Assembly (NCBI GenBank): GCA_015062435.1
Contig: SUUR01000002.1
Coordinates: forward strand, 187-64,186
DNA: 64,000 nt
Source of the DNA: Alphaproteobacteria bacterium
GTDB taxonomy: Bacteria; Pseudomonadota; Alphaproteobacteria; RF32; CAG-239
Reading direction: 5' to 3'
Part shown: positions 1 through 64,000 of the stretch, one piece after another
Numbering within the stretch: position 1 is the stretch's first letter
Layout of the letters: each line of letters opens with the position of its first letter
The notes under the pieces: generated by a model
The model's database searches: none
Seen by the model: only the letters and a program-made list of their open reading frames with translations
What the model was told of the DNA's origin: nothing
Position numbers and translations under genes: made by a program

Positions 1-253
1 GACTTGTGCTGAAATGGGATATACTCAAACTGAAAGTGAGTGTGCCGGCAAAGAGATTGTTCGTTGCCCGTTCGATTTATCCGTAGTCTTTTGTCCTAAT
101 GATGGTTGTGATTTTAGCGAATATCCCTTAACCGAATGCCCCGCCAATGCCACATGCTTGGAATTTACTTGCGGTAGCACTACTCAATACCAATTCGCTC
201 AATGTGAAATTGGATATATCGATTATGACACCTTTTGGTGTCCTCAAAATTAA
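1..253 (+). CDS. Small Cys-rich secreted protein, 3' portion (5' end off-window)
   Basis: Frame is open from the window edge (nt 2: TCAEMGYTQTESECAGKEIVRCPFD...), stop at 251-253. Shares the CAEMGY..C.GK...CPFD module and a C..C...CG....Y....C..GY unit with 268..1194 and 35756..36754. Confidence 0.6.
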   Translation, partial: TCAEMGYTQTESECAGKEIVRCPFDLSVVFCPNDGCDFSEYPLTECPANATCLEFTCGSTTQYQFAQCEIGYIDYDTFWCPQN

Positions 254-267
254 AAAGGAGACTTATT

Positions 268-1194
268 ATGAAAAAATTGCTTTTATCATTGCTTGCAAGC
301 ACGATTTATACCTCAACAGTCTCCGCCCAAAGTTGTCAACAACCGCCAACCTGTGCTGAAATGGGATATACCAAATCTGAATCTGATTGCACCGGCAAAA
401 CCACTCTCAAATGCCCGTTTGATTTGAGCAAAGTCAGTTGTGATGAGGCTAATCAATCTTGGGATATGATGGGAGACCCACTTACATTTAAGGTTAATGT
501 TACTATTGATGAAGGTGAGTACTCTACGTTTGTTTTTTCATATGGCGGAAATCTTATATATTTGGATTGCGGTAATGGTTCAACACCTGGCACTGGTAGT
601 AGTGCTACAAGTGATCGTGGTTGTATATATAGAAAGTCAGGTGAATATATTGTTAAACTTTATGGAGCATTTCATACTATAAGTGCCCCGTCTTTATCTG
701 ATGGTACAATACAACTTTTATCTTTTGGTTCGGTTGGACTTAAAAAAATATATAAGTTCTGTGTAAAAGGCCAACTTCCGGAAATTCCATCAACCGTTAC
801 CGATATGTCATATGCTTTTGAAAATTGTAACAATTTAACCGGTTCTATTCCGGAATTACCATCAACCGTTACCAATATGTCATATGCTTTTCACGGTTGT
901 AACAAATTAACCGGTTCTATTCCGGAATTACCATCAAATGTTACCGATATTTCATATGCTTTTCTCGGTTGTAACAAATTAACCGGTTCTATTCCACAAC
1001 TACCTTCAACCATCACTGATATGGAAGATGCATTTTATAATGCTTCAAAATTGACAGGTACTTTACAAAATTATTCAACTCTACCGAATTTAAAAAGTAC
1101 AAGTTCCGCATTTTATGGCACAAACATAACTCAAACAGCTAACCCCTCTTGGCCATCAAATTCGTGGAATTACGATTGGTCGCTAGATCGCTAG
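268..1194 (+). CDS. Secreted protein: Cys-rich N-terminal module plus BspA-type leucine-rich repeats
   Basis: ATG at 268 preceded by aaaaggag. Signal peptide MKKLLLSLLASTIYTSTVSA/Q, then TCAEMGYTKSESDCTGKTTLKCPFD. Four 24-aa repeats (PELPSTVTNMSYAFHGCNKLTGSI) typical of BspA-like LRR_5 repeats. Confidence 0.75.
   Translation: MKKLLLSLLASTIYTSTVSAQSCQQPPTCAEMGYTKSESDCTGKTTLKCPFDLSKVSCDEANQSWDMMGDPLTFKVNVTIDEGEYSTFVFSYGGNLIYLDCGNGSTPGTGSSATSDRGCIYRKSGEYIVKLYGAFHTISAPSLSDGTIQLLSFGSVGLKKIYKFCVKGQLPEIPSTVTDMSYAFENCNNLTGSIPELPSTVTNMSYAFHGCNKLTGSIPELPSNVTDISYAFLGCNKLTGSIPQLPSTITDMEDAFYNASKLTGTLQNYSTLPNLKSTSSAFYGTNITQTANPSWPSNSWNYDWSLDR
778..1065 (+). repeat. 4 x 72-nt in-frame tandem repeat encoding the LRR units
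   Basis: Units at 778-849, 850-921, 922-993 and 994-1065. The middle units are near-identical at DNA level (ccggaattaccatcaa..gttacc.atat.tcatatgctttt). Confidence 0.8.
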
Positions 1195-1318
1195 AATAGA
1201 TATAGATATAGCAATATAAATCTATTAATGTATAAAAATAATATTACAAAATAAAACTCTTGCATTTTTTGCAATATTAGAGTTATTTGCATATATAATT
1301 AAAATCAAGAGAGATTTC

Positions 1319-2482
1319 ATGCAATTAATAACACAAACAACTGAACTACAACAACTTTGCCAACAACTTTCAACTATGGAATTTATCACCGTAGATTTAG
1401 AATTCCTCAGAGAGCATCATTATTATGCTCAACTGTGTCTTATCCAAATCGGTTCTAAAGATACCTGTGCAATTATAGACCCTCTTGCCCAAGATATTAA
1501 TCTTGATTCATTCTTTGAATTAATGCAAGATCAAAAAGTTATTAAAGTTTTTCACTCCGGACGTCAAGATATCGAAATAATTTATCATTTAAGTGGCAAA
1601 ATCCCTACTCCGCTATTTGATACACAAATTGCAGCAATGGCTTTAGGATACGGAGAAAGTATAAGTTACGAAAGCTTAGTCACTCATATTTTGCACCAAA
1701 GTATTGATAAAACCAACCGTCTTTCAGATTGGAGCAAACGTCCGCTCACTGCTTCACAACTTGATTACGCTCTATCAGACGTTACTCACCTAATTGAGAT
1801 ATATCAACACCTATCTCAACACCTCAAACAAACAAACCGAGAAGAATGGATAAAAGAAGAAATGGAGATCTTAACATCTCCTCACACTTATGAAATTAAT
1901 CCTCAAGAAGCATGGACTAAAATCAAACATCGCTCTCATAGCGCACACTTTTTAACATTATTAAGAGAACTTGCCGCTTGGAGAGAAAAACGTTCTCAAA
2001 CCAAAAACACACCTCGCCAAAGTTATATTAAAGATGATATGTTACTAAACATATGTGCAATGAATCCTCAGAGCAAAGAAGAACTTTGTCAAATCCGCAA
2101 TCTTCGTCCTGACATTGCCAAAGGAAAATTAGGTGATGAAATATTAAACGTACTGAAGTATTGTCGCCAAATTCCTAAAGATAATTATGTCACACCGCCA
2201 AAAATAAAAGAACTTCCCAACAAATCCGGAGCATTATTCGAATTATTAAAACTTCTTCTGAAAATAATAAGTCAACAAGAAAAAGTTGTCGCCAGACTAA
2301 TTGCAACTGATGAAGATTTGCACTCTTTTGCAATTTTTAAAAATGATTCAAGCAATCCTATTTTATCCGGTTGGCGAAACGAAATATTCGGGAAACATGC
2401 TCTTTTGCTTAGAAACGGAAAAACTTCCATTATTTATAATCCGCAAACCCAACAAATAGAGATTAAAGAAATTACGGTTTAA
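1319..2482 (+). CDS. rnd: Ribonuclease D
   Basis: DEDDy 3'-5' exonuclease motifs (ITVDLEF, HSGRQDIE, YALSDV) plus an HRDC-like C-terminal region; 387 aa. Confidence 0.9.
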   Translation: MQLITQTTELQQLCQQLSTMEFITVDLEFLREHHYYAQLCLIQIGSKDTCAIIDPLAQDINLDSFFELMQDQKVIKVFHSGRQDIEIIYHLSGKIPTPLFDTQIAAMALGYGESISYESLVTHILHQSIDKTNRLSDWSKRPLTASQLDYALSDVTHLIEIYQHLSQHLKQTNREEWIKEEMEILTSPHTYEINPQEAWTKIKHRSHSAHFLTLLRELAAWREKRSQTKNTPRQSYIKDDMLLNICAMNPQSKEELCQIRNLRPDIAKGKLGDEILNVLKYCRQIPKDNYVTPPKIKELPNKSGALFELLKLLLKIISQQEKVVARLIATDEDLHSFAIFKNDSSNPILSGWRNEIFGKHALLLRNGKTSIIYNPQTQQIEIKEITV

Positions 2483-2936
2483 GTTGTCTTTTTTTCTTAA
2501 AAAAATCTTTTAATATTTGTGAGCATTCGCTTTCTAATAATCCACTCTCCACCTCCGGACGATGATTGCAGGTTTTTTGTTCATAAAAACGAACACCATT
2601 AATAACTGCTCCACCTTTAACATCTTCTGCCCCAAAATACAGTTTTTCTATTCTGGCAAACGATATTGCCGCCGCACACATTGTACATGGCTCCAATGTC
2701 ACAAATAAATACATGCCACGTAACCTATTGGTATTTAACTTATGACAAGCAGATTGAATAGCTTTTATCTCCGCATGCGCTGTTGCATCTTCAACATGCT
2801 GGCTCAGATTATAAGCTTCGGCTATAATTTCTCCATTCTGAGGATTCACAATAACACATCCTATCGGAACTTCATCATTTTCCGCAGCAATTTTTGCCAG
2901 CTCTAAAGCCTTCTGCATATAATATATACCGTCCAT
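2472..2936 (-). CDS. tadA: tRNA-specific adenosine deaminase
   Basis: CMP/dCMP deaminase zinc motifs HAEIKAI and PCTMCAAAI; about 150 aa. Start could instead be the internal Met 6 codons in. Confidence 0.9.
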   Translation of the reverse strand: MDGIYYMQKALELAKIAAENDEVPIGCVIVNPQNGEIIAEAYNLSQHVEDATAHAEIKAIQSACHKLNTNRLRGMYLFVTLEPCTMCAAAISFARIEKLYFGAEDVKGGAVINGVRFYEQKTCNHRPEVESGLLESECSQILKDFFKKKRQLKP

Positions 2937-3002
2937 TTTATTCCTTTTTTGTTGTATTTTTATTTGATTATGCTAAATCTAAAACAAAAAGGAAAGCAAA
3001 AA

Positions 3003-3725
3003 ATGACTGAAAGATTAGCCAAATTTATCGCACGATCAGGAATATGTTCTCGTCGCAATGCCGAAGAACTCATCAAACAACAACGTGTAACCGTAAACGG
3101 AGAAACAATTTCTTCTCCGGCTTATAATGTTTCCGGTAGTGAAAAAATACTCATAGATGGAGAAAAATTACCGTCACCGGATATTACTCGTTTATGGTTA
3201 TATCACAAACCCAGCGGATTGGTTACAACTCACAAAGACGATAAAAATCGTCCTACGGTTTTTGATAATTTACCGATAGGTATGCCTCGTGTAATTTCCG
3301 TTGGCAGATTAGACCTGAATTCCGAAGGATTGTTATTACTCACTAATAACGGAGAACTGTCTCGCAAATTGGAACTTCCGTCAAATGGTTGGGTACGCCG
3401 CTACAAAGTAAGAGTACACGGATTCGTTGATCTGAATAAATTACAATCATTATCTCAAGGATGTATCATTGATGGTATTAAATATGGCCCTATCACAGCA
3501 GTAATTGAAAGCAAACAGGGAACAAATACTTGGTTGAATGTTACTTTGGCTGAAGGAAAAAATCGTGAAATTCGCCGAGTTATGAAATCTATCGGCTTAG
3601 AAGTATCTCGTTTGATACGTTTATCTTACGGACCATTTCAGTTAGGATCACTAAAAAAAGGCGAAACCAAAGAAATACCGACAAAAGTTCTTAAAGAGCA
3701 ATTAGGGAGTAAATTTGAAATATGA
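3003..3725 (+). CDS. Pseudouridine synthase, RsuA/RluB family
   Basis: N-terminal S4 domain (RLAKFIARSGICSRRNAEELI) and catalytic GRLDLNSEGLLLLTNNG motif. Start moved to the ATG at 3003 (MTERLAKF). Confidence 0.85.
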   Translation: MTERLAKFIARSGICSRRNAEELIKQQRVTVNGETISSPAYNVSGSEKILIDGEKLPSPDITRLWLYHKPSGLVTTHKDDKNRPTVFDNLPIGMPRVISVGRLDLNSEGLLLLTNNGELSRKLELPSNGWVRRYKVRVHGFVDLNKLQSLSQGCIIDGIKYGPITAVIESKQGTNTWLNVTLAEGKNREIRRVMKSIGLEVSRLIRLSYGPFQLGSLKKGETKEIPTKVLKEQLGSKFEI

Positions 3726-4261
3726 GAATAATCGGCGGAAAATATCGAGGCAAAAAACTTTTTTCTCCTTTATCGGAAAATGTACGCCCGACTTCTGATC
3801 GTAGCCGAGAAGCGATATTTAATATTTTACGATCAAAATTCGGAAATAATTTTTCCCATCTCAAACTCTTAGATATTTTTTGCGGAACCGGAGCATTTTC
3901 ATTGGAAGCCATATCTCAAGGATTTGCCGGCGCTACTTCCATTGATATGGATATATCATCAATCCAAAAAAATGCCAAACTTTTTCCCCAAGAACAAAAC
4001 CGCCTGACTATAATAAAATCAAACGTCAAAACATTTCCTTCCTTAAAAGATAAGTATGATATTTTATTTATGGACGCACCATATAATCAAGACCTAAACA
4101 CAACAACTTTGTTATCTGCATCCGGATACCTGAATACAGGTGCTTTATGTATAATAGAAACCCATAAAAATGAAAAATTTCAACTTCCTACAAATTTTAA
4201 GCTTATCGAAGAACGTATTTACGGAATATCCAAAATAACATTTGCTAGTTTTTCCGATTGA
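3722..4261 (+). CDS. rsmD: 16S rRNA (guanine966-N2)-methyltransferase
   Basis: MRIIGGKYRGKKL...RPTSDRSREAIFNIL, SAM motif DIFCGTGAFSLEA and DAPY. ATGA overlap with the upstream gene. Confidence 0.85.
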   Translation: MRIIGGKYRGKKLFSPLSENVRPTSDRSREAIFNILRSKFGNNFSHLKLLDIFCGTGAFSLEAISQGFAGATSIDMDISSIQKNAKLFPQEQNRLTIIKSNVKTFPSLKDKYDILFMDAPYNQDLNTTTLLSASGYLNTGALCIIETHKNEKFQLPTNFKLIEERIYGISKITFASFSD

Positions 4262-5324
4262 AGTTTTTAACTGTAATATTTTCCACCGACAACTTTTTGT
4301 CTCTGTAAGTAATTGGAGTTGTCACAATATAATGCTCATCTTTTTCATTAGATTTAAAAGCCTTTGCTCCTAACAAAATATTAGCAACAAACACTCCTTT
4401 TCGTTCCAAATACTTTTTATTTTGCAAATCATTTAATAGATTAAATAAAGCCTTAGATGATGTATGCAAACTGACTTTAGGTTCGAAATTTTCATTAAAA
4501 TGGACATCACCTCTGCCCACCAACAATAACGGATCCCAACTGATCATTAAAGATGATACATCAATAAAACCTCCACTCTTGAGCCAATTTTCCGCCCCCA
4601 ACAACATTCCTTCATTATCATCAAAATTTCCCCAAAGATTAAGATTGGTATAAATTCTCCGAATATTTGATGTAAGCGGATAATCGAGTAAACCGTTTAG
4701 TTGAACATTATTAATTTCCAAATGCCCTTCCATACTCAAAGGCAATATATTATTTTTAACTTTATCTGTCACACCTCTCAAAGCCAAAACTATCTTTTTG
4801 ACTTTAGCAACATCTTTAATAACAACATTATTCAAATATAACTCAAAGGAGTTAAACTTATAATTCTTGTTTAGCCTTAAAATCATTTCAGTTTCATCGG
4901 TATTAATTTGCCAATTTTTATTATCCGCAATCAACGAAATATTTCCGTCTGTACTGAATTTTATTTTTCGATTTCCCCAAAAACTTGGCCTTGCAAAAAT
5001 TTTTTCAATTTTAACATTCCACAACTTTTCCCCTTTAAGATTATACACAGATAAGTTTTTAATCTTTAGTAACGGAAAAATAAAAATATTATCAAATTCA
5101 ATATCATCATAAGCCACATCAATGCCTACTTCGTTTAAATCACTGATCATTGAACCGATGCCGAATTTAAAACTTCTGATAACGGCATTTCTATTCAAAG
5201 TGACATCAACAAAAGTAAGCATCAGTGCAAAACTAAACAAAAAAGTAATTACCCACCAACGATTAAATTTGACGTTTTTTTTCAAATTACAAAACTTATC
5301 TTTTAAATTTTTAAAGCTCATCAT
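4245..5324 (-). CDS. Membrane-anchored protein of unknown function
   Basis: N-terminal TM helix (WWVITFLFSFALMLTFV) followed by about 320 aa with no motif I recognise. DUF2125-like by size and context only. Confidence 0.5.
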   Translation of the reverse strand: MMSFKNLKDKFCNLKKNVKFNRWWVITFLFSFALMLTFVDVTLNRNAVIRSFKFGIGSMISDLNEVGIDVAYDDIEFDNIFIFPLLKIKNLSVYNLKGEKLWNVKIEKIFARPSFWGNRKIKFSTDGNISLIADNKNWQINTDETEMILRLNKNYKFNSFELYLNNVVIKDVAKVKKIVLALRGVTDKVKNNILPLSMEGHLEINNVQLNGLLDYPLTSNIRRIYTNLNLWGNFDDNEGMLLGAENWLKSGGFIDVSSLMISWDPLLLVGRGDVHFNENFEPKVSLHTSSKALFNLLNDLQNKKYLERKGVFVANILLGAKAFKSNEKDEHYIVTTPITYRDKKLSVENITVKNFNRKN

Positions 5325-5328
5325 ATTA

Positions 5329-6081
5329 CTACTTATACATTTGAAACTTTGTATACGGATAATTTTTTATAGTCTCTTCATTAAGTTGATTACATTTTTC
5401 TTCAATACGATTTTGCAATTCATTCATAAACTGCTTTTTATCCATTCCCACCGGTAAAGGTTCCAAAAATTCAAATATTACTTTCCCTGAATACCTCAAA
5501 AAAGAATTTTTTTTCCAAAACAAACCTGTATTGGTAGCAATCGGCACCACCGGTAAATTTAATTGTTGATACAACATTGCCACACCGGGTTTATAAGATG
5601 TTTCTTGTCCCGGTTGTTTTCTTGTTCCTTCCGGAAAAATAATTACCGGTCGCCCGCTGTCAATTCTGTCTTTGGCATGACGCAACATATTTTTCATGGC
5701 AGCTGCACCGCCGGACCTATCAACGGGAATCATTCCGTAAAAATACTGGGCCCAACCGAATATCGGAATATAAGTAAGCTCTTTCTTCAAAATAAATGCA
5801 GCTTTTTTGATATAATTGGTAAGAATATATGTTTCCAAAGCCGATTCATGTTTTCCTGCATAAATAACACCTTCTTGTTTCAGATATTCTTTTCCTCTGA
5901 TTTCTACTTCAATACCGCCAATATGACGCAAACTCCAAACCAATGAAGGAATAAAAAAATAGTTCCAAACTTTTATTGTTGCTTTATGAGAAAATACCCC
6001 AACGATAGAATTTACCACACACCCCATAGCTAAAGTTGTGTACCATACCACATTAAGAACAATAGAACGCAAATACAACAT
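5329..6081 (-). CDS. plsC: 1-acyl-sn-glycerol-3-phosphate acyltransferase
   Basis: Acyltransferase motifs GKHESALE (HX4D/E block) and IIFPEGTR. Start placed at MLYLRS, directly abutting the upstream gene's stop. Confidence 0.8.
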   Translation of the reverse strand: MLYLRSIVLNVVWYTTLAMGCVVNSIVGVFSHKATIKVWNYFFIPSLVWSLRHIGGIEVEIRGKEYLKQEGVIYAGKHESALETYILTNYIKKAAFILKKELTYIPIFGWAQYFYGMIPVDRSGGAAAMKNMLRHAKDRIDSGRPVIIFPEGTRKQPGQETSYKPGVAMLYQQLNLPVVPIATNTGLFWKKNSFLRYSGKVIFEFLEPLPVGMDKKQFMNELQNRIEEKCNQLNEETIKNYPYTKFQMYK

Positions 6082-6082
6082 A

Positions 6083-6661
6083 TTACCCCCAAATAGAAAA
6101 CTTACTTCTGAAATACACACACAACATCTTATTATACTCTTCAAAAATCAGCAAGAAAGTATGCCAACTCCTCCACCATTTTTTACAAAGGTTGTCAGAA
6201 TAAACCGGATGAGGAATTATTTTTAAATCTTTTGCTTGTGTTTCAAATTCAATTAAACTTCTTTCAACATGATAATTTGATGTAACCAACCTGATAGATT
6301 TTATATTTTTTGAACGCAACCAACTGATTGTTTCTTTAGCGTTGCCGATAGTATTTTTTGCCTTATAACCGATAGTCACATTATCATCATTATCAATATG
6401 AATATTTTGAACATTTTTAATATCTTTCCACGAGCTATCTTTATTAACACCGGATATAAATAAATGCTTCGCAAGCCCTTGTTTAAGAACATTTGCAGCT
6501 TCAACAATTCTGTATTTTCCACCGGTAAGAGCAATCACAGCATCAGTTACCGTCGTTTTATCAATTTGATATGAATTAATTCTATGTGCAAACACCATAA
6601 AACCGCCAAACCACAAAACCAATACTAAACCGCTAACACTTAAAAATATTTTTTTTATCAT
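6083..6661 (-). CDS. DUF218 (YdcF/ElyC-like) domain protein
   Basis: N-terminal TM helix; ALTGGKYRI...LFISGV and LVTSNYHVERS blocks typical of DUF218. Confidence 0.7.
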   Translation of the reverse strand: MIKKIFLSVSGLVLVLWFGGFMVFAHRINSYQIDKTTVTDAVIALTGGKYRIVEAANVLKQGLAKHLFISGVNKDSSWKDIKNVQNIHIDNDDNVTIGYKAKNTIGNAKETISWLRSKNIKSIRLVTSNYHVERSLIEFETQAKDLKIIPHPVYSDNLCKKWWRSWHTFLLIFEEYNKMLCVYFRSKFSIWG

Positions 6662-6662
6662 A

Positions 6663-7577
6663 TTATAACATCTTCTGCAAAGTACGTTTAACAGTATAAT
6701 ATGCCGTCCACATAGAAATTCCCATAGCGCAAGCCGGCAATAGCATAATTACAATCCAATCTAAAATACTCAAATTTGCATCACTGATTATTCCGCCTTC
6801 TATTTGAATTGCTAAAGATCCGATAAAAAATATCATTGGAATAGCAAAAAGTATTCCCCATGCACCTCCGGATAGTCCCAAAAAAGCCATTCGTCTGGCA
6901 TATTGCTGAGCCACATAAGCATCTTTAGCACCCATTACATGCAATATTTCAATAATATTTTTATGCAATCCCAAACTCATCTGTGTAGTATAAAAAATTG
7001 CACCGGCTGATATCCCTACCACCAACAATAATACCGTTGTAGCAATCATCTTCAAACCATCTGCAAACGCAATTAATTTTGATAGCCATAACTTATGATT
7101 ATCCAAAGAAGCCTGAGGAGAAGCTTCTGCCAAATCTTGTGCCAGCTTAGAAAAATCAATATCAGCATCTCTATCAATTTTAACATCTATGATTCTTGGT
7201 AAGGGTAATTTACCGATATTAATACCATCACCGAGCCATGGTTGTATCAAAGATTTAAGTTGCTCATCTTTCAAAGCGGAAACTTTTATTACTCCATCAA
7301 CACTTTGCAAAAATTCAATAGCCTTATCCTGATATGCCAAAGTTTCAGCCGCTGCTTTTTCAGGATTAACATCATTTACCGGCATAATTTGCACTGTCAA
7401 TGAACCTAAAATACTCTGATTCCAATTATCCAAAATCGAATTAATCGCCAATACACCGGATAATGTAATTGCAAAAATAAACACGGCAATAGCAATAATA
7501 ACTTGCAAAAACAAGCTTGTGCTATCTCCTTTTAACGGTAACTCTTGCTTTCTGGTAATATATGAAGGCCTAGACAT
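6663..7577 (-). CDS. ftsX: Cell division ABC transporter permease FtsX
   Basis: TM helix, periplasmic loop, then three C-terminal TM helices. Overlaps and follows ftsE. Confidence 0.8.
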   Translation of the reverse strand: MSRPSYITRKQELPLKGDSTSLFLQVIIAIAVFIFAITLSGVLAINSILDNWNQSILGSLTVQIMPVNDVNPEKAAAETLAYQDKAIEFLQSVDGVIKVSALKDEQLKSLIQPWLGDGINIGKLPLPRIIDVKIDRDADIDFSKLAQDLAEASPQASLDNHKLWLSKLIAFADGLKMIATTVLLLVVGISAGAIFYTTQMSLGLHKNIIEILHVMGAKDAYVAQQYARRMAFLGLSGGAWGILFAIPMIFFIGSLAIQIEGGIISDANLSILDWIVIMLLPACAMGISMWTAYYTVKRTLQKML

Positions 7578-8286
7578 TTCCGCCTCCTAAAATTGAATAA
7601 CTGTCAGGATATATCACATGAAGTTCTTTATTTTGCAAATGCAATCTCGGATACACAAAATCATTTATCAGTTTTTCACTATGAGTTGCAATAACCACTG
7701 TTGTCCCGAGTTTATTCAGTTCAACAAACAGTTTCATTAACTTCGGAGCAATAAAATTATCCACATTTCCGGTAGGTTCATCAGCCAACAACAATTCCGG
7801 ACGATTAATTACGGCTCTGGCAATAGCTATTCTCTGTTTTTCACCACCGGATAAAGTTGCGGTAGCATCAAGCATATGGTTATCCAACTCCACCCAACTT
7901 AAAAGTTCACTAACCCTTTTTCTGATTTCTCGCTCATCCATTCCGCAAACACGCAACGGCAAAGCAACATTATCAAATGCGCTCAAATGATCCAACAAGC
8001 GAAAATCCTGAAACACCACACCGATTCTGCGTCGTAACGAGGATAGCCCGTCTCGATTCGTAAAATTGATATCTTTTCCGAACACAGACATTCTACCTCT
8101 GCTTGGACGTTGTGCCAAATACATCATACTCAATAAAGATGTTTTTCCTGCTCCGCTTTTACCGGTCAAGAAATGAAAAGATCCTCTTTTTAAAGATAAT
8201 CGTATATCGCTCAGCACCTCCGGACCCTGTCCATAGCGAATACCCACATTTTGCATTTCAATAATATTGCTTATATTTTCCGGCAC
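7570..8286 (-). CDS. ftsE: Cell division ATP-binding protein FtsE
   Basis: Walker A GKSGAGKTS, ABC signature LSGGEKQRIAIARA, Walker B LLLADEPTG. Confidence 0.9.
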   Translation of the reverse strand: MPENISNIIEMQNVGIRYGQGPEVLSDIRLSLKRGSFHFLTGKSGAGKTSLLSMMYLAQRPSRGRMSVFGKDINFTNRDGLSSLRRRIGVVFQDFRLLDHLSAFDNVALPLRVCGMDEREIRKRVSELLSWVELDNHMLDATATLSGGEKQRIAIARAVINRPELLLADEPTGNVDNFIAPKLMKLFVELNKLGTTVVIATHSEKLINDFVYPRLHLQNKELHVIYPDSYSILGGGNV

Positions 8287-8404
8287 TGATCGCCTCCCAT
8301 AAAATTAACTTGTTTAGAATAATCATAAATATTCTTTTAATAAAGTATTTTTTTGCTTTGATTAAAAGCTTTTTCATTTTATATTACCGATAGAGGTAAA
8401 ACAG

Positions 8405-9295
8405 ATGCATATTTTTTGTCCGCAATGCAATATCGGTTATAATGTGAAAGACACTCTTATTCCAAAAGAAGGTCGCAAGCTCAAATGTAGTAATTGCGGA
8501 AAAGTTTTTCATATTGATCACAGTGGTGTAAGACCGGATTCTCAACCGATTACGACACCGGAAAAAATAGAACTTCAAGAAGCTTCCGCAGTGCCTGTTG
8601 CAGATAATCAAGTTGATGATAACAATACTGACAATTCTCAAATTACATCACCGGAAATATCAGAAACACCGGAAACCGACAACACTACACCATCAACGGA
8701 TACGGATAGTACTGCAACAACCATTACTCCGGAAGAAGAAATAAACATAAAAGATATTTATGAACGCCTTAACCAACAAAGTGAGCATCTGTTTCAAGAA
8801 GAACAAAAATTACCGTTTAAAGACAAATTTCTTTTTCAACTGAAAAACTTGCTGGGACTAAATCGCAAAATTAATTTCAAATTACTGGGAGCAGTCTTAG
8901 GACTGTTTTTTATCCTCGTTTTTTATAATTATCGTTATGAAATTGTCAGAACAGTACCTTTCAGTAACTTTTTTTATCAGATTTTTGGTATAAAAGCCAA
9001 AGTACCCGGCGAAGGATTGGAATTCCAAAATATCAATTGGAACTATGTTAACAACGAAGGAAATCGTATACTTGAAATCAAAGGTTTTATTAACAATCCT
9101 ACCTCTCGCACTATTGAAATTCCTACTGTACATGTAGAATTATTGGATCAAAACACTATGCTTTTGCAAAGTCTCAACCAAAAGCCGTCTGTAAAGCTCC
9201 TAAAACCAGAAGAACGCATTGCCATCGGAATGGTTGTTAAAACACCTTCTCCGACAGCCAAATACGTATATATGACATTTATTGATATCGAATAA
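8405..9295 (+). CDS. MJ0042-type zinc-ribbon protein with C-terminal DUF3426-like domain
   Basis: CPQC...CSNCG zinc ribbon at the N-terminus, Pro/Thr/Asp-rich linker, TM helix, C-terminal beta-rich domain. Divergent from ftsEX, as is common in Alphaproteobacteria. Confidence 0.7.
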   Translation: MHIFCPQCNIGYNVKDTLIPKEGRKLKCSNCGKVFHIDHSGVRPDSQPITTPEKIELQEASAVPVADNQVDDNNTDNSQITSPEISETPETDNTTPSTDTDSTATTITPEEEINIKDIYERLNQQSEHLFQEEQKLPFKDKFLFQLKNLLGLNRKINFKLLGAVLGLFFILVFYNYRYEIVRTVPFSNFFYQIFGIKAKVPGEGLEFQNINWNYVNNEGNRILEIKGFINNPTSRTIEIPTVHVELLDQNTMLLQSLNQKPSVKLLKPEERIAIGMVVKTPSPTAKYVYMTFIDIE

Positions 9296-9298
9296 AAG

Positions 9299-10198
9299 TC
9301 AATTGCGTCTATTCAAAATAAAATCTGCCAAATCTTGCAAATCTTTAGCTTTATCCCCAAAAACATTTAAAGATTTTTTTGCATCATCAATCAATTGAGC
9401 TGCGATTTGTTTTGCTTTATCCAAACCGTATAAACTGACAAAAGTAAGTTTATCTTGCAAAACATCTTTTCCAAGAGTTTTTCCCATCTGCATCTCATCA
9501 CCTTCCACATCTAATATATCATCAGTAATTTGAAAAGCGATTCCGATTTTTCTTGCATATGATAACAACGCATTATATTCATCAATTCCGGCATCACCCA
9601 TAATTGCACCGGCTTCACAAGCAAACTTAAGCAAACACCCTGTTTTCATTTCTTCAATGTGTTTAATTAATTCTTCCGGATTATCCGCATTTGCAGATTT
9701 TTCCGTATCCAAATCCAACATTTGTCCGGCAACCATTCCGCTAAAAGCTCCGGCTCCTTTAGCTAATTTTTCAGCCAACAAGCATTTTTTATTTGCCTCA
9801 AACGTATTTTTATCACCGCAAAGCAATTCAAAAGCCATTGTAAGTAAACCGTCACCGGCAAGTATAGCTGTTGCTTCATCAAATTTTTTATGACAAGTAG
9901 GCATCCCTCTGCGCAAATCATCATTATCCATTGCCGGCAAATCGTCATGAATCAAAGAATAAGTATGCAAACACTCCAACGCAGCTGCCACAACAAAAGA
10001 TTTTTCAGCACTCACCCCAAATAAGGCTGCTGATTTCATTACCAAAAACGGTCGCAACCTTTTTCCACCATTAGACAACGAATAGAACATTGCCTCTGCA
10101 ACTTGACGCTCTCTTCCTTTTGCAAAAACAAACAAATCCGGAAGTTTTTTATTAAAATCCACAGAAAATTCTTTTAATTTACCCGCAAAGTCAGACAT
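9299..10198 (-). CDS. ispA: Farnesyl diphosphate synthase (polyprenyl synthetase)
   Basis: FARM motif LIHDDLPAMDNDDLRRG and SARM motif DDILD. Directly follows xseB. Confidence 0.9.
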   Translation of the reverse strand: MSDFAGKLKEFSVDFNKKLPDLFVFAKGRERQVAEAMFYSLSNGGKRLRPFLVMKSAALFGVSAEKSFVVAAALECLHTYSLIHDDLPAMDNDDLRRGMPTCHKKFDEATAILAGDGLLTMAFELLCGDKNTFEANKKCLLAEKLAKGAGAFSGMVAGQMLDLDTEKSANADNPEELIKHIEEMKTGCLLKFACEAGAIMGDAGIDEYNALLSYARKIGIAFQITDDILDVEGDEMQMGKTLGKDVLQDKLTFVSLYGLDKAKQIAAQLIDDAKKSLNVFGDKAKDLQDLADFILNRRN

Positions 10199-10199
10199 C

Positions 10200-10448
10200 T
10201 TAATCCTCTGGCACAACAAACTCAGAAACTTTAACTTCACCATTATTTACAGATTCTATTTTCTCAATTTTCAATTTTGCAGCATTAAGTTTTTGCTCAC
10301 AAATTTGTTTCAAGGAAATTGCCTGCTCATATGCTTCCACCGCATCATCAAGTTTAATTTTCCCGCCTTCTAACTCTCTGACTATACTATCCAGTTTCAT
10401 CAAAGCTTCTTCAAAGCTCAAATTTTTAATTTCATCATTATTCATCAA
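10200..10448 (-). CDS. xseB: Exodeoxyribonuclease VII small subunit
   Basis: 82 aa; LSFEEALMKLDSIVRELEGGKIKLDDAVEAYEQ is typical XseB. Forms an xseB-ispA operon. Confidence 0.9.
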   Translation of the reverse strand: MMNNDEIKNLSFEEALMKLDSIVRELEGGKIKLDDAVEAYEQAISLKQICEQKLNAAKLKIEKIESVNNGEVKVSEFVVPED

Positions 10449-10595
10449 AACACCTCTTCATAATATTTACCATCATCATATTATATCCGTTTTACAATAT
10501 CCACTATCTATAAAAAATTACCCCCAACCTAAGTATAGATAAAAAACTGATAATAGCGATTATATTAAATATAAACTAATTAAGGAGATTCCCCC

Positions 10596-10868
10596 ATGTC
10601 ACCTCAAAAGATTTTATTTTACGCCGAATTATTAAAAGCTATTGCCAATCCGCATCGTTTAAAAATTTTATATATTTTAAAAGAAAAAGAAAATAATGTC
10701 GGAGAACTGGAACAAAAGATAAATTTAAGTCAATCAGCATTATCCCAACATTTAGCTGTTTTAAGAAACAAAGATATCGTAAAAACCAGACGTTCGGCAC
10801 AAACAATTTATTACACTTTAAAAGATAAGCGTATTTCTCAAATTTTAGAATTACTGAATAAATTATAA
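10596..10868 (+). CDS. ArsR/SmtB-family transcriptional regulator
   Basis: 90-aa winged HTH (NPHRLKILYIL...VGELEQKINLSQSALSQHLAVLRNKDIV). SD taaggag upstream. Confidence 0.85.
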   Translation: MSPQKILFYAELLKAIANPHRLKILYILKEKENNVGELEQKINLSQSALSQHLAVLRNKDIVKTRRSAQTIYYTLKDKRISQILELLNKL

Positions 10869-11345
10869 TCAGTTAGCCAATAATCTGGCTTTTTGAATTT
10901 TCCAATCTCTGTCTTTTATAGCTTCTCGCTTATCATAAAGCTTTTTACCACGACCAAGTCCGACTTCCAGTTTGGCCAATCCGTTTTTATCAAAAAACAA
11001 ACGCATAGCCACCAATGTTGCACCTTTTCTTGACAATGCGTTTATAATATCAACAATTTCTTTGTGTTTTAACAATAGCTTACGCTCACGTTTTTCTGCA
11101 TGAGATGAATATCCTTTATTTATATATTCCCCAATAAACATATTTGCGATATATAATTCACCATTTTTTTCTATTCCATAGGCATCATTTATATTTGCAT
11201 GTCCCAACCGCAAAGACTTGACTTCAGTACCTGTAAGTACCAATCCGGCCACAAACTTTTCATCTATCAAATAATCAAAATTTGCACGTCTGTTATGAGC
11301 AACTTGTCCGGTAGAAATATATTCAGCTTTATTTTTCTTGACCAT
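10869..11345 (-). CDS. smpB: SsrA-binding protein
   Basis: NRRANFDY...GLVLTGTEVKSLR and C-terminal basic tail; 158 aa. Confidence 0.92.
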   Translation of the reverse strand: MVKKNKAEYISTGQVAHNRRANFDYLIDEKFVAGLVLTGTEVKSLRLGHANINDAYGIEKNGELYIANMFIGEYINKGYSSHAEKRERKLLLKHKEIVDIINALSRKGATLVAMRLFFDKNGLAKLEVGLGRGKKLYDKREAIKDRDWKIQKARLLAN

Positions 11346-12411
11346 TTTTATTCTCTTTTAATATTTCATTATATAAAGCACGTCTGACTTTATATGGAAG
11401 ACTGGCCTTAGCATATTGAGGCATAAATTGCAAACATTCTTCCCATTTTTCTTTACTCAATAATTGTTTAGCACCAACTTCAGGTATTATCCATAATCTT
11501 TTTTGAGCAATAAAAATCTCACAACCGTTAAGAGTACACCCTTTAAAATCATCTTTTTTCAAGGCACTAATAAGTCTTATAATTTCGTCGGCCTCCGGCG
11601 CATAATCTTTTTTTCCGACTTCACGCAAAATTTCAGCCAATACCCGATAGCTTATCTCCGAATGCCATGTTTCCAAATTATTAAAAGACAGAGAATATAC
11701 AACATCACTCCATTTTCTGACCTGATTTTTCAAAACTTTTGCTACTTCAAAATCCAAATATTCTCTTGTCAATCGTAAAACCTTTGCTGTATCAGCCAAA
11801 CGTTTTTCAGATATTGCTATTTTATCTTCCAATTCAGGCAAAAATTTTCTGATTTTCACTCGCAAAAAATCATCACTTTGATTAGATTCGTCCTCCACCC
11901 ATTTTATATTTTTTTCAAGCAAATAATTTCGCAATTCCTCAGGATCATCATCTAATTGCGGCCTTATGATATTTATTCCGTTTTGTACTGTAATATCTGC
12001 CATACCGCACAAACCCGATAACCCGCTACCTCTTTGCAGTCTTAGTAAAAAAGTCTCTGCTTGATCTCTGCGATGATGCCCCACTGCCAAATATTGCACA
12101 TCATTAACCTTACACCAACTGCACAATAATTCATATCTTGCTTTTCTGGCAGCTGCTTCAATTCCTGTTTGCGGTTTATCACCTTTCCATTCCAAAATAT
12201 GATGTTCAATACCAAATTTTGCCATCAATTCAGCCACATATTGAGCTTCTTTATTAGAACTTGGACGCAACCCATGGTCCACACTCAAAGCCACAACATT
12301 TATTCCCAATTCTTTTAACCGCAACACCAATGCCAAAGAGTCCGCACCACCGGAAACACCGACGGCAATAACTTTATTTTTAAGGTTATAGCGCTCAAAG
12401 AATTTTAACAA
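11329..12411 (-). CDS. tilS: tRNA(Ile)-lysidine synthase
   Basis: PP-loop GVSGGADSLAL. Position after cpoB matches alphaproteobacterial synteny. Confidence 0.88.
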   Translation of the reverse strand: MLKFFERYNLKNKVIAVGVSGGADSLALVLRLKELGINVVALSVDHGLRPSSNKEAQYVAELMAKFGIEHHILEWKGDKPQTGIEAAARKARYELLCSWCKVNDVQYLAVGHHRRDQAETFLLRLQRGSGLSGLCGMADITVQNGINIIRPQLDDDPEELRNYLLEKNIKWVEDESNQSDDFLRVKIRKFLPELEDKIAISEKRLADTAKVLRLTREYLDFEVAKVLKNQVRKWSDVVYSLSFNNLETWHSEISYRVLAEILREVGKKDYAPEADEIIRLISALKKDDFKGCTLNGCEIFIAQKRLWIIPEVGAKQLLSKEKWEECLQFMPQYAKASLPYKVRRALYNEILKENKNGQEK

Positions 12412-13260
12412 CTACTTACACTCCAAAGCTTTTGCAAAATCTGCTGATTTTGTTTTAAGAGTTTGATCAGCTTTAGGAAATTCGGTCGGTAAAGTCTTAA
12501 ATGCCGTACAAGCTTCTTCTTTTTTTCCCAATTCACGCATAGACATTCCCAGTTTCAATAAACTGTCTGCCCCTTTATTTCCGTGTTTATACTTTTCTAA
12601 ACCTTTGGCAAATGCCACTGCAGCTTTAGTATAATCTTTTTGGGCATAATAAACTTCACCTAACCAATATTGAGCATTTCCGGCAAGTTTATCATCGGGA
12701 TATTTGGTCATCAATGATGTAAACTGTTGAGCTGATTCGCTATACTTTCCGGCATTCATATTTTCCATTGCCTGTTTATAAATCTCATCTGCAGTTTTAG
12801 TTTTAACATCAGGCAAATCATCACCTTTAGAAATTGCGCCACCGGTAATAGAAGTCGGAGCTCCTTGAGCAACCGGAGCATCATATTTTTTTGTCTCAGC
12901 AGTTTGCATAGCCAATCCGACACCTTCAATTGGTTTTCCCTCTATCATTTTGAAACGTACATCAAAATCCTTATTCATCACATCTAGTCTATCATTTAAG
13001 CTTTTAATCTTAAATTCCAACTCATCAACTCTTCCTACCGTTTGGCGCAAAGTTTCATCAAATTCACCAATTTTAACTGCCACATCTTGTGCAGCAGCCG
13101 GAGCAATACCATCTTGTTGTTCTCGATACAATTTTCTCTGCAAAACTTGTATATCTTCACGCAACTGCATTAATTCCATCTGCATTGCATTTTGAGCCTT
13201 AACCGTTTTCAAAGGCAATACCGAAATTGTCGCTACCAAAAACAACTTTAAAATTTTCAT
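12412..13260 (-). CDS. cpoB: Tol-Pal system protein CpoB/YbgF
   Basis: Signal peptide, coiled coil, C-terminal TPR (YWLGEVYYAQKDYTKAAVAF...). Lies downstream of pal. Confidence 0.85.
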   Translation of the reverse strand: MKILKLFLVATISVLPLKTVKAQNAMQMELMQLREDIQVLQRKLYREQQDGIAPAAAQDVAVKIGEFDETLRQTVGRVDELEFKIKSLNDRLDVMNKDFDVRFKMIEGKPIEGVGLAMQTAETKKYDAPVAQGAPTSITGGAISKGDDLPDVKTKTADEIYKQAMENMNAGKYSESAQQFTSLMTKYPDDKLAGNAQYWLGEVYYAQKDYTKAAVAFAKGLEKYKHGNKGADSLLKLGMSMRELGKKEEACTAFKTLPTEFPKADQTLKTKSADFAKALECK

Positions 13261-13324
13261 TTTATCCTCACAAAAAAACTCAACTGGAGTTAATTTAATT
13301 TAATTTTCTGATAATAACAAGTAC

Positions 13325-13352
13325 AAAAAAGCGCACCCGAATAAGGTGCGCT
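13325..13352 (-). terminator. Hairpin plus T-tract after pal (attenuator or terminator)
   Basis: Stem gcgcacc (13331-13337) pairs with ggtgcgc (13346-13352). On the minus strand it is followed by tttttt (13325-13330). Confidence 0.6.
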
Positions 13353-13376
13353 GATTTTTAACTCAACAATCGAGAA

Positions 13377-13853
13377 TTAGTTACCTGCTTTAATAACAGT
13401 AACTGCACGACGGTTTTGAGCCCAAGCTACTTCGTTGTTACCCAACACAGCCGGACGCTCTTTACCATAAGAGATGGTAGAAATACGAGCTGCCTCAACA
13501 CCTTGAGATACCAAGAATTGTTTTACGGCATTGGCACGACGTTCACCCAAAGCCAAGTTGTATTCACGTGTACCACGCTCATCGCAATAACCTTGAACAA
13601 CAACATTTACATTTTCATGTTTCTTCAACCATTTAACTTGAGTATCCAAAACTTCAGCAGCATCAGGACTGATAGCAGAACTGTCAAATGCAAAGAAAAC
13701 TCTGTCTTCAGCATGTTCCATAAAGTCACGTGCCATTTTAGATTCGCACTCACTGCCACCAAACAAAGAACTCTCACTCAAAGCAGAACAGCCGGAGAGA
13801 GCAATGATAGCACAGAATAAACTCAAAAGTTTTTTCATCTTATTTTTCTCCAT
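13377..13853 (-). CDS. pal: Peptidoglycan-associated lipoprotein Pal
   Basis: Lipobox LSGC, OmpA-like C-terminal domain (VVQGYCDERGTREYNLALGERRA). Confidence 0.92.
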   Translation of the reverse strand: MEKNKMKKLLSLFCAIIALSGCSALSESSLFGGSECESKMARDFMEHAEDRVFFAFDSSAISPDAAEVLDTQVKWLKKHENVNVVVQGYCDERGTREYNLALGERRANAVKQFLVSQGVEAARISTISYGKERPAVLGNNEVAWAQNRRAVTVIKAGN

Positions 13854-14119
13854 ATGGGTTTTAAAAATTTGTAATTCTTAAATTACTAATACAGAAATAA
13901 CTTAAGCAATAAAAATTTAATTTTCAATAACAAAAACCGTAAAACTCAAAAAAATACACATCTTTTTACTTTCTTGAGAATTATAATTTTATTATTAAAA
14001 ACCAAACTATAAAAAATAGATAACCATTAAACCCGATTCTTAAATACTACTTTCGATTAACAATCATAAAAAAATGGCTCGCCTCACGACGAACCACTTT
14101 ATCTTTTAATAGCAGAATT

Positions 14120-14632
14120 TTAGAAACTAATCATTCTACCATATAAATCCTCCAAATACTCCCGGTGTGACGGGTGTCTTTTAGAGGTTTTATTTTTTAT
14201 ATGGATCTCAGCCCATACTTGACTTATCGTCAGCGGGTAAAAATCCTTTAATGATGGCATCACTTCCAACAAAAATGCGTTGCAAGTGGCACAGCCCATC
14301 TGTCCTTTCAGAATATGCTTAAGAGCCGGCTGTAGCTTTTCCGCCAACCAACAATCTGTTTCCACAGATGCGTTAGCCTTAAACCATTCTTGCATCACCG
14401 GTGTCCCTAACAACAATGATGTTTTGCACAAATTTTTTGAAAGATACTCTTTCAAATCATCTGTACTTGCAACATCTGCTATCAGTTCCACCAAATCTGC
14501 TTCATGTCCTTTCAAAAGACTGTTATCCTCTTTAACCGCCGTTAGAAATGAAGCATATTTCTTTTTCTCTGTAAATTCCTCCAACCCCTGAGGAAACTCC
14601 GCTCTCCAGTTTATTTTCTTATTTGTTTTCAT
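14120..14632 (-). CDS. Hypothetical protein (orphan, second gene of a 2-gene operon)
   Basis: 170-aa ORF starting 4 nt after the upstream ORF. No signal peptide, no recognisable motif. Confidence 0.55.
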   Translation of the reverse strand: MKTNKKINWRAEFPQGLEEFTEKKKYASFLTAVKEDNSLLKGHEADLVELIADVASTDDLKEYLSKNLCKTSLLLGTPVMQEWFKANASVETDCWLAEKLQPALKHILKGQMGCATCNAFLLEVMPSLKDFYPLTISQVWAEIHIKNKTSKRHPSHREYLEDLYGRMISF

Positions 14633-14636
14633 AATC

Positions 14637-15362
14637 TTATTTTAATTTTTCAAGATTATTAATAAAACAATCATAAACATTATAAGGAGTTATGATCACT
14701 CTCCTTTTGGTAAAATCAACCGGTTTAATTGATTTCACCTCGCTCGCCTCAACCTCCATAATTTGTCCGCCATCAGGCAAACAAATCAGAAATTTTTCAC
14801 CCTTTTTATACAACCACCCGAAGGTTTTATGCTTATAAAGGGTAAATTCCGCCACCGTCAATTCAGCATTCACTTCATCTCCGGTAATTTTAGCAAAAGC
14901 TTCCATTACTTTTTTGCGAGAGAGCTCATCACCATCTTGCAAAATGATATCAGCTCGCCAATAGCCTCTATCATTTTTATAAATATAGCACATAGCTGAA
15001 TAAAACAACCTTGTACCATGTTTGATGGCTGTTCTCTCTCCTTTGAAATAACTCATAGACTTTTTCATATCTATGGTTATTCGGAAATCATCTATTATAT
15101 CTCCATTTGAGAGAACATAGTATGGATTATCTAATCCCATTGCTATATGTATCAAGCTTCCGTCTTTGATTCCATTTTCCGGATTATTGCAGAAATACTG
15201 CAACTGATATCCGTTTAGAAATCTAAAAACTTTAGCCCAATGTGGCTCAAGTGAATGATGATAACTCGGACCATAAAGATCTGTTGTTATTTGTGGCATA
15301 TTGCCACTTGAAGAGTGTCTCAATTCCTCCATAATATCTTTGGGTTTTATGCTCCATGACAT
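14637..15362 (-). CDS. Hypothetical protein (orphan, first gene of a 2-gene operon)
   Basis: 241-aa ORF with no signal peptide or recognisable motif. Preceded by a near-consensus promoter. Confidence 0.55.
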   Translation of the reverse strand: MSWSIKPKDIMEELRHSSSGNMPQITTDLYGPSYHHSLEPHWAKVFRFLNGYQLQYFCNNPENGIKDGSLIHIAMGLDNPYYVLSNGDIIDDFRITIDMKKSMSYFKGERTAIKHGTRLFYSAMCYIYKNDRGYWRADIILQDGDELSRKKVMEAFAKITGDEVNAELTVAEFTLYKHKTFGWLYKKGEKFLICLPDGGQIMEVEASEVKSIKPVDFTKRRVIITPYNVYDCFINNLEKLK

Positions 15363-15420
15363 CTTGGGTTTATCACGGAGCGGGTTAATAAATACAAATA
15401 ATTTTTTTCAATTACCTACA

Positions 15421-15449
15421 CTATACCATTTTAGACAAAATTAGTCAAC
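15421..15449 (-). promoter_or_regulatory. Sigma70-type promoter for the orphan operon
   Basis: Minus strand reads TTGACT (15449-15444), 17 nt, TGgTATAGT (-10 at 15426-15421), about 55 nt upstream of the ATG at 15362. Confidence 0.5.
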
Positions 15450-15589
15450 AATATATTTACCTATTTTGTCAAAAAACCAACAAGACACCAAAAAAGACCA
15501 AAAGCTTAACAACTTCCGGCCTTTTGCAATTTTCCTAAACAAAACACCTAAAACCGCAGAAAACAGTTCAGATAGAGTGAAAATAAGAA

Positions 15590-15633
15590 GGCTGAAAATT
15601 TTAGTGTAGACAAACCTACATGAATTTTCAGCC
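15590..15633. terminator. Long hairpin terminator downstream of ppdK (bidirectional shape)
   Basis: Perfect 11-bp arms ggctgaaaatt (15590-15600) and aattttcagcc (15623-15633), plus inner tgtag/ctaca pairing. T-rich on both sides. Confidence 0.6.
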
Positions 15634-15674
15634 TTTTGCAATTTTCGCTCTAGATGAGCTTGTTATATGCGGTT

Positions 15675-18377
15675 TTAGCTTGCTTTACGACAGCAACACC
15701 CACCATTATTCTCTCCACCAACTGTGCGAGATTTGCCAAATTTAACTGTAGCTTGAGCAGCAGCCAAACGAGCAACCGGCACACGATATGGAGAACAAGA
15801 TACATAGTCCAAACCAACTTGATGGAAGAACTCGATAGATTTCGGATCACCACCATGTTCACCGCAAACACCCAAGTGGAGGTCTGCATTGGTTTCACGA
15901 CCTTTACGACAAGCACGAGCAACGAGTTTACCCACACCGTCAACATCAATAGATGCAAACGGATCAGCCACATAAACACCTTTTGCACGATATTCATCAA
16001 GGATTGCACCGGTGTCATCACGGCTCATACCCAAAGTTGTTTGAGTAAGATCGTTTGTACCAAAACCGAAGAATGAAGCAGATTCTGCAATTTCTTCAGC
16101 CATGAGAGCAGCTCTTGGCAACTCAATCATAGTACCAACGATGTAGTTAACGGTTGCACCTTTTTCAGCAAATACTTGCTTAGCTGTGGTGTCGATAACA
16201 TCTTTAACCAAATCCAACTCTTTCTTAGAACCTGTCAACGGAACTTCGATTTCAGGAGTTACTTTAACACCTTCTGCTTGGCATTCCAAAGCAGCTTCCA
16301 AGATAGCACGAGCTTGCATTTCTGCAATTTCAGGATATGTAACGGCCAAACGACAACCACGATGTCCCAACATTGGGTTAGCTTCATGCAAAGCGGCAGC
16401 ACGTGTCTTAACTTGCTCTAAGCTTACACCCAATTTATTTGCCAATTCTTGCATTTCTGCTTCTGTATGAGGCAAGAATTCATGCAATGGCGGATCGAGC
16501 AAACGAACAGTAACCGGCAGACCGTCCATAATTTTGAACAAGTCTTTGAAGTCTTGTTTTTGATAAGGCAACAATTTTGCCAAAGCAGCACGACGACCTG
16601 CTTCATTATCAGACAAGATCATAGCACGCATATCGCCGATTCTGTTTGCATCAAAGAACATATGTTCGGTACGAGCCAAACCGATACCTTGAGCACCAAA
16701 GTCACGAGCAGTTTGAGCATCTTTTGGAGTTTCGGCATTAGCACGAACTTTCAATACTCTGATTTCATCAACCCAGCTCATCAACTTACCGAAGTTTCCG
16801 GTATTTGTATCAGCCTTAACGGTTGGAATTTCACCTTCAATGATTTGACCTTTAGCACCATCCAAAGATACCCAATCACCTTCTTTAATAACCACACCTG
16901 ACTTTGTAGTCATAGTTTTGTTAGCATAGTTGATTGTAATATCGTTAGAACCTGAAACGCAAGGAGTACCCATACCACGAGCCACAACGGCAGCGTGAGA
17001 AGTCATACCGCCACGAGCAGTAATCACACCTTGAGAAGCGTGCATACCGCCGATATCTTCCGGAGAAGTTTCGTTACGGATAAGGATAACTTTTTCACCT
17101 CTGTTAGCCCAAGCTTCTGCATCTTCTGCATTAAATACTGCACGACCAACAGCCGCACCCGGAGATGCCGGCAAACCGGTAGCAATAACATTTTTCTTAG
17201 CTTTAGGATCCAACATTGGGTGCAACAATTGGTCTAATTGATCCGCACCAACACGCATAATAGCTTCTTCTTTGGTAAGCATGCCTTCTTCAACCATTTC
17301 CACAGCCATACGAACAGCAGCAGCAGCGGTTCTCTTACCATTACGGCATTGCAACATCCAGAGTTTACCATGTTCAATAGTAAATTCCATATCTTGCATA
17401 TCTTTGTAGTGAGCTTCCAATTTATTACGAACATCAACCAATTGTTGATAGAGATGTGGCCATTTTTCTTCCAAAGAAGTACCATCACCCTTAGAAGCCA
17501 TAGGTTGCGGAGTACGAATACCGGCCACAACGTCTTCACCTTGAGCATTAATCAAATATTCACCGTAGTAAACATTTTCACCTGTTGCTGGGTCACGAGA
17601 GAAGCAAACACCGGTAGCGCAATCATCACCGGCATTACCAAACACCATTGTTTGAACGTTAACAGCTGTACCCCAGTCACCCGGAATATTGTTGAGTTTG
17701 CGGTAAGTAATAGCACGAGCAGCCATCCAAGAACCGAATACTGCACCGATACCTGCCCACAATTGCTCCCAAGGATCTTGCGGAACAACTTTGCCCAATT
17801 TAGCACCGATTTCTTTGTATTCTTTAACCAATTCTTTGAGGTCTTCAGCTGTCAAATCTGTATCAGAAGCATAACCTTTAGATTTTTTCATATTTTCCAA
17901 AGCTTCTTCGTAGAGATCGATATCAGCACCCAAAACCACATCAGAGAACATTTGCAAGAAACGACGATAAGAGTCATAAGCAAATCTTTCAGAGCCTGAA
18001 GCTTTAGCCAAAGCTTGAACAGTTTCATCATTCAAACCCAAGTTCAAAACGGTATCCATCATACCCGGCATAGAAACTCTTGCACCTGAACGAACAGAGA
18101 AAAGTAACGGGTTATTGGCATCGGCAAATTTTTTGCCCATAATTTTTTCAACTTCTGCCACAGCTGCACGAACTTGATCTTTCAAATCAGACGGATAAGT
18201 CTTATTGTTGTCATAGTAATATGTACAAACCTCAGTTGTAACAGTAAATCCCGGAGGCACAGGCATACCGACCACATTCATTTCGGCCAAGTTAGCACCT
18301 TTACCACCGAGGAGATTACGCATGCTGGCATCACCTTCGGCTTTGCCGTTTCCAAATGTATAAACCCATTTACTCAT
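15675..18377 (-). CDS. ppdK: Pyruvate, phosphate dikinase
   Basis: 900 aa; PEP-utilising enzyme blocks (GGMTSHAAVVARGMG with phospho-His, NLAEM, GICGEHGGDP-like CGEHGGDP). SD aaaaggag. Confidence 0.95.
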   Translation of the reverse strand: MSKWVYTFGNGKAEGDASMRNLLGGKGANLAEMNVVGMPVPPGFTVTTEVCTYYYDNNKTYPSDLKDQVRAAVAEVEKIMGKKFADANNPLLFSVRSGARVSMPGMMDTVLNLGLNDETVQALAKASGSERFAYDSYRRFLQMFSDVVLGADIDLYEEALENMKKSKGYASDTDLTAEDLKELVKEYKEIGAKLGKVVPQDPWEQLWAGIGAVFGSWMAARAITYRKLNNIPGDWGTAVNVQTMVFGNAGDDCATGVCFSRDPATGENVYYGEYLINAQGEDVVAGIRTPQPMASKGDGTSLEEKWPHLYQQLVDVRNKLEAHYKDMQDMEFTIEHGKLWMLQCRNGKRTAAAAVRMAVEMVEEGMLTKEEAIMRVGADQLDQLLHPMLDPKAKKNVIATGLPASPGAAVGRAVFNAEDAEAWANRGEKVILIRNETSPEDIGGMHASQGVITARGGMTSHAAVVARGMGTPCVSGSNDITINYANKTMTTKSGVVIKEGDWVSLDGAKGQIIEGEIPTVKADTNTGNFGKLMSWVDEIRVLKVRANAETPKDAQTARDFGAQGIGLARTEHMFFDANRIGDMRAMILSDNEAGRRAALAKLLPYQKQDFKDLFKIMDGLPVTVRLLDPPLHEFLPHTEAEMQELANKLGVSLEQVKTRAAALHEANPMLGHRGCRLAVTYPEIAEMQARAILEAALECQAEGVKVTPEIEVPLTGSKKELDLVKDVIDTTAKQVFAEKGATVNYIVGTMIELPRAALMAEEIAESASFFGFGTNDLTQTTLGMSRDDTGAILDEYRAKGVYVADPFASIDVDGVGKLVARACRKGRETNADLHLGVCGEHGGDPKSIEFFHQVGLDYVSCSPYRVPVARLAAAQATVKFGKSRTVGGENNGGCCCRKAS

Positions 18378-18428
18378 GGTTTAAGTTTCTCCTTTTAGTT
18401 AACATTAAATCAGGCAGATATTCCGCCC

Positions 18429-18447
18429 GACGAAAAATTTATTCGTC
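18429..18447. promoter_or_regulatory. Inverted repeat GACGAA-N7-TTCGTC upstream of ppdK (possible operator)
   Basis: gacgaaaaatttattcgtc lies about 50-70 nt upstream of the ppdK start codon. Function unknown. Confidence 0.25.
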
Positions 18448-18530
18448 AATACGTTATACTATTGATTCCGATTCTACAAGCAAAAAGTACAGTACTAACA
18501 CCCTCCCCCTTCTTCGTCATTTTTTATTAT

Positions 18531-18650
18531 CATACTCCGGCTCCCCTTCTCTGTCATACTCCGGCTCTCCTTCTCTGTCATACTCCGGCTCTCCTTCTTT
18601 GTCATACTCCGCCTCTCCTTCTCTGTCATACTTCGCCTCCCCTTCTCTGT
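18531..18650. repeat. Tandem array, 5 x 24 bp (catactccggctcyccttctytgt)
   Basis: Units at 18531, 18555, 18579, 18603 and 18627. Each starts with the 5' arm of the hairpin that terminates the array. Confidence 0.9.
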
Positions 18651-18720
18651 CATACTCCGGCTTGACCGGAGTATCTTCCCTTTAGTTTCCTGAGATTATC
18701 CGAACAAGTCGGATAATGAT
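18649..18720 (+). repeat. Double-hairpin dispersed element, copy A (about 72 bp)
   Basis: gtcatactccgg-cttga-ccggagtatc, 19-nt linker, attatccga-acaag-tcggataat. Homologous copies at 23253-23326 and 23746-23819 (reverse orientation) and 36779-36850. Confidence 0.85.
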
Positions 18721-18754
18721 AGATAATGATTTTGTCACCTCAAGCCTCCCTTTT

Positions 18755-18824
18755 TGTCATTCCGAGCCTCTCTTTTGTCATTCCGAGCCTCTCTTTTGTC
18801 ATTCCGAGCTTGTCGAGGAATCCC
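18755..18824. repeat. Tandem 21-bp units (tgtcattccgagcctctcttt x2) ending in tgtcattccgagcttgtcgaggaatc
   Basis: Direct reading of 18755-18775, 18776-18796 and 18797-18824. Confidence 0.8.
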
Positions 18825-19137
18825 AATAGATGTTTCGACTTCGCTCAACATGACAATTAGCGATATTTTCACCCCCACCTTAATCCTCTCCCATCTAAGG
18901 GAAGAAAATATAAAGCACATTCCTCTTAATTTTAAGAAGAAGTAAAAATCCCCCTCCTCACTTCCGAGTCGGACAACTTGCACCACAGAGCCAATTAGAC
19001 AAAATCGATTCGCATAAAGATTCACAAAACAAAGACATAGATTCACCCGACTCCTTTCATTTGTTTTATTTCGGCTATTTTCGCAACTGATTTTCCCTAC
19101 AAAATCACTAAAAAACAAACCATAAACCCATTTTTTG

Positions 19138-19165
19138 TTGCCAAAAATCACAAACGTGCTATAAT
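19138..19165 (+). promoter_or_regulatory. Near-consensus sigma70 promoter in the non-coding zone
   Basis: TTGCCA (19138-19143), 16 nt, TGcTATAAT (-10 at 19160-19165). Confidence 0.45.
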
Positions 19166-19234
19166 CAAAAATGCCATATTATCTTTTGTATGAAATTATC
19201 ACTATTATTAGAAAGAATGCTTTTTCATTGTTAG

Positions 19235-19258
19235 ATGTTCTAGCGTGAACATTTTTTT
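19235..19258 (+). terminator. Weak hairpin plus T7 tract
   Basis: atgttc (19235-19240), loop tagcgt, gaacat (19247-19252), followed by ttttttt to 19258. Confidence 0.35.
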
Positions 19259-19567
19259 GAAGATAGACTGATTAATTTTATTTTGATATGAGGCCCTTAT
19301 CATAACGTTGATAAGGTAAAGGTAAAAAAAACTAGTAAAAATATAAATTCCCCAAAGATGATTAGAAATAATCACATTTATTCACTGTTTTACAATTAAC
19401 ATTTTAGCAATTTCTCAAGTCATGGAGATAGGAACAGACCAGGTCTGGTGCCGATGATTGCGATGTTTTTTGTGTTCGGTGTCTAAATGATTTTTATGAT
19501 TCTGCGGGGGCTAAAGAGGGAATGGAATGTGATACTAGCACAAACCTATTACCTCAAAAAAATTGAC

Positions 19568-22198
19568 ATGAGACAGATGATGAACATCCTCATGACTTTG
19601 GCTACTTTGGTGGTAGCACTCCTCTCACAATCATGTGAGAAAATGTCAACCGGAACTGCAGAAATGCAGAATAAGGTTGACATGACTGTAAAAAAAGTCA
19701 CAATCCGTGACACTATTACAGTCACCGAGATAGTGATCCAGAAGGACACTATCATTCTACCAGGAGACACCATTATCTCAGTGGTAGAAAAAGAAGTTAT
19801 TAAGTACATCACTGTACACGATACAGTGACTGTAGAGAATAACTTCACCGGTCACCGAACTGGATCCCCATTGGTAACCGGCAAGAGGGTTGCTACCCTG
19901 CCTGAATTCACGTTTGTGGATGGTAAATTGGTAGAAACCAACTACCTGACTGCGAATTTTAAATTCGAAGTCAAAGCTAGCAACCCGATAGAGGTACCAA
20001 GTGAGCCAACACTTGTTTCTACCTCTGCAACTATCAGTGGCAAAAACTTCTCCTACAAATATTATGCCGGAGAAAATGTCAATGACAGTTGGAAAGTTAC
20101 ATCGGACAACCGAGTTGCTTTCCAAACTCAGAATGGTATACAATATTACACCATTCCTGAGTACACTCCAGTTTCATTGGCTTTTTACAACGCCAGTGAC
20201 AAAAAATGGGAACATTTGGCAGCTGCCACCATCAACAATATTATTCAGGACAGCGACATCCAAGAGCTTTACATTAAAGCAAAGGACGAGCCGAAACCTG
20301 AATACAAGCTCATCATTAACCACAAGAGCGCAAAGGTGAACGCATCTGCTATGCAGATTGTCGATACTCACAACGCATATCTTGTTGATAACGACAAAGT
20401 TGTTGAGACTGATACATACGATGCACTGCATCAGGTATCATTCACTCAATCTGCACAGGTTGAGTACAACGTGGCAAAAGAAATGGAACAAGCGTCTTTC
20501 ACCATTACCAACGGTATGGTGAAAGTGAATAACATAATTTTCAAAGTCAGTGTTAAAACCGCTGACTGTGATGCTGTTACAATGGATACCAACAATACCA
20601 CATATTGCCATCCGGCATTCCCTGTGGACGGTGCCGTAAAAGCTCTAAATTGTTGTTCACTTGAGGGCAAAACCCTCAAGACTAAAACCATCACCGACAA
20701 CGAGTTGCCTGGTGAAATAATAATTGGTGATAATGACGAAGATACTGTCACAATCCCTATCGTTATCGAGGTTGTTCCTCCTACCACCCCTGCAGACGTC
20801 CACGATGTGGAGTTTGCAGAAGAAGCTCTAGTCACTTCCCCCAACTTTTTAACCTTAATCGCATATCCAACAATTAACGGTGTGCGTACAGGGGAAGAAG
20901 TTGAATTAAAGGACTCATTCTCAGGATCATTGACAGCAGGTGCGCAGATTAACAAGACCTCTAAAGGTTCTGTTACTCTAAATAGCACAACTGCTATGAT
21001 TTCTGATAATAATGCCATTTTCACTTACATTATAGAAAGTGAAACAACTGATGGCATTTGGAAATGGTCCATTAAAAATGAGGGGACATTCACCTATAAA
21101 AGGAATGGTGTGAACAAAACTGTTACCAGACCGATTAAGGCTGACGTTGCAGTTAAATCAACATCATTCACTGCTGACAATGGCACATACCGCAACACAG
21201 CATCTTTGTATGCTAACGGTTTCGCCATCGATGCAGATACACAGGTGATAAAAATTACCCCACCAACTGTAAGAAGGGACAGCACTTATTCTGCAGGCAC
21301 TCCTTACAGTGCGACCAAAGCTAAAGTCATTAGAACAGTATACGCTAACGGCCAATTTGAGTCTACTAAAGACATCTATGTTGACTATGTAGTTGATTTT
21401 GATTGTGGAGCAAAAGAGACAATCCCAAACATGTCTCAGCTCAATTATGGCTCAGCCATTAGTGCTAAGGTTGGTAGCAACCCGATTGCGTTGAACATAC
21501 ACAGATTCAACGCAATTGTAGATGTTCCTTCGAAACTCAATTTTGTAGATGACGGTAAGAGTCACACTGTTGACTTCACCTACTCTACACTTGTTATTGA
21601 AAGTAATGGTAACATTACCAAAACTGACAATAGTACTTCTGAGTATCAGATTATAAACAACAAGCTTTACTTCAAGCTTGTTTGTGACGGTTTCACCGTT
21701 GCTACTGATACAAAGGAGATTGTGCAGAAGAAGGAAATACCATCGATTAAGCCTCTAATCGATGGGTATACAGCCATTGAGGCATACATCACCAATTGTT
21801 TCCATACAGAGGGAACAACGCAAATAAGTGATGGTGCACACATGGCTATAGTCTTCAAGAAAAACATTGAAGGCTATAGTGGCAATGATAAATATATCAT
21901 TCGCCACGCAGACCCCGTAACTGCAAAACAGATAGGAAAGGATACTTATTTTTCATCAATTGATGAAACTCAAATAATATCCTTCATAACTGTCAACAAC
22001 ACTATGGAGCCTGCGTACTTAATTGATTATAAGAACGGAAATTGGCTATACCAATCTATTGCTAATTCAGCAATGGTGTACCCGATAGCCCTTCCTGAAA
22101 CCATCACTCAAAGATTTGATTTTACTGTAATCAAATCAAATAAACATGATGGTTATATAACAATTAAGTACAAAGAGATAACTCATAAATTAAATTAG
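19568..22198 (+). CDS. Large putative surface lipoprotein, unknown function (foreign-looking)
   Basis: 876 aa from ATG 19568 (MRQMMNILMTLATLVVALLSQSC). T/V/N/I-rich, probably beta-rich. No SD upstream. Visibly richer in G+C, with a different codon flavour from its neighbours. Confidence 0.7.
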   Translation: MRQMMNILMTLATLVVALLSQSCEKMSTGTAEMQNKVDMTVKKVTIRDTITVTEIVIQKDTIILPGDTIISVVEKEVIKYITVHDTVTVENNFTGHRTGSPLVTGKRVATLPEFTFVDGKLVETNYLTANFKFEVKASNPIEVPSEPTLVSTSATISGKNFSYKYYAGENVNDSWKVTSDNRVAFQTQNGIQYYTIPEYTPVSLAFYNASDKKWEHLAAATINNIIQDSDIQELYIKAKDEPKPEYKLIINHKSAKVNASAMQIVDTHNAYLVDNDKVVETDTYDALHQVSFTQSAQVEYNVAKEMEQASFTITNGMVKVNNIIFKVSVKTADCDAVTMDTNNTTYCHPAFPVDGAVKALNCCSLEGKTLKTKTITDNELPGEIIIGDNDEDTVTIPIVIEVVPPTTPADVHDVEFAEEALVTSPNFLTLIAYPTINGVRTGEEVELKDSFSGSLTAGAQINKTSKGSVTLNSTTAMISDNNAIFTYIIESETTDGIWKWSIKNEGTFTYKRNGVNKTVTRPIKADVAVKSTSFTADNGTYRNTASLYANGFAIDADTQVIKITPPTVRRDSTYSAGTPYSATKAKVIRTVYANGQFESTKDIYVDYVVDFDCGAKETIPNMSQLNYGSAISAKVGSNPIALNIHRFNAIVDVPSKLNFVDDGKSHTVDFTYSTLVIESNGNITKTDNSTSEYQIINNKLYFKLVCDGFTVATDTKEIVQKKEIPSIKPLIDGYTAIEAYITNCFHTEGTTQISDGAHMAIVFKKNIEGYSGNDKYIIRHADPVTAKQIGKDTYFSSIDETQIISFITVNNTMEPAYLIDYKNGNWLYQSIANSAMVYPIALPETITQRFDFTVIKSNKHDGYITIKYKEITHKLN

Positions 22199-22321
22199 TT
22201 ATCTCTTAAAATTAAAATAAAGTTAATCACCCTCCCAAACCTCAAACATAGAGGTGCGGGAGGATTAAATAACCACAGAGACTGCTGTGTGGGGTCTAAC
22301 GACTAACGGGCAGTTTTAAAA

Positions 22322-23014
22322 ATGAAAAAACTTTTTACATTAATATTGTGCGTAGCTTTCGCTATCTCAGCTAGCGCACAAACCCGCCAATATATTGACG
22401 GTAGAGGGCACGTTTTCAATGGAAACGATTGTTTCCTAGTAACCCTCTACGGAGGCATCCACGCATACGGAAATATTTCCGACAATGCGCAATGCATTGG
22501 TGGAGCCGAGTTGGTGTACAACCACTACGGCTTCCGCGCATCAATTGGCGGAGCCTACGGGGCACAAAATACAAGCCATGGGCAACTAGGCTTGTATTGG
22601 AACTTCACTGGAAATGCTAACATCAAACACCGAGCTTACATCGGTGTCACTGGTGGTTTTATCCAGTATGGAGGAATAATCGACCAGGACTTGTTGCTTA
22701 ACGGCGCAAGTACCCACGTTGATCTCAGTGAAGTGCACAACATCAAGTTGACACTCCCTGAGAACTCCATTGCCCCAACTGTAGGAGCAAGAGTTGGTAT
22801 CGATTGGCGATTGGGAAGATCTATATATCTTACCACCGCAGTTGAAGGTAGCCGTAACTTTATTAATAAGAAGGTTACTTTCAATTCCGTTGAGGCTCAA
22901 TTGCCTTTAGAAGACGGAAACATCGATATCAAGCTGAAAACTACGGACGACCCGGTTCCGGTAAATCACTGGGGATTGAAAGCAATGATTGGTATCTCCA
23001 TAAGATTGAAATAA
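22322..23014 (+). CDS. Outer-membrane beta-barrel protein (foreign-looking)
   Basis: Signal peptide MKKLFTLILCVAFAISASA/Q, alternating Gly/aromatic beta-strand pattern, 230 aa, no SD upstream. Confidence 0.65.
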   Translation: MKKLFTLILCVAFAISASAQTRQYIDGRGHVFNGNDCFLVTLYGGIHAYGNISDNAQCIGGAELVYNHYGFRASIGGAYGAQNTSHGQLGLYWNFTGNANIKHRAYIGVTGGFIQYGGIIDQDLLLNGASTHVDLSEVHNIKLTLPENSIAPTVGARVGIDWRLGRSIYLTTAVEGSRNFINKKVTFNSVEAQLPLEDGNIDIKLKTTDDPVPVNHWGLKAMIGISIRLK

Positions 23015-23030
23015 CCTTTCATTGCCAGAG

Positions 23031-23072
23031 CAACCGCTGTTTCTATTTTTAGAACAGCGGTTGTTTCTTATT
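23031..23072 (+). terminator. Rho-independent terminator after the OMP gene
   Basis: caaccgctgtt (23031-23041) pairs with aacagcggttg (23052-23062), followed by tttcttattt. Confidence 0.7.
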
Positions 23073-23091
23073 TATTCATCCCCTTTTTTCT

Positions 23092-23326
23092 TGTCATTAC
23101 CCGATACCACTAACTGCAATTACCCGATACCACTAACTGTCATTATCCGGCTCAACTAACTGCAATTACCCGATACCACTAACCGTCATTATCCGGCTCG
23201 ACTAACTGTCATTACCCTACTTCACTAACTGCAATTACCCGACACCATTAACTGTCATTATCCGGCTCGACCGGATAATCTCAAGAAACTTAGAATAGAT
23301 ACTCCGGTCAAGCCGGAGTATGACAC
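23092..23326. repeat. 7 x 23-bp tandem units plus double-hairpin element, copy B
   Basis: Units start at 23092, 23115, 23138, 23161, 23184, 23207 and 23230 (tgtcattayccg..../tgcaattacccga....ctaac). Full hairpins follow: attatccggctcgaccggataat and atactccggtcaagccggagtat. Confidence 0.9.
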
Positions 23327-23394
23327 AAAAACAAAGTATAACTCCCAAAAAATAACAGCATAAAATTATAATATTCAAAAACAAATTTATGTCA

Positions 23395-23682
23395 TTAACA
23401 AATACTACTATACAAATCATCCCAATTAGGATTCATTTTTTCTATTAAATCTATTTTCCAATTTCTATTATATTTTTTTAATTTTTTCTCCCTATATATT
23501 GCTTGTTCTTCACCATCAATAATCTCATAATACACTAACTTATCCAAATTATATTTAGCACTAAATCCTTGCAATATTTTATGTTTGTGTTCATAAATCC
23601 TACGACACAAATCATTAGTAACACCAATATATAATGTTCCATATCTTTTATTAGTAATAATATAAACGTACATTGTTTTCAT
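23395..23682 (-). CDS. GIY-YIG (URI-domain) nuclease, COG2827/UPF0213-like
   Basis: MKTMYVYIITNKRYGTLYIGVTNDLCRRIYEHK...VYYE...REKKLKKYNRNWK; 95 aa. The longer ORF start at 23727 reads into repeat DNA and was trimmed. Confidence 0.85.
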   Translation of the reverse strand: MKTMYVYIITNKRYGTLYIGVTNDLCRRIYEHKHKILQGFSAKYNLDKLVYYEIIDGEEQAIYREKKLKKYNRNWKIDLIEKMNPNWDDLYSSIC

Positions 23683-23699
23683 ATCTACTAACCCCAATC

Positions 23700-23823
23700 T
23701 GTCATTATCCGGCTCGACTAACTGCAATTACCCGACACCACTAACTGTCATTATCCGGCTCGACTGGATAATCTCAAGAAACTTAGAATAGATACTCCGG
23801 TCAAGCCGGAGTATGACACAAAA
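23700..23823. repeat. 2 x 23-bp units plus double-hairpin element, copy C
   Basis: 23723-23823 matches 23230-23330 at 99 of 101 positions (direct orientation). Confidence 0.9.
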
Positions 23824-23832
23824 TGTATGTAT

Positions 23833-24894
23833 TTAATTTTTATACAAAGAGCTTTGTTTATAATTTTCAATTGCATGACGAACCAGCACTCCGATAATTG
23901 CTGCCACCGGCACGGCTATCATCAATCCCAAAAATCCAAGTAGCACACCACCGGCAAGCAATGCAAACATAATCCAAACCGGATGCAATCCTACCGATTC
24001 TCCAACCAAATTAGGTGTCAGGAAATTACCCTCAATAAACTGCCCTACCATAAACACACCAACAACCTGAGCTATCGGCATCAAAGAATCAAATTGTGCA
24101 AAAGCTATAGCCACACTCACCACAAACCCGAATATAGATCCCACATACGGAATAAAAGATATTATACCTGCCAAAAATCCGACTAAAATCCCCAAATCAA
24201 GTCCCACAATATATAAACCAACTGCATAAAACAAACCCAGCAACACACAAACTGATAATTGCCCTCTGATAAAAGAAGATAATATACAATCAATTTCTTT
24301 AGCTTGTTTCTCAATAGAATGTTTATAGCGCTTGGGCAACAAATCATCTACTTTTTTTACAAAAGCATCCCAATCTCGTAACATATAAAAAGCCACCACC
24401 GGCGTAATCAATAATAGAGAAATCACATTAAACAATGCAAATCCGCCACTAACTACTCTTTTTAAGATATTTCCCACTACCTTTAAACTGTTACCCATAT
24501 TGCCACGAATGGTTTCTCTGATTTTATCTGCCTCCAAAGACGGAAAACGCTCTTGTAAGCCGGCAATTACAGGTTCAATCTTTTTAGCAAAAGCACTCAA
24601 ATATTGTGGCAAAACGTCCAAAAAATGTCCCAATTGACTATCTATCACACCAAACAAAGCAATCAACGACGGCACCACTATCAATACCAATAAAAATATC
24701 GTCAATATCGTGGCCCAAGTTCTAGACATTTTTAATTTTTCAAATTTAGAAGCAAACGGATCCAACAAATAACCTATAATAATACCGGCCACAAACGGCA
24801 TCAATACCGAACGCAATACATATACCATGCCGGCAAACAAAACCAACATCACCAACCAAAATGTAATATTTTTATCACGTCCGGTTATAGCCAT
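23833..24894 (-). CDS. AI-2E family transporter (PerM/YhhT-like permease)
   Basis: 353-aa polytopic membrane protein with the typical AI-2E C-terminal block (GLHPVWIMFALLAGG...GLMIAVP). Confidence 0.8.
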   Translation of the reverse strand: MAITGRDKNITFWLVMLVLFAGMVYVLRSVLMPFVAGIIIGYLLDPFASKFEKLKMSRTWATILTIFLLVLIVVPSLIALFGVIDSQLGHFLDVLPQYLSAFAKKIEPVIAGLQERFPSLEADKIRETIRGNMGNSLKVVGNILKRVVSGGFALFNVISLLLITPVVAFYMLRDWDAFVKKVDDLLPKRYKHSIEKQAKEIDCILSSFIRGQLSVCVLLGLFYAVGLYIVGLDLGILVGFLAGIISFIPYVGSIFGFVVSVAIAFAQFDSLMPIAQVVGVFMVGQFIEGNFLTPNLVGESVGLHPVWIMFALLAGGVLLGFLGLMIAVPVAAIIGVLVRHAIENYKQSSLYKN

Positions 24895-24906
24895 TTTTCA
24901 ATACTC

Positions 24907-25953
24907 CTAATATTTTTCTAAAGAATAGTATCCGTCATGCTCATCTAATCGTAAAGATCGAGCCCTTAATTGAGGCAATAATTTTTCCAGCGCTCCGATA
25001 TATGATAACTTAAATTGCACTTTTCCGTTTCCGATTGCTTGAACTTCTAATTTATTTATTTGATTAATATCTTTCAATGTTCTTTCAGCGCTAACCCATT
25101 CTGCCAAATTGTTATAAGAAAACAATACAACCATCATATTTTCAATCTGAGCTTCACTCATATTTTTTTGGGAAATACGCTTTTCCAGTTCTCTTTGAGT
25201 TGCCATCACTGCATTGTCAAACAATTCCATGCCAGAACTTCTGGGACCATCAACTCTCACAACAAAACTATCTCCGTCCAAAGACCTTCCTTGAACATTT
25301 AGTCCCTCTATTCCGTTATAAACGGCATCGAGCACATAAACATCATCAACACCATTAATTCTCATTAATTTATCTAAGGCTTCGCCATCCATCACCCCGG
25401 CTTTTCTTCCGTCAATAACGGCATAGTTTGCCCCACTCGGAGAAACCACAATCATATTAACTCCGCCAATCAAAGAAACTTTATCCCAAGCTTGTTTCCA
25501 CATATTGGTACTTTCCCACAATTGCGGAACATCAGCATTAAACTCCCTAAAAATCGGCACGATCAAGATTCGACTGCTGATTTTATTCATCAAAGGAATT
25601 TCACGCTCTTTCATATACTGCACCAATATATCTTCATTAAGCACAACTTTTAAGTTTGCCATATATCTGACAGCAGAACTTTTTTCTTCTACAACTGAGA
25701 CTTCTTTAATAAAGTTCATCAACTGCTCATCTGTCATAGAAGAAAATCTTTCCACACCTTCAGATGTAGATATACGCTTTGCCACAGCCACAACAGCCGC
25801 TCTGTTTGCCTCACTCATAGCTCTTTTTTGAGCTTCGGAAGCACTGGCATCAGTAACATCTACACTGACTTCAACAGTATATTTTTCATCAGCGGCATAA
25901 GCTCCTGCTATCCACCCCATACAAGCCAAAAAGAATAATATTTTCTTAATCAC
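24907..25953 (-). CDS. Secreted protein of unknown function (possibly DUF2066-like)
   Basis: Signal peptide MIKKILFFLACMGWIAGAYA/AD; 348 aa. The family assignment is a guess from N-terminal pattern and context. Confidence 0.5.
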   Translation of the reverse strand: MIKKILFFLACMGWIAGAYAADEKYTVEVSVDVTDASASEAQKRAMSEANRAAVVAVAKRISTSEGVERFSSMTDEQLMNFIKEVSVVEEKSSAVRYMANLKVVLNEDILVQYMKEREIPLMNKISSRILIVPIFREFNADVPQLWESTNMWKQAWDKVSLIGGVNMIVVSPSGANYAVIDGRKAGVMDGEALDKLMRINGVDDVYVLDAVYNGIEGLNVQGRSLDGDSFVVRVDGPRSSGMELFDNAVMATQRELEKRISQKNMSEAQIENMMVVLFSYNNLAEWVSAERTLKDINQINKLEVQAIGNGKVQFKLSYIGALEKLLPQLRARSLRLDEHDGYYSLEKY

Positions 25954-25962
25954 AATTATCTC

Positions 25963-26382
25963 CTATTCATAAATTTCAAGCTCACTGAAGAAGAAAGCTA
26001 TTTCTCTTTTTGCACTCTCGGGTGAATCTGATCCGTGAACCGTATTTTTATCAATAGAAAGAGCAAACGTCTTGCGAATTGTGCCTTCTTCCGCAACAGC
26101 GGGATTGGTAGCTCCCATAACTTTTCTGTATTCTGTAATAGCATTTTCACCTTGCAAAACTTGCACCACTATCGGAGCAGAAGTCATAATCTCCACCAGA
26201 TTCGGAAAAAACGGCTTTCCCATATGTTCCTGATAAAATTCCTCAGCTTGTACTGCAGTCAATCTGATAAGTTTTTGCGCAACGATCTTCAACCCTTTTT
26301 CCTCAATCATTGCATTAACTTTGCCTGTAATTGCTCGACTTGTTGCATCAGGTTTAATAATAGACAGCGTTCTTTCAATCAT
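25963..26382 (-). CDS. ndk: Nucleoside diphosphate kinase
   Basis: [13 protein letters not shown]... and NTVHGSDS active-site His. Start trimmed to MIERT. Confidence 0.93.
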
Positions 26383-26515
26383 AATCTGTTCTCCTAAGTT
26401 AATCTGAATAACAATAACATATAATAGTTTCTGCAAATAATCAAAAGATATTTTGACTTTTAATTACTAAAGGTATAAACATTTAAGCAAACCAACATTT
26501 TGTAAGGATAAAAAC

Positions 26516-27523
26516 ATGCAAATCAGTAGCTACATTCAAACTCTTATCACCAAAGCTCAGCAACTTAACAAAACCATTGTTTTACCTGAGGGTGAAGATG
26601 AACGTGTTCTTCAGGCTGCATACTATGCTGCCCAAAACAAAATTGCTAACATCATTATACTTGGCAATGAAGATGATATCAAATCTTATTTCCACTCAAA
26701 TGGTTGGGAATTAACTAATATCCAAATCATAAATCCTGCCAATTCAGAAAATCTTTCGCTATATACAGAAACTCTGTACAACCTGCGCAAAGAAAAAGGT
26801 ATGACTTTGGAAGAAGCAAAAAAAACTGCCACTGATGCCAATTATTTTGGCACACTGATGATAAAATCCGGTCACGCAGACGGTATGGTCTCCGGAGCCA
26901 ATCACTCTACTGCTGATACCGTACGTCCGGCTTTGCAAATCATCAAATCAGCACGTAAAGATAGAGGAGTATCTGCCGTATTTATTGCTCGTTCACAAGA
27001 AGGCAAAATTTATTACCTTTCTGATTGCGCTCTCAATATCAATCCCAATCCGCAAGAACTTGCGGGAATTGCTTTAAGCACCGCAGAAACAGCCCTTCAA
27101 TTTGGAGATACCCCTAAAGTTGCCATGCTCTCATATTCTACTTACGGTTCAGGTAAAGGAGAAAGTGTAACTAAGGTAAAAGAAGCCACAGAAATTGCCA
27201 AAACAGCTCTTCAAGCCGAAGAATACACCGGCAAAGGCATCATTCTTGATGGAGAACTTCAAGCTGATGCTGCTTTAGACAGTGTTGTATCTGCCAAAAA
27301 AGCACCAACCTCAACCATCAAAGGTGAGGCTAATGTTTTAATTTTCCCCAATATCGATGCCGGCAATATCGGATACAAACTATTGCAAAGAATTGGACAA
27401 GCAGAAATGTATGGTCCTTTACTGCAAGGATTAAATGCTCCCATTAATGATCTGTCTCGCGGTTGTTTCACCGAAGATATTGTCGGTGCAATTGCCATTA
27501 CTGTTTTACAAACTCAAAAATAA
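26516..27523 (+). CDS. pta: Phosphate acetyltransferase (short form)
   Basis: VLPEGEDERVLQAA, SGANHSTADTVRPALQ; 335 aa. Directly upstream of ackA. Confidence 0.9.
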   Translation: MQISSYIQTLITKAQQLNKTIVLPEGEDERVLQAAYYAAQNKIANIIILGNEDDIKSYFHSNGWELTNIQIINPANSENLSLYTETLYNLRKEKGMTLEEAKKTATDANYFGTLMIKSGHADGMVSGANHSTADTVRPALQIIKSARKDRGVSAVFIARSQEGKIYYLSDCALNINPNPQELAGIALSTAETALQFGDTPKVAMLSYSTYGSGKGESVTKVKEATEIAKTALQAEEYTGKGIILDGELQADAALDSVVSAKKAPTSTIKGEANVLIFPNIDAGNIGYKLLQRIGQAEMYGPLLQGLNAPINDLSRGCFTEDIVGAIAITVLQTQK

Positions 27524-27538
27524 TTAAGGATTCTAAAC

Positions 27539-28717
27539 ATGAAAATTTTAGTATTAAACTCTGGTTCTTCTTCTTTAAAATATCAACTGTTTGATGTTGA
27601 AGGAGAAAATTATAAAGTTATCGCCAAAGGTTTGGCCGAACGCATTGGCATTGACGGTTCTATGGTAAGTATCAAATACGCAAATGGTGATAAAAAAACA
27701 GTAACTGTCAATTTACCAACCCATAACGAGGCTTTACAAGAAGTATTTAACCTTCTTCTTAATGGTGCAATCTCCGGCTTAGACGAAATTTCAGCTGTCG
27801 GACATCGTACTGTTCATGGCGGAGAAAAATTCAAATCCTCTGTTTTGATTAACGAAGATGTAATCAAAACAATAGAAGATTTATCACAACTTGCTCCACT
27901 TCATAATCCGGCTTCTGTTTTAGGAATCAGAGCAGTCCAAAAAGCATTGCCGAATATTCCGCAAGTTGCTGTATTTGATACAGCATTTCACCAAACTATG
28001 CCCAAAGAAGCTTTCCTTTATGGCTTACCTCTGGAGCAATATACCAGACACCAAATTCGCCGTTATGGTATGCATGGAACATCTCACCAATATGTATCTG
28101 CCGAATGTGCCAAATTAATCGGCAAAAAAGGAAAAATAATCACATGTCACTTAGGAAACGGAGCTTCTATTTCAGCCGTAGATAACGGCATGTGCAAAGA
28201 TACATCAATGGGTTTCACTCCTCTTGCCGGAGTAATTATGGGTACTCGCTGTGGCGATATAGATCCGTATATTCCTCTCCATATCATGAAATATCAAGAC
28301 AAAACCGCAGACGAAGTCAACAACCTCCTCAACAAACAAAGCGGAATGTTAGGCTTGTCAGGTTATAGCGATATGCGCGATGTAGAAGCTCAATATCTTG
28401 CCGGAGATGCACGCACCATAGATGCTCTCAATACTTATGTATATACCATTATCAAATTCATCGGTAGTTACATTGCAGCACTCGGAGGTGTTGATGCTAT
28501 TGTATTTACAGCCGGTATTGGTGAAAACTCTCCAATTATCCGCAAGATGGTTATTGAACGTTTAAGCTACTTAGGCATGTCTTTAAACGAAGAAAATAAC
28601 AACAAACGAGGAGAAGCTTTAGAAATAACTGCTTCCGATTCTAAAGTTAGAGCATTTGTTATTCCGACTGATGAAGAATTGGTTATCGCCAAAGATACCG
28701 TTCGTCTCAGCAAATAA
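27539..28717 (+). CDS. ackA: Acetate kinase
   Basis: ILVLNSGSSSLKYQLF, GHRTVHGGE, TAGIGENS blocks. Confidence 0.93.
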   Translation: MKILVLNSGSSSLKYQLFDVEGENYKVIAKGLAERIGIDGSMVSIKYANGDKKTVTVNLPTHNEALQEVFNLLLNGAISGLDEISAVGHRTVHGGEKFKSSVLINEDVIKTIEDLSQLAPLHNPASVLGIRAVQKALPNIPQVAVFDTAFHQTMPKEAFLYGLPLEQYTRHQIRRYGMHGTSHQYVSAECAKLIGKKGKIITCHLGNGASISAVDNGMCKDTSMGFTPLAGVIMGTRCGDIDPYIPLHIMKYQDKTADEVNNLLNKQSGMLGLSGYSDMRDVEAQYLAGDARTIDALNTYVYTIIKFIGSYIAALGGVDAIVFTAGIGENSPIIRKMVIERLSYLGMSLNEENNNKRGEALEITASDSKVRAFVIPTDEELVIAKDTVRLSK

Positions 28718-28739
28718 AAAAACTCGCTTTTTCTTAAAA

Positions 28740-28767
28740 ACCGAAAGTTTGACTTTCGGTTTTTTTG
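28740..28767 (+). terminator. Rho-independent terminator after ackA
   Basis: accgaaagt (28740-28748) pairs with actttcggt (28752-28760), followed by ttttttt. Confidence 0.8.
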
Positions 28768-28860
28768 TATTTTTGAATACAAAAAAATATTGTACAGAAA
28801 CTATTTATGGGTTATAAATAAATTAAGTTTGAACAATTTTTAGAATGATAGATAAAAAAC

Positions 28861-29982
28861 ATGAATAAATGGCATAAAAAAAATCTTGCCAAACCGATAC
28901 TTAAACCTGAAAAAAGTGAAGTATCCGTACCTAACTATGCAGCCATAGACTTAGGAACCAATTCTTGCCGTTTGGTAATAGCCACTCCCACTCCTTCCTC
29001 TTTTAGGATTGTAGAAACTTTTTCAAAAATCACCAGATTGGGTGAAGGCATCATCAACAATAATGAACTTTCTCGTCCGGCCATCAAAAGAACTATCGGA
29101 GCCCTAAAAATTTGTGCCGGAGTTTTAGCGGAATACGCTCCCATTCACAGTTCACGTTTTGTGGCAACCGCAGCATGCCGACGAGCTATAAATTGCAAAA
29201 ATTTTCTTGAACAAGTAAAAAAAGAAACCAACTTAAATATAGAAATAATATCTTCTCAAGAAGAAGCACGTCTTGCCGTTGTTGGTTGTGTTCCGCTTTT
29301 GGCCAGAAACATCAAAAGAGCATTGATTTTTGATATCGGTGGAGGCTCCACAGAAATTTCTTTAGCCCGCACTACCAATAGCGGCAACACCTTCATTGAA
29401 GGCTACATATCTTTGCCATATGGAGTTGTCACCATTTCAGAAGCTTTTCCGTCACATGATATGACAGAACTCGCTTACAACACTATTATTGAACGCACTC
29501 ACAAAATACTTAAAGATTTTGAAGATAAACACCATATCAGAGAAGCTATTGCCAATCAAGAAATACAAATAATCGGCACATCAGGCACCGTAACTGTTTT
29601 AGGAGCTGTACATTTAAATCTGCCTCGTTACAATCGTTCTGCCGTAGATGGCATTGCCATGAGCAAACAAGATATAGATCATACAATTGCGAAAATAAAA
29701 CGCATTGGTGATGAAGGACGCAAAAAACATCCTTGCATCGGCTCATCTAAAGCAGATTTGACCATAGCCGGATGCGCCATAATTGAGTCACTTAGCTCAT
29801 TTTGGCCAATATCCGAAATAACCGTTGCTGATAGAGGGATTCGTGAAGGAATTTTGCTGGATCTTATGCATTCGAGCAAACATCATACTCAGAAAAAGAA
29901 AAACAAAAATCGCTATCCGTTCAATCGTCACCACCGGCGTTTTTCCAACAATTCCAAAAACAAGGGAGTAGATCATGACTGA
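28861..29982 (+). CDS. Ppx/GppA-family phosphatase, paralog 1 (basic C-terminal tail)
   Basis: AAIDLGTNSCRLVIA, FDIGGGSTEIS actin-like ATPase-fold motifs. C-terminus HHTQKKKNKNRYPFNRHHRRF. Confidence 0.85.
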   Translation: MNKWHKKNLAKPILKPEKSEVSVPNYAAIDLGTNSCRLVIATPTPSSFRIVETFSKITRLGEGIINNNELSRPAIKRTIGALKICAGVLAEYAPIHSSRFVATAACRRAINCKNFLEQVKKETNLNIEIISSQEEARLAVVGCVPLLARNIKRALIFDIGGGSTEISLARTTNSGNTFIEGYISLPYGVVTISEAFPSHDMTELAYNTIIERTHKILKDFEDKHHIREAIANQEIQIIGTSGTVTVLGAVHLNLPRYNRSAVDGIAMSKQDIDHTIAKIKRIGDEGRKKHPCIGSSKADLTIAGCAIIESLSSFWPISEITVADRGIREGILLDLMHSSKHHTQKKKNKNRYPFNRHHRRFSNNSKNKGVDHD

Positions 29983-30931
29983 TAAATGCTATGCAGCCAT
30001 AGACTTAGGAACCAATTCATGCCGTTTATTAATATGCAATCGTAATGGGCAAGAATTATGTAAAGAAACAGTCTCCACCAGATTAGGAGAAGGTCTGCAC
30101 CAAAGCGGAAGATTTACATCTCAAGCAATTGAGCGTGGTACTAAATGTTTTTTTGAATACAAACAACTGATTGATAAATACAACGTAGATAAGATTCGTG
30201 CTGTTGCTACTGCTTCTTGTCGAATGGCCGCAAATAGTGATGAATTTATCAAAAAAGTATGGGAAGAATCTCGTATAAAAATAGAAATAATCGATGGTTA
30301 TGAAGAAGCTCGCTTAAATCTCAAAGGAGCATTAAGTCATGTTTGCAACAAAACCAAATATGTTGTTCTTTATGACTTAGGAGGAGGCTCTACGGAAATT
30401 ACTTTGGCTACTAACACCGAGAACCCTCATATCTTACACACAATATCCATTCCTTGGGGTGCCAGAAATTCTTCAGAAGCATTTAATTTAGTTGAATTTT
30501 CAGAAGAAAATGCCAATCGTTTACGCCAAGACATCAGAGCCAGAACCGAAAACTTTGTCAAAAAATCTTACCTCGATACTTATCGTAACGACGTATGCTT
30601 TGTAGCAACTTCCAGTACAGCTCTAAGATTAGCATCTATGATTGAAGATTTTGGAATTTATGACCGAGACCGTGCAGACGGAATAATCATGGATAGAGAA
30701 AGTATGGATAAAGCCATAGAAAAAACTTTAAGCTCCAGTAGAGCTGAGATGGCAGATAACCCATATATCGGAGATAAACGCTCCTATATTTTCATTGCCG
30801 CTTGTATAATTTTTCAAACTATTTACCAACATCTGGAAGCAGACAAAGTTACCGCATCACTAAAAAGTGCCAAAGACGGTATTATTGCGGAATTAATTGA
30901 GAAAGATACAATAAATGAAAAAACAAACTAA
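29975..30931 (+). CDS. Ppx/GppA-family phosphatase, paralog 2
   Basis: AAIDLGTNSCRLLIC, YDLGGGSTEIT. 8-nt overlap with paralog 1. Confidence 0.85.
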   Translation: MTDKCYAAIDLGTNSCRLLICNRNGQELCKETVSTRLGEGLHQSGRFTSQAIERGTKCFFEYKQLIDKYNVDKIRAVATASCRMAANSDEFIKKVWEESRIKIEIIDGYEEARLNLKGALSHVCNKTKYVVLYDLGGGSTEITLATNTENPHILHTISIPWGARNSSEAFNLVEFSEENANRLRQDIRARTENFVKKSYLDTYRNDVCFVATSSTALRLASMIEDFGIYDRDRADGIIMDRESMDKAIEKTLSSSRAEMADNPYIGDKRSYIFIAACIIFQTIYQHLEADKVTASLKSAKDGIIAELIEKDTINEKTN

Positions 30932-31610
30932 ATCAGCTCAAACCATTGCCGGACGGCACCAATTGGCTGTTAGAGTAAAAACCTCAAAATATCGTTCCAA
31001 ATCATCAAATAAATGGCTTGAAAGACAACTGAATGATCCCTATGTTGCAGAATCCAAACGCTTAGGTTACCGCTCAAGAGCTGCTTTCAAACTAATCCAA
31101 TTGGATGAAAAATACAAATTTTTAGGCAAAGGAAAAACTATTGTTGATTTGGGATGTGCCCCAGGTGGTTGGACGCAAATTGCAGTTCAACGCAATAAAG
31201 GAAGCGGACAAGTTGTCGGATTAGATATCTTGGAAACCGAACCGATAGAAGGTGCATCGCTAATCTGCATGGATTTCACCTTACCTGATGCTCCCGAACA
31301 ACTCAAATCATTGCTTAAAGGTGATGCTGATATCGTAATGAGTGACATGGCTGCCAATACCACCGGTCATCAACAAACCGACCATTTACGCACTATCGGA
31401 TTAGTTGAAGCTGCTTATGAATTTGCTAAAGAAGTATTGGCAGACGGAGGAATTTTCATTGCCAAAGTATTTCAAGGCGGTGCCGAAAACTCTCTCCTTA
31501 CCGATGCCAAAAAAAATTTTAATAAAGTCGGCCATTTCAAACCTGACGCCAGCCGTAGCAGTTCACCGGAAACATACCTTATTTGTCAGGGTTTTAAGAA
31601 AGGCCTATAA
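30915..31610 (+). CDS. rlmE: 23S rRNA (uridine2552-2'-O)-methyltransferase
   Basis: RSRAAFKLIQLDEKY, VVDLGCAPGGWTQ, SDMAANTTG. Confidence 0.9.
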   Translation: MKKQTKSAQTIAGRHQLAVRVKTSKYRSKSSNKWLERQLNDPYVAESKRLGYRSRAAFKLIQLDEKYKFLGKGKTIVDLGCAPGGWTQIAVQRNKGSGQVVGLDILETEPIEGASLICMDFTLPDAPEQLKSLLKGDADIVMSDMAANTTGHQQTDHLRTIGLVEAAYEFAKEVLADGGIFIAKVFQGGAENSLLTDAKKNFNKVGHFKPDASRSSSPETYLICQGFKKGL

Positions 31611-31612
31611 CC

Positions 31613-32827
31613 ATGAAAATCGGTGCCAGATATCAGGCTGTTTTAGAGTTAATTACCGAAATTTTTAACAATTCTAAACCTGCCGACAATATAATCAACG
31701 AATATTTGCGCAACCGCAAATATATTGGCTCTAAAGATAGGAAATTTATCACCGATAAAACTTGGAACATAATCCGTAACCGCTTAAAACTTGAATTTGA
31801 TTCCGGAGCTAAAGACGCTCGTAATATTTTATTATGGAGCATAAAAGATAAATTATCTGAGGTTTTTGACGATTCACCTTATGGATTGTCACCACTTACA
31901 GATAAAGAAAAACAACATCTTGCCTTAAACAACGAAAATCCGTACCCTGACTATATTGAAGCTGAATGCCCAAACTGGCTGTTTACACAAATTTCCGATA
32001 TTGAATTTTGTAAAGCTTTAAACAAGCCTGCTGAAGCTGACTTCAGAGTTCATGGCCATAATAGAGAAGATGTCATAAAAAGATTGAGTGAAGAAGGTAT
32101 TAACACTTACCCCACAGCCCTATCTCCCTATGGCATCAGAAGTGAATTACGTTTTAACATTAATAATTCTGCCACATATCAAGATGGTTGGTTTGAAGTT
32201 CAAGATGAAGCCTCTCAAATAGCTTCACTCCTTTGTGATACTCAACCTGAACACAAAATAATAGACTATTGTTGTGGAGCGGGCGGTAAAAGCTTAGCAA
32301 TATCAAATATCCTGAATAATCAAGGAAAAATTCTTGCACATGATATTAATTCCAAACGTCTGGAAGCAATCAAGCCTCGTATTTCTCGTTTAGGTGTCAA
32401 AAATATTGAGCTGACAGATATCATTGCCGGCAATGATACTGATTTTGACCGTTTTATAATCGATGCCCCTTGTTCGGGAACCGGTACTTGGCGCAGATCA
32501 CCTGATGCCAAATTTCGTATTACTCCGCAAATTCTCAAGCGTTTAAACCAAACCCAATCAGAATTACTGGATATTGCATCTTCCAAAACCAAAATCGGTG
32601 GAAGAATTATTTATATAACATGCTCGGTACTTCAAATAGAAAATGAAGATAGAATTAATGAATTTTTACAAAATCATTCTGAATTTTCGCTATTAGACAT
32701 TTCTCAGTTATGGAAACAAAAAATTTCTGCTCCTTACCCACATTCTAATCCTTACATGCTGAGAATGTCCCCTCTCACCACTAACACCGATGGTTTCTTC
32801 GTTGCTATTTTACAAAAAAACTCCTGA
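31613..32827 (+). CDS. RsmB/NOP-family rRNA cytosine-C5 methyltransferase
   Basis: DYCCGAGGKSLAI, DAPCSGTGTWRRSPD, YITCS catalytic Cys blocks. Confidence 0.8.
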   Translation: MKIGARYQAVLELITEIFNNSKPADNIINEYLRNRKYIGSKDRKFITDKTWNIIRNRLKLEFDSGAKDARNILLWSIKDKLSEVFDDSPYGLSPLTDKEKQHLALNNENPYPDYIEAECPNWLFTQISDIEFCKALNKPAEADFRVHGHNREDVIKRLSEEGINTYPTALSPYGIRSELRFNINNSATYQDGWFEVQDEASQIASLLCDTQPEHKIIDYCCGAGGKSLAISNILNNQGKILAHDINSKRLEAIKPRISRLGVKNIELTDIIAGNDTDFDRFIIDAPCSGTGTWRRSPDAKFRITPQILKRLNQTQSELLDIASSKTKIGGRIIYITCSVLQIENEDRINEFLQNHSEFSLLDISQLWKQKISAPYPHSNPYMLRMSPLTTNTDGFFVAILQKNS

Positions 32828-32848
32828 ACCTACCACCAGATTCAGGAG
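32813..32848. terminator. Bidirectional hairpin between the rsmB-like gene and fliE
   Basis: ctcctgaa (32821-32828) pairs with ttcaggag (32841-32848). A-tract before it gives a T-tract on the minus strand, downstream of fliE. Confidence 0.55.
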
Positions 32849-32866
32849 TTGAAATTTTAACATAAA

Positions 32867-33190
32867 TTAAATCGGCATTTGCATAATGGTATTATAAGCC
32901 TTAATAGCTGTATCTCTCACTGCCACAACAGTTTCTAAAGCTGTCTCTGCATTAGCCACTGCCAATACCACATCTTGAATATCGGCTTTACCTTGTATTC
33001 CTTTCAATGTCATGGTTTCTGCCTGTTTGTTAAGTTCAGCAGTATCTTCAATAATATTTTTTACTATATTTCCAAAATTGGCTTCTTTTTCAATCTTATC
33101 TGTATTAACAACACTCTTTTGTTCTTGAGCTGATATTCTTCCCAAAGCTTGCTGATAAGCATTAAGTGCGCTGGAAATATTGCTAACCAT
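32867..33190 (-). CDS. fliE: Flagellar hook-basal body complex protein FliE
   Basis: 107 aa with C-terminal ...VVAVRDTAIKAYNTIMQMPI. Follows flgB-flgC. Confidence 0.88.
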   Translation of the reverse strand: MVSNISSALNAYQQALGRISAQEQKSVVNTDKIEKEANFGNIVKNIIEDTAELNKQAETMTLKGIQGKADIQDVVLAVANAETALETVVAVRDTAIKAYNTIMQMPI

Positions 33191-33206
33191 AATTCAAGTC
33201 CCCTTT

Positions 33207-33626
33207 TTACTTTAAGATATCCAACACGCTAGAGTTCATTTCTCTAGCTGTTTTAAGCATATTCAGATTCGCATCATAAGCACGTTGAGCTTCTTTCATA
33301 TCCATCATCTCGATCAAAGGATTCACATTTGGTAAAGATATATACCCTTGTGCATCTGCACCGGGGTGATTTGGAGCATACTGTTTTTCAAATGGAGAGT
33401 TATCTTTTACTACCTTATCCACACGCACCATCTGAGCACCGGATTCGGCATCAACATAATTTTGGAAACTAACCACTTGCCTACGATAAGGTTCTCCTCC
33501 AGGTTCTGTTGATACTGAATCTGCATTAGCCATATTCTGAGCAATCACTTTCAAGCGCTCAGCTTGCACTCTCATTCCTGAAGCTGCTACATCTGCACTA
33601 ATATTCAAATCACCAGCCATAATCAA
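33207..33626 (-). CDS. flgC: Flagellar basal-body rod protein FlgC
   Basis: AASGMRVQAERLKVIAQNMANADS N-terminal rod motif and a conserved C-terminus; 139 aa. Confidence 0.92.
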   Translation of the reverse strand: MIMAGDLNISADVAASGMRVQAERLKVIAQNMANADSVSTEPGGEPYRRQVVSFQNYVDAESGAQMVRVDKVVKDNSPFEKQYAPNHPGADAQGYISLPNVNPLIEMMDMKEAQRAYDANLNMLKTAREMNSSVLDILK

Positions 33627-33633
33627 ACCTTAC

Positions 33634-34050
33634 TTAGGCATTAATTTTAGTTGAAGAAAGTTGCATTAGAGATCTATACTTATTAAAAATTGTAATCATT
33701 CTTTTGTATTCACTGCTAACTTTACTTGCTTCATTCATTTGTTGTTCCAGCACAACTCCATTACCATCAATAGTCAAAGCTTCTGATGGCTGAGGAGTAT
33801 ACACCAAATAACTTCCTTGATTTTTGTTAGGAACACCTTGTAAATGCTTAGAATTTGTAAGATTAAGTTTCAAACCGGCTACTGTAACCGAAGACATTTC
33901 ATCGTCAAAAGACGGTTTTTGAATATCTCTTGCCACATATCCCGGAGTACTTGCATTGGCAATATTTTCAGCAATAATTTGCTGTCTTGCAGTAAGATAC
34001 TGCATATTCTTATTTGCCATATTGAAAACTGTAAGGTTTTTCAAATCCAT
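33634..34050 (-). CDS. flgB: Flagellar basal-body rod protein FlgB
   Basis: YLTARQQIIAENIANASTPGY rod motif; 138 aa. Confidence 0.9.
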   Translation of the reverse strand: MDLKNLTVFNMANKNMQYLTARQQIIAENIANASTPGYVARDIQKPSFDDEMSSVTVAGLKLNLTNSKHLQGVPNKNQGSYLVYTPQPSEALTIDGNGVVLEQQMNEASKVSSEYKRMITIFNKYRSLMQLSSTKINA

Positions 34051-34072
34051 AAAATAAATTCCCCATTTTCAA

Positions 34073-34094
34073 GTTATGTGTCCCCACACATAAC
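34073..34094. promoter_or_regulatory. Perfect 9-bp inverted repeat in the flgB leader
   Basis: gttatgtgt-cccc-acacataac lies between the sigma54-type promoter and the flgB start. Confidence 0.5.
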
Positions 34095-34099
34095 AGATA

Positions 34100-34115
34100 T
34101 GCAAAAGCCATGCCA
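34100..34115 (-). promoter_or_regulatory. Sigma54 (-24/-12) promoter for flgB-flgC-fliE
   Basis: Minus strand reads TGGCATG-GCTT-TTGCA versus consensus TGGCACG-N4-TTGCW, with 10 nt between GG and GC. Confidence 0.65.
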
Positions 34116-34181
34116 AACAAAATACCTTGCTTTTTGGTCTCGCAAGAGATAAATTACTTTTATCAACTCACGGAGCTTTTG

Positions 34182-34493
34182 ATGTCTGAAACAGATAATA
34201 GCAAAAACCCACAAAAAAACAACGTCACACCGGACTTTTCCACAACGGATTATGCCGTCGCTTTACAATACAATAAAGATCAGCATGACGCCCCTATTGT
34301 CACAGCTAAGGGAGAAGGGGAAATTGCAGCCAAAATTATTTCTCTTGCTCAAGAAAATAATATTGAAATCAGACAAGATGCAGATCTTCTTCAAATTTTA
34401 AAAACCGTAAACATAAACGAAGAAATTCCTTTAGAAGCATTTGCCGCAGTCGCAGAGATTCTTTCTTTTATATATAGCCAAAACAAATCCTGA
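34182..34493 (+). CDS. FlhB C-terminal-domain-like protein (EscU/YscU/HrcU family fragment type)
   Basis: 103 aa; AVALQYNKDQHDAPIVTAKGEGEIAAKIISLAQENNIEIRQDADLLQIL matches the FlhB_C fold region. Divergent from flgB. Confidence 0.7.
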   Translation: MSETDNSKNPQKNNVTPDFSTTDYAVALQYNKDQHDAPIVTAKGEGEIAAKIISLAQENNIEIRQDADLLQILKTVNINEEIPLEAFAAVAEILSFIYSQNKS

Positions 34494-34572
34494 TTTTTTT
34501 AATCCTTACCAAAAGTTTAATTCTTGCAAAATTTTTTATTTTTAAATTACGGCGTTGTTAATAAATTTATAA

Positions 34573-35721
<1,149 letters not shown>

Positions 35722-35755
35722 GATAATATATAGATATATCGTCTTAAAACTTATT

Positions 35756-36754
35756 TTAATTCTCCATACAATTAGTATGACTATTAAAAATATAATCAAC
35801 TAAACAACTTTTGGTAAGATTACCATTTTGATCTGTTTGGGTACAAACATGATATCCATCTTCACATTCCAAAACATAATATCTAGTATAACCACCACAC
35901 GTTACTTCTTCACAAATAGCACGCGAAGGACAATATACTTCAGCTCCTTCTTCCCATACACATTCCACACACTCATTACCGATAAGCTCCGAATGAATAT
36001 CACAAACTAACTTATATCGTGTTGGTAATCCGCAACCTGGCACACAATCATATACAGTTCCATGATCTCCTTCAATAGGTTTTTCTTCAAATGGATAATT
36101 TGAACAGTTATCAGGAAAACACTCACAATATCCTGAGCAATATCCGTTACGATATACCCCATCGCAATAAGATTCATCTTCACATTCGTTTGGAAAATAA
36201 TCACGCTCACAAAATTCTGAACACATATTTGAATCAGCAGAACAAGTATATCCTTCACAATATTGCCACTCTCCGCCACATTCATAATATCCGGCACAGG
36301 GATTATTATTTACACAAGTATTTCCACTCTGCGTATATCCGGAATTACAGCTATCAAGTTTATATTTAGTGACATTACCGCAAGTATAATTAGAACACGT
36401 TCCGTTAGCATCACAACTGCTTAAAGGATAATTTGTAAAATTACAGGCGTTGCAAGTTAAACCGTCGGAACTGAGTTCATAACTGTTTTGACAACCATCT
36501 AATTTGTATTGAGTTAATTCTAAGCAAACGCCACCATCAGGACATGTTTCTAAAGGATATTCACTAAATCCGGATTCCGGACAATAGAACAGAGTAGTAT
36601 CAAACGGACAGGCTATGGCTTTTTTCCCCTCACAATCGTTTGCGGATTTGATATATCCCATATCTGCACAAGACGGACGAACCATACAACTGTCTTGAGC
36701 CAAAGATGATGAAGATAAAAGTAGTATTGATACGCTTATAACATATTTGTTCAT
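35756..36754 (-). CDS. Secreted Cys-rich repeat protein (third member of the CA(E/D)MGY family)
   Basis: ATG 36754 with SD aggag. Signal peptide MNKYVISVSILLLSSSSLA/Q, SCADMGYIKSANDCEGKKAIACPFD, then repeated C..C...CG...YKLD.C..GY units with a very high Cys count. Confidence 0.75.
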   Translation of the reverse strand: MNKYVISVSILLLSSSSLAQDSCMVRPSCADMGYIKSANDCEGKKAIACPFDTTLFYCPESGFSEYPLETCPDGGVCLELTQYKLDGCQNSYELSSDGLTCNACNFTNYPLSSCDANGTCSNYTCGNVTKYKLDSCNSGYTQSGNTCVNNNPCAGYYECGGEWQYCEGYTCSADSNMCSEFCERDYFPNECEDESYCDGVYRNGYCSGYCECFPDNCSNYPFEEKPIEGDHGTVYDCVPGCGLPTRYKLVCDIHSELIGNECVECVWEEGAEVYCPSRAICEEVTCGGYTRYYVLECEDGYHVCTQTDQNGNLTKSCLVDYIFNSHTNCMEN

Positions 36755-36778
36755 CTCATGGCTCCTTTGTTTTTCTCT

Positions 36779-36873
36779 GTCATATTCCGACTTGATCGGA
36801 ATATCTCTCTTAAATTTCGTGAGATTGTCCGAACAAGTCGGACAATGACAGTTAGTGATGTCAGACAATGACA
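36779..36873 (+). repeat. Double-hairpin element copy D plus one 23-bp unit
   Basis: gtcatattccga-cttga-tcggaatatc, linker, attgtccga-acaag-tcggacaat, then gacagttagtgatgtcagacaatgaca. Sits 25 nt upstream of the Cys-rich gene start. Confidence 0.85.
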
Positions 36874-37034
36874 TTTACAGAGATGCTGTTTAAGATGTTT
36901 AACAAGTATAGAATTTGGATAAAATATAAGGATATATGCTTGTAAGGTCACAAAGCTTAAACAGCATCTGTAACTTCAAGTATATAAAATGTTTTATAGT
37001 ATGTCAATATATAGTTAAAAGTAGTGGACGAATT

Positions 37035-37065
37035 AAAAAAGGGGATTTGTTTTTCACAAATCCCC
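37035..37065 (-). terminator. Rho-independent terminator after the 726-aa lipoprotein gene
   Basis: ggggatttg (37041-37049) pairs with caaatcccc (37057-37065). T-tract on the minus strand at 37035-37040. Confidence 0.8.
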
Positions 37066-37089
37066 TAACCACTGGATAAAAACTATAAA

Positions 37090-39270
37090 TTACTTTTTAC
37101 CATCTTTCATTGGTTTAGGTGTCTTATCCTTAGATGCATCAATAGCATCAGCCAATGGAGTTTCATAAGTTTTGAAACCTACCGGTTTACGAGTTCCAAA
37201 CTCTCTACCGCAAATTTCCAAACCCAAACTCTTTAACGCAGTTTCTACCGGTATAAACAAGTCCGGAGTTTCATCTGTTTTTTTGGTTTTATGAGCCATG
37301 CCCACAATATTTCCGTGATTATCAATTAATGCTCCACCGATAGTAACTGTTTGTACAAAAGTATCGACTATAATTTCGGCATCACCACTATCAGACCATC
37401 TATATCCGATAACTTTTCCTTCATTATCCAGATATCCCTCACCTTCACTATCCAAATCAAGTAATCCCAAAGTCATTAACATGTCTTTATTAACTTCCGG
37501 CAACTGCAAAGATAACGGAAGTGGAGTATAATTTGTTGGTGCATCTAACATTAACAGAGCCACATTTTTAGAAGGATTAACTCTCACGGCAACTGCCTTC
37601 ATATTTTTTCCGTTAATAGTTTGTATTTCAAAGTTATTATTATTTTTAATCATCAAATCAGCTGATGTCAGCACCAAATTATCAGCGATAATTAAACCGG
37701 AACCTTTAACTCCTTCAGCATTTTTAACTGCCACAACAGATGCTCTGACTTTATATAAGTTTTGTGGTTTCATATTTTCATATGGAGCCTGATTTTTAAT
37801 ACAAAAAGCATTATCAATACTGGCAAAAGAACTTTCCAACATTTCTTTACTGTCAATCAGCACTTTATCGTCAGTATCCAAAGGTACATCTACCCAATAA
37901 TCTTCAACTATTTTAACATTATCAGGCATATTTTCTGTTATATTGGTAACGATTGTTCTACTGTTTTCGTCTATTGCCACCATCGAACAATTGTCATTAA
38001 TTGATATAATCGCACCTGCACCGGCGATTCCGGAATTTTCCTCAATTTCAATCATTCTGCCGACAGGTTTTAAAGATTTTTCCAAAACATTAACAACACC
38101 GACTTCTGCCACCGGTTCCAAAGATGCCTCAGCCACATTCATAACGTCAACATCACCTATCGGCTCCAATGTCGTTTCAACAACATCAACATTCTCAACC
38201 TCTCCTACCGGCTCCAATGTTGTTTCTATAACATCAACCATTTCAACATCTGCAACCGGAACTCCGGCTACACCAGCGATTGTTTTCACCTCTGTTTGTG
38301 TTGGTATTTCAACTTTATCTGCCACACAACGTTGCAATTCTTCCACACCGGTCAACACATCATTATACTGTCCGGCAAAGGTTTTATTTTTCACCTCTTT
38401 ACCCAATAAATTAGCTTTTTGACGAATCAATTCTTCAGGCAATACACGTTGAGATACTGTATAATTAAAACAGCTTATTTCCGGTAATTTTGTTAAAGCA
38501 TCTTCAAAAGCTCTTTCCACTAACAAAGTCTCGCCTTTAGGTTCTCCTTCAGAAATCTGTCCATATCCGGTTGTCATTCCCTTACAATATACTTGTGTTT
38601 TATCCAAGCTCATCACTCGCCATACCACAGACATTTCTGATGATCCGCTACGTAATTTTTTCTGTTTAACATCACCCCAGTCAAATTCATCACATATATT
38701 CATAAAGTAATCTGTAATTTCTGCTGTAACAATATATTCAGGAGTATCTATTTTATCAGAATCCAAATAATAAGGATTAGATTTATCCACCACTACCGGA
38801 TAATAGTCATTCATTGTTTCAAAAAATACATCAAAGAACTTCATATCCTTTTGCATGGCTCGTCCTTCATTCAAAAATACATTTTTGCTTTCTCGACGAC
38901 ACCCGAAAATACGAAATTTATAATTACCTAATTTAGTATTATAATTTTCATAATCACCATTCTTACGGATTCTGAAATCTACATGCTCTAACTTTAGCGG
39001 AGCATAATTATTTCTGCTTTTATGCAAAGCCAAATATGCATCTTGATGCTCTTCATCAACAATTAAAGTTTGGTATTTATAGCCGGTATCTTCTATATAA
39101 GAAAAACGCTTAACCGGTTTTTTATTCATTGGCTCGCACATACAGTCAAACATACCCAGTGTAGATTCGCTTCCATCACACATACAAGGAATCAACTCCG
39201 GACTTTCTTTACTGCATGCTCCGACAAAAGCCAACACAGCCAACAGACTAACGCCCCAAACTTTTTTCAT
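37090..39270 (-). CDS. Lipoprotein with C-terminal degenerate trypsin-like (S1C-like) domain
   Basis: Lipobox FVGAC. The C-terminal region aligns by eye to DegP-type blocks, but with GSGLIIADNLVLTSADLM (His to Asp), NVALLML (Asp to Asn) and TIGGALID (Ser to Ile). Confidence 0.65.
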   Translation of the reverse strand: MKKVWGVSLLAVLAFVGACSKESPELIPCMCDGSESTLGMFDCMCEPMNKKPVKRFSYIEDTGYKYQTLIVDEEHQDAYLALHKSRNNYAPLKLEHVDFRIRKNGDYENYNTKLGNYKFRIFGCRRESKNVFLNEGRAMQKDMKFFDVFFETMNDYYPVVVDKSNPYYLDSDKIDTPEYIVTAEITDYFMNICDEFDWGDVKQKKLRSGSSEMSVVWRVMSLDKTQVYCKGMTTGYGQISEGEPKGETLLVERAFEDALTKLPEISCFNYTVSQRVLPEELIRQKANLLGKEVKNKTFAGQYNDVLTGVEELQRCVADKVEIPTQTEVKTIAGVAGVPVADVEMVDVIETTLEPVGEVENVDVVETTLEPIGDVDVMNVAEASLEPVAEVGVVNVLEKSLKPVGRMIEIEENSGIAGAGAIISINDNCSMVAIDENSRTIVTNITENMPDNVKIVEDYWVDVPLDTDDKVLIDSKEMLESSFASIDNAFCIKNQAPYENMKPQNLYKVRASVVAVKNAEGVKGSGLIIADNLVLTSADLMIKNNNNFEIQTINGKNMKAVAVRVNPSKNVALLMLDAPTNYTPLPLSLQLPEVNKDMLMTLGLLDLDSEGEGYLDNEGKVIGYRWSDSGDAEIIVDTFVQTVTIGGALIDNHGNIVGMAHKTKKTDETPDLFIPVETALKSLGLEICGREFGTRKPVGFKTYETPLADAIDASKDKTPKPMKDGKK
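38056..38247 (-). repeat. 4 x 48-nt in-frame tandem repeat (16-aa units VExVDVxETTLEPxGx)
   Basis: Residues 342-405 of the lipoprotein: VEMVDVIETTLEPVGE / VENVDVVETTLEPIGD / VDVMNVAEASLEPVAE / VGVVNVLEKSLKPVGR. Confidence 0.8.
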
Positions 39271-39285
39271 TTACTTACTCCTGTT

Positions 39286-40824
39286 TTAATTTTTAGCAGG
39301 AAGGCTCCTTCTATAAGACAAAGCCTCCGCAACATGCAGTTTAAGTATTTTTATTTCATTTTGCAAGTCTGCAATCGTTCTTGCTAACCGCAAAGTTCTA
39401 TGATACGCTCTTGCTGACAATTTATTTTTATCGGCAAAGCTTATCAACAAAGCTTTTGCATCATTATCAAGTACAGCAATTTCTTCCAACAATTTTCCTC
39501 TTAATTCGGCATTTGTCCTGATTTTATGTTCACCTAATTTTATCAATCTTTCTTCTTGTAACTTTCGAGCCATAGTTACTCGCTCTCTGATAACGTCAGA
39601 ACTTTCACCATTTTTTACATCGGTCAATTCCCACGGAGTAACTGCCGGCACTTCAATTTGCATATCTATCCTATCCAATAACGGTCCGGATATTTTTGAT
39701 AAGTATTCTTGCGCACAAATCGGCGCTCTTGAACACTCTCTGGCATGATCCCCCAAATGTCCGCATCTGCATGGATTCATTGCTGCAATCAGTTGAAATT
39801 TTGCCGGATAAGTGGTGTGAGCATTTACTCTGGAAATACTTACATAACCATTTTCCAAAGGTTGGCGTAAAGCCTCTAATGTAGATTTGTTAAACTCGGG
39901 CAACTCATCTAAAAACAATACTCCGTTATGTGCTAAAGATATTTCTCCCGGTTGAGCTTTTCTTCCTCCACCTATCAAAGCCGGAGTAGATGCATTATGA
40001 TGAGGCTCTCTAAATGGACGATCAAATGAAATTTTACTATCTTTAAGTTCTCCGGCAATAGAATGAATCATACTTGTTTCCAAAGCTTCTTCAATACTCA
40101 TCGGAGGTAAAATTCCCGGTAACCTAGCTGCCAACATAGATTTTCCGGCTCCAGGAGGCCCTGCCATCAGAAGATTATGTCCGCCTGCAGCTGCAATTTC
40201 CAAAGCTTTTTTTGCACTTTCTTGTCCTTTTACATCGCTCATATCTGTCTTATACAACTTATTATCAGCTTTTTTAGCTTCCGGTTTTGATAAATTAATT
40301 TTTCCATTCAAATGATTTACCAATTCAGTAACCGATGCCACTGCCAACACATTATCAACACCGGCCCAAACTGCTTCGCTACCTCCTGCTAGCGGACAAA
40401 TTAGTCCTTTTTTTCTGTTTTTTGCGGCAACAGCTGCCGGCAACACGCCATTAACCGGTAAGATAGAGCCATCTAAACTCAATTCCCCCATTATCACAAA
40501 GTCTTTAATTGCTTGTACCGGAACAACTCCCATAACGGATAATACAGCCAATGCTATTGGTAAATCGAAATGAGAACCTTCTTTTAACATATCTGCCGGA
40601 GCCAGATTTATAACGATTCTTTTCGCCGGCAATAAAACTCCCATGGATTGCAATGCGGATCTGACACGCTCTTTACTTTCGGCAATTGCCTTATCCGGCA
40701 ACCCCACTATAATAAAATTAGGCAATCCTGATGTTATTTGCACTTGCAAATCAACATCTAAAACATCTAAACCATTAAAAGTTACAGTACTAACTCGAGC
40801 AAGCATTACTTTCCTCCTTACCAA
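39286..40824 (-). CDS. YifB/ComM-family Mg-chelatase-like AAA+ ATPase
   Basis: Lon-like N-terminal domain (HFDLPIALAVL), Walker A GPPGAGKSM, ChlI-type C-terminal domain. Start may be 40806. Confidence 0.88.
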   Translation of the reverse strand: MVRRKVMLARVSTVTFNGLDVLDVDLQVQITSGLPNFIIVGLPDKAIAESKERVRSALQSMGVLLPAKRIVINLAPADMLKEGSHFDLPIALAVLSVMGVVPVQAIKDFVIMGELSLDGSILPVNGVLPAAVAAKNRKKGLICPLAGGSEAVWAGVDNVLAVASVTELVNHLNGKINLSKPEAKKADNKLYKTDMSDVKGQESAKKALEIAAAGGHNLLMAGPPGAGKSMLAARLPGILPPMSIEEALETSMIHSIAGELKDSKISFDRPFREPHHNASTPALIGGGRKAQPGEISLAHNGVLFLDELPEFNKSTLEALRQPLENGYVSISRVNAHTTYPAKFQLIAAMNPCRCGHLGDHARECSRAPICAQEYLSKISGPLLDRIDMQIEVPAVTPWELTDVKNGESSDVIRERVTMARKLQEERLIKLGEHKIRTNAELRGKLLEEIAVLDNDAKALLISFADKNKLSARAYHRTLRLARTIADLQNEIKILKLHVAEALSYRRSLPAKN

Positions 40825-41114
40825 CGAGGAGTAAGCTCAGATCCTCGCCATCTTCTTGTCGGATAAGTATCCACTTTCAAAAAATCATATCCGGCTGTTT
40901 TATATGGAATATCCCGAAATCTGACAAAACCTCGTGTTTCAAAATATTGAGCGCAATCCTCGGCAGAATATTTACTGTTAGCCGAACAATGCACCACTGT
41001 TCTGTCATAAGGGTGCTGCAAACCGATTGCCTCATTCAAACCGGCCTTTGCGGAAAATATAATTATACCGCTCAAACAAATAGCCAAACACCCTGTTTTT
41101 AACATAATTTGCAT
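40818..41114 (-). CDS. Small exported protein, unknown function
   Basis: 98 aa with an N-terminal hydrophobic signal. 7-nt overlap with the downstream comM-like gene. Confidence 0.45.
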   Translation of the reverse strand: MQIMLKTGCLAICLSGIIIFSAKAGLNEAIGLQHPYDRTVVHCSANSKYSAEDCAQYFETRGFVRFRDIPYKTAGYDFLKVDTYPTRRWRGSELTPRW

Positions 41115-41186
41115 ATCACATCCTTTTTAATATAGTTAATTTAGTATTTAAACGTTAAATCTTCATTAAAACCATGCAGAAAAAGC

Positions 41187-41214
41187 TTGCAAAATAAAGT
41201 TTTTATGTTATTAA
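41187..41214 (+). promoter_or_regulatory. Sigma70-type promoter of rpsF-rpsR-rplI
   Basis: TTGCAA (41187-41192), 16 nt, TATTAA (41209-41214), followed by a leader of about 95 nt containing hairpin ggctca-aacatc-tgagcc (41261-41278). Confidence 0.4.
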
Positions 41215-41309
41215 TCAGCGTGTCCCTTGCCACTGCAACAGCATTGGCTATACAAGAACCGGCTCAAACATCTGAGCCATTTGTTGAGAAATCCATAAGG
41301 AGATTATAT

Positions 41310-41648
41310 ATGACCAAATATGAAAGCGTGTTAATTGCACGTCAGGATTTGGGCACTTCACAAGTAAACAACATTGTATCAGAAATGAGCAATGTTATAT
41401 CTGCACAAGGTGGTGAAGTTGTCCGTGTAGATAACTGGGGTCTTAAGAACCTTGCTTATCGTATCAAAAAAAACCGTAAAGGCCACTATGTTCTTTTGAA
41501 CATCTCTGCTCCGTCTCAGGCTATTGCCGAATACGAGCGTTTACTCAGAGTTAATGAAGATATTATTCGTTACATGACTGTTAAAGTAGAAGATTTTTCC
41601 GATGCTTTAAACTCTGAGAGTTCAGAAACATCTGTTGTTGAAGAATAG
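41310..41648 (+). CDS. rpsF: 30S ribosomal protein S6
   Basis: MTKYESVLIARQDL...NWGLKNLAYRIKKNRKGHY. SD aaggag at 41297-41302. The longer ORF (TTG 41187) was rejected. Confidence 0.93.
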   Translation: MTKYESVLIARQDLGTSQVNNIVSEMSNVISAQGGEVVRVDNWGLKNLAYRIKKNRKGHYVLLNISAPSQAIAEYERLLRVNEDIIRYMTVKVEDFSDALNSESSETSVVEE

Positions 41649-41658
41649 GAGAACGTAA

Positions 41659-41886
41659 ATGGCTAAACAAGTATTCTTTAGAAGAAAAAAGAATTGTCCG
41701 TTTTCTGGGGAAGACGGCTTAAAAATCGACTACAAAGATGTAAAACTTCTTTCTCGTTACATTTCAGAGAAAGGAAAAATCATTCCTAGTCGCATCACTT
41801 CAGTTTCTGCAAAAAAACAGAGAGAATTAGCTCGTGCAATCAAACGTGCACGTTATCTCGGTTTATTGCCTTATGTAGCTATGTAA
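41659..41886 (+). CDS. rpsR: 30S ribosomal protein S18
   Basis: [50 protein letters not shown]. Confidence 0.95.
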
Positions 41887-41899
41887 GAGGAGAAAAAAA

Positions 41900-42385
41900 A
41901 TGGAAGTTATTCTACTCGAACATATTGAAAAATTAGGTAAAATGGGTGATAAAGTTAGCGTTAAGAACGGCTATGCCCGTAACTATCTTTTACCTCAAAA
42001 GAAAGCTTTGCGTGCAACTGAAGCTAATTTGGCTGTTTATGAAAAACAAAAAGCTGAACTCGAAGCTCACAACCAACAACTCCGTGCTGATGCTGACAAA
42101 TTAGCAGAATCTCTTAAAGGTTTCTCTGCTATATTAATCCGTCAGGCTGCAGAAACCGGACAATTGTATGGTTCTGTTACCATTAGAGATATTGCAGCAG
42201 CTATCAAAGAGGCTGGTTTTTCTATTGAACGTCGTCAAGTATATCTTGAAAAAACAATCAAAGACTTGGGCGTATATCAAGTAAAATTGAATCTTCACCC
42301 TGAAGTTTCACAAACTATATTGATTAACGTTGCTCGTACTGATGATGACGCTAAAAAGCAAGCAAAAGCTTTTTCTGCCGAATAG
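41900..42385 (+). CDS. rplI: 50S ribosomal protein L9
   Basis: MEVILLEHIEKLGKMGDKVSVKNGYARNYLLPQKKA. Confidence 0.95.
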   Translation: MEVILLEHIEKLGKMGDKVSVKNGYARNYLLPQKKALRATEANLAVYEKQKAELEAHNQQLRADADKLAESLKGFSAILIRQAAETGQLYGSVTIRDIAAAIKEAGFSIERRQVYLEKTIKDLGVYQVKLNLHPEVSQTILINVARTDDDAKKQAKAFSAE

Positions 42386-42403
42386 AATGTAAGCAAATCA
42401 AAT

Positions 42404-42437
42404 AAAGGCCTTTCTCATTAGAAAGGCCTTTATTTAT
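42404..42437 (+). terminator. Rho-independent terminator after rplI
   Basis: aaaggcctttc (42404-42414) pairs with gaaaggccttt (42421-42431), followed by atttatt. Confidence 0.8.
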
Positions 42438-42525
42438 TCTGACTTTTCCCCCACATTTTATAAAATACTGGAAATTTTGAATAAACATTATATACTTATA
42501 ACAGTTTAATCAGGAGGATTTCTAC

Positions 42526-43203
42526 ATGAAACGTTTTTTTAGCGGACTTGCTATGACCACAGCACTTTTAGCTTCTGTTCCTGCTCAAGCCCAATCAACA
42601 CCGACTTCTATCTTAGAAGAAATTGGCTCAGCAATCGGTCCATCTGCCTTAGCTAATATATCAAAGGCAGAACAAGTATTTTGCTATCAGGTAGCAGACA
42701 GAACACCTGGCTATGAAGGATACACAATTGATGGCTTTGCTATCACCGGTTTTTGCGGAATTATACCGGAAGAACTCAAAAACATCATCACCACAGAACT
42801 GTTTTCCAATCAAGACAATATATTATTTGATGTTACCGAAAATTGTACCATTCGTCCGAGAATAATGCTACGCTTTGTCAGAGGTATTGACAATACTGAT
42901 ATTTTATTATCATCACCTTGTCACTCATTTACGATCTTTTATGCCGGAAAAATCAATACCTTTAATGCCAAACCTGCTTCTCAAGTAATTGATGGCTTGG
43001 TAAATCCGCTTTCTCAAAGTCATGTTGAGTTTTCATCTCCGGCTTTATTCAATCAACTTATGCCTGTTGGTCTCCCTCAAACTAAAGAACAACTTGAAAA
43101 GTTCAACTCACAAGGAGCTCCGCTCAGAAATTGGGAACAAACTTCATCTTCAACTGATGAACCCAAAACACAGGGATGGAATAAACTAAAAAAATCCAAC
43201 TAA
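42526..43203 (+). CDS. Secreted protein, unknown function
   Basis: Signal peptide MKRFFSGLAMTTALLASVPAQA/Q. SD aggagg upstream. 225 aa with no recognised motif. Confidence 0.6.
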   Translation: MKRFFSGLAMTTALLASVPAQAQSTPTSILEEIGSAIGPSALANISKAEQVFCYQVADRTPGYEGYTIDGFAITGFCGIIPEELKNIITTELFSNQDNILFDVTENCTIRPRIMLRFVRGIDNTDILLSSPCHSFTIFYAGKINTFNAKPASQVIDGLVNPLSQSHVEFSSPALFNQLMPVGLPQTKEQLEKFNSQGAPLRNWEQTSSSTDEPKTQGWNKLKKSN

Positions 43204-43206
43204 ACC

Positions 43207-43245
43207 TAAAAAAGGCTGAAGAATTAGATCCTCAGCCTTTTTTAT
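43207..43245. terminator. Bidirectional terminator (225-aa gene / atpF)
   Basis: aaaaaggctga pairs with tcagccttttt around a 12-nt loop. Confidence 0.65.
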
Positions 43246-43258
43246 TGCTTGCATAATT

Positions 43259-43864
43259 CTAAAATTTAACTTTTTCTAACTCTGCAATAGAAGCATCTAT
43301 TAACCGACTGTAATCCTTATCGGTCATAACTTCACTCAGCACTTTTTTTACAGTCTTAACAGTGCGTGTCACCGTAATATTTGCCACTTCTTTAATTGCC
43401 TTACTTTGAGCTGCATCTATTCTGGCTTTTGCATCACGCTCTCTTGTTTTCATTGCATTTTCCAGTTTATTTAAACTTTCTTTTCTCAGCAATAAAACTT
43501 CTCTTTCCGAACGTTGTAAAATCTCTTGAGCTTCTTGCTTAGCACGGCGATACTTTCGCTCATATTCAGCCAATAATTTCTGAGCATCTTCTTTTAAATT
43601 TGTAGCATCTTCAATCCGTTTAGCAATTAATCTTGAGCGTTTCTTCAGCATTTTTCTTGCTAATTTAGTAATTGGATATGTCAATCCGACAACAACCAAC
43701 ATAAAAGACATCGCTACCCAAAATTCAGCGCTCAAATAAAACGGTCCATGATGGCTGACACTTTCCAATGCAGTTGTCTCAATTGCATTGGCTACTGTAT
43801 CCACAGCATTTATCACCGCATTTTGGGTTGCATTGATTATTTCATGATTAGAGCTCACATCCAT
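43259..43864 (-). CDS. atpF: F0F1 ATP synthase subunit b
   Basis: One TM helix plus a long charged coiled coil. Last gene of the alphaproteobacterial atpI-B-E-b'-b order. Confidence 0.8.
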   Translation of the reverse strand: MDVSSNHEIINATQNAVINAVDTVANAIETTALESVSHHGPFYLSAEFWVAMSFMLVVVGLTYPITKLARKMLKKRSRLIAKRIEDATNLKEDAQKLLAEYERKYRRAKQEAQEILQRSEREVLLLRKESLNKLENAMKTRERDAKARIDAAQSKAIKEVANITVTRTVKTVKKVLSEVMTDKDYSRLIDASIAELEKVKF

Positions 43865-43866
43865 AA

Positions 43867-44352
43867 TTAATCATTCTCCTCAAAATCAACGGCATTTCTG
43901 ATAACTTCGGCAGAAACCTTTGCAAATCCGAGTTTTTTCATCACTTCCGGCACCAAAATTTCTACGGCATTATTAACATTTTCCATTGCTTTTTTCTTTC
44001 CGGTTGCAATTTTTTTCTCACCTTCTTCAATCTGTCTATTCAGTTCAATAGTTAGATCTGCTTGTTTTCGTTCAATAGTCAAATTAATTTCATCTTTAGT
44101 TTTTTGCAAAGATGCTTTTGCCTCATCAGAAGCTTTTTTTAGAGCCTGATTATATTTTTCCAAAGTTTTTTCAACTTTTTGTTTTAACTTTGCAGCATCT
44201 TCCAAATCTGCATCAATTTTGGCTTTACGCAAATTTATCATTTCTGCGGTTTTTGGAATGATAAAATAGCTCATTACAAATAACATGCTAAAAAAGCTTA
44301 TACATAACCAAAACAACTGCGATGGAAAAATACTAAAATCCAACTGTGGCAT
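43867..44352 (-). CDS. F0F1 ATP synthase subunit b'
   Basis: 161 aa; N-terminal TM helix (LFWLCISFFSMLFVMSYFIIP) plus coiled coil. Lies between atpE and atpF. Confidence 0.8.
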   Translation of the reverse strand: MPQLDFSIFPSQLFWLCISFFSMLFVMSYFIIPKTAEMINLRKAKIDADLEDAAKLKQKVEKTLEKYNQALKKASDEAKASLQKTKDEINLTIERKQADLTIELNRQIEEGEKKIATGKKKAMENVNNAVEILVPEVMKKLGFAKVSAEVIRNAVDFEEND

Positions 44353-44437
44353 TCAGGCCCCCATAATCTCAATTTTTGTAACTAAGCATATAGTCGGAGG
44401 CAAGATAAAAATCTTACCCCCGCCACACAAATAAATA

Positions 44438-44659
44438 TTAGTTTCCGGTAAGCATTACCAAAGCAAGCACCAAAGCATACAATGCCACAGCTTCAACGGC
44501 AGCAAAACCGGCCCAACCATAGAGATCCACTTCTTTTTTTACTTGAGGATTACGACCAACGGTAGCTATAATGGTTGTCCACACCTGAGATACACCCCAA
44601 GCAGCAGCCATCATAGACAAAGCACACATTCCTGCACCAATATAAGCCAACGGTTCCAT
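44438..44659 (-). CDS. atpE: F0F1 ATP synthase subunit c
   Basis: 73-aa two-helix hairpin with the proton-binding Glu in FAAVEAVALY. Confidence 0.92.
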   Translation of the reverse strand: MEPLAYIGAGMCALSMMAAAWGVSQVWTTIIATVGRNPQVKKEVDLYGWAGFAAVEAVALYALVLALVMLTGN

Positions 44660-44702
44660 ATTATTTTCCTTTCCTAAATTAAGTTAATAAAGTTACACAA
44701 AA

Positions 44703-45425
44703 TTAATGCTCATGAAGTGCATCACCCAAATATATACAACTCAACACCGTATATATAAAAGCTTGCAACAACGCAATAAATATTTCAAAACAAACAATAC
44801 AACTGTTAAACAATACCGGAACAAAACCAAACAGTCCTATAACCGTTACAAATCCGGCAATAATTTTCAGCATAATATGCCCCACTGTCATATTTGCAAC
44901 CAAACGCACAGTCAAACTAAAAGGTTTTGATAAAAAAGAAATCATCTCTATCGGTATAATTAACGGGGCCAAAACAAAAGGAATTCCTTTCGGTAAAAAA
45001 GTTCTCAACCAACCTATTTTTTTCTTTTTAATACCTATTAGGATATTAAAAGCAAAAGCAATCAAAGATAAACTGCCTACTGCGGTTAAATGAGAAGTAA
45101 ACGTAAACGCATAAGGAAACAACCCCAATAAATTACCAAAAGCAATAAACAAAAACATTGTAAAAATAAACGGAAAAAACTTCAGTCCTTCTGTTCCTAC
45201 GTTTTCTTTCAAAAGAGAATATACAAATTCATACAATACTTCCGGAACAGACTGAGCCACATTAGGCACTAAAGTCCTTTTACGCAAACACAATCCGAAA
45301 ATAAAAGTAGCAACAATCACCGCCAACATCATAAACAAAGCAGAGTTTGTAAATGAAACATCTACACCACCCAATTGCAGGGGGACAATTGTTTTTACTT
45401 CAAATTGTTCCATTGGATTAGCCAC
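44703..45425 (-). CDS. atpB: F0F1 ATP synthase subunit a
   Basis: Polytopic membrane protein. Conserved Arg block FSLTVRLVANMTVGH. Confidence 0.92.
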   Translation of the reverse strand: MANPMEQFEVKTIVPLQLGGVDVSFTNSALFMMLAVIVATFIFGLCLRKRTLVPNVAQSVPEVLYEFVYSLLKENVGTEGLKFFPFIFTMFLFIAFGNLLGLFPYAFTFTSHLTAVGSLSLIAFAFNILIGIKKKKIGWLRTFLPKGIPFVLAPLIIPIEMISFLSKPFSLTVRLVANMTVGHIMLKIIAGFVTVIGLFGFVPVLFNSCIVCFEIFIALLQAFIYTVLSCIYLGDALHEH

Positions 45426-45431
45426 GATACA

Positions 45432-45737
45432 TTACTCCTTACGTTTGTTTTCTTCACTTTTAGCCAAACGATACACATTTAATATTCCGGCACCGCCACC
45501 CATAAACATAAATACAATCATTAACCACGGCTTCGTAGCCAACAATCCATCTAATAAGTAACCTATTGCTGCCCCCACAATTACTCCGGAAAACATTTCC
45601 ACACCGATTCTAAAACCGATTTTTGATGCACGCATCAACTCCGTTTCCGGTTTATCTTTGCGTACTTTATCTTCTTTAGATCGTAATGCAACAATACGTT
45701 CCTCAAGTTTTTTTATGTCTTCAGGTATCTTTTTCAT
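45432..45737 (-). CDS. atpI: AtpI-like ATP synthase protein I
   Basis: 101 aa with two TM helices, immediately upstream of atpB. Confidence 0.7.
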   Translation of the reverse strand: MKKIPEDIKKLEERIVALRSKEDKVRKDKPETELMRASKIGFRIGVEMFSGVIVGAAIGYLLDGLLATKPWLMIVFMFMGGGAGILNVYRLAKSEENKRKE

Positions 45738-45790
45738 TACACAAATTTACATTATAAAATATTAAGTAGTTATTAAAAACGAATATAATT

Positions 45791-46531
45791 TTAATCAGAA
45801 ACTTTATTTTCGTTTAATTTTTCCTCAATCAATGTCTTAAAAGCATCATAAGAATGATCATTATTTACCATCTCATAACGTCCGCCGGTAGCAATAATAA
45901 AAGCCGGAGTACCTCTGATTCCTAATTGAGTAATTCCGTTTTGTCTGTTTGACAACAATTCACGGGCTTTATTATCATCATGCAAACATTTTTCGGCTTC
46001 TTCCATAGACAAACCATACAATGACGCATATTGCATAATCACTTTATCAGAACTATCAGATAACATCCAACTACGTTGTTTTTTATACAACACATCAATA
46101 AACGGAAAATAATTATCAGCTTTTATACATTCGGCAATTAAAGCACCATTCATTGATTTTGCATCAAGTGGAAATGGTACAAAAACAATTTTCAGCAAAC
46201 CTTTTTCCACAAACTTTTTTTTCAGTTTCGGCAACACCGACAAATGAAAATCAGCACAATGAGAACATCCGAAAGAAGAGTATTCATAAAGAGTTATCGG
46301 TGCTTCATTTTTACCTTCCGTATGCTCTTGCGGTAAAACAATATTATCAGGTATTTCAACATTTTTTTCTTCCACAACATCTTGCGCTGCTGCCGGAGTC
46401 ATTAACACAATACTGCCATCTTCCTGCACCACAAAACCTTTGCTTGAAAGATATGCCCCACCTGCTAAAAAAAACACAATTACAGCAGCAACAAATCCGC
46501 TTAAACTACGTATAACACGCTCAAAAGTCAT
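45791..46531 (-). CDS. DsbA-family thiol:disulfide oxidoreductase (membrane-anchored)
   Basis: N-terminal TM helix, thioredoxin-fold active site CSHC, GTPAFII block. Confidence 0.75.
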   Translation of the reverse strand: MTFERVIRSLSGFVAAVIVFFLAGGAYLSSKGFVVQEDGSIVLMTPAAAQDVVEEKNVEIPDNIVLPQEHTEGKNEAPITLYEYSSFGCSHCADFHLSVLPKLKKKFVEKGLLKIVFVPFPLDAKSMNGALIAECIKADNYFPFIDVLYKKQRSWMLSDSSDKVIMQYASLYGLSMEEAEKCLHDDNKARELLSNRQNGITQLGIRGTPAFIIATGGRYEMVNNDHSYDAFKTLIEEKLNENKVSD

Positions 46532-47063
46532 CTTCTTTTTTACCTTTATTATTTCCGATAATATGTCTTCCCAAACTGATCAAACGAGTTTTTAGTTCTT
46601 GATTTTCTAAACCGTAACTAATACTTTGAATATAGTTTTCTTCTTCATCGCTTACAAGTACTTTTTGAGAGTTCCCCACATCATCAATATCTTGTATAGG
46701 CATTTCATTATTTTGCACAATTTTTAAATGCGCTACTGCCTCATAACCGAAAAACATGTTTATTTTTGAAAGCATCAATTTTTCTCTGTGCTGTAACTCC
46801 AAAGCAAATGCTCCTGAAAGAACTTCCACCACTAATGTTCCGTTAGTTTTTTGCCCTTTGGTAAAAAACAAATTCTTCGGCAATGTATATTCTGCCAGAT
46901 CACCGGCGATTTCCAACCAATTCGCCAACAGCTCCAATTCTGTAAAACCATACTTACCCAACAGGTTTTTAGCCAGAGGTTTCATCATTTTTGCGACAGA
47001 CAGCAAATCATGCGTTCGTCGTTCTTCGGATATTAAATTTTTATTTTTTTTCATCATTGTCAT
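46521..47063 (-). CDS. DUF721 (DciA-like) protein
   Basis: 180 aa. The block ...NWLEIAGDLAEYTLPKNLFF...GTLVVEVLSGAFALELQHREKLMLSKIN resembles DUF721/DciA. Confidence 0.55.
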   Translation of the reverse strand: MTMMKKNKNLISEERRTHDLLSVAKMMKPLAKNLLGKYGFTELELLANWLEIAGDLAEYTLPKNLFFTKGQKTNGTLVVEVLSGAFALELQHREKLMLSKINMFFGYEAVAHLKIVQNNEMPIQDIDDVGNSQKVLVSDEEENYIQSISYGLENQELKTRLISLGRHIIGNNKGKKEDDF

Positions 47064-47100
47064 AAACTAACAAACAATATCAACAAGGGCAAGCCTTTTA

Positions 47101-47130
47101 TTGACCTTTATGATTTTTTATAATTATAAT
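47101..47130 (+). promoter_or_regulatory. Sigma70-type promoter for fliO-fliP
   Basis: TTGACC (47101-47106), 18 nt, TATAAT (47125-47130). Confidence 0.45.
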
Positions 47131-47154
47131 TATCACACGTTAGGAGAACTAAAT

Positions 47155-47448
47155 ATGGAATGGTACCAAATATTGCAAGCCGTATTATCGCTTGTTTTTG
47201 TAGTCGGATTACTTTTACTTTGTCTTTGGCTTTTTAAGTTTTGTGAACAAAAAAGCTTAAAACTTCAATTTTCTCGATTACAAAAAAACAATCGCCATAT
47301 CCATATCATAGAAAAATACATGCTTGATACAAAAAACAAAATAGTATTGCTATGCTGTGATGATATAGATTACTTATTACTTTTATCACCGACACATACG
47401 CAAGTTTTAAGCCAAAAACCACATACGGAAAACAACAATCATGAATAA
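47155..47448 (+). CDS. fliO: Flagellar biosynthesis protein FliO
   Basis: 97 aa with a single TM helix (ILQAVLSLVFVVGLLLLCLWLF). SD aggag. Overlaps the fliP start. Confidence 0.65.
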   Translation: MEWYQILQAVLSLVFVVGLLLLCLWLFKFCEQKSLKLQFSRLQKNNRHIHIIEKYMLDTKNKIVLLCCDDIDYLLLLSPTHTQVLSQKPHTENNNHE

Positions 47449-48178
47449 AAAATCAGTATTTATACTATTAACAGTATTTTTTAGCGTTTTTGCTTTACCG
47501 GTAATGGCGCAAAGCTTAAATATCAATTTAGCAGATGCTCCGGACGGAACAGCGACCGGACGCATTTTCAGCGTATTATTGATGATTACGGTATTATCAC
47601 TGGCTCCATCTATTTTAATAATGATGACATCTTTTACCCGTATTGCAGTAGTATTTGCAATTACTCGCAGTGCCTTAGCCACCAACACTACTCCGCCTAA
47701 TATGGTTCTTGTTTCTTTAGCCTTATTTCTAACCTTATTTATCATGAGTCCGACTCTTGAAAAATCTTGGGAACAAGGAATTAAACCAATGATGGATGAA
47801 AAAATAGAAGTTATGGAAGGTTTAGAAAAAGCATCAACCCCTCTAAAAGAGTTTATGGTAAATAATACCAGAGAAAAAGACTTGCTTCTTTTTAGCAATC
47901 TCAGTAAAGAAAAACCGGCAGAAACTGTTGCTCAAACACCTCTTAAAATTGCGATCCCCGCCTTCATGATTAGTGAACTGCGTCGAGCTTTTGAAATAGG
48001 TTTCCTAATATTCGTTCCATTTTTAATAATCGATATGGTAATTGCTTCAGTCCTAATGTCTATGGGTATGATGATGCTTCCGCCGAGTGTTTTGGCATTA
48101 CCATTCAAAATAATTTTTTTCGTATTGGTTGACGGTTGGTATCTCTTAGCCGGAAGTCTTGTTAACAGTTTCAACTAG
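47441..48178 (+). CDS. fliP: Flagellar type III export apparatus protein FliP
   Basis: Signal peptide plus highly conserved PAFMISELRRAFEIGFLIFVPFLIIDMVIASVLMSMGMMMLPP. Confidence 0.95.
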   Translation: MNKKSVFILLTVFFSVFALPVMAQSLNINLADAPDGTATGRIFSVLLMITVLSLAPSILIMMTSFTRIAVVFAITRSALATNTTPPNMVLVSLALFLTLFIMSPTLEKSWEQGIKPMMDEKIEVMEGLEKASTPLKEFMVNNTREKDLLLFSNLSKEKPAETVAQTPLKIAIPAFMISELRRAFEIGFLIFVPFLIIDMVIASVLMSMGMMMLPPSVLALPFKIIFFVLVDGWYLLAGSLVNSFN

Positions 48179-48215
48179 AATAATATCATTTTTTATGATC
48201 TACCATAAACAACAA

Positions 48216-48256
48216 AGCTACTGAGATTATTTTCTCGGTAGCTTAAATATTTTTAA
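48216..48256 (+). terminator. Terminator after fliP
   Basis: agctactgag (48216-48225) pairs with ctcggtagct (48234-48243, one G:U), followed by taaatattttt. Confidence 0.55.
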
Positions 48257-48513
48257 TTCAATCTGTCATTGACTGTTGGCATGATTGGAGCCACTTTTGT
48301 ACTTACTCTTTTGTCAGTTCAATTGCAGTAACAAATACATCTAATGCCACAATTTTTTTGTTTTTTTCATAATAATAATTTCCATTAATGATGAAACCAT
48401 AGCATAAAAAACACAAGTTTTGTTTATCGCTCAATACCTAAGTTTGCCGAAAGAGTCCTAAAAGATGTTTAGACAGTACTAACATTTACTCAAAAAGATA
48501 AATGCCATTTAAA

Positions 48514-51498
48514 TTACCAAACTTCATCATAACCTAGCGTAGGATCATTCAGACGAAGATTGTAATCATCATTATTCTTATCAAATCCCCATCTGAAATT
48601 TATTAATTGGTCATAACCTTTGTATGATTGACCACCATCAACAATCTGATGATTCCATTCCCACTTTGGAGCCGTAGACATCGCACGTCTTTCAAAATAA
48701 CAATAAACATTTGCAATAGCCGTCATTTCTTCATTATACACCGGAAACAGATTCCAAACCACTTTACCTTGTAAATCACCAAAAGATGCACCTATTTTAG
48801 TTAAATATTCTTCATAATCAGAAGCATAATATAAGAATCCCATAATTGCATGCCAACCGATGAATGCTGATTGACGTTGTCCGCCATCAGCTCCTGACCC
48901 TGAGGCTGTTGATGGAGTTCCTTTATTTCCATAAACACCACTGATGGTTGTATTTAGCCATGTATTTGTTTGGAATGTTAATGGCCAACCGCTTTTTACT
49001 ACGTGACTGTGACTTCCGTTTCCGTTAGAACTGTTAAGTTCAAAAGCCGCATTCAAAGGATTCGTTCTTGGCACAAAATAATCCCTGAATTTTTTACCGA
49101 TATCTCCTGCAGAAGGTTCCACACCCGGAATAAAGAATGCTTCAGACATTTTCCATCTGATAGGACTGATGGTAATTACCTTCGAATATCCGGGAGGACA
49201 TTGTGGTGTAGGCACAAATCCCAACCACGGAGACGCTATACAGTTTGCATCATTATTAGCACATTCACCAGGTCCATCTACCGTAAATCCTCCTCCGACT
49301 AATGCTGTAACCGGATATTCCTCCCATTTCTTTTTATTATCTTCTTCTTTATATGTATTATCCAATACATAAATACCTTTATTAATAAAATCCGGAAGAA
49401 TATCACTTAACCTTGCTCCACCTCTTGTAGTCAGCTTAATATCATGCATTACTGAAGTATACGCCGGATTCACCTGATATGCATCATAAGCTTTGGTAGC
49501 TCCGGTATCATAATCTCCTTTTCCGACATAATCTGGAAATTCAACATTTGAAATAAATCTGTCTGCACGAATATACCCCGGAGTATCAACCCTTCCTTCA
49601 GAAGTATCACCGGTGTTAAGAGTTCCCCTTGCCACATCAATAATTCCTTCTCTTGATATTCTCACCCCTGTATCACGAACAGAATTATCAGACGGAAACG
49701 CCGGAGCTAAATCGTACACAATATCATCATCATTCATAATAAAATTATCATTAAATTGGAAAGTGCTACTATTAACATATGTTGTATCTGCAGTTATGGT
49801 AACATCTCCATTTTCCAATTCCATCTGTGGAGTATTCACACCAGTTCCCTGACCTCCGATAATTGCAGCATAATTACCGCTCATTACGGAACCGCTTGCA
49901 TCAATTGCTAATTTATTATCACCGGCAGCCGTATTTACTTCAAATGCCGTACCTATGTCCATACTCATTGCCCCCGTTGAAGCGGAAACCGTATTTCCGC
50001 TTATTGCAACTTCACCGGCACTATCAATTGCCACCCCCGAAGAATCCGTTTTTAATTTATTGGAAACAGCCCCGTTTATTTGCTGATAACTCAAACCACT
50101 ATCATCAATTAATAATTTATTTGTTTCACTTGAACCACCGATTATTTCAACTGCTCTATTATTACCGGTCTTAGATACTTTTAAGATATCACTAACCGAA
50201 AAACTCGGTAAATTAACTTTAACATCATCAGCCGTTGCTACAAAGTTATAAGTACCATCTTCTTGTTTTCCACCACCAAGTTCAATATTCCCATATAGCT
50301 TATCAGCTATCAAATCTTGATCTATTTTAACGTTTCCGGTAAAATGTGCATTTGCATTATTCTTAACCAATAAATTCCCATCAACCGCTAACGAATATTC
50401 TTCATTTTCATCATCTGTCTCACCACTTGTACCGGAAACTAAAATTCCTTCACCTGCTATTAACTTACCGGTAGTATCAACCGTCACTTTTTCATTAATT
50501 TTAGTTGCACCTGTTATTGTTGTCGCACCTGTTATTGTTGTCGCTCCGGTTATTGTTGTTGCTCCGGTAATACTTGTCGGCACATTGATGTCAACCTTAG
50601 ATGAATCTACTGTCATCTTTTCTGCAATATTTGCACTTCCGGCTTTTAATAATCCTGTAATTGTGCCTGTACCAGCCGTCAAAGCACTGGTAATATTTGC
50701 ATTTTCTGCTGATATATCCTTCGTAACATCTAAACCGCCTTCTATCGTAACCTTATCAATTCCACTGGCAGCCACAATCTTATCAACGTCTTCAATAGAG
50801 TTTTCTGCCATATACAATGTTGTTTGCATTGTATTATACTCAATACCTTCTGAGTTATCTCTGAACAACACATGATCTTTATTGGCACCACCGCCACCTG
50901 ATGATGTAACCGCATGTACCGATGCCGTCACCAAACTTCCGGTATTTACAGTATCACCAAAACCAAAATCAGATAAATTAGCCTTCCAACCGCCTTGAAC
51001 ACCCATGATATTAAAATCTGCACGTTCTTTATCAACCACACCACCGTTGGCACCAACCATGGATGCTATTTTTGCAGCTCTGATCATTGGTAATTCAGCA
51101 TCAACCGGAGCCAACACCATTCCGGTAATGGCGGAGTGTTCATTATCTTCACCTTCATTAATTAATTCATTTCTTAGAGCAAACTCATATTTTCCGAATA
51201 TTTTAGATTTATCGATATTAAAATTATATGGCAAATACGGAACAATATCATCGCTGTCAATAGAAGCCTCACCTACCGGTCCGGAAGCAATTTCATCATA
51301 GTTATCATATATATAATCATCTAATGCTTTTGAGAGTGTACGCATTTGAGTTGCAGCATTGATATCTTGCAATTCGGTTGTTCTTTCCGCTGCTTTTTTA
51401 TACAATACCGGAGTAACCATAGTAATCAACCCGAGCATTGCCAATGCTTCTACCATCATACTGCCTTTTTGCAAACATTTTTCCGTTTTGGTTTTCAT
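48514..51498 (-). CDS. Giant (994 aa) protein with prepilin/TadE-TadG-like N-terminus, beta-helix-like repeats and a Cys/Trp-rich C-terminal domain
   Basis: N-terminus MKTKTEKCLQKG/SMMVEALAMLGLITMVTPVLY: a short basic leader, Gly, Glu at +5, then about 20 hydrophobic residues. Gly/Thr/Asn-rich repeats in the middle, including (TITGAT)x4. Confidence 0.6.
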   Translation of the reverse strand: MKTKTEKCLQKGSMMVEALAMLGLITMVTPVLYKKAAERTTELQDINAATQMRTLSKALDDYIYDNYDEIASGPVGEASIDSDDIVPYLPYNFNIDKSKIFGKYEFALRNELINEGEDNEHSAITGMVLAPVDAELPMIRAAKIASMVGANGGVVDKERADFNIMGVQGGWKANLSDFGFGDTVNTGSLVTASVHAVTSSGGGGANKDHVLFRDNSEGIEYNTMQTTLYMAENSIEDVDKIVAASGIDKVTIEGGLDVTKDISAENANITSALTAGTGTITGLLKAGSANIAEKMTVDSSKVDINVPTSITGATTITGATTITGATTITGATKINEKVTVDTTGKLIAGEGILVSGTSGETDDENEEYSLAVDGNLLVKNNANAHFTGNVKIDQDLIADKLYGNIELGGGKQEDGTYNFVATADDVKVNLPSFSVSDILKVSKTGNNRAVEIIGGSSETNKLLIDDSGLSYQQINGAVSNKLKTDSSGVAIDSAGEVAISGNTVSASTGAMSMDIGTAFEVNTAAGDNKLAIDASGSVMSGNYAAIIGGQGTGVNTPQMELENGDVTITADTTYVNSSTFQFNDNFIMNDDDIVYDLAPAFPSDNSVRDTGVRISREGIIDVARGTLNTGDTSEGRVDTPGYIRADRFISNVEFPDYVGKGDYDTGATKAYDAYQVNPAYTSVMHDIKLTTRGGARLSDILPDFINKGIYVLDNTYKEEDNKKKWEEYPVTALVGGGFTVDGPGECANNDANCIASPWLGFVPTPQCPPGYSKVITISPIRWKMSEAFFIPGVEPSAGDIGKKFRDYFVPRTNPLNAAFELNSSNGNGSHSHVVKSGWPLTFQTNTWLNTTISGVYGNKGTPSTASGSGADGGQRQSAFIGWHAIMGFLYYASDYEEYLTKIGASFGDLQGKVVWNLFPVYNEEMTAIANVYCYFERRAMSTAPKWEWNHQIVDGGQSYKGYDQLINFRWGFDKNNDDYNLRLNDPTLGYDEVW
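50503..50577 (-). repeat. In-frame repeat of about 3.5 x 21 nt (GATTITG units)
   Basis: Residues 308-332: TSITGATTITGATTITGATTITGAT. Confidence 0.75.
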
Positions 51499-51516
51499 CA
51501 GTCCTCTCCTTAAACT

Positions 51517-52203
51517 TTAAATGTTGCTTACATAAATCATACAAATTTTATTACTGCTCAAATCACATTTAGATTTAAACGTAACATCATTAACAATCGC
51601 TTTAGGTACAAAATTAACTCTTACACCATCTCTATCCACCAACCTCACATTAGACCCTGAAGGATTGTCTTCCGTATTGGCTATACCCTCAGCATCTGCA
51701 AGAGCCATATAGCCGAATTTTTCTCCCACATTCACAATAGAACGCATAGCATTCATCAAATCCAAATTAGGTCTTTGCATTTCAGCGGATAAACTCATCC
51801 AACGTGGAGGTATCGGCCCATAAGTTATAAGCAATCTGCGATTTGTAATCAAATCACACGGATTGTTAGTGGGATTATGAGAATATGCTTCCGAAAAAGT
51901 CGGATCCATACAAAAAATCTGACTGACATAATCATTATTCATAATAAAACCGAATGGTAACTCTTTTTTTAAATCATCTTCACTAACCACACCAACTTGA
52001 TATTCAACTTTTTTCTTATCAGCACTATAAGGAAATTTTTTATATTTCACATAACTTTTAGCAGCTTCATGCTGAACAATAATTTTTCCCAACACTGCTT
52101 CGGCAACAGGTTCTACCGTAATCGAACGCATATCCGGTCGTATAGCAAGCGAATAAGACGCAAGCATTGCCAAAAACGTTGCCAATATAACCCAAATATA
52201 CAT
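51517..52203 (-). CDS. Membrane-anchored protein, unknown function (upstream partner of the giant pilin-like gene)
   Basis: Start at ATG 52203 (SD gagg 9 nt upstream): MYIWVILATFLAMLASYSLAI, then a soluble domain. Ends 18 nt before the 994-aa gene. Confidence 0.55.
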   Translation of the reverse strand: MYIWVILATFLAMLASYSLAIRPDMRSITVEPVAEAVLGKIIVQHEAAKSYVKYKKFPYSADKKKVEYQVGVVSEDDLKKELPFGFIMNNDYVSQIFCMDPTFSEAYSHNPTNNPCDLITNRRLLITYGPIPPRWMSLSAEMQRPNLDLMNAMRSIVNVGEKFGYMALADAEGIANTEDNPSGSNVRLVDRDGVRVNFVPKAIVNDVTFKSKCDLSSNKICMIYVSNI

Positions 52204-52375
52204 TTGATTAACCTCAAAATCATTTACATATATGTCAGTATAACATAAAAAAAGTTTCAAATATGTTAAACTTATATTAAATCTACTGGTAATAAGTGCA
52301 AAATTTACGTTTATTTATAAAATTAATGATATAAAATACAATCAAGTTGCCATAGCGATCTGTTTGGGGAAAAAT

Positions 52376-52912
52376 ATGATTGATCAAGAAGACGATTTAG
52401 ATGGCGGAGAAGAAACTTCTTCTCCCAAGCCCATAAACCGTAAAAAAATGCTCATACTGGTTTTACCGGTAGTTATTGTTATTGGTTTATCGGTAGGCTT
52501 ATATTTTGCATTAAACAAAGATTACAACAATACCCCCGGTACATATAACATTATTCAAAACGGAAAATCTGAAGACGGAACAGAAAACATAACAGTTTTC
52601 TACGATTTACCGGAGATAAACGCTCGCATAAAATCAGTAGGACCGGATAAAAAAACCGTATCATTGGCGCTAAATGTTGAACTTTCCAAAATAGAAGATG
52701 TTCAAACATTAGATATCCTATCACCCAGAATTAAAGATGCGGTATTATCTCACGTTATAGAACTTACCCCCGAAGAAATCGAAGGAGCCAACGGAATTTA
52801 TTGGCTTAAAGAAGAATTGCTGTATCGTCTTAATTTGGTGGTTGCACCGGTACGTATCAGTAGTCTTAATATCAAACAAATAGAAGTTATCAACGAAAAC
52901 AAAGAACCTTAA
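52376..52912 (+). CDS. fliL: Flagellar basal-body-associated protein FliL
   Basis: TM helix followed by the FliL domain (VFYDLPEINARIKS...LSPRIKDAVLSHV). Upstream of fliM. Confidence 0.8.
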   Translation: MIDQEDDLDGGEETSSPKPINRKKMLILVLPVVIVIGLSVGLYFALNKDYNNTPGTYNIIQNGKSEDGTENITVFYDLPEINARIKSVGPDKKTVSLALNVELSKIEDVQTLDILSPRIKDAVLSHVIELTPEEIEGANGIYWLKEELLYRLNLVVAPVRISSLNIKQIEVINENKEP

Positions 52913-52923
52913 GGATAAATAAA

Positions 52924-53961
52924 GTGGCTGAAGAAACTTCAACATCTCCTGACAATACTCCTTCTGTTTCACCTGAAATTGAAGAAAATATTGCAGATTC
53001 AAAGATTTTAAATCAAGAAGAAATCGATATTCTTTTAGGATATGGTACGGATATCGATAACGATTCTCCGATTCAGACCAACGGCGTTAGAGCCATTCTC
53101 AATTCCGGAATGGTTTCATATGAACGTTTACCCATGCTGGAAATCGTTTTTGACCGTTTGATTCGCCTTATGGCTACTTCACTGCGTAACTTCACTCAAG
53201 ATAACGTTGAAGTATCTTTAGACAGCATTGAATCCATGCGTTTTGGCGAATACATTGAATCTCTAACACTTCCGACATTGCTAAATGTTTTCAAAGCCGA
53301 AGAATGGGACAATTATGGTTTAATGTCTGTCGATAGCTCACTTATTTACTCAATGGTAGATGTATTACTTGGCGGACGCAGAGGCACCGCAGCCATGCGT
53401 ATTGAAGGACGCCCATACACCACAATTGAATTAAATATCGTAAAGGAAATGATAAAGCTTATTTTAAGTGATTTATCAACAGCTTTTGACCCTATAACTT
53501 CTGTTACCTTTGCTTTTGACAGATTAGAAACTAATCCTCGTTTTGCAACCATATCTCGCCTATCTAATGCCGTAATTGTAGCTCATCTTAGAGTAGATAT
53601 GGAAGATAGAGGAGGTAAAATAGATTTAATGATTCCATATGCAACCCTTGAACCGGTCAGAGAACTTCTTTTGCAAATGTTTATGGGAGAACGTTTTGGT
53701 CGGGACGCTGTTTGGGAAAATCACCTTATGTCTCAGCTTTGGGATACCGATGTAGAAATTAAAGCGATTCTCAAAGAAAAAGAAATCAAGTTAGCAGAAA
53801 TATCTTCATGGGAAAAAGGCTCTTTTCTGCCTTTAGAGATCAGTCCCCAAGAAGATGTAACCATTGTTTGCGGAGATGTTCCGTTGTTTAAAGGAGCAAT
53901 GGGAAGAAAAGATAAAAATATTGTTATCAAAATTGACAGAAAGGCTGAAAAAGATGGCTAA
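52924..53961 (+). CDS. fliM: Flagellar motor switch protein FliM
   Basis: GTG start. LNQEEIDILLG CheY-P-binding-type N-terminus plus FliM middle and C-terminal domains. Confidence 0.88.
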   Translation: MAEETSTSPDNTPSVSPEIEENIADSKILNQEEIDILLGYGTDIDNDSPIQTNGVRAILNSGMVSYERLPMLEIVFDRLIRLMATSLRNFTQDNVEVSLDSIESMRFGEYIESLTLPTLLNVFKAEEWDNYGLMSVDSSLIYSMVDVLLGGRRGTAAMRIEGRPYTTIELNIVKEMIKLILSDLSTAFDPITSVTFAFDRLETNPRFATISRLSNAVIVAHLRVDMEDRGGKIDLMIPYATLEPVRELLLQMFMGERFGRDAVWENHLMSQLWDTDVEIKAILKEKEIKLAEISSWEKGSFLPLEISPQEDVTIVCGDVPLFKGAMGRKDKNIVIKIDRKAEKDG

Positions 53962-54388
53962 TTTAGAGTTGGTTATAAATCTCATAATCATAGCATTGTT
54001 GGTTCCTACAATTTTGTATGCTTACCGCTTGAATCATAGTTTAAAAATGTTACGCCAAAACCAAAATAGTTTGGCTCAGTTGGTAAATGCACTAAATGAA
54101 GCCACATTCAAAGCCGAAAACAGTATTCCCAAAATCAAATCGGTTACCGAACATTCATCTGAAGGACTAAAAGAGGTAGTAGACAGCGCCAAAGAACTTA
54201 AAGATGACTTATTGTTCATCAACGAAAGAGCAGATACTCTTGCTGACAGACTGGAAAACGTCATCAGCACGGGAAGAACAATAAAACCCCAAACGGAAAT
54301 TGTTTCTTCCACTTCGCCCCTCAAAGAAGATATTTCTCGTTCCGAAGCTGAGCTTGAATTATTAAAAGCTTTACGATCAATAAAATAA
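53954..54388 (+). CDS. Flagellar-cluster membrane protein (DUF6468-like)
   Basis: MANLELVINLIIIALLVPTILYAYRLN TM helix plus coiled coil. Overlaps the fliM stop. The family name is tentative. Confidence 0.45.
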   Translation: MANLELVINLIIIALLVPTILYAYRLNHSLKMLRQNQNSLAQLVNALNEATFKAENSIPKIKSVTEHSSEGLKEVVDSAKELKDDLLFINERADTLADRLENVISTGRTIKPQTEIVSSTSPLKEDISRSEAELELLKALRSIK

Positions 54389-54409
54389 ACAAAGACTAAG
54401 GTACTACAA

Positions 54410-55048
54410 ATGTCAAACAACAAAAACAAAATACGCCTTCTTCCCATATTTATCTTTATGGCTGTACTAACTTTGTCAATAAAAGTTAACAACATTTTTG
54501 ATATATACCAAAACAACTCTTCATCAAAAGTAAGTATCACAACATCTGAAGCTTTTGCTGAAGAAAAAATCGCCCAAGAAAGTGCCGAATTATCTAAATT
54601 TTTAACCGACGGGAAACCGGAAAACGCCAAAACAGCACCTAACAGTGCTTTTTCGCAATCAGAAATTTTAATTTTGCAAGAGCTTGCAGAACGCAGAGAA
54701 GCTTTAGATGTTAGAGCTCAAGCCATAGATAAACGTGCGATTCAACTCAAAGTAACCGAAGAAGAAATAAATAAAAAACTTCAACAACTTCAAGACTACG
54801 AAAACAGACTTCAAAAACTTGTAAACACTTATTCAGAACAAGAAAAAGCCAACATTGCATCTATGGTAAAACTCTATTCGGCCATGAAACCGCAAGACGC
54901 TGCTCGTATATTTAATTCATTGGATATGAACATTACCGTTGCTTTGCTTAAAGGAATGAAACCATCATCATCATCGGCAATACTTTCACAGATGGATTCT
55001 CAAAAAGCACAAGCCGTAACAGCGGAGCTTATCGGAAACAACCTTTAA
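54410..55048 (+). CDS. MotE/FlbB-like flagellar protein (MgtE_N-type domain)
   Basis: Signal-anchor, coiled coil, then MKPQDAARIFNSLDMNITVALLKGMKPSSSSAILSQMDSQKAQAVTAEL. Confidence 0.55.
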   Translation: MSNNKNKIRLLPIFIFMAVLTLSIKVNNIFDIYQNNSSSKVSITTSEAFAEEKIAQESAELSKFLTDGKPENAKTAPNSAFSQSEILILQELAERREALDVRAQAIDKRAIQLKVTEEEINKKLQQLQDYENRLQKLVNTYSEQEKANIASMVKLYSAMKPQDAARIFNSLDMNITVALLKGMKPSSSSAILSQMDSQKAQAVTAELIGNNL

Positions 55049-55051
55049 TCC

Positions 55052-57595
55052 TTGAGGATTTTTACATTGTTAAATAAAAGGCGAAATTCTAACATTTTAA
55101 TATCAGCAGCAATAACTTTTATTGTTTTTGCCGGTATTGCAAATGCACAAACGCCTCTTATCATGGATTCTGAATTACATGCTCCAACCTATGATAACAA
55201 AGATAAAATTAACAATACTCCTCTCTATGCCTTAGGAACAGCACCTGAGAAAAAAGTCGCAAGTCTTAGTTTTGCATGGAATAGTCCAACCAGTTTGGCA
55301 TCTTTTGAAAGAAACGGCAAAATTTGGCTTATTTTCGATGATTTGCAACAAGTTGACATTGAGAATCTGAAAACAACGGCATCTCCATTAATTAAGAATA
55401 TTTTTCAATTTCCGCATCCCTTAGCGACACTTATTCAAATTATCCCTGAAGATGGTGTTAAGGTTTCGATTCGTAAAGAGGGGTTACTTTGGATTGTTGA
55501 TTTATATAAGCAAGATATTCCTCCGCACGAATTTAAGGAAATGACTATTTTTACTCAATATGACAGTCTTAAACAACCATACCTGTTCATTCCCAATGAA
55601 TACTCAGGCAACGTAATTTCAATCATCGACCCTGAGATCGGCGATATCATAAGTACGGCTCCATCATCACAACCGTATTTAGGTACATCGCAAACATATA
55701 ATTATCCTGAATTTGATATCTTGCAAACTATACAAGGACTTGCTTTTGTAATTAATGCACCAGATATTTTACTCACCAGAAGCAATTCCGGTCTTACTCT
55801 GAGAGCTCAAGGCAGAGGATTAAATATTTCAAGTGATTTGGAATTATTAAAACGTCGTCAACTAAAAAAAGACAACTTCGGTAAAATCCAAAATTTTAAT
55901 TTACAAATACCAGATACAATTCAAAAAATGTCATTCATTGACGCAGTAGAGAAATTTAAAAAAGATATTATTGCAGCACCTCTCAGTGAAAAGAATCAAC
56001 TAAGAATTGAACTGGCCCGTTATTATATATCTCAAGGCTTGGGAACCAATGCTTTATTTATTCTTAATCAAATAAAAAAAGCCAAACTTCCCGAATCAAA
56101 AACAGATGACTTCCACTCATTAAGTGGAATAGCCAATTTTTTGGCCAGAAGATACCAAGATGCCGCTCAAGACTTTTCTCAAGGAAATTTACCAGAGTTT
56201 GATGAAGGAATTTTTTGGCGCACACTTTCTCAAAGCGCATATGAATACAATGAAACTAACAACGCAATTATTTTCGCCCACATTTCTTTAATCAGAGATT
56301 ATCCGCAGGAGATAAAAGATCAAGTTGCTTTGGTTGCTGCTCGCAATGCGATTCGCACAGGAGATGATTTATCATCGCAAAACTTTATAGATATTTTACG
56401 TTCGGTTCCGGACAGACTCCGCAATCTTACCCCTGAAATTAATTATCTTTTTGCACAAAAATTAGAAATTCAGGGATACCCCAGAAACGCAATTAAGGAA
56501 TACCGTAATATCATAAAATCACCATCAGCAAAATATTCGGCTCTTTCTCGCTACAACAATGCAATTTTGAGTCAAAAATTAAATATCATGCCAACCAAAG
56601 AAGCCATAGCAGAACTTGAAAGGCTACGTTTTGCATGGAGTGAAAAAGAATTTAAACTCAATTTATTAAATCAGTTATCTACACTATATCTAAAAGATTT
56701 TGATTATCACAATGCCTTACGCACATTAAATGAAGCCATTTCTTTCGCAGATAAGAGTGAAGACAAAGAACGTTTGACCAAACGCATGATTAAAGTTTTT
56801 GAAGAAATATTCCTAAGCAATCAAGCCGATGAAAAACTATCTCCGATTACGGCTCTTGCCCTCTATCAAGATTTTAATTGGCTATCTGACTTAAGTACCA
56901 AAAGACTATCAATAATTCAACATTTGGCAGATCGTTTGGTTGCGGTAGATTTATTACCCAGAGCACAAAATATTCTCTCATCATTATTACAAGAACCAAA
57001 TTTAACCGATGAAGAACGGGCTAGAATCGGCTCTCGTATTGCTGTCATTTATTTGTTTGAAAACAGCCCTACTCATGCCATAGAAGTATTAAATCGCACT
57101 TCTGCCCCTAACCTATCTGATGCCACCACCAATCCGCGCAGAGTAATCATGGCAAGAGCTTATACCTCACTTGGCCAAACGAATAAAGCACTTGAGCTTT
57201 TGGAAAATGATTATAGCAAAACAGCCCTTTTACATAAGTTTGAAATTTATTGGAGTGGACGCCAGTGGGATAAAGCTTCAGATACCATCAAATATCTTGT
57301 AGAAGAACCGCAAAAAGGCCAAAAACTCTCTCAAGAACAAATAAATTTCATATTAGATTGGGCAACCACTCTCAAACAAGCAGGAAAAGATACGGTTTTA
57401 GTACGCTTACGCAACAAATTTCTTCCTTACTTTTCTAATACCAAATATTATAGCATTTTTAATATCTTAACCAAACAACTGGAACAAGATAAAGTTGACA
57501 TAAAAGAAATAAATAATATAGTAAATGATGTACAAGCATTTACCAACTATGCCAAAATATATGGTGAAAGCTTGCAACATAGCATATCAGAATAA
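55052..57595 (+). CDS. Large periplasmic TPR-like protein in the flagellar operon
   Basis: Non-ATG (TTG) start is uncertain. Signal peptide ...FAGIANA/Q. Helical-repeat-rich; 847 aa. Confidence 0.55.
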   Translation: MRIFTLLNKRRNSNILISAAITFIVFAGIANAQTPLIMDSELHAPTYDNKDKINNTPLYALGTAPEKKVASLSFAWNSPTSLASFERNGKIWLIFDDLQQVDIENLKTTASPLIKNIFQFPHPLATLIQIIPEDGVKVSIRKEGLLWIVDLYKQDIPPHEFKEMTIFTQYDSLKQPYLFIPNEYSGNVISIIDPEIGDIISTAPSSQPYLGTSQTYNYPEFDILQTIQGLAFVINAPDILLTRSNSGLTLRAQGRGLNISSDLELLKRRQLKKDNFGKIQNFNLQIPDTIQKMSFIDAVEKFKKDIIAAPLSEKNQLRIELARYYISQGLGTNALFILNQIKKAKLPESKTDDFHSLSGIANFLARRYQDAAQDFSQGNLPEFDEGIFWRTLSQSAYEYNETNNAIIFAHISLIRDYPQEIKDQVALVAARNAIRTGDDLSSQNFIDILRSVPDRLRNLTPEINYLFAQKLEIQGYPRNAIKEYRNIIKSPSAKYSALSRYNNAILSQKLNIMPTKEAIAELERLRFAWSEKEFKLNLLNQLSTLYLKDFDYHNALRTLNEAISFADKSEDKERLTKRMIKVFEEIFLSNQADEKLSPITALALYQDFNWLSDLSTKRLSIIQHLADRLVAVDLLPRAQNILSSLLQEPNLTDEERARIGSRIAVIYLFENSPTHAIEVLNRTSAPNLSDATTNPRRVIMARAYTSLGQTNKALELLENDYSKTALLHKFEIYWSGRQWDKASDTIKYLVEEPQKGQKLSQEQINFILDWATTLKQAGKDTVLVRLRNKFLPYFSNTKYYSIFNILTKQLEQDKVDIKEINNIVNDVQAFTNYAKIYGESLQHSISE

Positions 57596-57598
57596 AAA

Positions 57599-59578
57599 AT
57601 GTCATCAATATTTAAATTAGTTAGCAATTTTGAACCTGCCGGAGATCAACCGCAAGCAATAAAAGAACTTTGCTCTGGTATTATGAATGGTGAAAAAAAT
57701 CAAGTTCTGCTAGGTGTTACCGGAAGCGGAAAAACTTATACTATGGCCAAGGTAATTGAACAGTGTTCCAGACCGGCTTTGATTATGGCTCCCAATAAAA
57801 TTTTGGCCGCTCAACTTTATAGCGAAATGAAAGAATTTTTTCCTCACAATCATGTCGAATACTTTGTTTCGTTTTATGATTACTATCAACCGGAAGCTTA
57901 TGTTCCCAAAACAGATACTTATATAGAAAAAGATTCTGCCCAAAACGAACAAATAGACCGTATGCGTAATGCTGCTACTCGTAATATTTTAGAAAATAGA
58001 GATGTAATAATTATTGCATCAGTATCATGTATATACGGATTAGGAGACGTTGAATCATATTCATCTATGACAATACCGCTACAAATTGGTCAAAACATTA
58101 ACACAAAAGAATTATGTCGCCAATTAAGTGATCTGCAATATGAGCGAAATCAACAAAACTTTGTCCGTTCCACATTTAGAGTACAAGGTGATATTATTGA
58201 TATTTTTCCGGCACATTACGAAGACAAAGCATGGAGAATTTCTTTTTTTGGAGATGAAATAGATAACATTTATGAGTTTGATAGCCTTACCGGAAAAAGA
58301 ATTTCCAACTTAACAAATATTACCATTTATCCTGCCAATCACTATGTGACACCACGTCCCACAATTTCACAAGCAATTATCGGCATTAAAGAAGAACTTC
58401 AAGAACGAATTGAAGAATTTAAATCTCAAAACAAATTTATAGAAGCTCAACGTATAGAACAACGTACCAGATTTGATTTAGAAATGCTTGCAACAACCGG
58501 ACATTGCAAAGGAATAGAAAATTATTCTCGCTATCTGACCGGTCGCAAAGCAGGCTCTCCTCCTCCAACATTATTTGAATATTTACCGCCTGACGCACTT
58601 ATATTTATAGATGAAAGCCATGTTTCCGTACCACAAATCGGTGGCATGTTTAAAGGGGACTACAACAGGAAATCCACACTCGCACAATATGGTTTCAGAT
58701 TACCGTCTTGTGTTGATAATCGTCCGCTGAAATTTGACGAATGGGATCAAATGAGAGGACAAACAATTTTTGTATCAGCAACTCCAAGTGATTGGGAACT
58801 GGAACAAACTCAAGGTTGTTTTGTAGAACAAGTTATCCGTCCGACCGGATTAACAGATCCAGTTTGCATAATCCGACCGGTAGAAAACCAAATTGATGAT
58901 CTTATTAATGAATGTCGTAAAATTTCTGCCAAAGGTGAACGAGCCCTAGTCACCACATTAACAAAAAAAATGGCAGAAGACTTAACCGAATATCTTAATG
59001 ATAACGGTATAAAAGTAAGATATTTGCATTCAGATATTGATACTCTTGAACGCATTGAAATTATTAGAGATTTACGTTTGGGTGTTTTTGATATTCTGGT
59101 AGGAATAAACTTGCTTAGAGAAGGATTAGACATACCAGAATGTTCCTTAGTTGCAATTTTAGATGCCGATAAAGAGGGTTTTTTGCGTTCAGAACGTTCT
59201 CTTATACAAACTATCGGCAGAGCTGCTCGCAATGCTGAAGGAAAAGTAATTTTATATGCAGACAACATTACCAAATCTCTTGAAGGAGCTCTTAACGAAA
59301 CCAATCGTCGCCGCCATAAACAAATGCAATATAATATTGCCAACGGTATAACTCCTCAAACCATAAAAAAGAAAATCTCAGCATCTCTCAGTGAGATGAC
59401 CAACAAAGAATCTTCAAATTCAACAGTTTCTTTACCTGTTAACCTTCAAGAAATTGAAAAAAACATAAAAGAATACCAAAAACTTATGCAAAATGCAGCC
59501 GCAGACTTAGAATTTGAAACAGCAATTACCTATCGCAACAAAATTAAAGAACTTGAAGAACTTTATCTTAAGAGTTAA
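57599..59578 (+). CDS. uvrB: Excinuclease ABC subunit B
   Basis: Walker A GVTGSGKT, helicase motifs, C-terminal UVR domain (LEFETAITYRNKIKELE). Confidence 0.96.
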   Translation: MSSIFKLVSNFEPAGDQPQAIKELCSGIMNGEKNQVLLGVTGSGKTYTMAKVIEQCSRPALIMAPNKILAAQLYSEMKEFFPHNHVEYFVSFYDYYQPEAYVPKTDTYIEKDSAQNEQIDRMRNAATRNILENRDVIIIASVSCIYGLGDVESYSSMTIPLQIGQNINTKELCRQLSDLQYERNQQNFVRSTFRVQGDIIDIFPAHYEDKAWRISFFGDEIDNIYEFDSLTGKRISNLTNITIYPANHYVTPRPTISQAIIGIKEELQERIEEFKSQNKFIEAQRIEQRTRFDLEMLATTGHCKGIENYSRYLTGRKAGSPPPTLFEYLPPDALIFIDESHVSVPQIGGMFKGDYNRKSTLAQYGFRLPSCVDNRPLKFDEWDQMRGQTIFVSATPSDWELEQTQGCFVEQVIRPTGLTDPVCIIRPVENQIDDLINECRKISAKGERALVTTLTKKMAEDLTEYLNDNGIKVRYLHSDIDTLERIEIIRDLRLGVFDILVGINLLREGLDIPECSLVAILDADKEGFLRSERSLIQTIGRAARNAEGKVILYADNITKSLEGALNETNRRRHKQMQYNIANGITPQTIKKKISASLSEMTNKESSNSTVSLPVNLQEIEKNIKEYQKLMQNAAADLEFETAITYRNKIKELEELYLKS

Positions 59579-60359
59579 TAAAATCTGCCGCTTTTTGCAT
59601 TTCATCATCATTCATGCGATGTGCCAAATTTTCAAATACACTAACTTTAAAATCCAATTGCATTTTATCAAACCAACTTACTGTTTTTGCAAAAGTTTTA
59701 TACTGTACGGTGGCATCATCTTTTCCATGTAACAATAAAAATTTCGGTCGAGAAACAATATTTTTTTCCAAATTAGAGCTTCCTGCCACAATTCCGGCCA
59801 CATCTATACAACCTGCAATTTTATTTTTTCTTATTAACGCTGTATAAATAGAAATCATCGCACCTTGAGAAAACCCCATAATAAATGTGTGCCGATCATC
59901 AATGTTCCACTTTTTTTGCTGATCATCAATAAATTCATTCATTTGCTTTGCAACATGAGCAAAATCATCTCCCAATCGATTAAATATATCCCAAATTTCT
60001 TCAATCGAAGCTTCTGGATTACGGAATCGGACTTCAGGATCTTCCTTATAAAAGCTCAACCATTGCAAGTTATCCACATCTTTTTCGCATTTATACGGAG
60101 CTCTGGGAACAACTATCACTGCATTATTCAATTTTCCGCTAAGTGATTGAACTGCATAATTAATTGCTTCAGGAGATCCGTTATAACCATGTATAAAGAT
60201 AACCAACTTTTCCGGATTACCGACTTTGTAATATTTATTATCAAAAAGTGACACGACAAATTCCCATAATGTTATATAGAGATATATTATAATAACAAAA
60301 AAATATCTTATGCAAATGAAATATAACAAAATGAACAATAACCCATTGGCGATAGCCAT
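59568..60359 (-). CDS. Alpha/beta hydrolase, phospholipase/carboxylesterase family
   Basis: Nucleophile elbow GFSQGAM, LLLHGKDD, C-terminal His (LAHRMND). Start is uncertain: the ATG at 60359 overlaps the divergent gene, and a GTG at 60254 is an alternative. Confidence 0.7.
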   Translation of the reverse strand: MAIANGLLFILLYFICIRYFFVIIIYLYITLWEFVVSLFDNKYYKVGNPEKLVIFIHGYNGSPEAINYAVQSLSGKLNNAVIVVPRAPYKCEKDVDNLQWLSFYKEDPEVRFRNPEASIEEIWDIFNRLGDDFAHVAKQMNEFIDDQQKKWNIDDRHTFIMGFSQGAMISIYTALIRKNKIAGCIDVAGIVAGSSNLEKNIVSRPKFLLLHGKDDATVQYKTFAKTVSWFDKMQLDFKVSVFENLAHRMNDDEMQKAADFINS

Positions 60360-61776
60360 TAGAAATGCTTATATAAAACATGTTTTGACCAAACCTTTGG
60401 TTAATGATGCAGAACATGCTTGCAAAAATACGATAGAAAACATTCTTCGTAATAAAAGAACATATCAATTTGAAAAAGCATTAAATAAATTTCTGACTAA
60501 TTCAGGTTTACCTCCTGTTCCATATAGTAGCCCGGCTAACGATGAAAAAGATATTCTGACTTTCACTCTTCAACTCAGTGGCTATATCAGAGATGCTCAA
60601 AAACAACTTGCGAACTTACAACATAATTACGCTTGTGATATTGATTTGATTGATCTATATAAAGCTGCTGCAAAATATTCTGTTGAGTGCAACGGAAAAA
60701 TTGCAGATAGCAAATACATATTTCATGAACATTGTGATTACAAATTTTATCAAGTAATTAATCCTACAACATTATCTCAAGCACAATTTATTGAAACAGG
60801 TTTTGAGATAGATCCTAATCGTCCTAATTTGTTTGTTTCCATGCCTTTTCACATCAAATCAGACCAAGCAGAATTACAAAAATGGAGTACCAAATACCTC
60901 AATAAAATACTAGATAATCAACAAGTTTTTGGTTCTCAAGTAGATGTATACCTTGCCCACTTTCCATTAGAACAACCTCGTGGAGAAAAATTTGCCTTAG
61001 CACTGGAAACCATACGAAATCCTCAAAATTATTTTGAAGATGCCGATATGAAGTTTGTAAAAGACAATTTGATTAAATTTTTAGGAAATAATATTCAGAT
61101 AAACAACAAGAACCAAATAATTTCAAGTGATGCTTTCAGCGACGAAACATTTAAACAAACATGTAAAAATATCACCATTCTGGATTACTGCGCCGGAGGA
61201 GCTCACTCACATCGTTGGATAAATGCTTTTTCTCATTTAGCAAACCAAATTTATGATAAAGAAACCGTAAAAGATGCACTTAAAAATATTTTTGTGGTCA
61301 GCTACGCTTTCCTACCGATTCAAAAAGAAAATAAATATTCAGGTGCTCATTTTATGAGTAACTTTGCAGATGATACTATGCGTAAAGAACCTTTCATAAA
61401 AATGTTTAATCCTGTTGTATATGAGCAAAGCAAATTTCATAAAAATTGCCACACACCGGCAAAAATAAGCATTATGCCGGATAAAAGAAATTATATAATT
61501 GCATTTAATCTTCCGGAAGACTTTGCCGTATATAATGAAAAAAACGAGAAAGTCAGCTTACCTGATCTTGAAAACGGACACCATATGGGAGCAATTACTC
61601 AGCCGAACGCTAACTCTTGGCACAATTATCCATTACAACAATTTACCACTGTTTTAGAAAATGCTAGTCTTGGCAAAAGAGGGCTAAATGTCTTTGATAA
61701 AAGAAGCAGTGTTTCCAACTATCCTAATATCAATAACACATTTATAACCGTTAAATCTTCTAAAAACCATATGTAA
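60310..61776 (+). CDS. Hypothetical protein (orphan, 488 aa)
   Basis: Long ORF with no signal peptide, TM helix or recognised motif, followed by a strong terminator. Confidence 0.55.
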   Translation: MQMKYNKMNNNPLAIAIRNAYIKHVLTKPLVNDAEHACKNTIENILRNKRTYQFEKALNKFLTNSGLPPVPYSSPANDEKDILTFTLQLSGYIRDAQKQLANLQHNYACDIDLIDLYKAAAKYSVECNGKIADSKYIFHEHCDYKFYQVINPTTLSQAQFIETGFEIDPNRPNLFVSMPFHIKSDQAELQKWSTKYLNKILDNQQVFGSQVDVYLAHFPLEQPRGEKFALALETIRNPQNYFEDADMKFVKDNLIKFLGNNIQINNKNQIISSDAFSDETFKQTCKNITILDYCAGGAHSHRWINAFSHLANQIYDKETVKDALKNIFVVSYAFLPIQKENKYSGAHFMSNFADDTMRKEPFIKMFNPVVYEQSKFHKNCHTPAKISIMPDKRNYIIAFNLPEDFAVYNEKNEKVSLPDLENGHHMGAITQPNANSWHNYPLQQFTTVLENASLGKRGLNVFDKRSSVSNYPNINNTFITVKSSKNHM

Positions 61777-61810
61777 AAAAAACCTGCTAATTTGATTAGC
61801 AGGTTTTTTA
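61774..61810. terminator. Bidirectional terminator (488-aa gene / pssA)
   Basis: cctgctaat (61783-61791) pairs with attagcagg (61795-61803), flanked by A8 and T6 tracts. Confidence 0.85.
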
Positions 61811-61821
61811 TTACTAAACAA

Positions 61822-62604
61822 CTACTTTTCAGAATTCTTTTGTTCTTTCCAAAACACTAAAACGCCTATTGGAATAGATAACGCATATAATAACGTCATA
61901 ATTCCTAAAGTCATCCACGGTTGAGTAATCATAAAAGAAGCAAATAAAGCTACCACTAACATTAATGGCATCATCAAATATGTTGGAACTTTTAATTTTT
62001 TGGTTGAAAAAGTCGGTATTCTGCTAACCATCAAAAATGTAACAATCACCAACAATACTGCACAAAAAGCATTTGAGCGCAAAATATTTTCATATTCAGG
62101 AAAATTAAAAGACAACATAATCGGCATCATCACCAAAGCAGCAGCTGCCGGAGCAGGAACCCCTACAAAAAAGTGTTGCCAATAAACCGGCATAGGCTCT
62201 TCTTCTAACATCGTATTAAAACGAGCCAACCTTAAAGCCATTCCCACTGTCAACAAAAGACAAAAGAACCAACCGAATCTGGGCAAATCAAACATTGTCC
62301 ATTGATAAATCATAATAGCCGGAGCAACTCCAAAACTAATACAATCACACAAAGAATCAAGTTCTGCCCCAAATTTGGTAGAACCTTTTAACATGCGAGC
62401 CACTCTTCCATCAAGCAAGTCAAAGAACGCAGCCACAAACACGCATATCACAGCCTTTGCCCAATCACCTTGAATAGAATAACGTATAGAAGTTACTCCG
62501 GCACACAAAGCAAGAAGAGTAACGATATTGGGTGCAATTTTTCTAAAAGGCAAAGCTTTCAACTTTTGTTTAGAAAGTTGAATTTTCTCATTAATTCTTT
62601 CCAT
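61822..62604 (-). CDS. pssA: CDP-diacylglycerol--serine O-phosphatidyltransferase
   Basis: CDP-alcohol phosphatidyltransferase motif DLLDGRVARMLKGSTKFGAELDSLCD. Polytopic membrane protein. Confidence 0.9.
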   Translation of the reverse strand: MERINEKIQLSKQKLKALPFRKIAPNIVTLLALCAGVTSIRYSIQGDWAKAVICVFVAAFFDLLDGRVARMLKGSTKFGAELDSLCDCISFGVAPAIMIYQWTMFDLPRFGWFFCLLLTVGMALRLARFNTMLEEEPMPVYWQHFFVGVPAPAAAALVMMPIMLSFNFPEYENILRSNAFCAVLLVIVTFLMVSRIPTFSTKKLKVPTYLMMPLMLVVALFASFMITQPWMTLGIMTLLYALSIPIGVLVFWKEQKNSEK

Positions 62605-63311
62605 TATCTGATCACTCCGTTTATAGCTTTTTTATCAGAAGTCATATTTGCTATAATACTTTCACCGGCAACCATAGTTTGTCCCAACGCTACCTGAGGC
62701 TCGACCCCTTCCGGCAAATACACATCTAATCTTGACCCGAATCTGATCATACCAAATCGCTCACCGGCCTTATATTCTTGTCCTACGGCAGCATCGCAAA
62801 CGATTCGTCTGGCAACAAGCCCTGCAATCTGTACAAAACAAATATCTTTTCCGCTTTTGGTTTTCATAGCCAACAATTGACGCTCATTATCTTTACTGGC
62901 TTTATCAAGAGTCGCATTCAAAAACTTTCCCGGTACATACACGGCTTTAGTAATTTTACCATCAGCAGGAGAACGATTCACATGCACATTAAAAACGCTC
63001 ATAAAAATACTGACTCGAGTAAATTCTTGTTTTCCCATCCCCAGTTCTTCCGGAGCTTTAACTTTAGCAATCATTTGTACTGTACCATCAGCGGGAGAAA
63101 CAACAACATCATCAATTTCCGGTGTAACTCTTTCCGGATCACGAAAGAAATAATAGCACCAAACGGTTAGAATCACGCCTAACCACCCCAAAGGTTCCCA
63201 AATCATAGCCAATAACGCTGTTACTGCAGCAAAGATTCCGACAAACCTCCAACCTTCATTATGAATATTTGGCAAAATAAACGTACGCCAAGACAAATTA
63301 ATACTTTTCAT
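62604..63311 (-). CDS. psd: Phosphatidylserine decarboxylase proenzyme (short type)
   Basis: 235 aa with [10 protein letters not shown] self-cleavage (GS) motif. Upstream of and overlapping pssA. Confidence 0.9.
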
Positions 63312-63480
63312 AAAAGTTTCCTTTCAAAAGCTCGATAAGAGAGGGATACACTGCCGTGACGCTGTCAACTGTCGCAATTTATACATCTTATCGATGGTTA
63401 TAACAATATATAGAAAGCACATTTTACAGGTATGAGCAACCTTTTTTATTCATTATTATTCATAAAAATAAATTTTATGG

Positions 63481-63509
63481 TTGCAAATAAAATAAAAGCT
63501 ATGTATAAG
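63481..63509 (+). promoter_or_regulatory. Sigma70-type promoter of tRNA-Leu
   Basis: TTGCAA (63481-63486), 17 nt, TATAAG (63504-63509), about 20 nt upstream of the tRNA 5' end. Confidence 0.5.
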
Positions 63510-63528
63510 AAGAATGCTAAATGATTTT

Positions 63529-63615
63529 GCGCTTGTGGCGGAACTGGTAGACGCTGCAGACTTAAAATCTGTTGTCCGCAAGGACGTGCCGGTTCGATTC
63601 CGGCCTAGCGCACCA
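63529..63615 (+). tRNA. tRNA-Leu (anticodon UAA)
   Basis: Hand-folded cloverleaf. Acceptor gcgcttg/ctagcgc (one T:T mismatch), D-arm gcgg..aactggtag..cgc, anticodon stem gcaga/tctgt with loop cTTAAaa, long variable arm gtcc-gcaa-ggac, T-arm gccgg-ttcgatt-ccggc, encoded CCA. Confidence 0.9.
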
Positions 63616-63621
63616 ATAAAA
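63600..63621 (+). repeat. Direct repeat copy 1 (tRNA-Leu 3' end, att-like)
   Basis: ccggcctagcgcaccaataaaa, identical to 63764-63785. Confidence 0.85.
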
Positions 63622-63623
63622 AA

Positions 63624-63648
63624 GCTCACCCCTGTGGTGAGTTTTTTT
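63624..63648 (+). terminator. Terminator after tRNA-Leu
   Basis: gctcacc (63624-63630) pairs with ggtgagt (63636-63642, last pair G:U), followed by a T-run to 63648. Confidence 0.75.
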
Positions 63649-63763
63649 GTTGGTATGATATACAGGATATCGAACCGGCACAGTGCCGGTTTGACTACAA
63701 GCGAAAGCGATACGGGGGTATCGCGGTCAGCTATGCTGATGAGCGTAGTGCAGCGAAGCTAAG

Positions 63764-63785
63764 CCGGCCTAGCGCACCAATAAAA
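63764..63785 (+). repeat. Direct repeat copy 2 (att-like)
   Basis: ccggcctagcgcaccaataaaa. No tRNA body precedes it. Confidence 0.85.
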
Positions 63786-64000
63786 GTGCCATTCCAATAA
63801 TCTCACCATTTTTATTTTTTTTACTCATTAGAACGACGAACAATAATAGTTATGGTTTCTCTATGCTTCTTGCAGAAATTTATCATTGATTTATTTATAA
63901 TTTAATCATATTTTCTAAGTAAAACATAATGTGTTTTTTCACTACAATAAGGTAAGTAAAATGTCTGAAGAAATATATATACTAAATGATAATGGTTGTT

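Follow-up and report, generated by a model that had tools for sequence, protein, structure and literature searches.

The dispersed 72-bp double hairpin in this 64-kb window (the whole stretch of DNA that was analysed) is, judged from its sequence, a pair of inverted CGTC-tagged REPs equivalent to the Ssn-related motif (SRM), and the locus is a further example of the system described in 2013 (PMC3733652) and 2025 (PMC11893778). We consider it likely that the hairpin modules are the cognate sites of the Ssn-family nuclease encoded at 23395-23682 on the minus strand, which would cut them in single-stranded DNA. This reading draws on the anatomy of the repeat, the membership of hairpin and protein in known families, the association of gene and repeat across phyla, and covariation in the stems. 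Binding and cutting by the window Ssn, and any effect on DNA uptake or recombination, we infer by homology to the Neisseria and Wolbachia enzymes.

Anatomy of the repeat

A sequence-only reading of this DNA had described a REP/MITE-like family of four intergenic copies, each made of two hairpins joined by a linker of about 19 nt. Direct reading confirmed the four copies, whose coordinates now include the tags (Table 1), and the linker measures 19-20 nt. What had been missed is that the two hairpins of each element are inverted copies of one module, that arrays of half units abut every copy, and that copies B and C have a GIY-YIG gene between them. The module consists of an unpaired tag, a 9-bp stem starting AT, a 5-nt loop, the complementary arm and a short tail. 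The tags are outermost in all four intact copies, and the termini read TGTCAT...ATGACA. Seven of the eight window modules have the tag TGTC and one has TATC; every one of the eight has the 9-bp stem starting AT and a 5-nt loop (CTTGA, CTCGA or CTTGT). The tail reads CTT, CTC or CTA (CTN) in the window and CCAG in relatives.

Table 1. Tagged hairpins, half-unit arrays and the ssn gene in the 64-kb window
Feature	Coordinates	Strand	Details
Five half units, period 24	18528-18647	+	T(G/A)TC tag + ATACTCCGG arm + CTCTCCTTCTC filler; tag side of A hairpin 1
Copy A, head-to-head dimer	18648-18721	both	
Copy A, first module		+	tag 18648-18651; stem 18652-18660/18666-18674; loop CTTGA
Copy A, linker	18675-18694		
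Copy A, second module		-	stem 18695-18703/18709-18717; tag TATC 18718-18721
Two half units, period 21	18755-18796	+	TGTCATTCCGAGCCTCTCTTT; lead into decayed dimer
Decayed head-to-head dimer, second sequence type	18797-18855		TGTCATTCCGAGCTTGTCGAGGAAT ... ATGTTTCGACTTCGCTCAACATGACA
Seven half units, period 23	23092-23252	+	TGTCATTA(T/C)CCG... + CACTAAC; tag side of B hairpin 2
Copy B, head-to-head dimer	23253-23325		70 nt past ssn stop codon; + module 23253-23279; linker 23280-23298; - module 23299-23325
ssn	23395-23682	-	95-aa single-domain GIY-YIG nuclease of the Ssn family; start ATG 23682
Two half units, period 23	23700-23745	+	between ssn start and copy C
Copy C, head-to-head dimer	23746-23818		upstream of ssn
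Copy D, solitary head-to-head dimer	36778-36850		+ module 36778-36804; linker 36805-36823; - module 36824-36850
One half unit	36851-36873	-	TGTCATTGTCTGACATCACTAAC; tag side of D hairpin 2

The stems quoted earlier are exact, both for hairpin 1 (atactccgg/ccggagtat in A and atattccga/tcggaatat in D) and for hairpin 2 (attatccga/tcggataat in A, attgtccga/tcggacaat in D and attatccgg/ccggataat in B). The quoted changes preserve pairing and are compensatory, as had been proposed. When folded as single-stranded DNA, copies A-D gave z scores of -5.6 to -8.7, and none of 200 shuffles was as stable. Copy A folds into two 9-bp hairpins, and the fold of B, C and D is a single long hairpin; since hairpin 2 repeats hairpin 1 in inverted orientation, either fold is available to each copy.

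A scan for a tag, an 8-9-bp stem and a 4-5-nt loop found seven modules in the window, as against 0.9 in 200 shuffles. A covariance model run on the whole 64-kb window scored the eight modules, all of them in its training set, at 38-47 bits. It also recovered a decayed pair at 18797-18826(+)/18825-18855(-), at 18.5 and 12 bits. In this fifth dimer five of 8-9 stem pairs are left in each hairpin, and the fold has a z of -2.9. With filters off, the model found nothing further in the window, a 64-kb part of a 92-kb metagenome contig, which contains four intact dimers and one decayed one. Rfam at gathering thresholds reported only a tRNA in the window, and a blastn search of the copy A region against plasmids returned no match. 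Further copies are present in relatives.

All copies are intergenic, as the earlier reading held, once spurious ORFs that run through the repeats are set aside (18356-18685(+), 18735-19151(-) and 36755-36874(-)). Their translations contain 'SYSGSPSL' five times and 'ARNDKRE' three times, the latter in a called 138-aa gene of the source record. Promoter-like sequences, TTGAGA-16-GATAAT, occur at 23777-23750(-) and 23284-23257(-), with a weaker one at 18690-18717(+). Each combines the last part of the linker with the 3' arm of hairpin 2 and points outward; in copy C the sequence aims at ssn.

Covariation of the stems

The proposal that structure rather than sequence is constrained also held in a larger set of hairpins, picked without regard to pairing. 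The set comprised 32-mers from 1.28 Mb with [CT]GTCA, eight free bases and CTTGA. Among 52 distinct hairpins, 41 had at least eight of nine Watson-Crick pairs, with 20 different 5' arms, and the remainder were mostly array half units or chance matches. Pairing cells made up 87%, compared with 66.7% in shuffles, and changes on both sides were found at eight of the nine stem pairs. The covariation score was 0.518 against 0.186 in shuffles, a value that none of 500 shuffles reached; this control ignores relatedness, and slid controls, which retain it, scored at most 0.14. The hairpins come from many lineages, and covariation across lineages argues for continuing constraint.

Could the hairpins nevertheless be inert relics of past amplification, with their palindromy kept by repair or recombination between the arms and a nuclease that no longer acts? 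Some decay is visible, in the copy at 18797-18855, in one G-T mismatch in a stem of copy C, and in half units without a 3' arm, which are common. However, the eight modules keep eight or nine of nine pairs though their stem sequences differ, ssn is an intact ORF that retains every family-invariant residue, and the covariation extends across lineages. We regard relics as very unlikely.

Relation to known repeat families

In a CGTC-tagged REP, one end of the palindrome carries an unpaired tag, which is often TGTC or CCTC; the stem has 8-9 bp and opens with an A-T and a T-A pair, the loop has 4-5 nt, and the unpaired 3' tail of 3 nt is CCA in most (PMC3733652). Most of their dimers are head-to-head, the tags facing outward and the spacer measuring about 20-100 bp; their hosts are mainly Alphaproteobacteria, with many dispersed copies per genome, and the superfamily takes in Neisseria dRS3, Rickettsia RPE-4 and RPE-6, and Wolbachia repeats (PMC3733652). 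The window repeat shares with this superfamily the CGTC/TGTC tag, the geometry of families 3 and 4 (9-bp AT stem, 5-nt loop), the head-to-head order, a conserved spacer, heterodimers and mainly alphaproteobacterial hosts. It differs in that its tail is not CCA and its 19-20-nt spacer lies at the short end of the 20-100 bp range. Moreover, Di Nocera 2013 reports no dedicated enzyme, whereas an Ssn gene is adjacent in the window.

The REP/MITE-like label was correct, with a refinement: the element fits the definition of CGTC-tagged REPs, and it is not MITE-like in the strict sense, as neither a target-site duplication nor a transposase was seen. Could the element still be a classical miniature transposon (MITE or REPIN) whose transposase, perhaps a tyrosine transposase of the RAYT/IS200 type, is encoded at another site? 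The topology matches that of a REPIN, in that two inverted palindromic repeats are closely spaced and can fold into a single long hairpin, and the termini resemble inverted repeats. REPIN-RAYT systems, reportedly described by Bertels and Rainey (2011) and Nunvar (2010), are also alike in having a single-copy nuclease gene flanked by its own repeats and in the likely recognition of hairpins in single-stranded DNA. To our knowledge, transposition has been shown for REPINs, not for SRMs. RAYT-associated REPs have a GTAG tag and an HUH tyrosine transposase of the IS200/IS605 type, whereas the window has a YGTC tag (TGTC) and a GIY-YIG protein; the gene that is consistently adjacent is this nuclease and not a transposase. 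We read the flanks of A, B, C and D and found no target-site duplication, and 'no dedicated transposase' is linked to CGTC REPs (PMC3733652). Movement by such a transposase is thus highly improbable.

Integron-like attC sites, which bound gene cassettes, offer another comparison, being conserved in structure and variable in sequence. The C region with its half units is 92% identical to the B region over a 134-nt direct repeat offset by 493 nt, and such repeats on either side of a small ORF give a cassette-like X-gene-X arrangement. We give this explanation almost no credence, since RYYYAAC/GTTRRRY core sites are absent from the element ends, no integrase is adjacent, and the flanked gene itself encodes a nuclease that matches the repeats. 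The preferred reading, in which the modules would be sites of that nuclease, is taken up in the next section.

The ssn gene and its product

SsnA of N. meningitidis, a 94-aa GIY-YIG protein, binds its hairpin, NTS (CGTCATTCCCGCGMAVGCGGGAATCYRG), only when the DNA is single-stranded; cleavage likewise needs single-stranded DNA and falls a few nucleotides 5' of the hairpin, and RNA is not a substrate (PMC11893778). The mutants Y6A, Y17A and E64A are inactive, and four Ssn homologues each cut their own motif (PMC11893778). The window protein has PF01541 over residues 4-77 (E 4.8e-14) and no second domain. We compared it with an N. gonorrhoeae orthologue, standing in for N. meningitidis SsnA itself, and found 51% identity over 90 of 94 residues, ungapped (E 3e-35). 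The gonococcal ORF, from NZ_CP119140.1, is taken to be the SsnA orthologue from its size (94 aa), its Y6/Y17/E64 residues and the 10 exact NTS copies within 3.3 kb. Residues Y7, Y18 and E65 of the window Ssn align with gonococcal Y6, Y17 and E64 and are invariant in 20 homologues. By the published definition of the family, homology to SsnA over >75% of its length with E < 1e-10 (PMC11893778), the window protein is an Ssn, with the gonococcal orthologue as reference. PLSDB files two 2.17-Mb N. gonorrhoeae records, NZ_CP119140.1 and NZ_CP119142.1, as plasmids; from their size they are probably whole chromosomes.

The published SRM pattern, HGTCWYN(0-2)YYVSBRHN(0-5)WNVSBRGN(0-2)RNCYNB (PMC11893778), has exact matches in the window at 18648-18678, 23295-23325 and 23788-23818, three compared with 0.03 in shuffles. 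These are hairpin 1 of A, B and C, and the B and C matches flank ssn on either side. Hairpin 1 of D has the pattern with one substitution, and none of the four hairpin-2 modules fits it. Given this misfit and the CTN tail, the specificity of the window enzyme may differ, or some modules may be inactive.

The window therefore resembles the Ssn-NTS/SRM system in its small GIY-YIG protein (94-95 aa) with Tyr, Tyr and Glu at the same positions, and in a gene flanked on both sides by YGTCAT-tagged hairpins. There are differences as well. The window stem has 9 bp and is AT-richer (ATACTCCGG), whereas NTS is ATTCCCGCG with a 4-nt loop, and the window tail is CTN where that of NTS is CCAG. The host is an uncultured low-GC gut-type alphaproteobacterium, and its repeats include long half-unit arrays.

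Other searches with the window Ssn gave no match in phage genomes (tblastn) or in a PDB sequence search, and the NCBIfam search gave just a sub-threshold match to a group I intron endonuclease. The protein collection contains 2813 relatives at E <= 1e-5. Many of the 120 matches listed are on contigs under 2 kb, and at several of the fetched loci at most a few hundred bases separate the gene from the nearest contig end, as expected since the genes are embedded in repeats. Homologues also occur on some plasmids, and their neighbourhoods differ between genomes.

Gene and hairpins across phyla

How general is the pairing of gene and hairpin? A degenerate SRM lies at <=5 kb from 71% of homologue genes, and on both sides in 42%; the NTS-ssnA-NTS layout has been likened to an insertion sequence (PMC11893778). 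Species-representative genomes contain >595 Ssn relatives, and the 80 best of these come from Bradyrhizobium, Tardiphaga, Rhizobium, Shinella, Maritalea, Micavibrio and Azospirillum, and from Rickettsiales, Parcubacteria, Planctomycetes, Leptospiraceae, Flavobacteriaceae and others. Among these best 80 of >595, YGTCAY-tagged hairpins lie <=150 nt upstream of the gene in 45 and downstream in 50, at a median distance from tag to gene of 42-46 nt. A looser count, of 'structural modules' at 73 of the 80 loci, is an upper bound that includes chance GC-rich hairpins. The commonest layout has the gene inside a head-to-head dimer (F-gene-R; 26/80), the tags lying 46 nt ahead of the start codon and 42 nt beyond the stop. 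The layout of the window, a gene between two dimers (R-gene-F), occurs at 3 of the 80 loci, and the hairpins nearest to the gonococcal gene have the same orientation, dimer-gene-dimer.

The same hairpins flank closer homologues in gut Alphaproteobacteria. At these loci and at that of a 'Deltaproteobacteria' MAG, half-unit arrays end in GTCAT-stem-CTTGA-stem'-ATCCAG, followed by a linker and an inverted module, and the stems vary by genome (ctccgg, ccccggg, ctcggg, cccccgg).

Genomic setting

The sequence-only reading had placed three of the copies at the border of a foreign-looking island (19487-23014). Copies A and B bracket the two large ORFs of this segment (903 and 230 aa), which have no Pfam match and no counterpart beside the AI-2E gene in 80 related loci. 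The segment may be foreign: it is absent beside AI-2E in relatives, but fetched strain contigs are 99.9-100% identical to the window by blastn. We fetched 80 AI-2E relatives (protein 43-78% identical), and the order PTA-NDK-p348-AI2E is kept in most of those with enough upstream sequence. None of the 80 has ssn beside AI-2E, the sole ssn found (in L102) being about 5 kb away, upstream of the AI-2E gene, and dimers are present at the site in only one (L043). Because syntenic relatives are without ssn there, and only L043 has dimers, the block is not ancestral at this site and was gained in this lineage. A clean empty site was not found among these relatives, which share PTA-NDK-AI2E and diverge directly after AI-2E.

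Copy D does adjoin the start of a gene for a Cys-rich protein, as had been noted at a distance of 25 nt; with the start at ATG 36754, after AAAGGAG, and not at 36874, D ends 23 nt upstream and probably lies in the 5' UTR. The module of this protein, C..MGY......C.G......CPFD, occurs at 2-94, 349-441 and 776-1023 and in the Cys-rich secreted protein at 35756-36754(-); these proteins look like a paralogous family, and a 72-nt tandem repeat lies near the modules. A 48-nt in-frame tandem repeat (2.4 copies, 38147-38259) lies inside the gene for a 726-aa trypsin-like protease.

Do the hairpins serve mainly in RNA, whether to terminate transcription, to stabilise mRNA or to regulate from the 5' UTR, roles proposed for REPs, with the nuclease incidental? 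All copies are intergenic, and D would be transcribed because it lies between a promoter-like TTGACA-17-TATACT (37007-36979) and the start of the Cys-rich gene. Many REPs are transcribed, as Di Nocera 2013 argued (PMC3733652), and one of the eight modules (hairpin 1 of A) passes a loose terminator pattern. However, the other seven have no T run, B and C have no terminator match, and the 726-aa gene upstream of D has a canonical terminator of its own. An RNA role would also leave unexplained the conserved unpaired tag, the fixed orientation and the tight association of gene and repeat across phyla, and SsnA is inactive on RNA (PMC11893778). We consider it unlikely as the main function, and RNA effects may be a side consequence. 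Of the earlier claim that DNA or RNA structure is selected, the structural constraint stands, and the structure is most likely a hairpin in single-stranded DNA, not RNA.

Half-unit arrays and rearrangements

In the window, every intact copy and the decayed pair are abutted on the tag side by half units, each consisting of a tag, a 5' arm and a pyrimidine-rich filler. Over all loci, the window included, the period is 18-31 nt. The bias is directional: around 273 modules, orphan 5' halves number 75 on the 5' side of complete hairpins and 11 on the 3' side, and orphan 3' halves number 5 and 6 on the 5' and 3' sides of complete modules. Half-unit arrays are found in unrelated phyla too (loci L120, L131, L175, L172, L108, L013, L043 and L185), with one orphan half at the gonococcal locus (L185). 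Half, truncated or tandem half units are not mentioned in the main texts of PMC3733652 and PMC11893778, and arrays on the tag side of the hairpin seem to be an undescribed detail. Two simpler descriptions were rejected. A half unit is not in general a module minus its 3' arm, which by eye matches at 20/24 and 20/23 positions in the window arrays but fails in the arrays of other genomes. Nor are the arrays CRISPR-like: they have no unique spacers, the 'spacer' being the constant pyrimidine-rich filler.

Neisserial intergenic mosaic elements, in which dRS3 bounds arrays of repeat units, are similar in that tagged hairpins cluster between genes near those for variable or surface proteins. In Neisseria, however, complete hairpins are interleaved with other repeat families, whereas the window arrays are tandem half units of the hairpin itself.

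The arrays change between strains, their length differing among those with identical Ssn protein. Two such strains differ in half-unit copy number and also in the orientation of 122 nt that lie between inverted tagged hairpins (L014 3382-3503 and L016 3366-3486; 97.5% identical in reverse).

What might the arrays be? That they are an undescribed footprint or working part of Ssn systems is a possibility that we advance tentatively. They may be scars left where Ssn repeatedly cut 5' of the tag and repair or slippage ensued; if so, they would reveal how the repeats multiply. Alternatively, they may serve as alternative 5' arms that pair with a single 3' arm and shift the cut site, which is plausible because split half sites support cleavage in trans (PMC11893778).

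Discussion

How would the system work? Whenever the DNA is single-stranded, in replication, in repair or on entering the cell, the strand with a 5' tag would fold into a hairpin. Ssn would bind the stem together with the base that directly follows on its 3' side, and would cut a few nucleotides 5' of the tag. With one module per strand in the dimer, either strand could be cut. Stem sequence could then drift while pairing is kept, and compensatory changes would arise because the stem is needed while its sequence has some freedom. Gene and repeats would travel and persist jointly as a semi-selfish unit, and local recombination would be shaped too. In Neisseria, the Ssn system lowers transformation by NTS-bearing DNA (PMC11893778).

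As a further Ssn/SRM (CGTC-REP) example in an uncultured low-GC alphaproteobacterium, the locus by itself changes little; the repeat is real, structured and of modest interest. Nonetheless, a single locus here ties the 'orphan' CGTC REPs of 2013 to the Ssn nuclease of 2025. The arrays also mislead annotation: spurious ORFs arising from them appear as genes in the source record. Site-specific cutters of single-stranded DNA could gain a further member from this nuclease/hairpin pair, whose 9-bp stem is divergent and AT-rich and whose tail is not CCA. Finally, the half-unit arrays are one lead worth following: together with the strain inversion bounded by inverted hairpins, these directional arrays bear on how such repeats spread and rearrange genomes.

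Follow-up and report, generated by a model that had tools for sequence, protein, structure and literature searches.

A GIY-YIG Nuclease Gene of the Ssn Family Flanked by Copies of Its Predicted Hairpin Target in an Uncultured Alphaproteobacterium

A small nuclease gene (ssn) in the genome of an uncultured, low-GC alphaproteobacterium lies between two direct copies of a tagged hairpin dimer, and we consider this locus very probably to be an Ssn/SRM module, i.e., an Ssn-family nuclease together with its cognate Ssn-related motifs (SRM), here CGTC/TGTC-tagged REPs arranged as head-to-head dimers. Ssn proteins are single-domain GIY-YIG proteins of ∼94 residues (CDD cd10448) that act as site-specific endonucleases on single-stranded DNA (ssDNA) only; they target a GTCAT-tagged hairpin, named NTS in Neisseria and SRM in general, and cleave a few nucleotides 5′ of the tag (Chenal et al., 2025, PMC11893778). 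Four members have been tested biochemically and were found to bind such hairpins in ssDNA and to cut just upstream, and at least one SRM is found nearby in 71% of the Ssn homologs, with SRMs on both sides in 42% (Chenal et al., 2025, PMC11893778). A preliminary description of the 64-kb stretch of DNA analyzed here (hereafter the window) had proposed that the small GIY-YIG nuclease and the GTCAT-tagged hairpins are partners, and this proposal is borne out by the homology to SsnA, by the match of the hairpins to the SRM, by the enrichment of SRMs at 80 loci and by the published work on the family (PMC11893778). Its premise that no function had been settled for small stand-alone GIY-YIG proteins is outdated, as the activity of Ssn was published in 2025 (PMC11893778). 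The partnership of nuclease and repeat has thus already been published, so that the main claim holds no novelty; the locus adds a further example of the known Ssn/SRM system, with new hairpin sequences.

The ssn Gene and Its Product

The ssn gene (23395..23682, minus strand) encodes a protein of 95 aa that matches the Pfam GIY-YIG domain PF01541 (E 4.8e-14, residues 4–77), with no second significant domain. We assign it to the Ssn family: over 90 aa, it shares 51% identity with the 94-aa SsnA ortholog of Neisseria gonorrhoeae (BLASTP, E 3e-35), and a tblastn search of the 64-kb window with that ortholog recovers the gene with an E-value of 1.8e-29, both values lying below the E < 1e-10 used as the criterion of homology to SsnA by Chenal et al. 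(2025, PMC11893778). The reference sequence is not the N. meningitidis protein itself but a 94-aa ORF encoded on a chromosome of N. gonorrhoeae that PLSDB lists among the plasmids; it has NTS repeats on both sides, and its catalytic and cofactor residues Y6, Y17, and E64, which were the ones mutated in SsnA (PMC11893778), align with Y7, Y18, and E65 of the window protein, which are invariant across an alignment of 32 homologs. The assignment to cd10448 appears to be supported indirectly, by the strong match to SsnA as against a weak one (E 0.054) to the UPF0213 structure 1zg2. Proteins of the UPF0213/YhbQ type (BH0048, PDB 1zg2; COG2827) are of similar size and have the same GIY-YIG core, but their similarity to the window protein is marginal, and we know of no reported link between them and hairpin repeats. 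A PDB sequence search with the window protein found no Ssn structure, none of the NCBIfam models matched it (TIGR01453 reached an E-value of 0.0074 and 16 bits, for a curated cut-off of 56), no phage homolog was matched in the search, and no second GIY-YIG gene or remnant was found within the 64-kb window.

The public annotation places the start of this gene at a TTG at 23727, giving an ORF of 110 aa (P0001) that therefore covers 15 codons of repeat DNA; the preliminary description had likewise observed that the annotated ORF reads into the repeat at its 5′ end. As the N-termini of the homologs begin with MK(T)MYVYI in the alignment, translation most likely begins at the ATG at 23682, and the segment from 23683 to 23727 (minus strand), which covers first-half units of the repeat (see below), would be a spurious extension.

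Read along ssn, the locus proceeds from the stop codon of an AI-2E transporter gene through hairpin B (sense), hairpin A (antisense), and first-half units to ssn, and past ssn through an AT-rich flank, hairpin B (sense), hairpin A (antisense), and first-half units to the terminator of a convergent gene of 230 aa. This position of ssn between two copies of its own predicted target is the typical SRM-ssn-SRM layout. The 3′ flank of the gene (23331..23394, minus strand) is 64 bp of unique sequence with 20% GC, and ssn itself has a GC content of 23.3% (GC3 17.7%) versus 38–45% in the neighboring genes. A promoter-like site (TTGAGA-16-GATAAT, 23750..23777, minus strand), which is a consensus match only (10/12), lies inside the upstream dimer and faces ssn; the same site, again as a consensus match only, is present in the downstream copy (23257–23284).

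The activity of the window protein itself can be predicted from its homology to the tested Ssn enzymes. By analogy with the four enzymes of Chenal et al., it would ignore double-stranded DNA and RNA, would bind hairpin A, hairpin B or both when the tagged strand is single-stranded, for which replication, repair, transformation, and conjugation would offer occasions, and would cut a few nucleotides 5′ of the GTCAT tag. Its biological role would then be the processing or restriction of ssDNA bearing the repeats. The activity of Neisseria SsnA lowers the integration of transforming DNA that bears repeats (Chenal et al., 2025, PMC11893778), a role in limiting transformation that may not transfer to the uncultured gut-type alphaproteobacterium of the window.

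Hairpins, Dimers, and First-Half Arrays

Two hairpins make up the repeated element, hairpin A on the plus strand (GTCATTATCCGGCTCGACCGGATAAT) and hairpin B on the minus strand (GTCATACTCCGGCTTGACCGGAGTAT), each with a 9-bp stem, a 5-nt loop and an unpaired TGTCAT tag in front. They lie on opposite strands with their tags facing outward and a spacer of 19 nt between them. The hairpin motifs found no match in 100 shuffles, and both hairpins are stable as ssDNA, with a folding energy of -8.2 kcal/mol for A (z -5.3 versus shuffles) and -9.0 kcal/mol for B (z -7.2 versus shuffles). In the left copy of the dimer, hairpin A occupies 23254..23279 (plus strand; GTCAT tag 23254–23258, stem-loop 23257–23279) and hairpin B 23295..23325 (minus strand; tag 23320–23324, stem-loop 23299–23321); in the right copy, hairpin A is found at 23747..23772 (plus strand), with one stem mismatch (C to T at 23765), and hairpin B at 23788..23818 (minus strand). 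The published SRM regular expression has three matches in the window where 0.05 would be expected, and all three are copies of hairpin B, including the exact matches in both copies around ssn, 70 bp downstream and 106 bp upstream of the gene; hairpin A misses the expression at a single position, having an A where Y is required.

Two further loci in the window carry the element. A cluster without a nuclease gene (18530..18830) consists of a hairpin dimer surrounded by arrays of first-half units: a 24-bp array of 5.5 copies, hairpin B as an exact SRM (18648–18678, plus strand), an A-like hairpin with a degenerate tag (18695–18717), and a 21-bp array of 3.1 copies ending in a third, weaker hairpin. 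The other is a solitary, intergenic head-to-head dimer (36779..36849) with tags at 36779 (plus strand) and 36849 (minus strand). In total, the 64-kb window contains four dimers at three loci, with seven tagged hairpins of 9-bp stem and one hairpin with a degenerate tag, and the tags face outward in all four dimers. Head-to-head dimers account for 61 of 115 related metagenome hairpins among the matches listed.

These features place the repeats among the CGTC-tagged REPs, which are defined by a CGTC (often TGTC) tag, a stem of 8–9 bp starting with AT, a loop of 4–5 nt, and a short tail, occur mostly as head-to-head dimers, are commonest in Alphaproteobacteria, and include dRS3 (NIME) of Neisseria as well as RPE-4 and RPE-6 of Rickettsia (Di Nocera et al., 2013, PMC3733652). 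Both window hairpins fit this definition, with a TGTC tag, a 9-bp stem starting with AT, and a 5-nt loop, but their tails read CTC or CTA where the consensus tail is CCA. CGTC-tagged REPs were said to "lack a dedicated transposase" (Di Nocera et al., 2013, PMC3733652); to these repeats, which that study concluded to be without an enzyme of their own, the work on Ssn and the window locus supply a partner.

The arrangement also resembles that of REP/REPIN-RAYT systems, in which one or a few nuclease genes are flanked by tagged hairpins recognized as ssDNA, while many non-autonomous hairpin dimers are found elsewhere, largely in intergenic positions. RAYTs are domesticated transposases of the IS200/IS605 type (Y1), i.e., HUH tyrosine transposases, and the tag of their REPs is GTAG. 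The window enzyme, in contrast, is a GIY-YIG hydrolytic nuclease of unrelated fold and chemistry with a GTC tag, and to our knowledge Ssn proteins have no strand-transfer activity. We therefore rejected membership in REPIN/RAYT on account of the enzyme and the tag, the resemblance being one of layout only.

The closest known system is that of SsnA and NTS in N. meningitidis, whose NTS-ssnA-NTS layout has been likened to an insertion sequence, with REP/RAYT as the nearest analogy (Chenal et al., 2025, PMC11893778). In both systems, GTCAT-tagged hairpins flank the gene for a single-domain GIY-YIG protein of ∼94 aa with conserved catalytic Tyr, Tyr, and Glu, and the repeat is also dispersed without the gene; hairpin B of the window fits the SRM. 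The stems of the window hairpins, however, are ATACTCCGG and ATTATCCGG where that of Neisseria is TTCCCGCG, so a different specificity is expected. The window further differs in its tight heterodimers with a 19-nt spacer and its long first-half arrays, and its host is an uncultured low-GC alphaproteobacterium.

The first-half arrays are described neither by Chenal et al. (2025, PMC11893778) nor by Di Nocera et al. (2013, PMC3733652). Their unit lacks the 3′ arm of the hairpin and comprises its 5′ arm and loop, preceded by the GTCAT tag and a short 5′ flank. Approximately seven units of 23 bp form a tandem array downstream of ssn (23092..23253, plus strand) that ends in the complete hairpin A of the left copy, and a short array of approximately two units (23694..23746, plus strand) lies between the start of ssn and the right-hand hairpin A; Tandem Repeats Finder reports a period of 23 with 7.5 copies at 23092–23264 and 2.7 copies at 23704–23765. 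In both cases the arrays precede hairpin A, on its tag side, and the same polarity is seen among 161 tagged hairpins near ssn genes: 26 are accompanied by an extra first-half copy on their tag side, at no more than 90 nt, and seven on the other side. At a related locus, strains encoding the same Ssn protein (L217–L219 versus L220) have almost identical flanks but differ by one 25-bp unit downstream of ssn and by one 24-bp unit upstream of it, and one complete hairpin unit is inverted in place. As these differences between strains amount to exactly one unit, the arrays change fast and with one-unit precision. As Ssn retains its cleavage activity on a hairpin whose halves are provided as two separate strands (Chenal et al., 2025, PMC11893778), the first-half units could be substrates: a single 3′ arm would pair with the 5′ arms of the first-half units, yielding candidate substrates for Ssn. 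Either the enzyme or plain slippage may drive the changes in the arrays.

Association of ssn and Hairpins Across Genomes

A profile built from 32 homologs and searched against one genome per species yielded 80 loci from many phyla, whose proteins are 50–67% identical to the window protein. As a check, the preliminary description had called for a genome-wide census of the element and of GIY-YIG paralogs to test their co-localization, and at these 80 loci SRMs and ssn homologs do co-localize: the density of SRMs is 2.15 per kb within 150 bp of ssn, 0.63 per kb at 150–300 bp, and 0.03–0.04 per kb beyond 2 kb, which corresponds to a ∼60-fold enrichment near the gene. With a looser definition of the hairpin (tag plus perfect stem), 65 of 84 loci have one within 450 bp. 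The orientation is also conserved, as the tags upstream of ssn are mostly sense (63 sense, 18 antisense) and those downstream mostly antisense (17 sense, 55 antisense), i.e., outward-facing. Long direct repeats bracket ssn elsewhere too (e.g., 144 bp, Xanthobacteraceae MAG; 107 bp, Omnitrophus; 85 bp, Tepidisphaeraceae), several of them being complete dimers on either side of the gene, and the direct dimer-ssn-dimer layout recurs at loci from Tepidisphaeraceae, Bradyrhizobium, and Omnitrophus. Protein identity and hairpin-arm identity are correlated (Spearman 0.29, a value reached by 0 of 999 permutations), a correlation in which phylogeny and base composition are confounding factors.

Seen from the side of the repeat, the association is different: metagenome loci picked by the hairpin alone, from many habitats, contain an Ssn homolog in 3 of 120 cases among the matches listed. 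Most copies of the repeat thus lie far from the nuclease; it is the gene that tends to have a repeat beside it, and not the repeat that tends to have the gene. The same figure, again for the matches listed, is to be expected if one gene or a few serve a dispersed repeat.

The co-localization bears directly on the idea that gene and hairpins are neighbors by coincidence, the hairpins being REP-type terminators or mRNA stabilizers and the nuclease an unrelated repair, homing or restriction enzyme. Such an idea could appeal to the intergenic position of every element, one of them directly after the stop codon of a gene, to the occurrence of GIY-YIG domains in homing and restriction enzymes, and to the weak match to TIGR01453 (E 0.0074), itself far below the curated cut-off. 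Yet it would leave the ∼60-fold enrichment of SRMs beside the homologs without an explanation, and it sits poorly with a 95-aa protein that has no DNA-binding or other extra domain, with members of the Ssn family that cut only hairpin-bearing ssDNA (PMC11893778), and with the surroundings of the gene, where no Rfam family, group I introns included, was found across 18–25 kb, neither terminator-like sites nor T-runs were found after the hairpins, and the search for phage homologs gave no match. We regard a coincidental neighborhood as highly unlikely. A GIY-YIG homing endonuclease in particular was considered and rejected, given the size of 95 aa with no extra domain, the search results for introns and phages, and the TIGR01453 score of 16 bits against 56.

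Duplication, Mobility, and Propagation of the Repeats

The 101-bp copies on either side of ssn are direct repeats that share 99 of their 101 bases: the left copy (23230..23330) lies downstream of the gene, the right copy (23723..23823) upstream of it, where it directly follows the AI-2E transporter stop codon. Our alignment reproduces this match as first reported in the preliminary description, with exactly the two mismatches given there (ccatta/ccacta and gaccgg/gactgg) and with the same content in each copy, namely one 23-bp unit and both hairpins, which form the head-to-head dimer described above. The accompanying statement that nothing but the GIY-YIG gene lies between the copies is right in that this is the sole gene, but the interval also holds the 64-bp AT-rich flank and a first-half unit at 23694–23716. 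Weaker homology widens the duplicated block to 134 nt (23206–23339 versus 23699–23832, 92% identity).

The duplication is real. Several short contigs (L001, L006–L008) break within the repeat, as might be expected from an error of assembly, and the preliminary description had named such an artifact as a finding that would refute its proposal. Contigs from four different metagenome samples (L002–L005), however, span both 101-bp copies identically, at 99.98–100% identity, which rules the artifact out, and the two copies differ at two fixed positions; the probability that we would still assign to an artifact is negligible.

The two dimers around ssn share 98.8% identity, as against 85% and 80.5% with the other dimers of the window. 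Being mutually closest, they arose in place or were kept alike by gene conversion, and we infer that the two 99%-identical copies arose in place, through duplication or gene conversion, at or after the arrival of the ssn cassette. The duplicated block extends past the outward-facing GTCAT tags by 2 nt at its start and 6 nt at its end, and the direct repeats at two other loci (L086 and L020) end 1–3 nt outside the tags.

One possible account, to which we give less than even weight, involves local rearrangement only, i.e., unequal crossing-over, slippage or gene conversion between neighboring dimers that were already present, with no involvement of the nuclease. The repeats lie within minisatellite-like arrays, and at the related locus described above the arrays adjacent to ssn differ between strains by one unit of 24–25 bp, as slippage would give. 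What local rearrangement leaves unexplained is the recurrence of the dimer-ssn-dimer layout in unrelated phyla, as well as the specific flanking of ssn.

Comparison with relatives bears on another account, in which the ssn cassette, with or without one dimer, entered a resident hairpin site and its insertion produced the direct repeats of 101–134 bp. The preliminary description had suggested a search for empty sites in relatives, and one was found in the closest relative, identified via its AI-2E transporter (88% identical). It has the same gene order (ack-pta-ndk-348aa-AI-2E-[114 bp]-236aa) without ssn at this position; its 114-bp gap contains one antisense A-type hairpin and a terminator in common with the window, and its convergent gene is 50% identical to the 230-aa gene of the window. 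Two further relatives, whose gene order diverges past the transporter, likewise have no ssn there. Genes for Ssn proteins 69–71% identical to that of the window are found in other contexts, next to a response regulator or within clusters of Bundlin/PilS pilin paralogs, and hairpin dimers and first-half arrays flank every one of them. The GC content of ssn is below that of its surroundings in 80 of 81 loci, the mean difference being 10.7 points; its GC3 deficit is 7 points, and its GC3 is lower than that of the surroundings in 76% of the loci. The preliminary description had also suggested that the nuclease may nick or propagate the element, or that the unit repeat-nuclease-repeat may itself be the mobile or duplicating module. 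The empty site, the differing contexts, and the atypical composition are compatible with mobility, short of proving it.

Two routes can be envisaged for such an insertion. A circle of 493 bp carrying one dimer could integrate by a single crossover; alternatively, two Ssn nicks at the outward tags of a dimer would produce a staggered break, the fill-in of which would duplicate the dimer, resembling a very long target-site duplication. Besides the empty site and the different contexts with their ever-present hairpins, insertion of the cassette would be in line with the GC content of ssn (23% versus 38–45% in the neighbors), with the flanking dimers being mutually closest, and with the boundaries of the duplicated block just outside the tags, near which members of the family cut (a few nucleotides 5′ of the tag; PMC11893778). 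Several of these points can be read otherwise. A dimer that is a plain repeat unit predicts identical boundaries; loss by recombination between the direct repeats could yield an empty site, though a full dimer should then remain; and the low GC stems partly from a protein rich in Lys, Asn, Tyr, and Ile, the deficit at GC3 being smaller. Moreover, neither an excised circle nor a second identical copy of the ssn module was found, no transposition event was seen, and the site shows no polymorphism among the seven to eight public contigs, all of which represent one strain. We therefore put forward the insertion of a mobile cassette tentatively, as a rather doubtful possibility. It is an extension of the Ssn/SRM explanation, and both can hold together.

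A broader and, in our estimation, improbable proposition is that Ssn is more than a restriction-like nuclease and constitutes the missing propagating enzyme of the CGTC-tagged REPs. The head-to-head dimers would then be non-autonomous derivatives of the ssn unit with outward tags; two nicks at the tags of a resident dimer would create a staggered break, and fill-in after insertion of DNA would duplicate the dimer. This sequence of nicking and fill-in would explain the recurrent dimer-ssn-dimer direct repeats bounded 1–6 nt outside the tags. Rounds of cutting and repair would have left their traces in the polarized, strain-variable first-half arrays and in single units inverted in place.

As an Ssn/SRM module, the window locus represents a compact and well-defined pair of Ssn nuclease and hairpins with new stem sequences. 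Development of Ssn enzymes into site-specific cutters of ssDNA is under way, and each new pair is a potential new specificity. The locus also illustrates that an association of nuclease and repeat can be inferred from raw sequence alone, as the association seen here matches the Ssn family published in 2025 (PMC11893778). Two observations go beyond the literature consulted here, namely the polarized, strain-variable first-half arrays and a clean empty site paired with an AT-rich cassette. RAYTs are thought to spread REPINs, and a parallel question arises for Ssn and its own repeats. With an empty site, an AT-rich cassette, and array polymorphisms that are precise to the unit, the question of whether Ssn spreads its repeats becomes more directly testable.

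Polarised arrays of incomplete hairpin units

Complete hairpins, both in the window and at other loci, bear on their tag side tandem arrays of an incomplete unit with a period of 21-25 bp. In this first-half unit, a 5' flank rich in pyrimidines is followed by the GTCAT tag, the 5' arm and some of the loop; the 3' arm is absent. Four such arrays lie in the window (18530-18662, 18743-18809, 23092-23264 and 23704-23765), and further ones were found at loci from other genomes or metagenomes (L022, L061, L086, L211 and L218). Among 161 hairpins near genes for the small GIY-YIG nuclease (ssn), an extra first-half copy is found on the tag side in 26 and on the opposite side in 7; the arrays are thus polarised. 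They are described neither in the Ssn paper (Chenal et al., 2025, PMC11893778) nor in the CGTC-REP paper (Di Nocera et al., 2013, PMC3733652). Half-unit copies (GCGGGAATGACG, GCGGGAATGATGG) are also present in Neisseria gonorrhoeae, after the hairpin upstream of the gene orthologous to SsnA. This orthologue and its flanks of Neisseria repeats (NTS) were taken from NZ_CP119140.1 (L089), and could be recovered because PLSDB lists complete 2.17-Mb N. gonorrhoeae chromosomes among plasmids.

Variation between strains and nested palindromes

We compared strains at four related loci (L217-L220) that encode an identical Ssn protein within near-identical flanks, and found variable sites at ∼3750-3800 and ∼4420-4640 of L218. 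The downstream array differs by one first-half unit (25 bp), as does the upstream one (24 bp). The strains differ further by the in-place inversion of a single complete hairpin (∼30 bp, tag included), by which a head-to-head dimer becomes a head-to-tail pair. Among the matches listed, one set of environmental contigs (L099, L107, L112, L124, L126, L176, L183 and L204) has hairpin dimers inside a larger palindrome, GTCTGTCCATAAA ... TTTATGGACAGAC; similar target palindromes have been reported for the CGTC-1 dimers of Halothiobacillus (Di Nocera et al., PMC3733652).

Neighbouring genes, base composition and genomic setting

Two more of the mechanically listed ORFs of the window run into repeat DNA, and their annotated ends are probably wrong: a 372-aa ORF (35756-36874, minus strand) starts within the hairpin dimer at 36.8 kb, and a 138-aa ORF (18735-19151, minus strand; no Pfam hit on record) ends within the array of 21-bp units. 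The 903-aa (19487-22198) and 230-aa (22322-23014) ORFs adjoining the ssn-hairpin module have no match in Pfam. Both genes appear to be fast-evolving, the 230-aa protein sharing only 50% identity with the corresponding protein of a relative, versus 88% for the adjacent transporter. Other tandem repeats, with periods of 72, 48 and 18 bp (776-1023, 38147-38259 and 50507-50579), bear no relation to the hairpin family and are probably part of coding regions.

Compared with the locus around it, ssn has the lower GC content in 80 of 81 cases (L009-L088, L211, L215, L218 and window 23395-23682, minus strand), the mean difference being 10.7 points. For third codon positions the difference is 7 points, and ssn is below its surroundings in 76% of loci. 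The GC content of the ssn gene in the window is 23%, and that of its neighbours 38-45%.

In related gut-type Alphaproteobacteria (L214-L220), ssn and its hairpins are enclosed by clusters of Bundlin/PilS type IV pilin paralogues, a setting that resembles that of pathogenic Neisseria, where NTS repeats cluster around genes for surface proteins.

Follow-up and report, generated by a model that had tools for sequence, protein, structure and literature searches.

Genes for known type IVb minor pilins lie inside pilus operons. In the related pseudopili, the cap subunit GspK lacks Glu5; its leader is cleavable and its fold is known. PilV of the IncI thin (type IVb) pili, whose constant region defines Shufflon_N (PF04917), is a minor-pilin adhesin with a distal binding part, and CofB is likewise positioned at the tip of its pilus (PMC9045228). 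In the Tad and Kil systems, the minor pilins TadE/F/G and KilL/M/N assemble into dimers or trimers through alpha1N bundles, the C-terminal domain of the large tip subunit is modular and has no homologue in the PDB, and the tip gene clusters are sometimes unlinked from the machinery; in a further system, TcpB docks TcpF (PMC12075869). Type IV pilus proteins have also been recruited to a flagellum, as a PilM/PilN/PilO-derived cage at the flagellar motor of Helicobacter pylori (PMC10823254). The gene pair described here encodes a giant protein with a PilV-like N-terminal domain and, as its partner, a leaderless paralogue of that domain.

The window, a 64,000-nt stretch of a contig from an uncultured gut alphaproteobacterium, carries the two genes on its minus strand: a small gene encoding 228 aa (51517–52203) and, 18 nt further on, a large gene encoding 994 aa (48514–51498). 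The pair is placed between fliO-fliP and fliL-fliM, and ORF coordinates and HMM matches of the flanks bear out the layout given in the preliminary description. On the plus strand and convergent with the large gene, fliO-fliP (47101–48178) comprises FliO (47101–47448) and FliP (47441–48178, E = 7e-78), with fliP 335 nt downstream of the large gene. On the other side, a divergent plus-strand flagellar cluster (52364–57595; Pfam, NCBIfam) consists of fliL (52364–52912), fliM (52924–53961, E = 2e-64), a DUF6468 gene, an MgtE_N/FlbB-like gene and a gene for a TPR protein of 847 aa bearing a signal peptide, directly followed by uvrB (57599–59578). Orthologue alignment places the start of the small protein at a conserved MY(I/V)W, with its ATG at 52203 rather than the TTG lying upstream at 52260. 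That both genes are real is established by more than 200 full-length homologues, and the two probably form one operon. A DsbA-like gene is also found near the pair.

The large protein begins MKTKTEKCLQKG|SMMVEALAMLGLITMVTPVLY, exactly as first quoted. Its leader peptide MKTKTEKCLQKG (residues 1–12; 51463–51498, minus strand), delimited by alignment A1 and motif counting, is basic and ends in an invariant Gly(-1). The alpha1 helix core SMMVEALAMLGLITMVTPVLYKKAAERTTELQDIN follows (residues 13–47; 51358–51462, minus strand), in which the 21-residue hydrophobic run SMMVEALAMLGLITMVTPVLY containing Glu17, equivalent to Glu(+5), is succeeded by a conserved amphipathic stretch. None of the 76 sequences of alignment A1 departs from Gly(-1) or Glu(+5), and the motif recurs in 237 of 248 relatives. 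There, the leader counted to its Gly most commonly has 12–13 residues, and +1 is always occupied by a small residue (S/G/T), never F/Y/L/I/V/M. The class III (prepilin-type) layout noted in the preliminary description is a near-invariant trait of the family and not peculiar to the window sequence. Mean pairwise identity reaches 0.94 across the alpha1 core, compared with 0.24–0.56 elsewhere in the protein. With S/G/T at +1, the family does not satisfy the strict type IV pilin pattern PROSITE PS00409, as had been recognized from the single sequence, and the Pfam N_methyl and TIGR02532 models gave no HMM match even at E ≤ 10. A small +1 residue, as in the large protein, is typical of TadE/F-type signals; membership of the TadE/TadG family, to which the N-terminus had been likened, was not borne out, with no match to TadE (PF07811) or vWA at E ≤ 10. 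A G-x4-E pattern is also present in unrelated membrane helices, such as that of ATP synthase subunit c.

Residues 1–195 (50914–51498, minus strand) are predicted to form a pilin-like domain (pLDDT 77–88), with a 64-residue helix spanning residues 2–65 followed by a beta-sheet in the AlphaFold model. When N-domains of the family were scanned singly, 12 of 53 matched Shufflon_N/PilV (best E = 7e-6), 10 of 53 matched GspG (best 0.0046) and 9 of 53 matched ComGG (best 2e-4); the small partner, scanned in the same way as a control, returned no recurring family. One full-length relative, P0075, passed the Shufflon_N threshold, scoring 37.6 bits (Pfam gathering cut-off 27.5) over residues 48–270, beyond the hydrophobic helix, and the others among the 12 were sub-threshold. 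P0075 shares 39% identity with the window protein over 99% of the latter. The window protein itself gave no match to Shufflon_N, and its link to PilV is transitive, through alignment A1. Its sole pilin match was to the GspG pseudopilin model (E = 0.026; residues 14–66 to model positions 4–56), where 14.6 bits fell short of the curated cut-off of 88.85 bits (TIGR01710), and no pilin model in Pfam or NCBIfam scored above threshold. Solved pilins were matched neither by sequence nor by fold: the large model had no pilin among its significant Foldseek matches, TcpB recurring only among the weak ones (E 0.3–1.3, TM < 0.2), although the order of helix and strands fits a pilin. At the level of the family, these profile matches show homology between the N-terminal module (the first ~200–270 residues) and the constant N-terminus of PilV/Shufflon_N-type minor pilins, which have the prepilin-type signal in common with it as well.

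PilV has about 430–460 aa, whereas the 994-aa protein has a 445-residue stalk (residues 196–640; 49579–50913, minus strand) that is rich in Gly/Thr/Ser/Asn/Asp and contains neither Trp nor Cys. With a pairwise identity of 0.24–0.34, the stalk is the least conserved part of the protein, and family members differ about two-fold in its length, as would be expected of an exposed fibre rather than of a periplasmic part of fixed geometry. The (TITGAT)x4 repeat reported earlier lies within it, as a tandem array encoding (S/T)ITGAT four times (18 nt × 4.1; 50507–50579, minus strand; Tandem Repeats Finder). The 'beta-helix-like' character once ascribed to this middle part gives way, in the AlphaFold model, to low confidence over residues 198–309 and a beta-meander over about 400–660. 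The only structure matches of the stalk were phage tail fibres, fibre-like and with low TM. The C-terminal head (residues 641–994; 48517–49578, minus strand) is conserved (pairwise identity 0.56), and its 354 residues contain 11 Trp and 4 Cys, confirming the Trp/Cys-rich region originally noted; Cys746/753/767/933 and a NPAYTSVMHDIKLTTRGGARLSDILPDF block are invariant columns of alignment A1. The head found no match in Pfam, NCBIfam or PDB, and in this the protein resembles the large Tad/Kil subunit. Its conservation contrasts with the C-terminus of PilV, which is variable and swapped by a shufflon; at the pair there was no recombinase ORF and there were no repeated inversion sites, only short imperfect inverted repeats. 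TcpB and CofB, type IVb tip minor pilins that prime assembly, likewise place beta-rich domains after a pilin domain, but are half the size of the large protein.

The small protein had been described as a membrane partner, but it is more than an anchor. The protein is leaderless: its 21-residue hydrophobic helix MYIWVILATFLAMLASYSLAI begins at residue 1, without Glu at position 5, and four Cys are conserved. Aligned by hhalign with the N-domain of the large protein (88% probability, E = 3e-6), it is, by this profile comparison, a leaderless, Glu-less paralogue of that pilin-like domain. We know of no description of a pilin-like subunit without a leader. Its predicted model is confident (pLDDT 87.8) and had no fold neighbour in the PDB; no profile library searched yielded a match. 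Lack of Glu at position 5 is shared with GspK and is expected of the subunit at the very top, there being no neighbour above it to neutralise; unlike GspK, the small protein has no leader, and similarity between the two is not detectable. The partner was found in 55 of 55 non-redundant lineages, and its gene ends 2–27 nt ahead of the large gene in all but one, where the genes overlap. As in TadE/F/G and KilL/M/N, a small protein and a very large one are encoded adjacently, but by two genes instead of three, and one of the partners has no leader or processing site.

We tentatively regard the pair as a type-IV-filament-style minor-pilin complex that acts at a tip or in priming, a reading to which we give slightly below an even chance. 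Each protein would be inserted in the inner membrane through its N-terminal helix, and the two helices would pair as they do in the tip complexes of pili; the Glu buried in the large subunit could neutralise the free N-terminus of the leaderless one, making the small protein the cap and the large protein the next subunit. A prepilin peptidase would cleave the large protein behind Gly12, and the complex would be lifted from the membrane by a type IV filament machine whose genes lie elsewhere. The stalk and the Cys/Trp-rich head would thereby come to sit at the end of a pilus, or of a short pseudopilus, and a conserved ligand or partner may be bound there by the head. The prepilin-type signal, the per-member pilin matches with P0075 above the Pfam cut-off, the long helix followed by beta-sheet and the tightly coupled, paralogous partner all argue for such a complex, as does, by analogy, the comparison with TadE/F/G, KilL/M/N and PilV. 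It is opposed by the failure of the window protein to reach any pilin threshold or to match a solved pilin, by the confident partner model without a PDB neighbour and by a head conserved where that of PilV is variable. The pseudopilin interpretation in the preliminary description stands in its pilin-like N-domain and its giant minor-pilin analogues (TadG/KilN, PilV; PMC12075869, PMC9045228), but not in the TadE/TadG family.

The surroundings of the pair also count against a tip complex. As observed at the outset, the window contains no pilus ATPase, secretin or prepilin peptidase gene (ORF translations read, and Pfam searched with unassigned ORFs), and none occurs in the 10 kb past its right-hand end; in all, 74 kb of the source contig, which begins ~190 bp before the left-hand end of the window, were read. 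Within 10 kb of the pair, none of ~95 loci encoded an assembly ATPase, platform protein, secretin, prepilin peptidase or major pilin, and no tad genes were present at any locus examined. A T2SSE ATPase near one locus proved to be VirB11 of a type IV secretion system. The pair stands alone, whereas pilV lies within a complete pilus operon and TcpB and CofB are encoded within their own.

This lack of machinery at the loci examined, together with the sub-threshold scores of the window protein, would also fit an ordinary inner-membrane-anchored envelope complex, such as a periplasmic tether or an envelope-maintenance factor, in which the inherited pilin-like helix serves as signal-anchor only, with no filament and no flagellar tie. 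Such a complex would be in keeping with the conserved Cys pairs and the nearby DsbA-like gene, which fit a periplasmic location, with the occurrence of G-x4-E in helices unrelated to pilins, and with the housekeeping and envelope genes that neighbour the pair in deep branches (yhdP/PBP, a Bat/VWA operon, lolA/rnf). We nevertheless consider it improbable, for it leaves unexplained the strict leader length, Gly(-1) and buried Glu(+5) maintained over hundreds of lineages, the fact that the partner's helix begins precisely at residue 1, and the fibre-like, length-variable stalk.

The family of the large protein comprises more than 207 homologues, all unnamed, with 341 cluster representatives at E ≤ 1e-30, and is represented in 282 species genomes; the hosts at the 80 loci examined were exclusively metagenome-assembled genomes of animal-gut Alphaproteobacteria. 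The arrangement is common to an order-level clade, down to ~30% protein identity; it is ancestral in the clade, and the pair is always together. Interruption of fliO-fliP and fliL-fliM by oppositely transcribed genes had been taken as an unusual placement, which might point to an adhesin island recently acquired and inserted into a flagellar locus. We find this scarcely credible: base composition equals that of the surroundings (GC 0.34–0.40, with skew likewise), no flanking repeats, integrase or tRNA were found around the pair, and conserved synteny refutes a recent insertion in this genome.

Conserved position does raise the question of a flagellar role. Of 53 non-redundant lineages, 45 have the pair directly next to a flagellar operon. 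Three arrangements account for them: in 40 the pair diverges from fliL, in 4 it precedes fliL in the same orientation, and in 1 it likewise precedes fliF-fliG-fliH-fliN-flbD-flhA, with flbT still further upstream. The fliL cluster is accordingly kept beside the pair in 44 of 53, and one further lineage has fliK-flgD-flgE ~7 kb away. The synteny suggested for checking was recovered on one side, but the fliO-fliP side is retained in only 11 of 39 divergent-type lineages. Adjacency on this scale weighs against a tip complex and favours the reading that a module derived from pilins has been put to use in an envelope structure associated with the flagellum, with no pilus made. Here the anchored helices of the giant prepilin-type protein and its leaderless, cap-like paralogue would oligomerise by pilin-style packing around or beside the motor, and stalk and head would span the periplasm; the pair would act in concert with the FlbB-like and TPR proteins. 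The neighbouring 847-aa TPR protein with its signal peptide and the FlbB-collar-like match of the MgtE_N/FlbB-like gene (E = 1.6e-9, below cut-off) are consistent with such a structure, as are the lack of pilus machinery at the loci examined and the near-invariance of the whole alpha1 helix, which fits a fixed protein–protein interface. The H. pylori motor cage offers a precedent for a pair that adjoins motor genes, although its components are alignment-complex proteins, not pilins, and have no sequence relation to the pair. If true, parts of type IV pili would have been recruited to the flagellum a second time, independently, and pilins themselves for the first time.

We judge this flagellar role rather unlikely, while keeping it as a candidate. 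Synteny with the cluster is just as good for uvrB, which is not flagellar, so that gene order by itself is little proof of a flagellar function, and an in-place inversion keeps adjacency trivially. Relocation to fliF is the only independent re-association, with a roughly estimated chance probability of ~5% among ~11 relocations. Nine of 53 lineages have no fliL adjacency, 7 of them with no flagellar gene within 10 kb, and the deepest branches examined that keep the pair without flagellar neighbours include L055/L091, L078, L085, L086, L087 and L095. A two-fold range in stalk length is hard to square with fixed periplasmic geometry, and it is not obvious what purpose the invariance of Gly(-1) would serve if the anchor were permanent. 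Neither protein matches any Pfam or NCBIfam model of flagellar accessory families (FlgT, FlgP, PflA/B, MotE/FlbB, collar proteins). For the favoured tip or priming complex, flagellar adjacency in the window's clade would reflect shared ancestry, and possibly co-expression of cell-pole organelles, rather than a flagellar role.

The promoter region bears on both readings. A conserved block 5' of the small gene (52237–52280, minus strand) reads TTAA-N7-TTAAC-N6-GAAAC followed by the -10-like TATGTTATACT, with a GAGG ribosome-binding site nearer the ATG. Its TTAA-N7-GAAA element ends ~24–25 nt before the inferred start site, in agreement with the 23–24 nt geometry of CtrA-activated flagellar promoters (PMC6180460), and this would favour a flagellar accessory; against it, a strict CtrA box was conserved in 0 of 52 and the motif showed no enrichment within the window. 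The block can also be read as sigma-70-like, TTAACA-16-TATGTT. It is kept in many lineages, including several of the deep branches that lack a flagellar neighbour, and a promoter of its own in such lineages argues for the tip complex.

The two genes lie on the minus strand, the large one at 48514-51498 (-) encoding 994 aa and the small one at 51517-52203 (-) encoding 228 aa, separated by 18 nt. ORF calling placed both exactly where the preliminary description had put them, and HMM matches bore out its fliO/fliP and fliL/fliM flanks. The (TITGAT)x4 repeat that it reported in the large protein corresponds to an 18-nt tandem array of 4.1 copies (50507-50579), and the C-terminal region that it called Trp/Cys-rich carries 11 Trp and 4 Cys within the last 354 residues. 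Neither protein is matched by Pfam or NCBIfam at normal thresholds. The small protein is identical to the NCBI entry 'hypothetical protein E7012_00860' of a gut Alphaproteobacteria MAG.

The family alignment divides the large protein into four parts. A basic leader (residues 1-12) ends in an invariant Gly and is followed by a near-invariant segment (residues 13-47, mean pairwise identity 0.94), in which a hydrophobic run of 21 residues, invariably carrying Glu at +5, leads into YKKAAERTTELQDIN. The remainder of this N-terminal domain (N-domain), up to about residue 195, shows 48% identity. The stalk (residues 196-640) is rich in Gly, Thr, Ser, Asn and Asp, devoid of Trp and Cys, and variable both in sequence (only 24-34% identity) and in length, which differs about two-fold across the family. 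The head (residues 641-994), conserved at 56% identity, contains many Trp and has four Cys that never vary. The AlphaFold model (mean pLDDT 65) displays a helix at 2-65 followed by a beta-sheet, at pLDDT 77-88, and a beta-rich head; the 'beta-helix' suspected in the middle of the protein is not supported, residues 198-309 being of low confidence and ~400-660 forming a beta-meander.

The Gly(-1)/Glu(+5) layout of a prepilin-type signal recurs in 237 of 248 relatives, the remainder being fragments or mis-called starts, and the leader including Gly mostly spans 12-13 residues. Since the +1 residue is S, G or T in all of them, the classical N-methyl-Phe pattern does not apply. The motif by itself is non-diagnostic, because ATP synthase subunit c at 44438-44659 (-) and its orthologues also satisfy the loose pattern of Gly-x4-Glu plus a hydrophobic run. 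Curated models did not recognize the large protein of the window, apart from a weak alignment (E 0.026) of residues 14-66 with positions 4-56 of the GspG pseudopilin model. The decisive test was a per-member scan in which 53 diverse N-domains were each run singly. The most recurrent families were those of type IV pilins: Shufflon_N (PF04917, the PilV constant region) in 12 of 53 N-domains (best E 7e-6), GspG in 10 and ComGG in 9; an unrelated short family, PMP1_2, also recurred weakly in 8 (best E 0.0077). P0075, a relative with 39% identity to the window protein across 99% of its length, exceeds the Pfam cut-off for Shufflon_N (37.6 vs 27.5 bits) over residues 48-270, a match that covers the globular part beyond the hydrophobic helix. 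As a negative control, the identical scan of the small partner returned no recurring family. We therefore accept the PilV-like N-domain as a type IV minor-pilin-type domain by homology.

Fold searches gave no confirmation of a pilin domain. Against the PDB, the best match of the large model had an E of 0.12 (an OspA-like sheet, beta-propellers and a weak TcpB), and against viral structures only fibre-like matches at TM <0.15 appeared; neither is usable as homology. Profile searches of PDB sequences with the family alignment A1 and two further alignments, A4 and A2, returned nothing significant. The pilin inference of the preliminary description was a good one; its TadG label is not supported, and TadE/TadG membership was rejected, there being no matches to these families.

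The two genes form a conserved operon. All 55 non-redundant lineages carry the small partner, whose gene ends 2-27 nt upstream of the large gene, with one overlapping case as the sole exception. The protein is leaderless and opens with a conserved M-Y-(I/V)-W; a hydrophobic stretch covers residues 1-21, position 5 is not Glu, and of the four conserved Cys one pair lies near the C-terminus. Profile-profile comparison aligns it with the N-domain of the large protein at equivalent positions (88% probability, E 3e-6), starting where the long helix ends and extending through a common YLP(Y/F)GF strand. Its model, a confident one (pLDDT 87.8, pTM 0.80), consists of a helix followed by a five-stranded sheet, for which a fold search of the PDB found no neighbour (best E 1.3). 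We take the small partner for a paralogue of the pilin-like domain, without the leader. In a pilin stack the top-most member is expected to lack Glu5, as in GspK-type caps.

The search for a cognate machine was negative within the DNA covered. As first described, the ORFs of the window include no pilus ATPase, secretin or peptidase, and the same holds for the 10 kb that follow its right-hand end on the 92-kb source contig, which begins ~190 bp before the window. Neither Pfam annotation of the neighbours nor signature motifs revealed an assembly ATPase, platform, secretin, A24 peptidase, Flp or major pilin near the pair at any locus, and a search around the pair for short Flp or major-pilin ORFs that had been overlooked recovered only ATP synthase subunit c, a false positive. 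Signature motifs (T2SS-E Walker A, A24 GxGD, classical pilin, Flp) were likewise absent from 1.8 Mb of lineage DNA, which represents one neighbourhood sampled many times rather than whole genomes. A T2SSE ATPase gene 9.5 kb upstream of the pair in two related loci (L092/L071) was rejected as a pilus ATPase; it proved to be the VirB11 of a type IV secretion system, with VirB9/CagX and VirB10/TrbI genes preceding it in a third locus, L094. The type IV secretion/conjugation cluster (CagX/VirB9, TrbI/VirB10, VirB11-type ATPase) occupies L092 1-5010, where a 418-aa lipoprotein with a secretin-like C-terminal motif follows, and L094 1-10357, where the secretion genes are broken into short ORFs, suggesting frameshifts or assembly errors. 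A third reading, which we consider improbable, makes the pair a plain envelope complex anchored in the membrane. Should the genomes turn out to have no pilus machine, the family would represent a prepilin signal retained for another purpose.

Our tentative preference, held with slightly less than even confidence, is that the pair is a minor-pilin-type complex displayed by a type IV filament machine encoded elsewhere. The N-terminal helices of the large and small proteins would hold the two together, as in minor-pilin tip complexes, with the Glu of the large subunit placed opposite the free N-terminus of the leaderless small subunit, and the machine would present them at the tip end of a pilus or of a short pseudopilus. 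The TadE/F/G and KilL/M/N tip complexes are documented analogues: their large subunit bears a modular C-terminal domain for which the PDB has no homologue, and their genes may be clustered away from those of the machinery (PMC12075869). PilV adhesins are another (PMC9045228); in the present family, however, the head is conserved and the stalk variable, which reverses the arrangement of PilV. Minor-pilin-type proteins bearing a modular distal domain are already known as a kind. New are the family itself, the 1,000-residue subunit, the leaderless partner, the conserved head with variable stalk, the absence of linked machinery and the repeated occurrence beside flagellar genes in a gut lineage that is widespread but uncultured. 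Such a complex would extend the minor-pilin tip-complex idea to a two-gene unit of a 1,000-residue subunit and a partner needing no peptidase, and a peptidase-independent partner would be a new way of capping or priming a filament. The conserved head is a candidate surface or host-binding determinant of this lineage.

More than 207 homologues of the large protein were found among 90%-identity clusters, none bearing a functional name. Exhaustive profile search yielded 341 representatives at E<=1e-30, a number that rose to 829 when the threshold was relaxed to E<=1e-10; the listed members range from 299 to 1303 aa, the majority near full length. Scanning one genome per species detected the family in 282 species. 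The best 80 are without exception Alphaproteobacteria assembled from gut metagenomes of humans, ruminants, pigs, chickens and mice; we take these MAGs to belong to the GTDB order RF32. We found no paper on this family or on motility genes of the lineage. In Proteobacteria bacterium CAG:495 (L038 9947-12998), the large gene is broken into a pair of ORFs that overlap (9947-11029 and 10791-12998), which points to a frameshift or else to faulty assembly. Two separate contigs of MAG CATGXW01 (L037 and L046) each carry the C-terminal half of a family member, at 55% and 50% identity to the window protein, reflecting either two paralogues or a mixed bin.

Flagellar genes are frequent but not universal neighbours. 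Context was counted over 53 non-redundant lineages (<75% identity) with sufficient flanking DNA. The pair is divergent from fliL-fliM-DUF6468-MgtE_N-TPR-uvrB in 40 of them, and co-directional just upstream of fliL in 4, an in-place inversion that preserves fliL adjacency trivially. In one lineage (L081/L093) it immediately precedes fliF-fliG-fliH-fliN-flbD-flhA in the same orientation, and flbT lies another 7 kb upstream; this move to fliF is the only independent re-association with flagellar genes. In another (L005), fliK-flgD-flgE lie ~7 kb away, and 7 lineages have no flagellar gene within 10 kb of the pair. Of the fliP-pair-fliL order proposed for checking, the fliL side is adjoined in 44 of 53 lineages, and the fliO-fliP side is retained in only 11 of the 39 lineages scored divergent by script. 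In two distant relatives outside the 53 (L087, L095), the pair persists with housekeeping or envelope genes around it; a third distant contig (L088) was too short for context scoring. The base composition of the pair region equals that of its surroundings, which together with synteny across lineages refutes the earlier view of a pair 'inserted' at a flagellar locus; horizontal insertion was rejected, and we give almost no credence to a recent one. In L093, three large unannotated genes (2169-9139; 388, 1082 and 763 aa) separate flbT from the pair upstream of fliF, without NCBIfam match or relatives in other loci.

Downstream of fliM, HMM matches identify genes for DUF6468, for an MgtE_N-domain protein and for an 847-aa TPR protein, and then uvrB. 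The mechanical DUF6468 ORF (53864-54388 (+)) overlaps the end of fliM by ~100 nt, and its true start is likely the ATG near 53954 (MANLELV...). The MgtE_N gene (54410-55048 (+)) matches, below cut-off (E 1.6e-9), the FlbB model NF047368 of a spirochaete flagellar collar protein, and the TPR gene directly after it (55052-57595 (+)) encodes a protein with a signal peptide. The two look like a periplasmic motor-scaffold module, kept with fliL-fliM across the clade.

In the main rival reading, which we hold on the unlikely side, the pair would instead have been repurposed as a flagellum-associated envelope structure, acting with the neighbouring FlbB-like and TPR proteins. The PilM/N/O-derived cage of the H. 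pylori motor offers a precedent (PMC10823254). The uvrB gene (57599-59578 (+)) directly follows the flagellar cluster in nearly all related loci (L003-L083), which shows that this clade also preserves the order of genes that have no functional tie to the flagellum; as uvrB is equally syntenic, conserved order alone is weak evidence. The recurrent fliL/fliF placement offers a concrete and testable case of possible crosstalk between pilus-type and flagellar machinery.

The pair appears to have conserved promoter elements of its own. A conserved extended -10 element lies ~35-45 nt before the small-gene ATG, and upstream direct-repeat elements resemble TTAA-N7-NAAA; these precede the small gene in most lineages, several without flagellar neighbours included. 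CtrA-activated flagellar promoters show a spacing like that of the window's elements (PMC6180460), and the window promoter is also compatible with a plain sigma-70 reading. A perfect CtrA full-site consensus, TTAA-N7-TTAA, occurs between the pair and fliL at 52266-52280. The strict box was found in 0 of 52 orthologous intergenic regions, and the window shows no enrichment of the degenerate motif (23 occurrences vs 19.5 expected); we rejected the site as a strict CtrA box and retain it only as a local promoter element. A further element, TGTT(A/G/T)CA-N5-TG(T/A)(A/T)A(A/T)TTT, is conserved 85-110 nt upstream of the small-gene start codon in many lineages (L012, L016, L022, L034, L042, L051, L078, L087, L088 and others), some without flagellar neighbours, and is probably a regulator binding site.

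Elsewhere in the window, two secreted Cys-rich proteins, at 235-1194 (+) and 35756-36874 (-), share the N-terminal motif SC..P.CA(E/D)MGY(T/I)KS..DC.GK...CPFD, the former also having DUF285/LRR_5 repeats; they are possibly a lineage-specific surface-protein family. GC is somewhat raised over ~18400-23100 (0.42-0.43 in places), a region encoding a 903-aa lipoprotein-like product without Pfam match (19487-22198), a 230-aa outer-membrane-barrel-like protein (22322-23014) and an ORF ending in REARNDK repeats (18735-19151).
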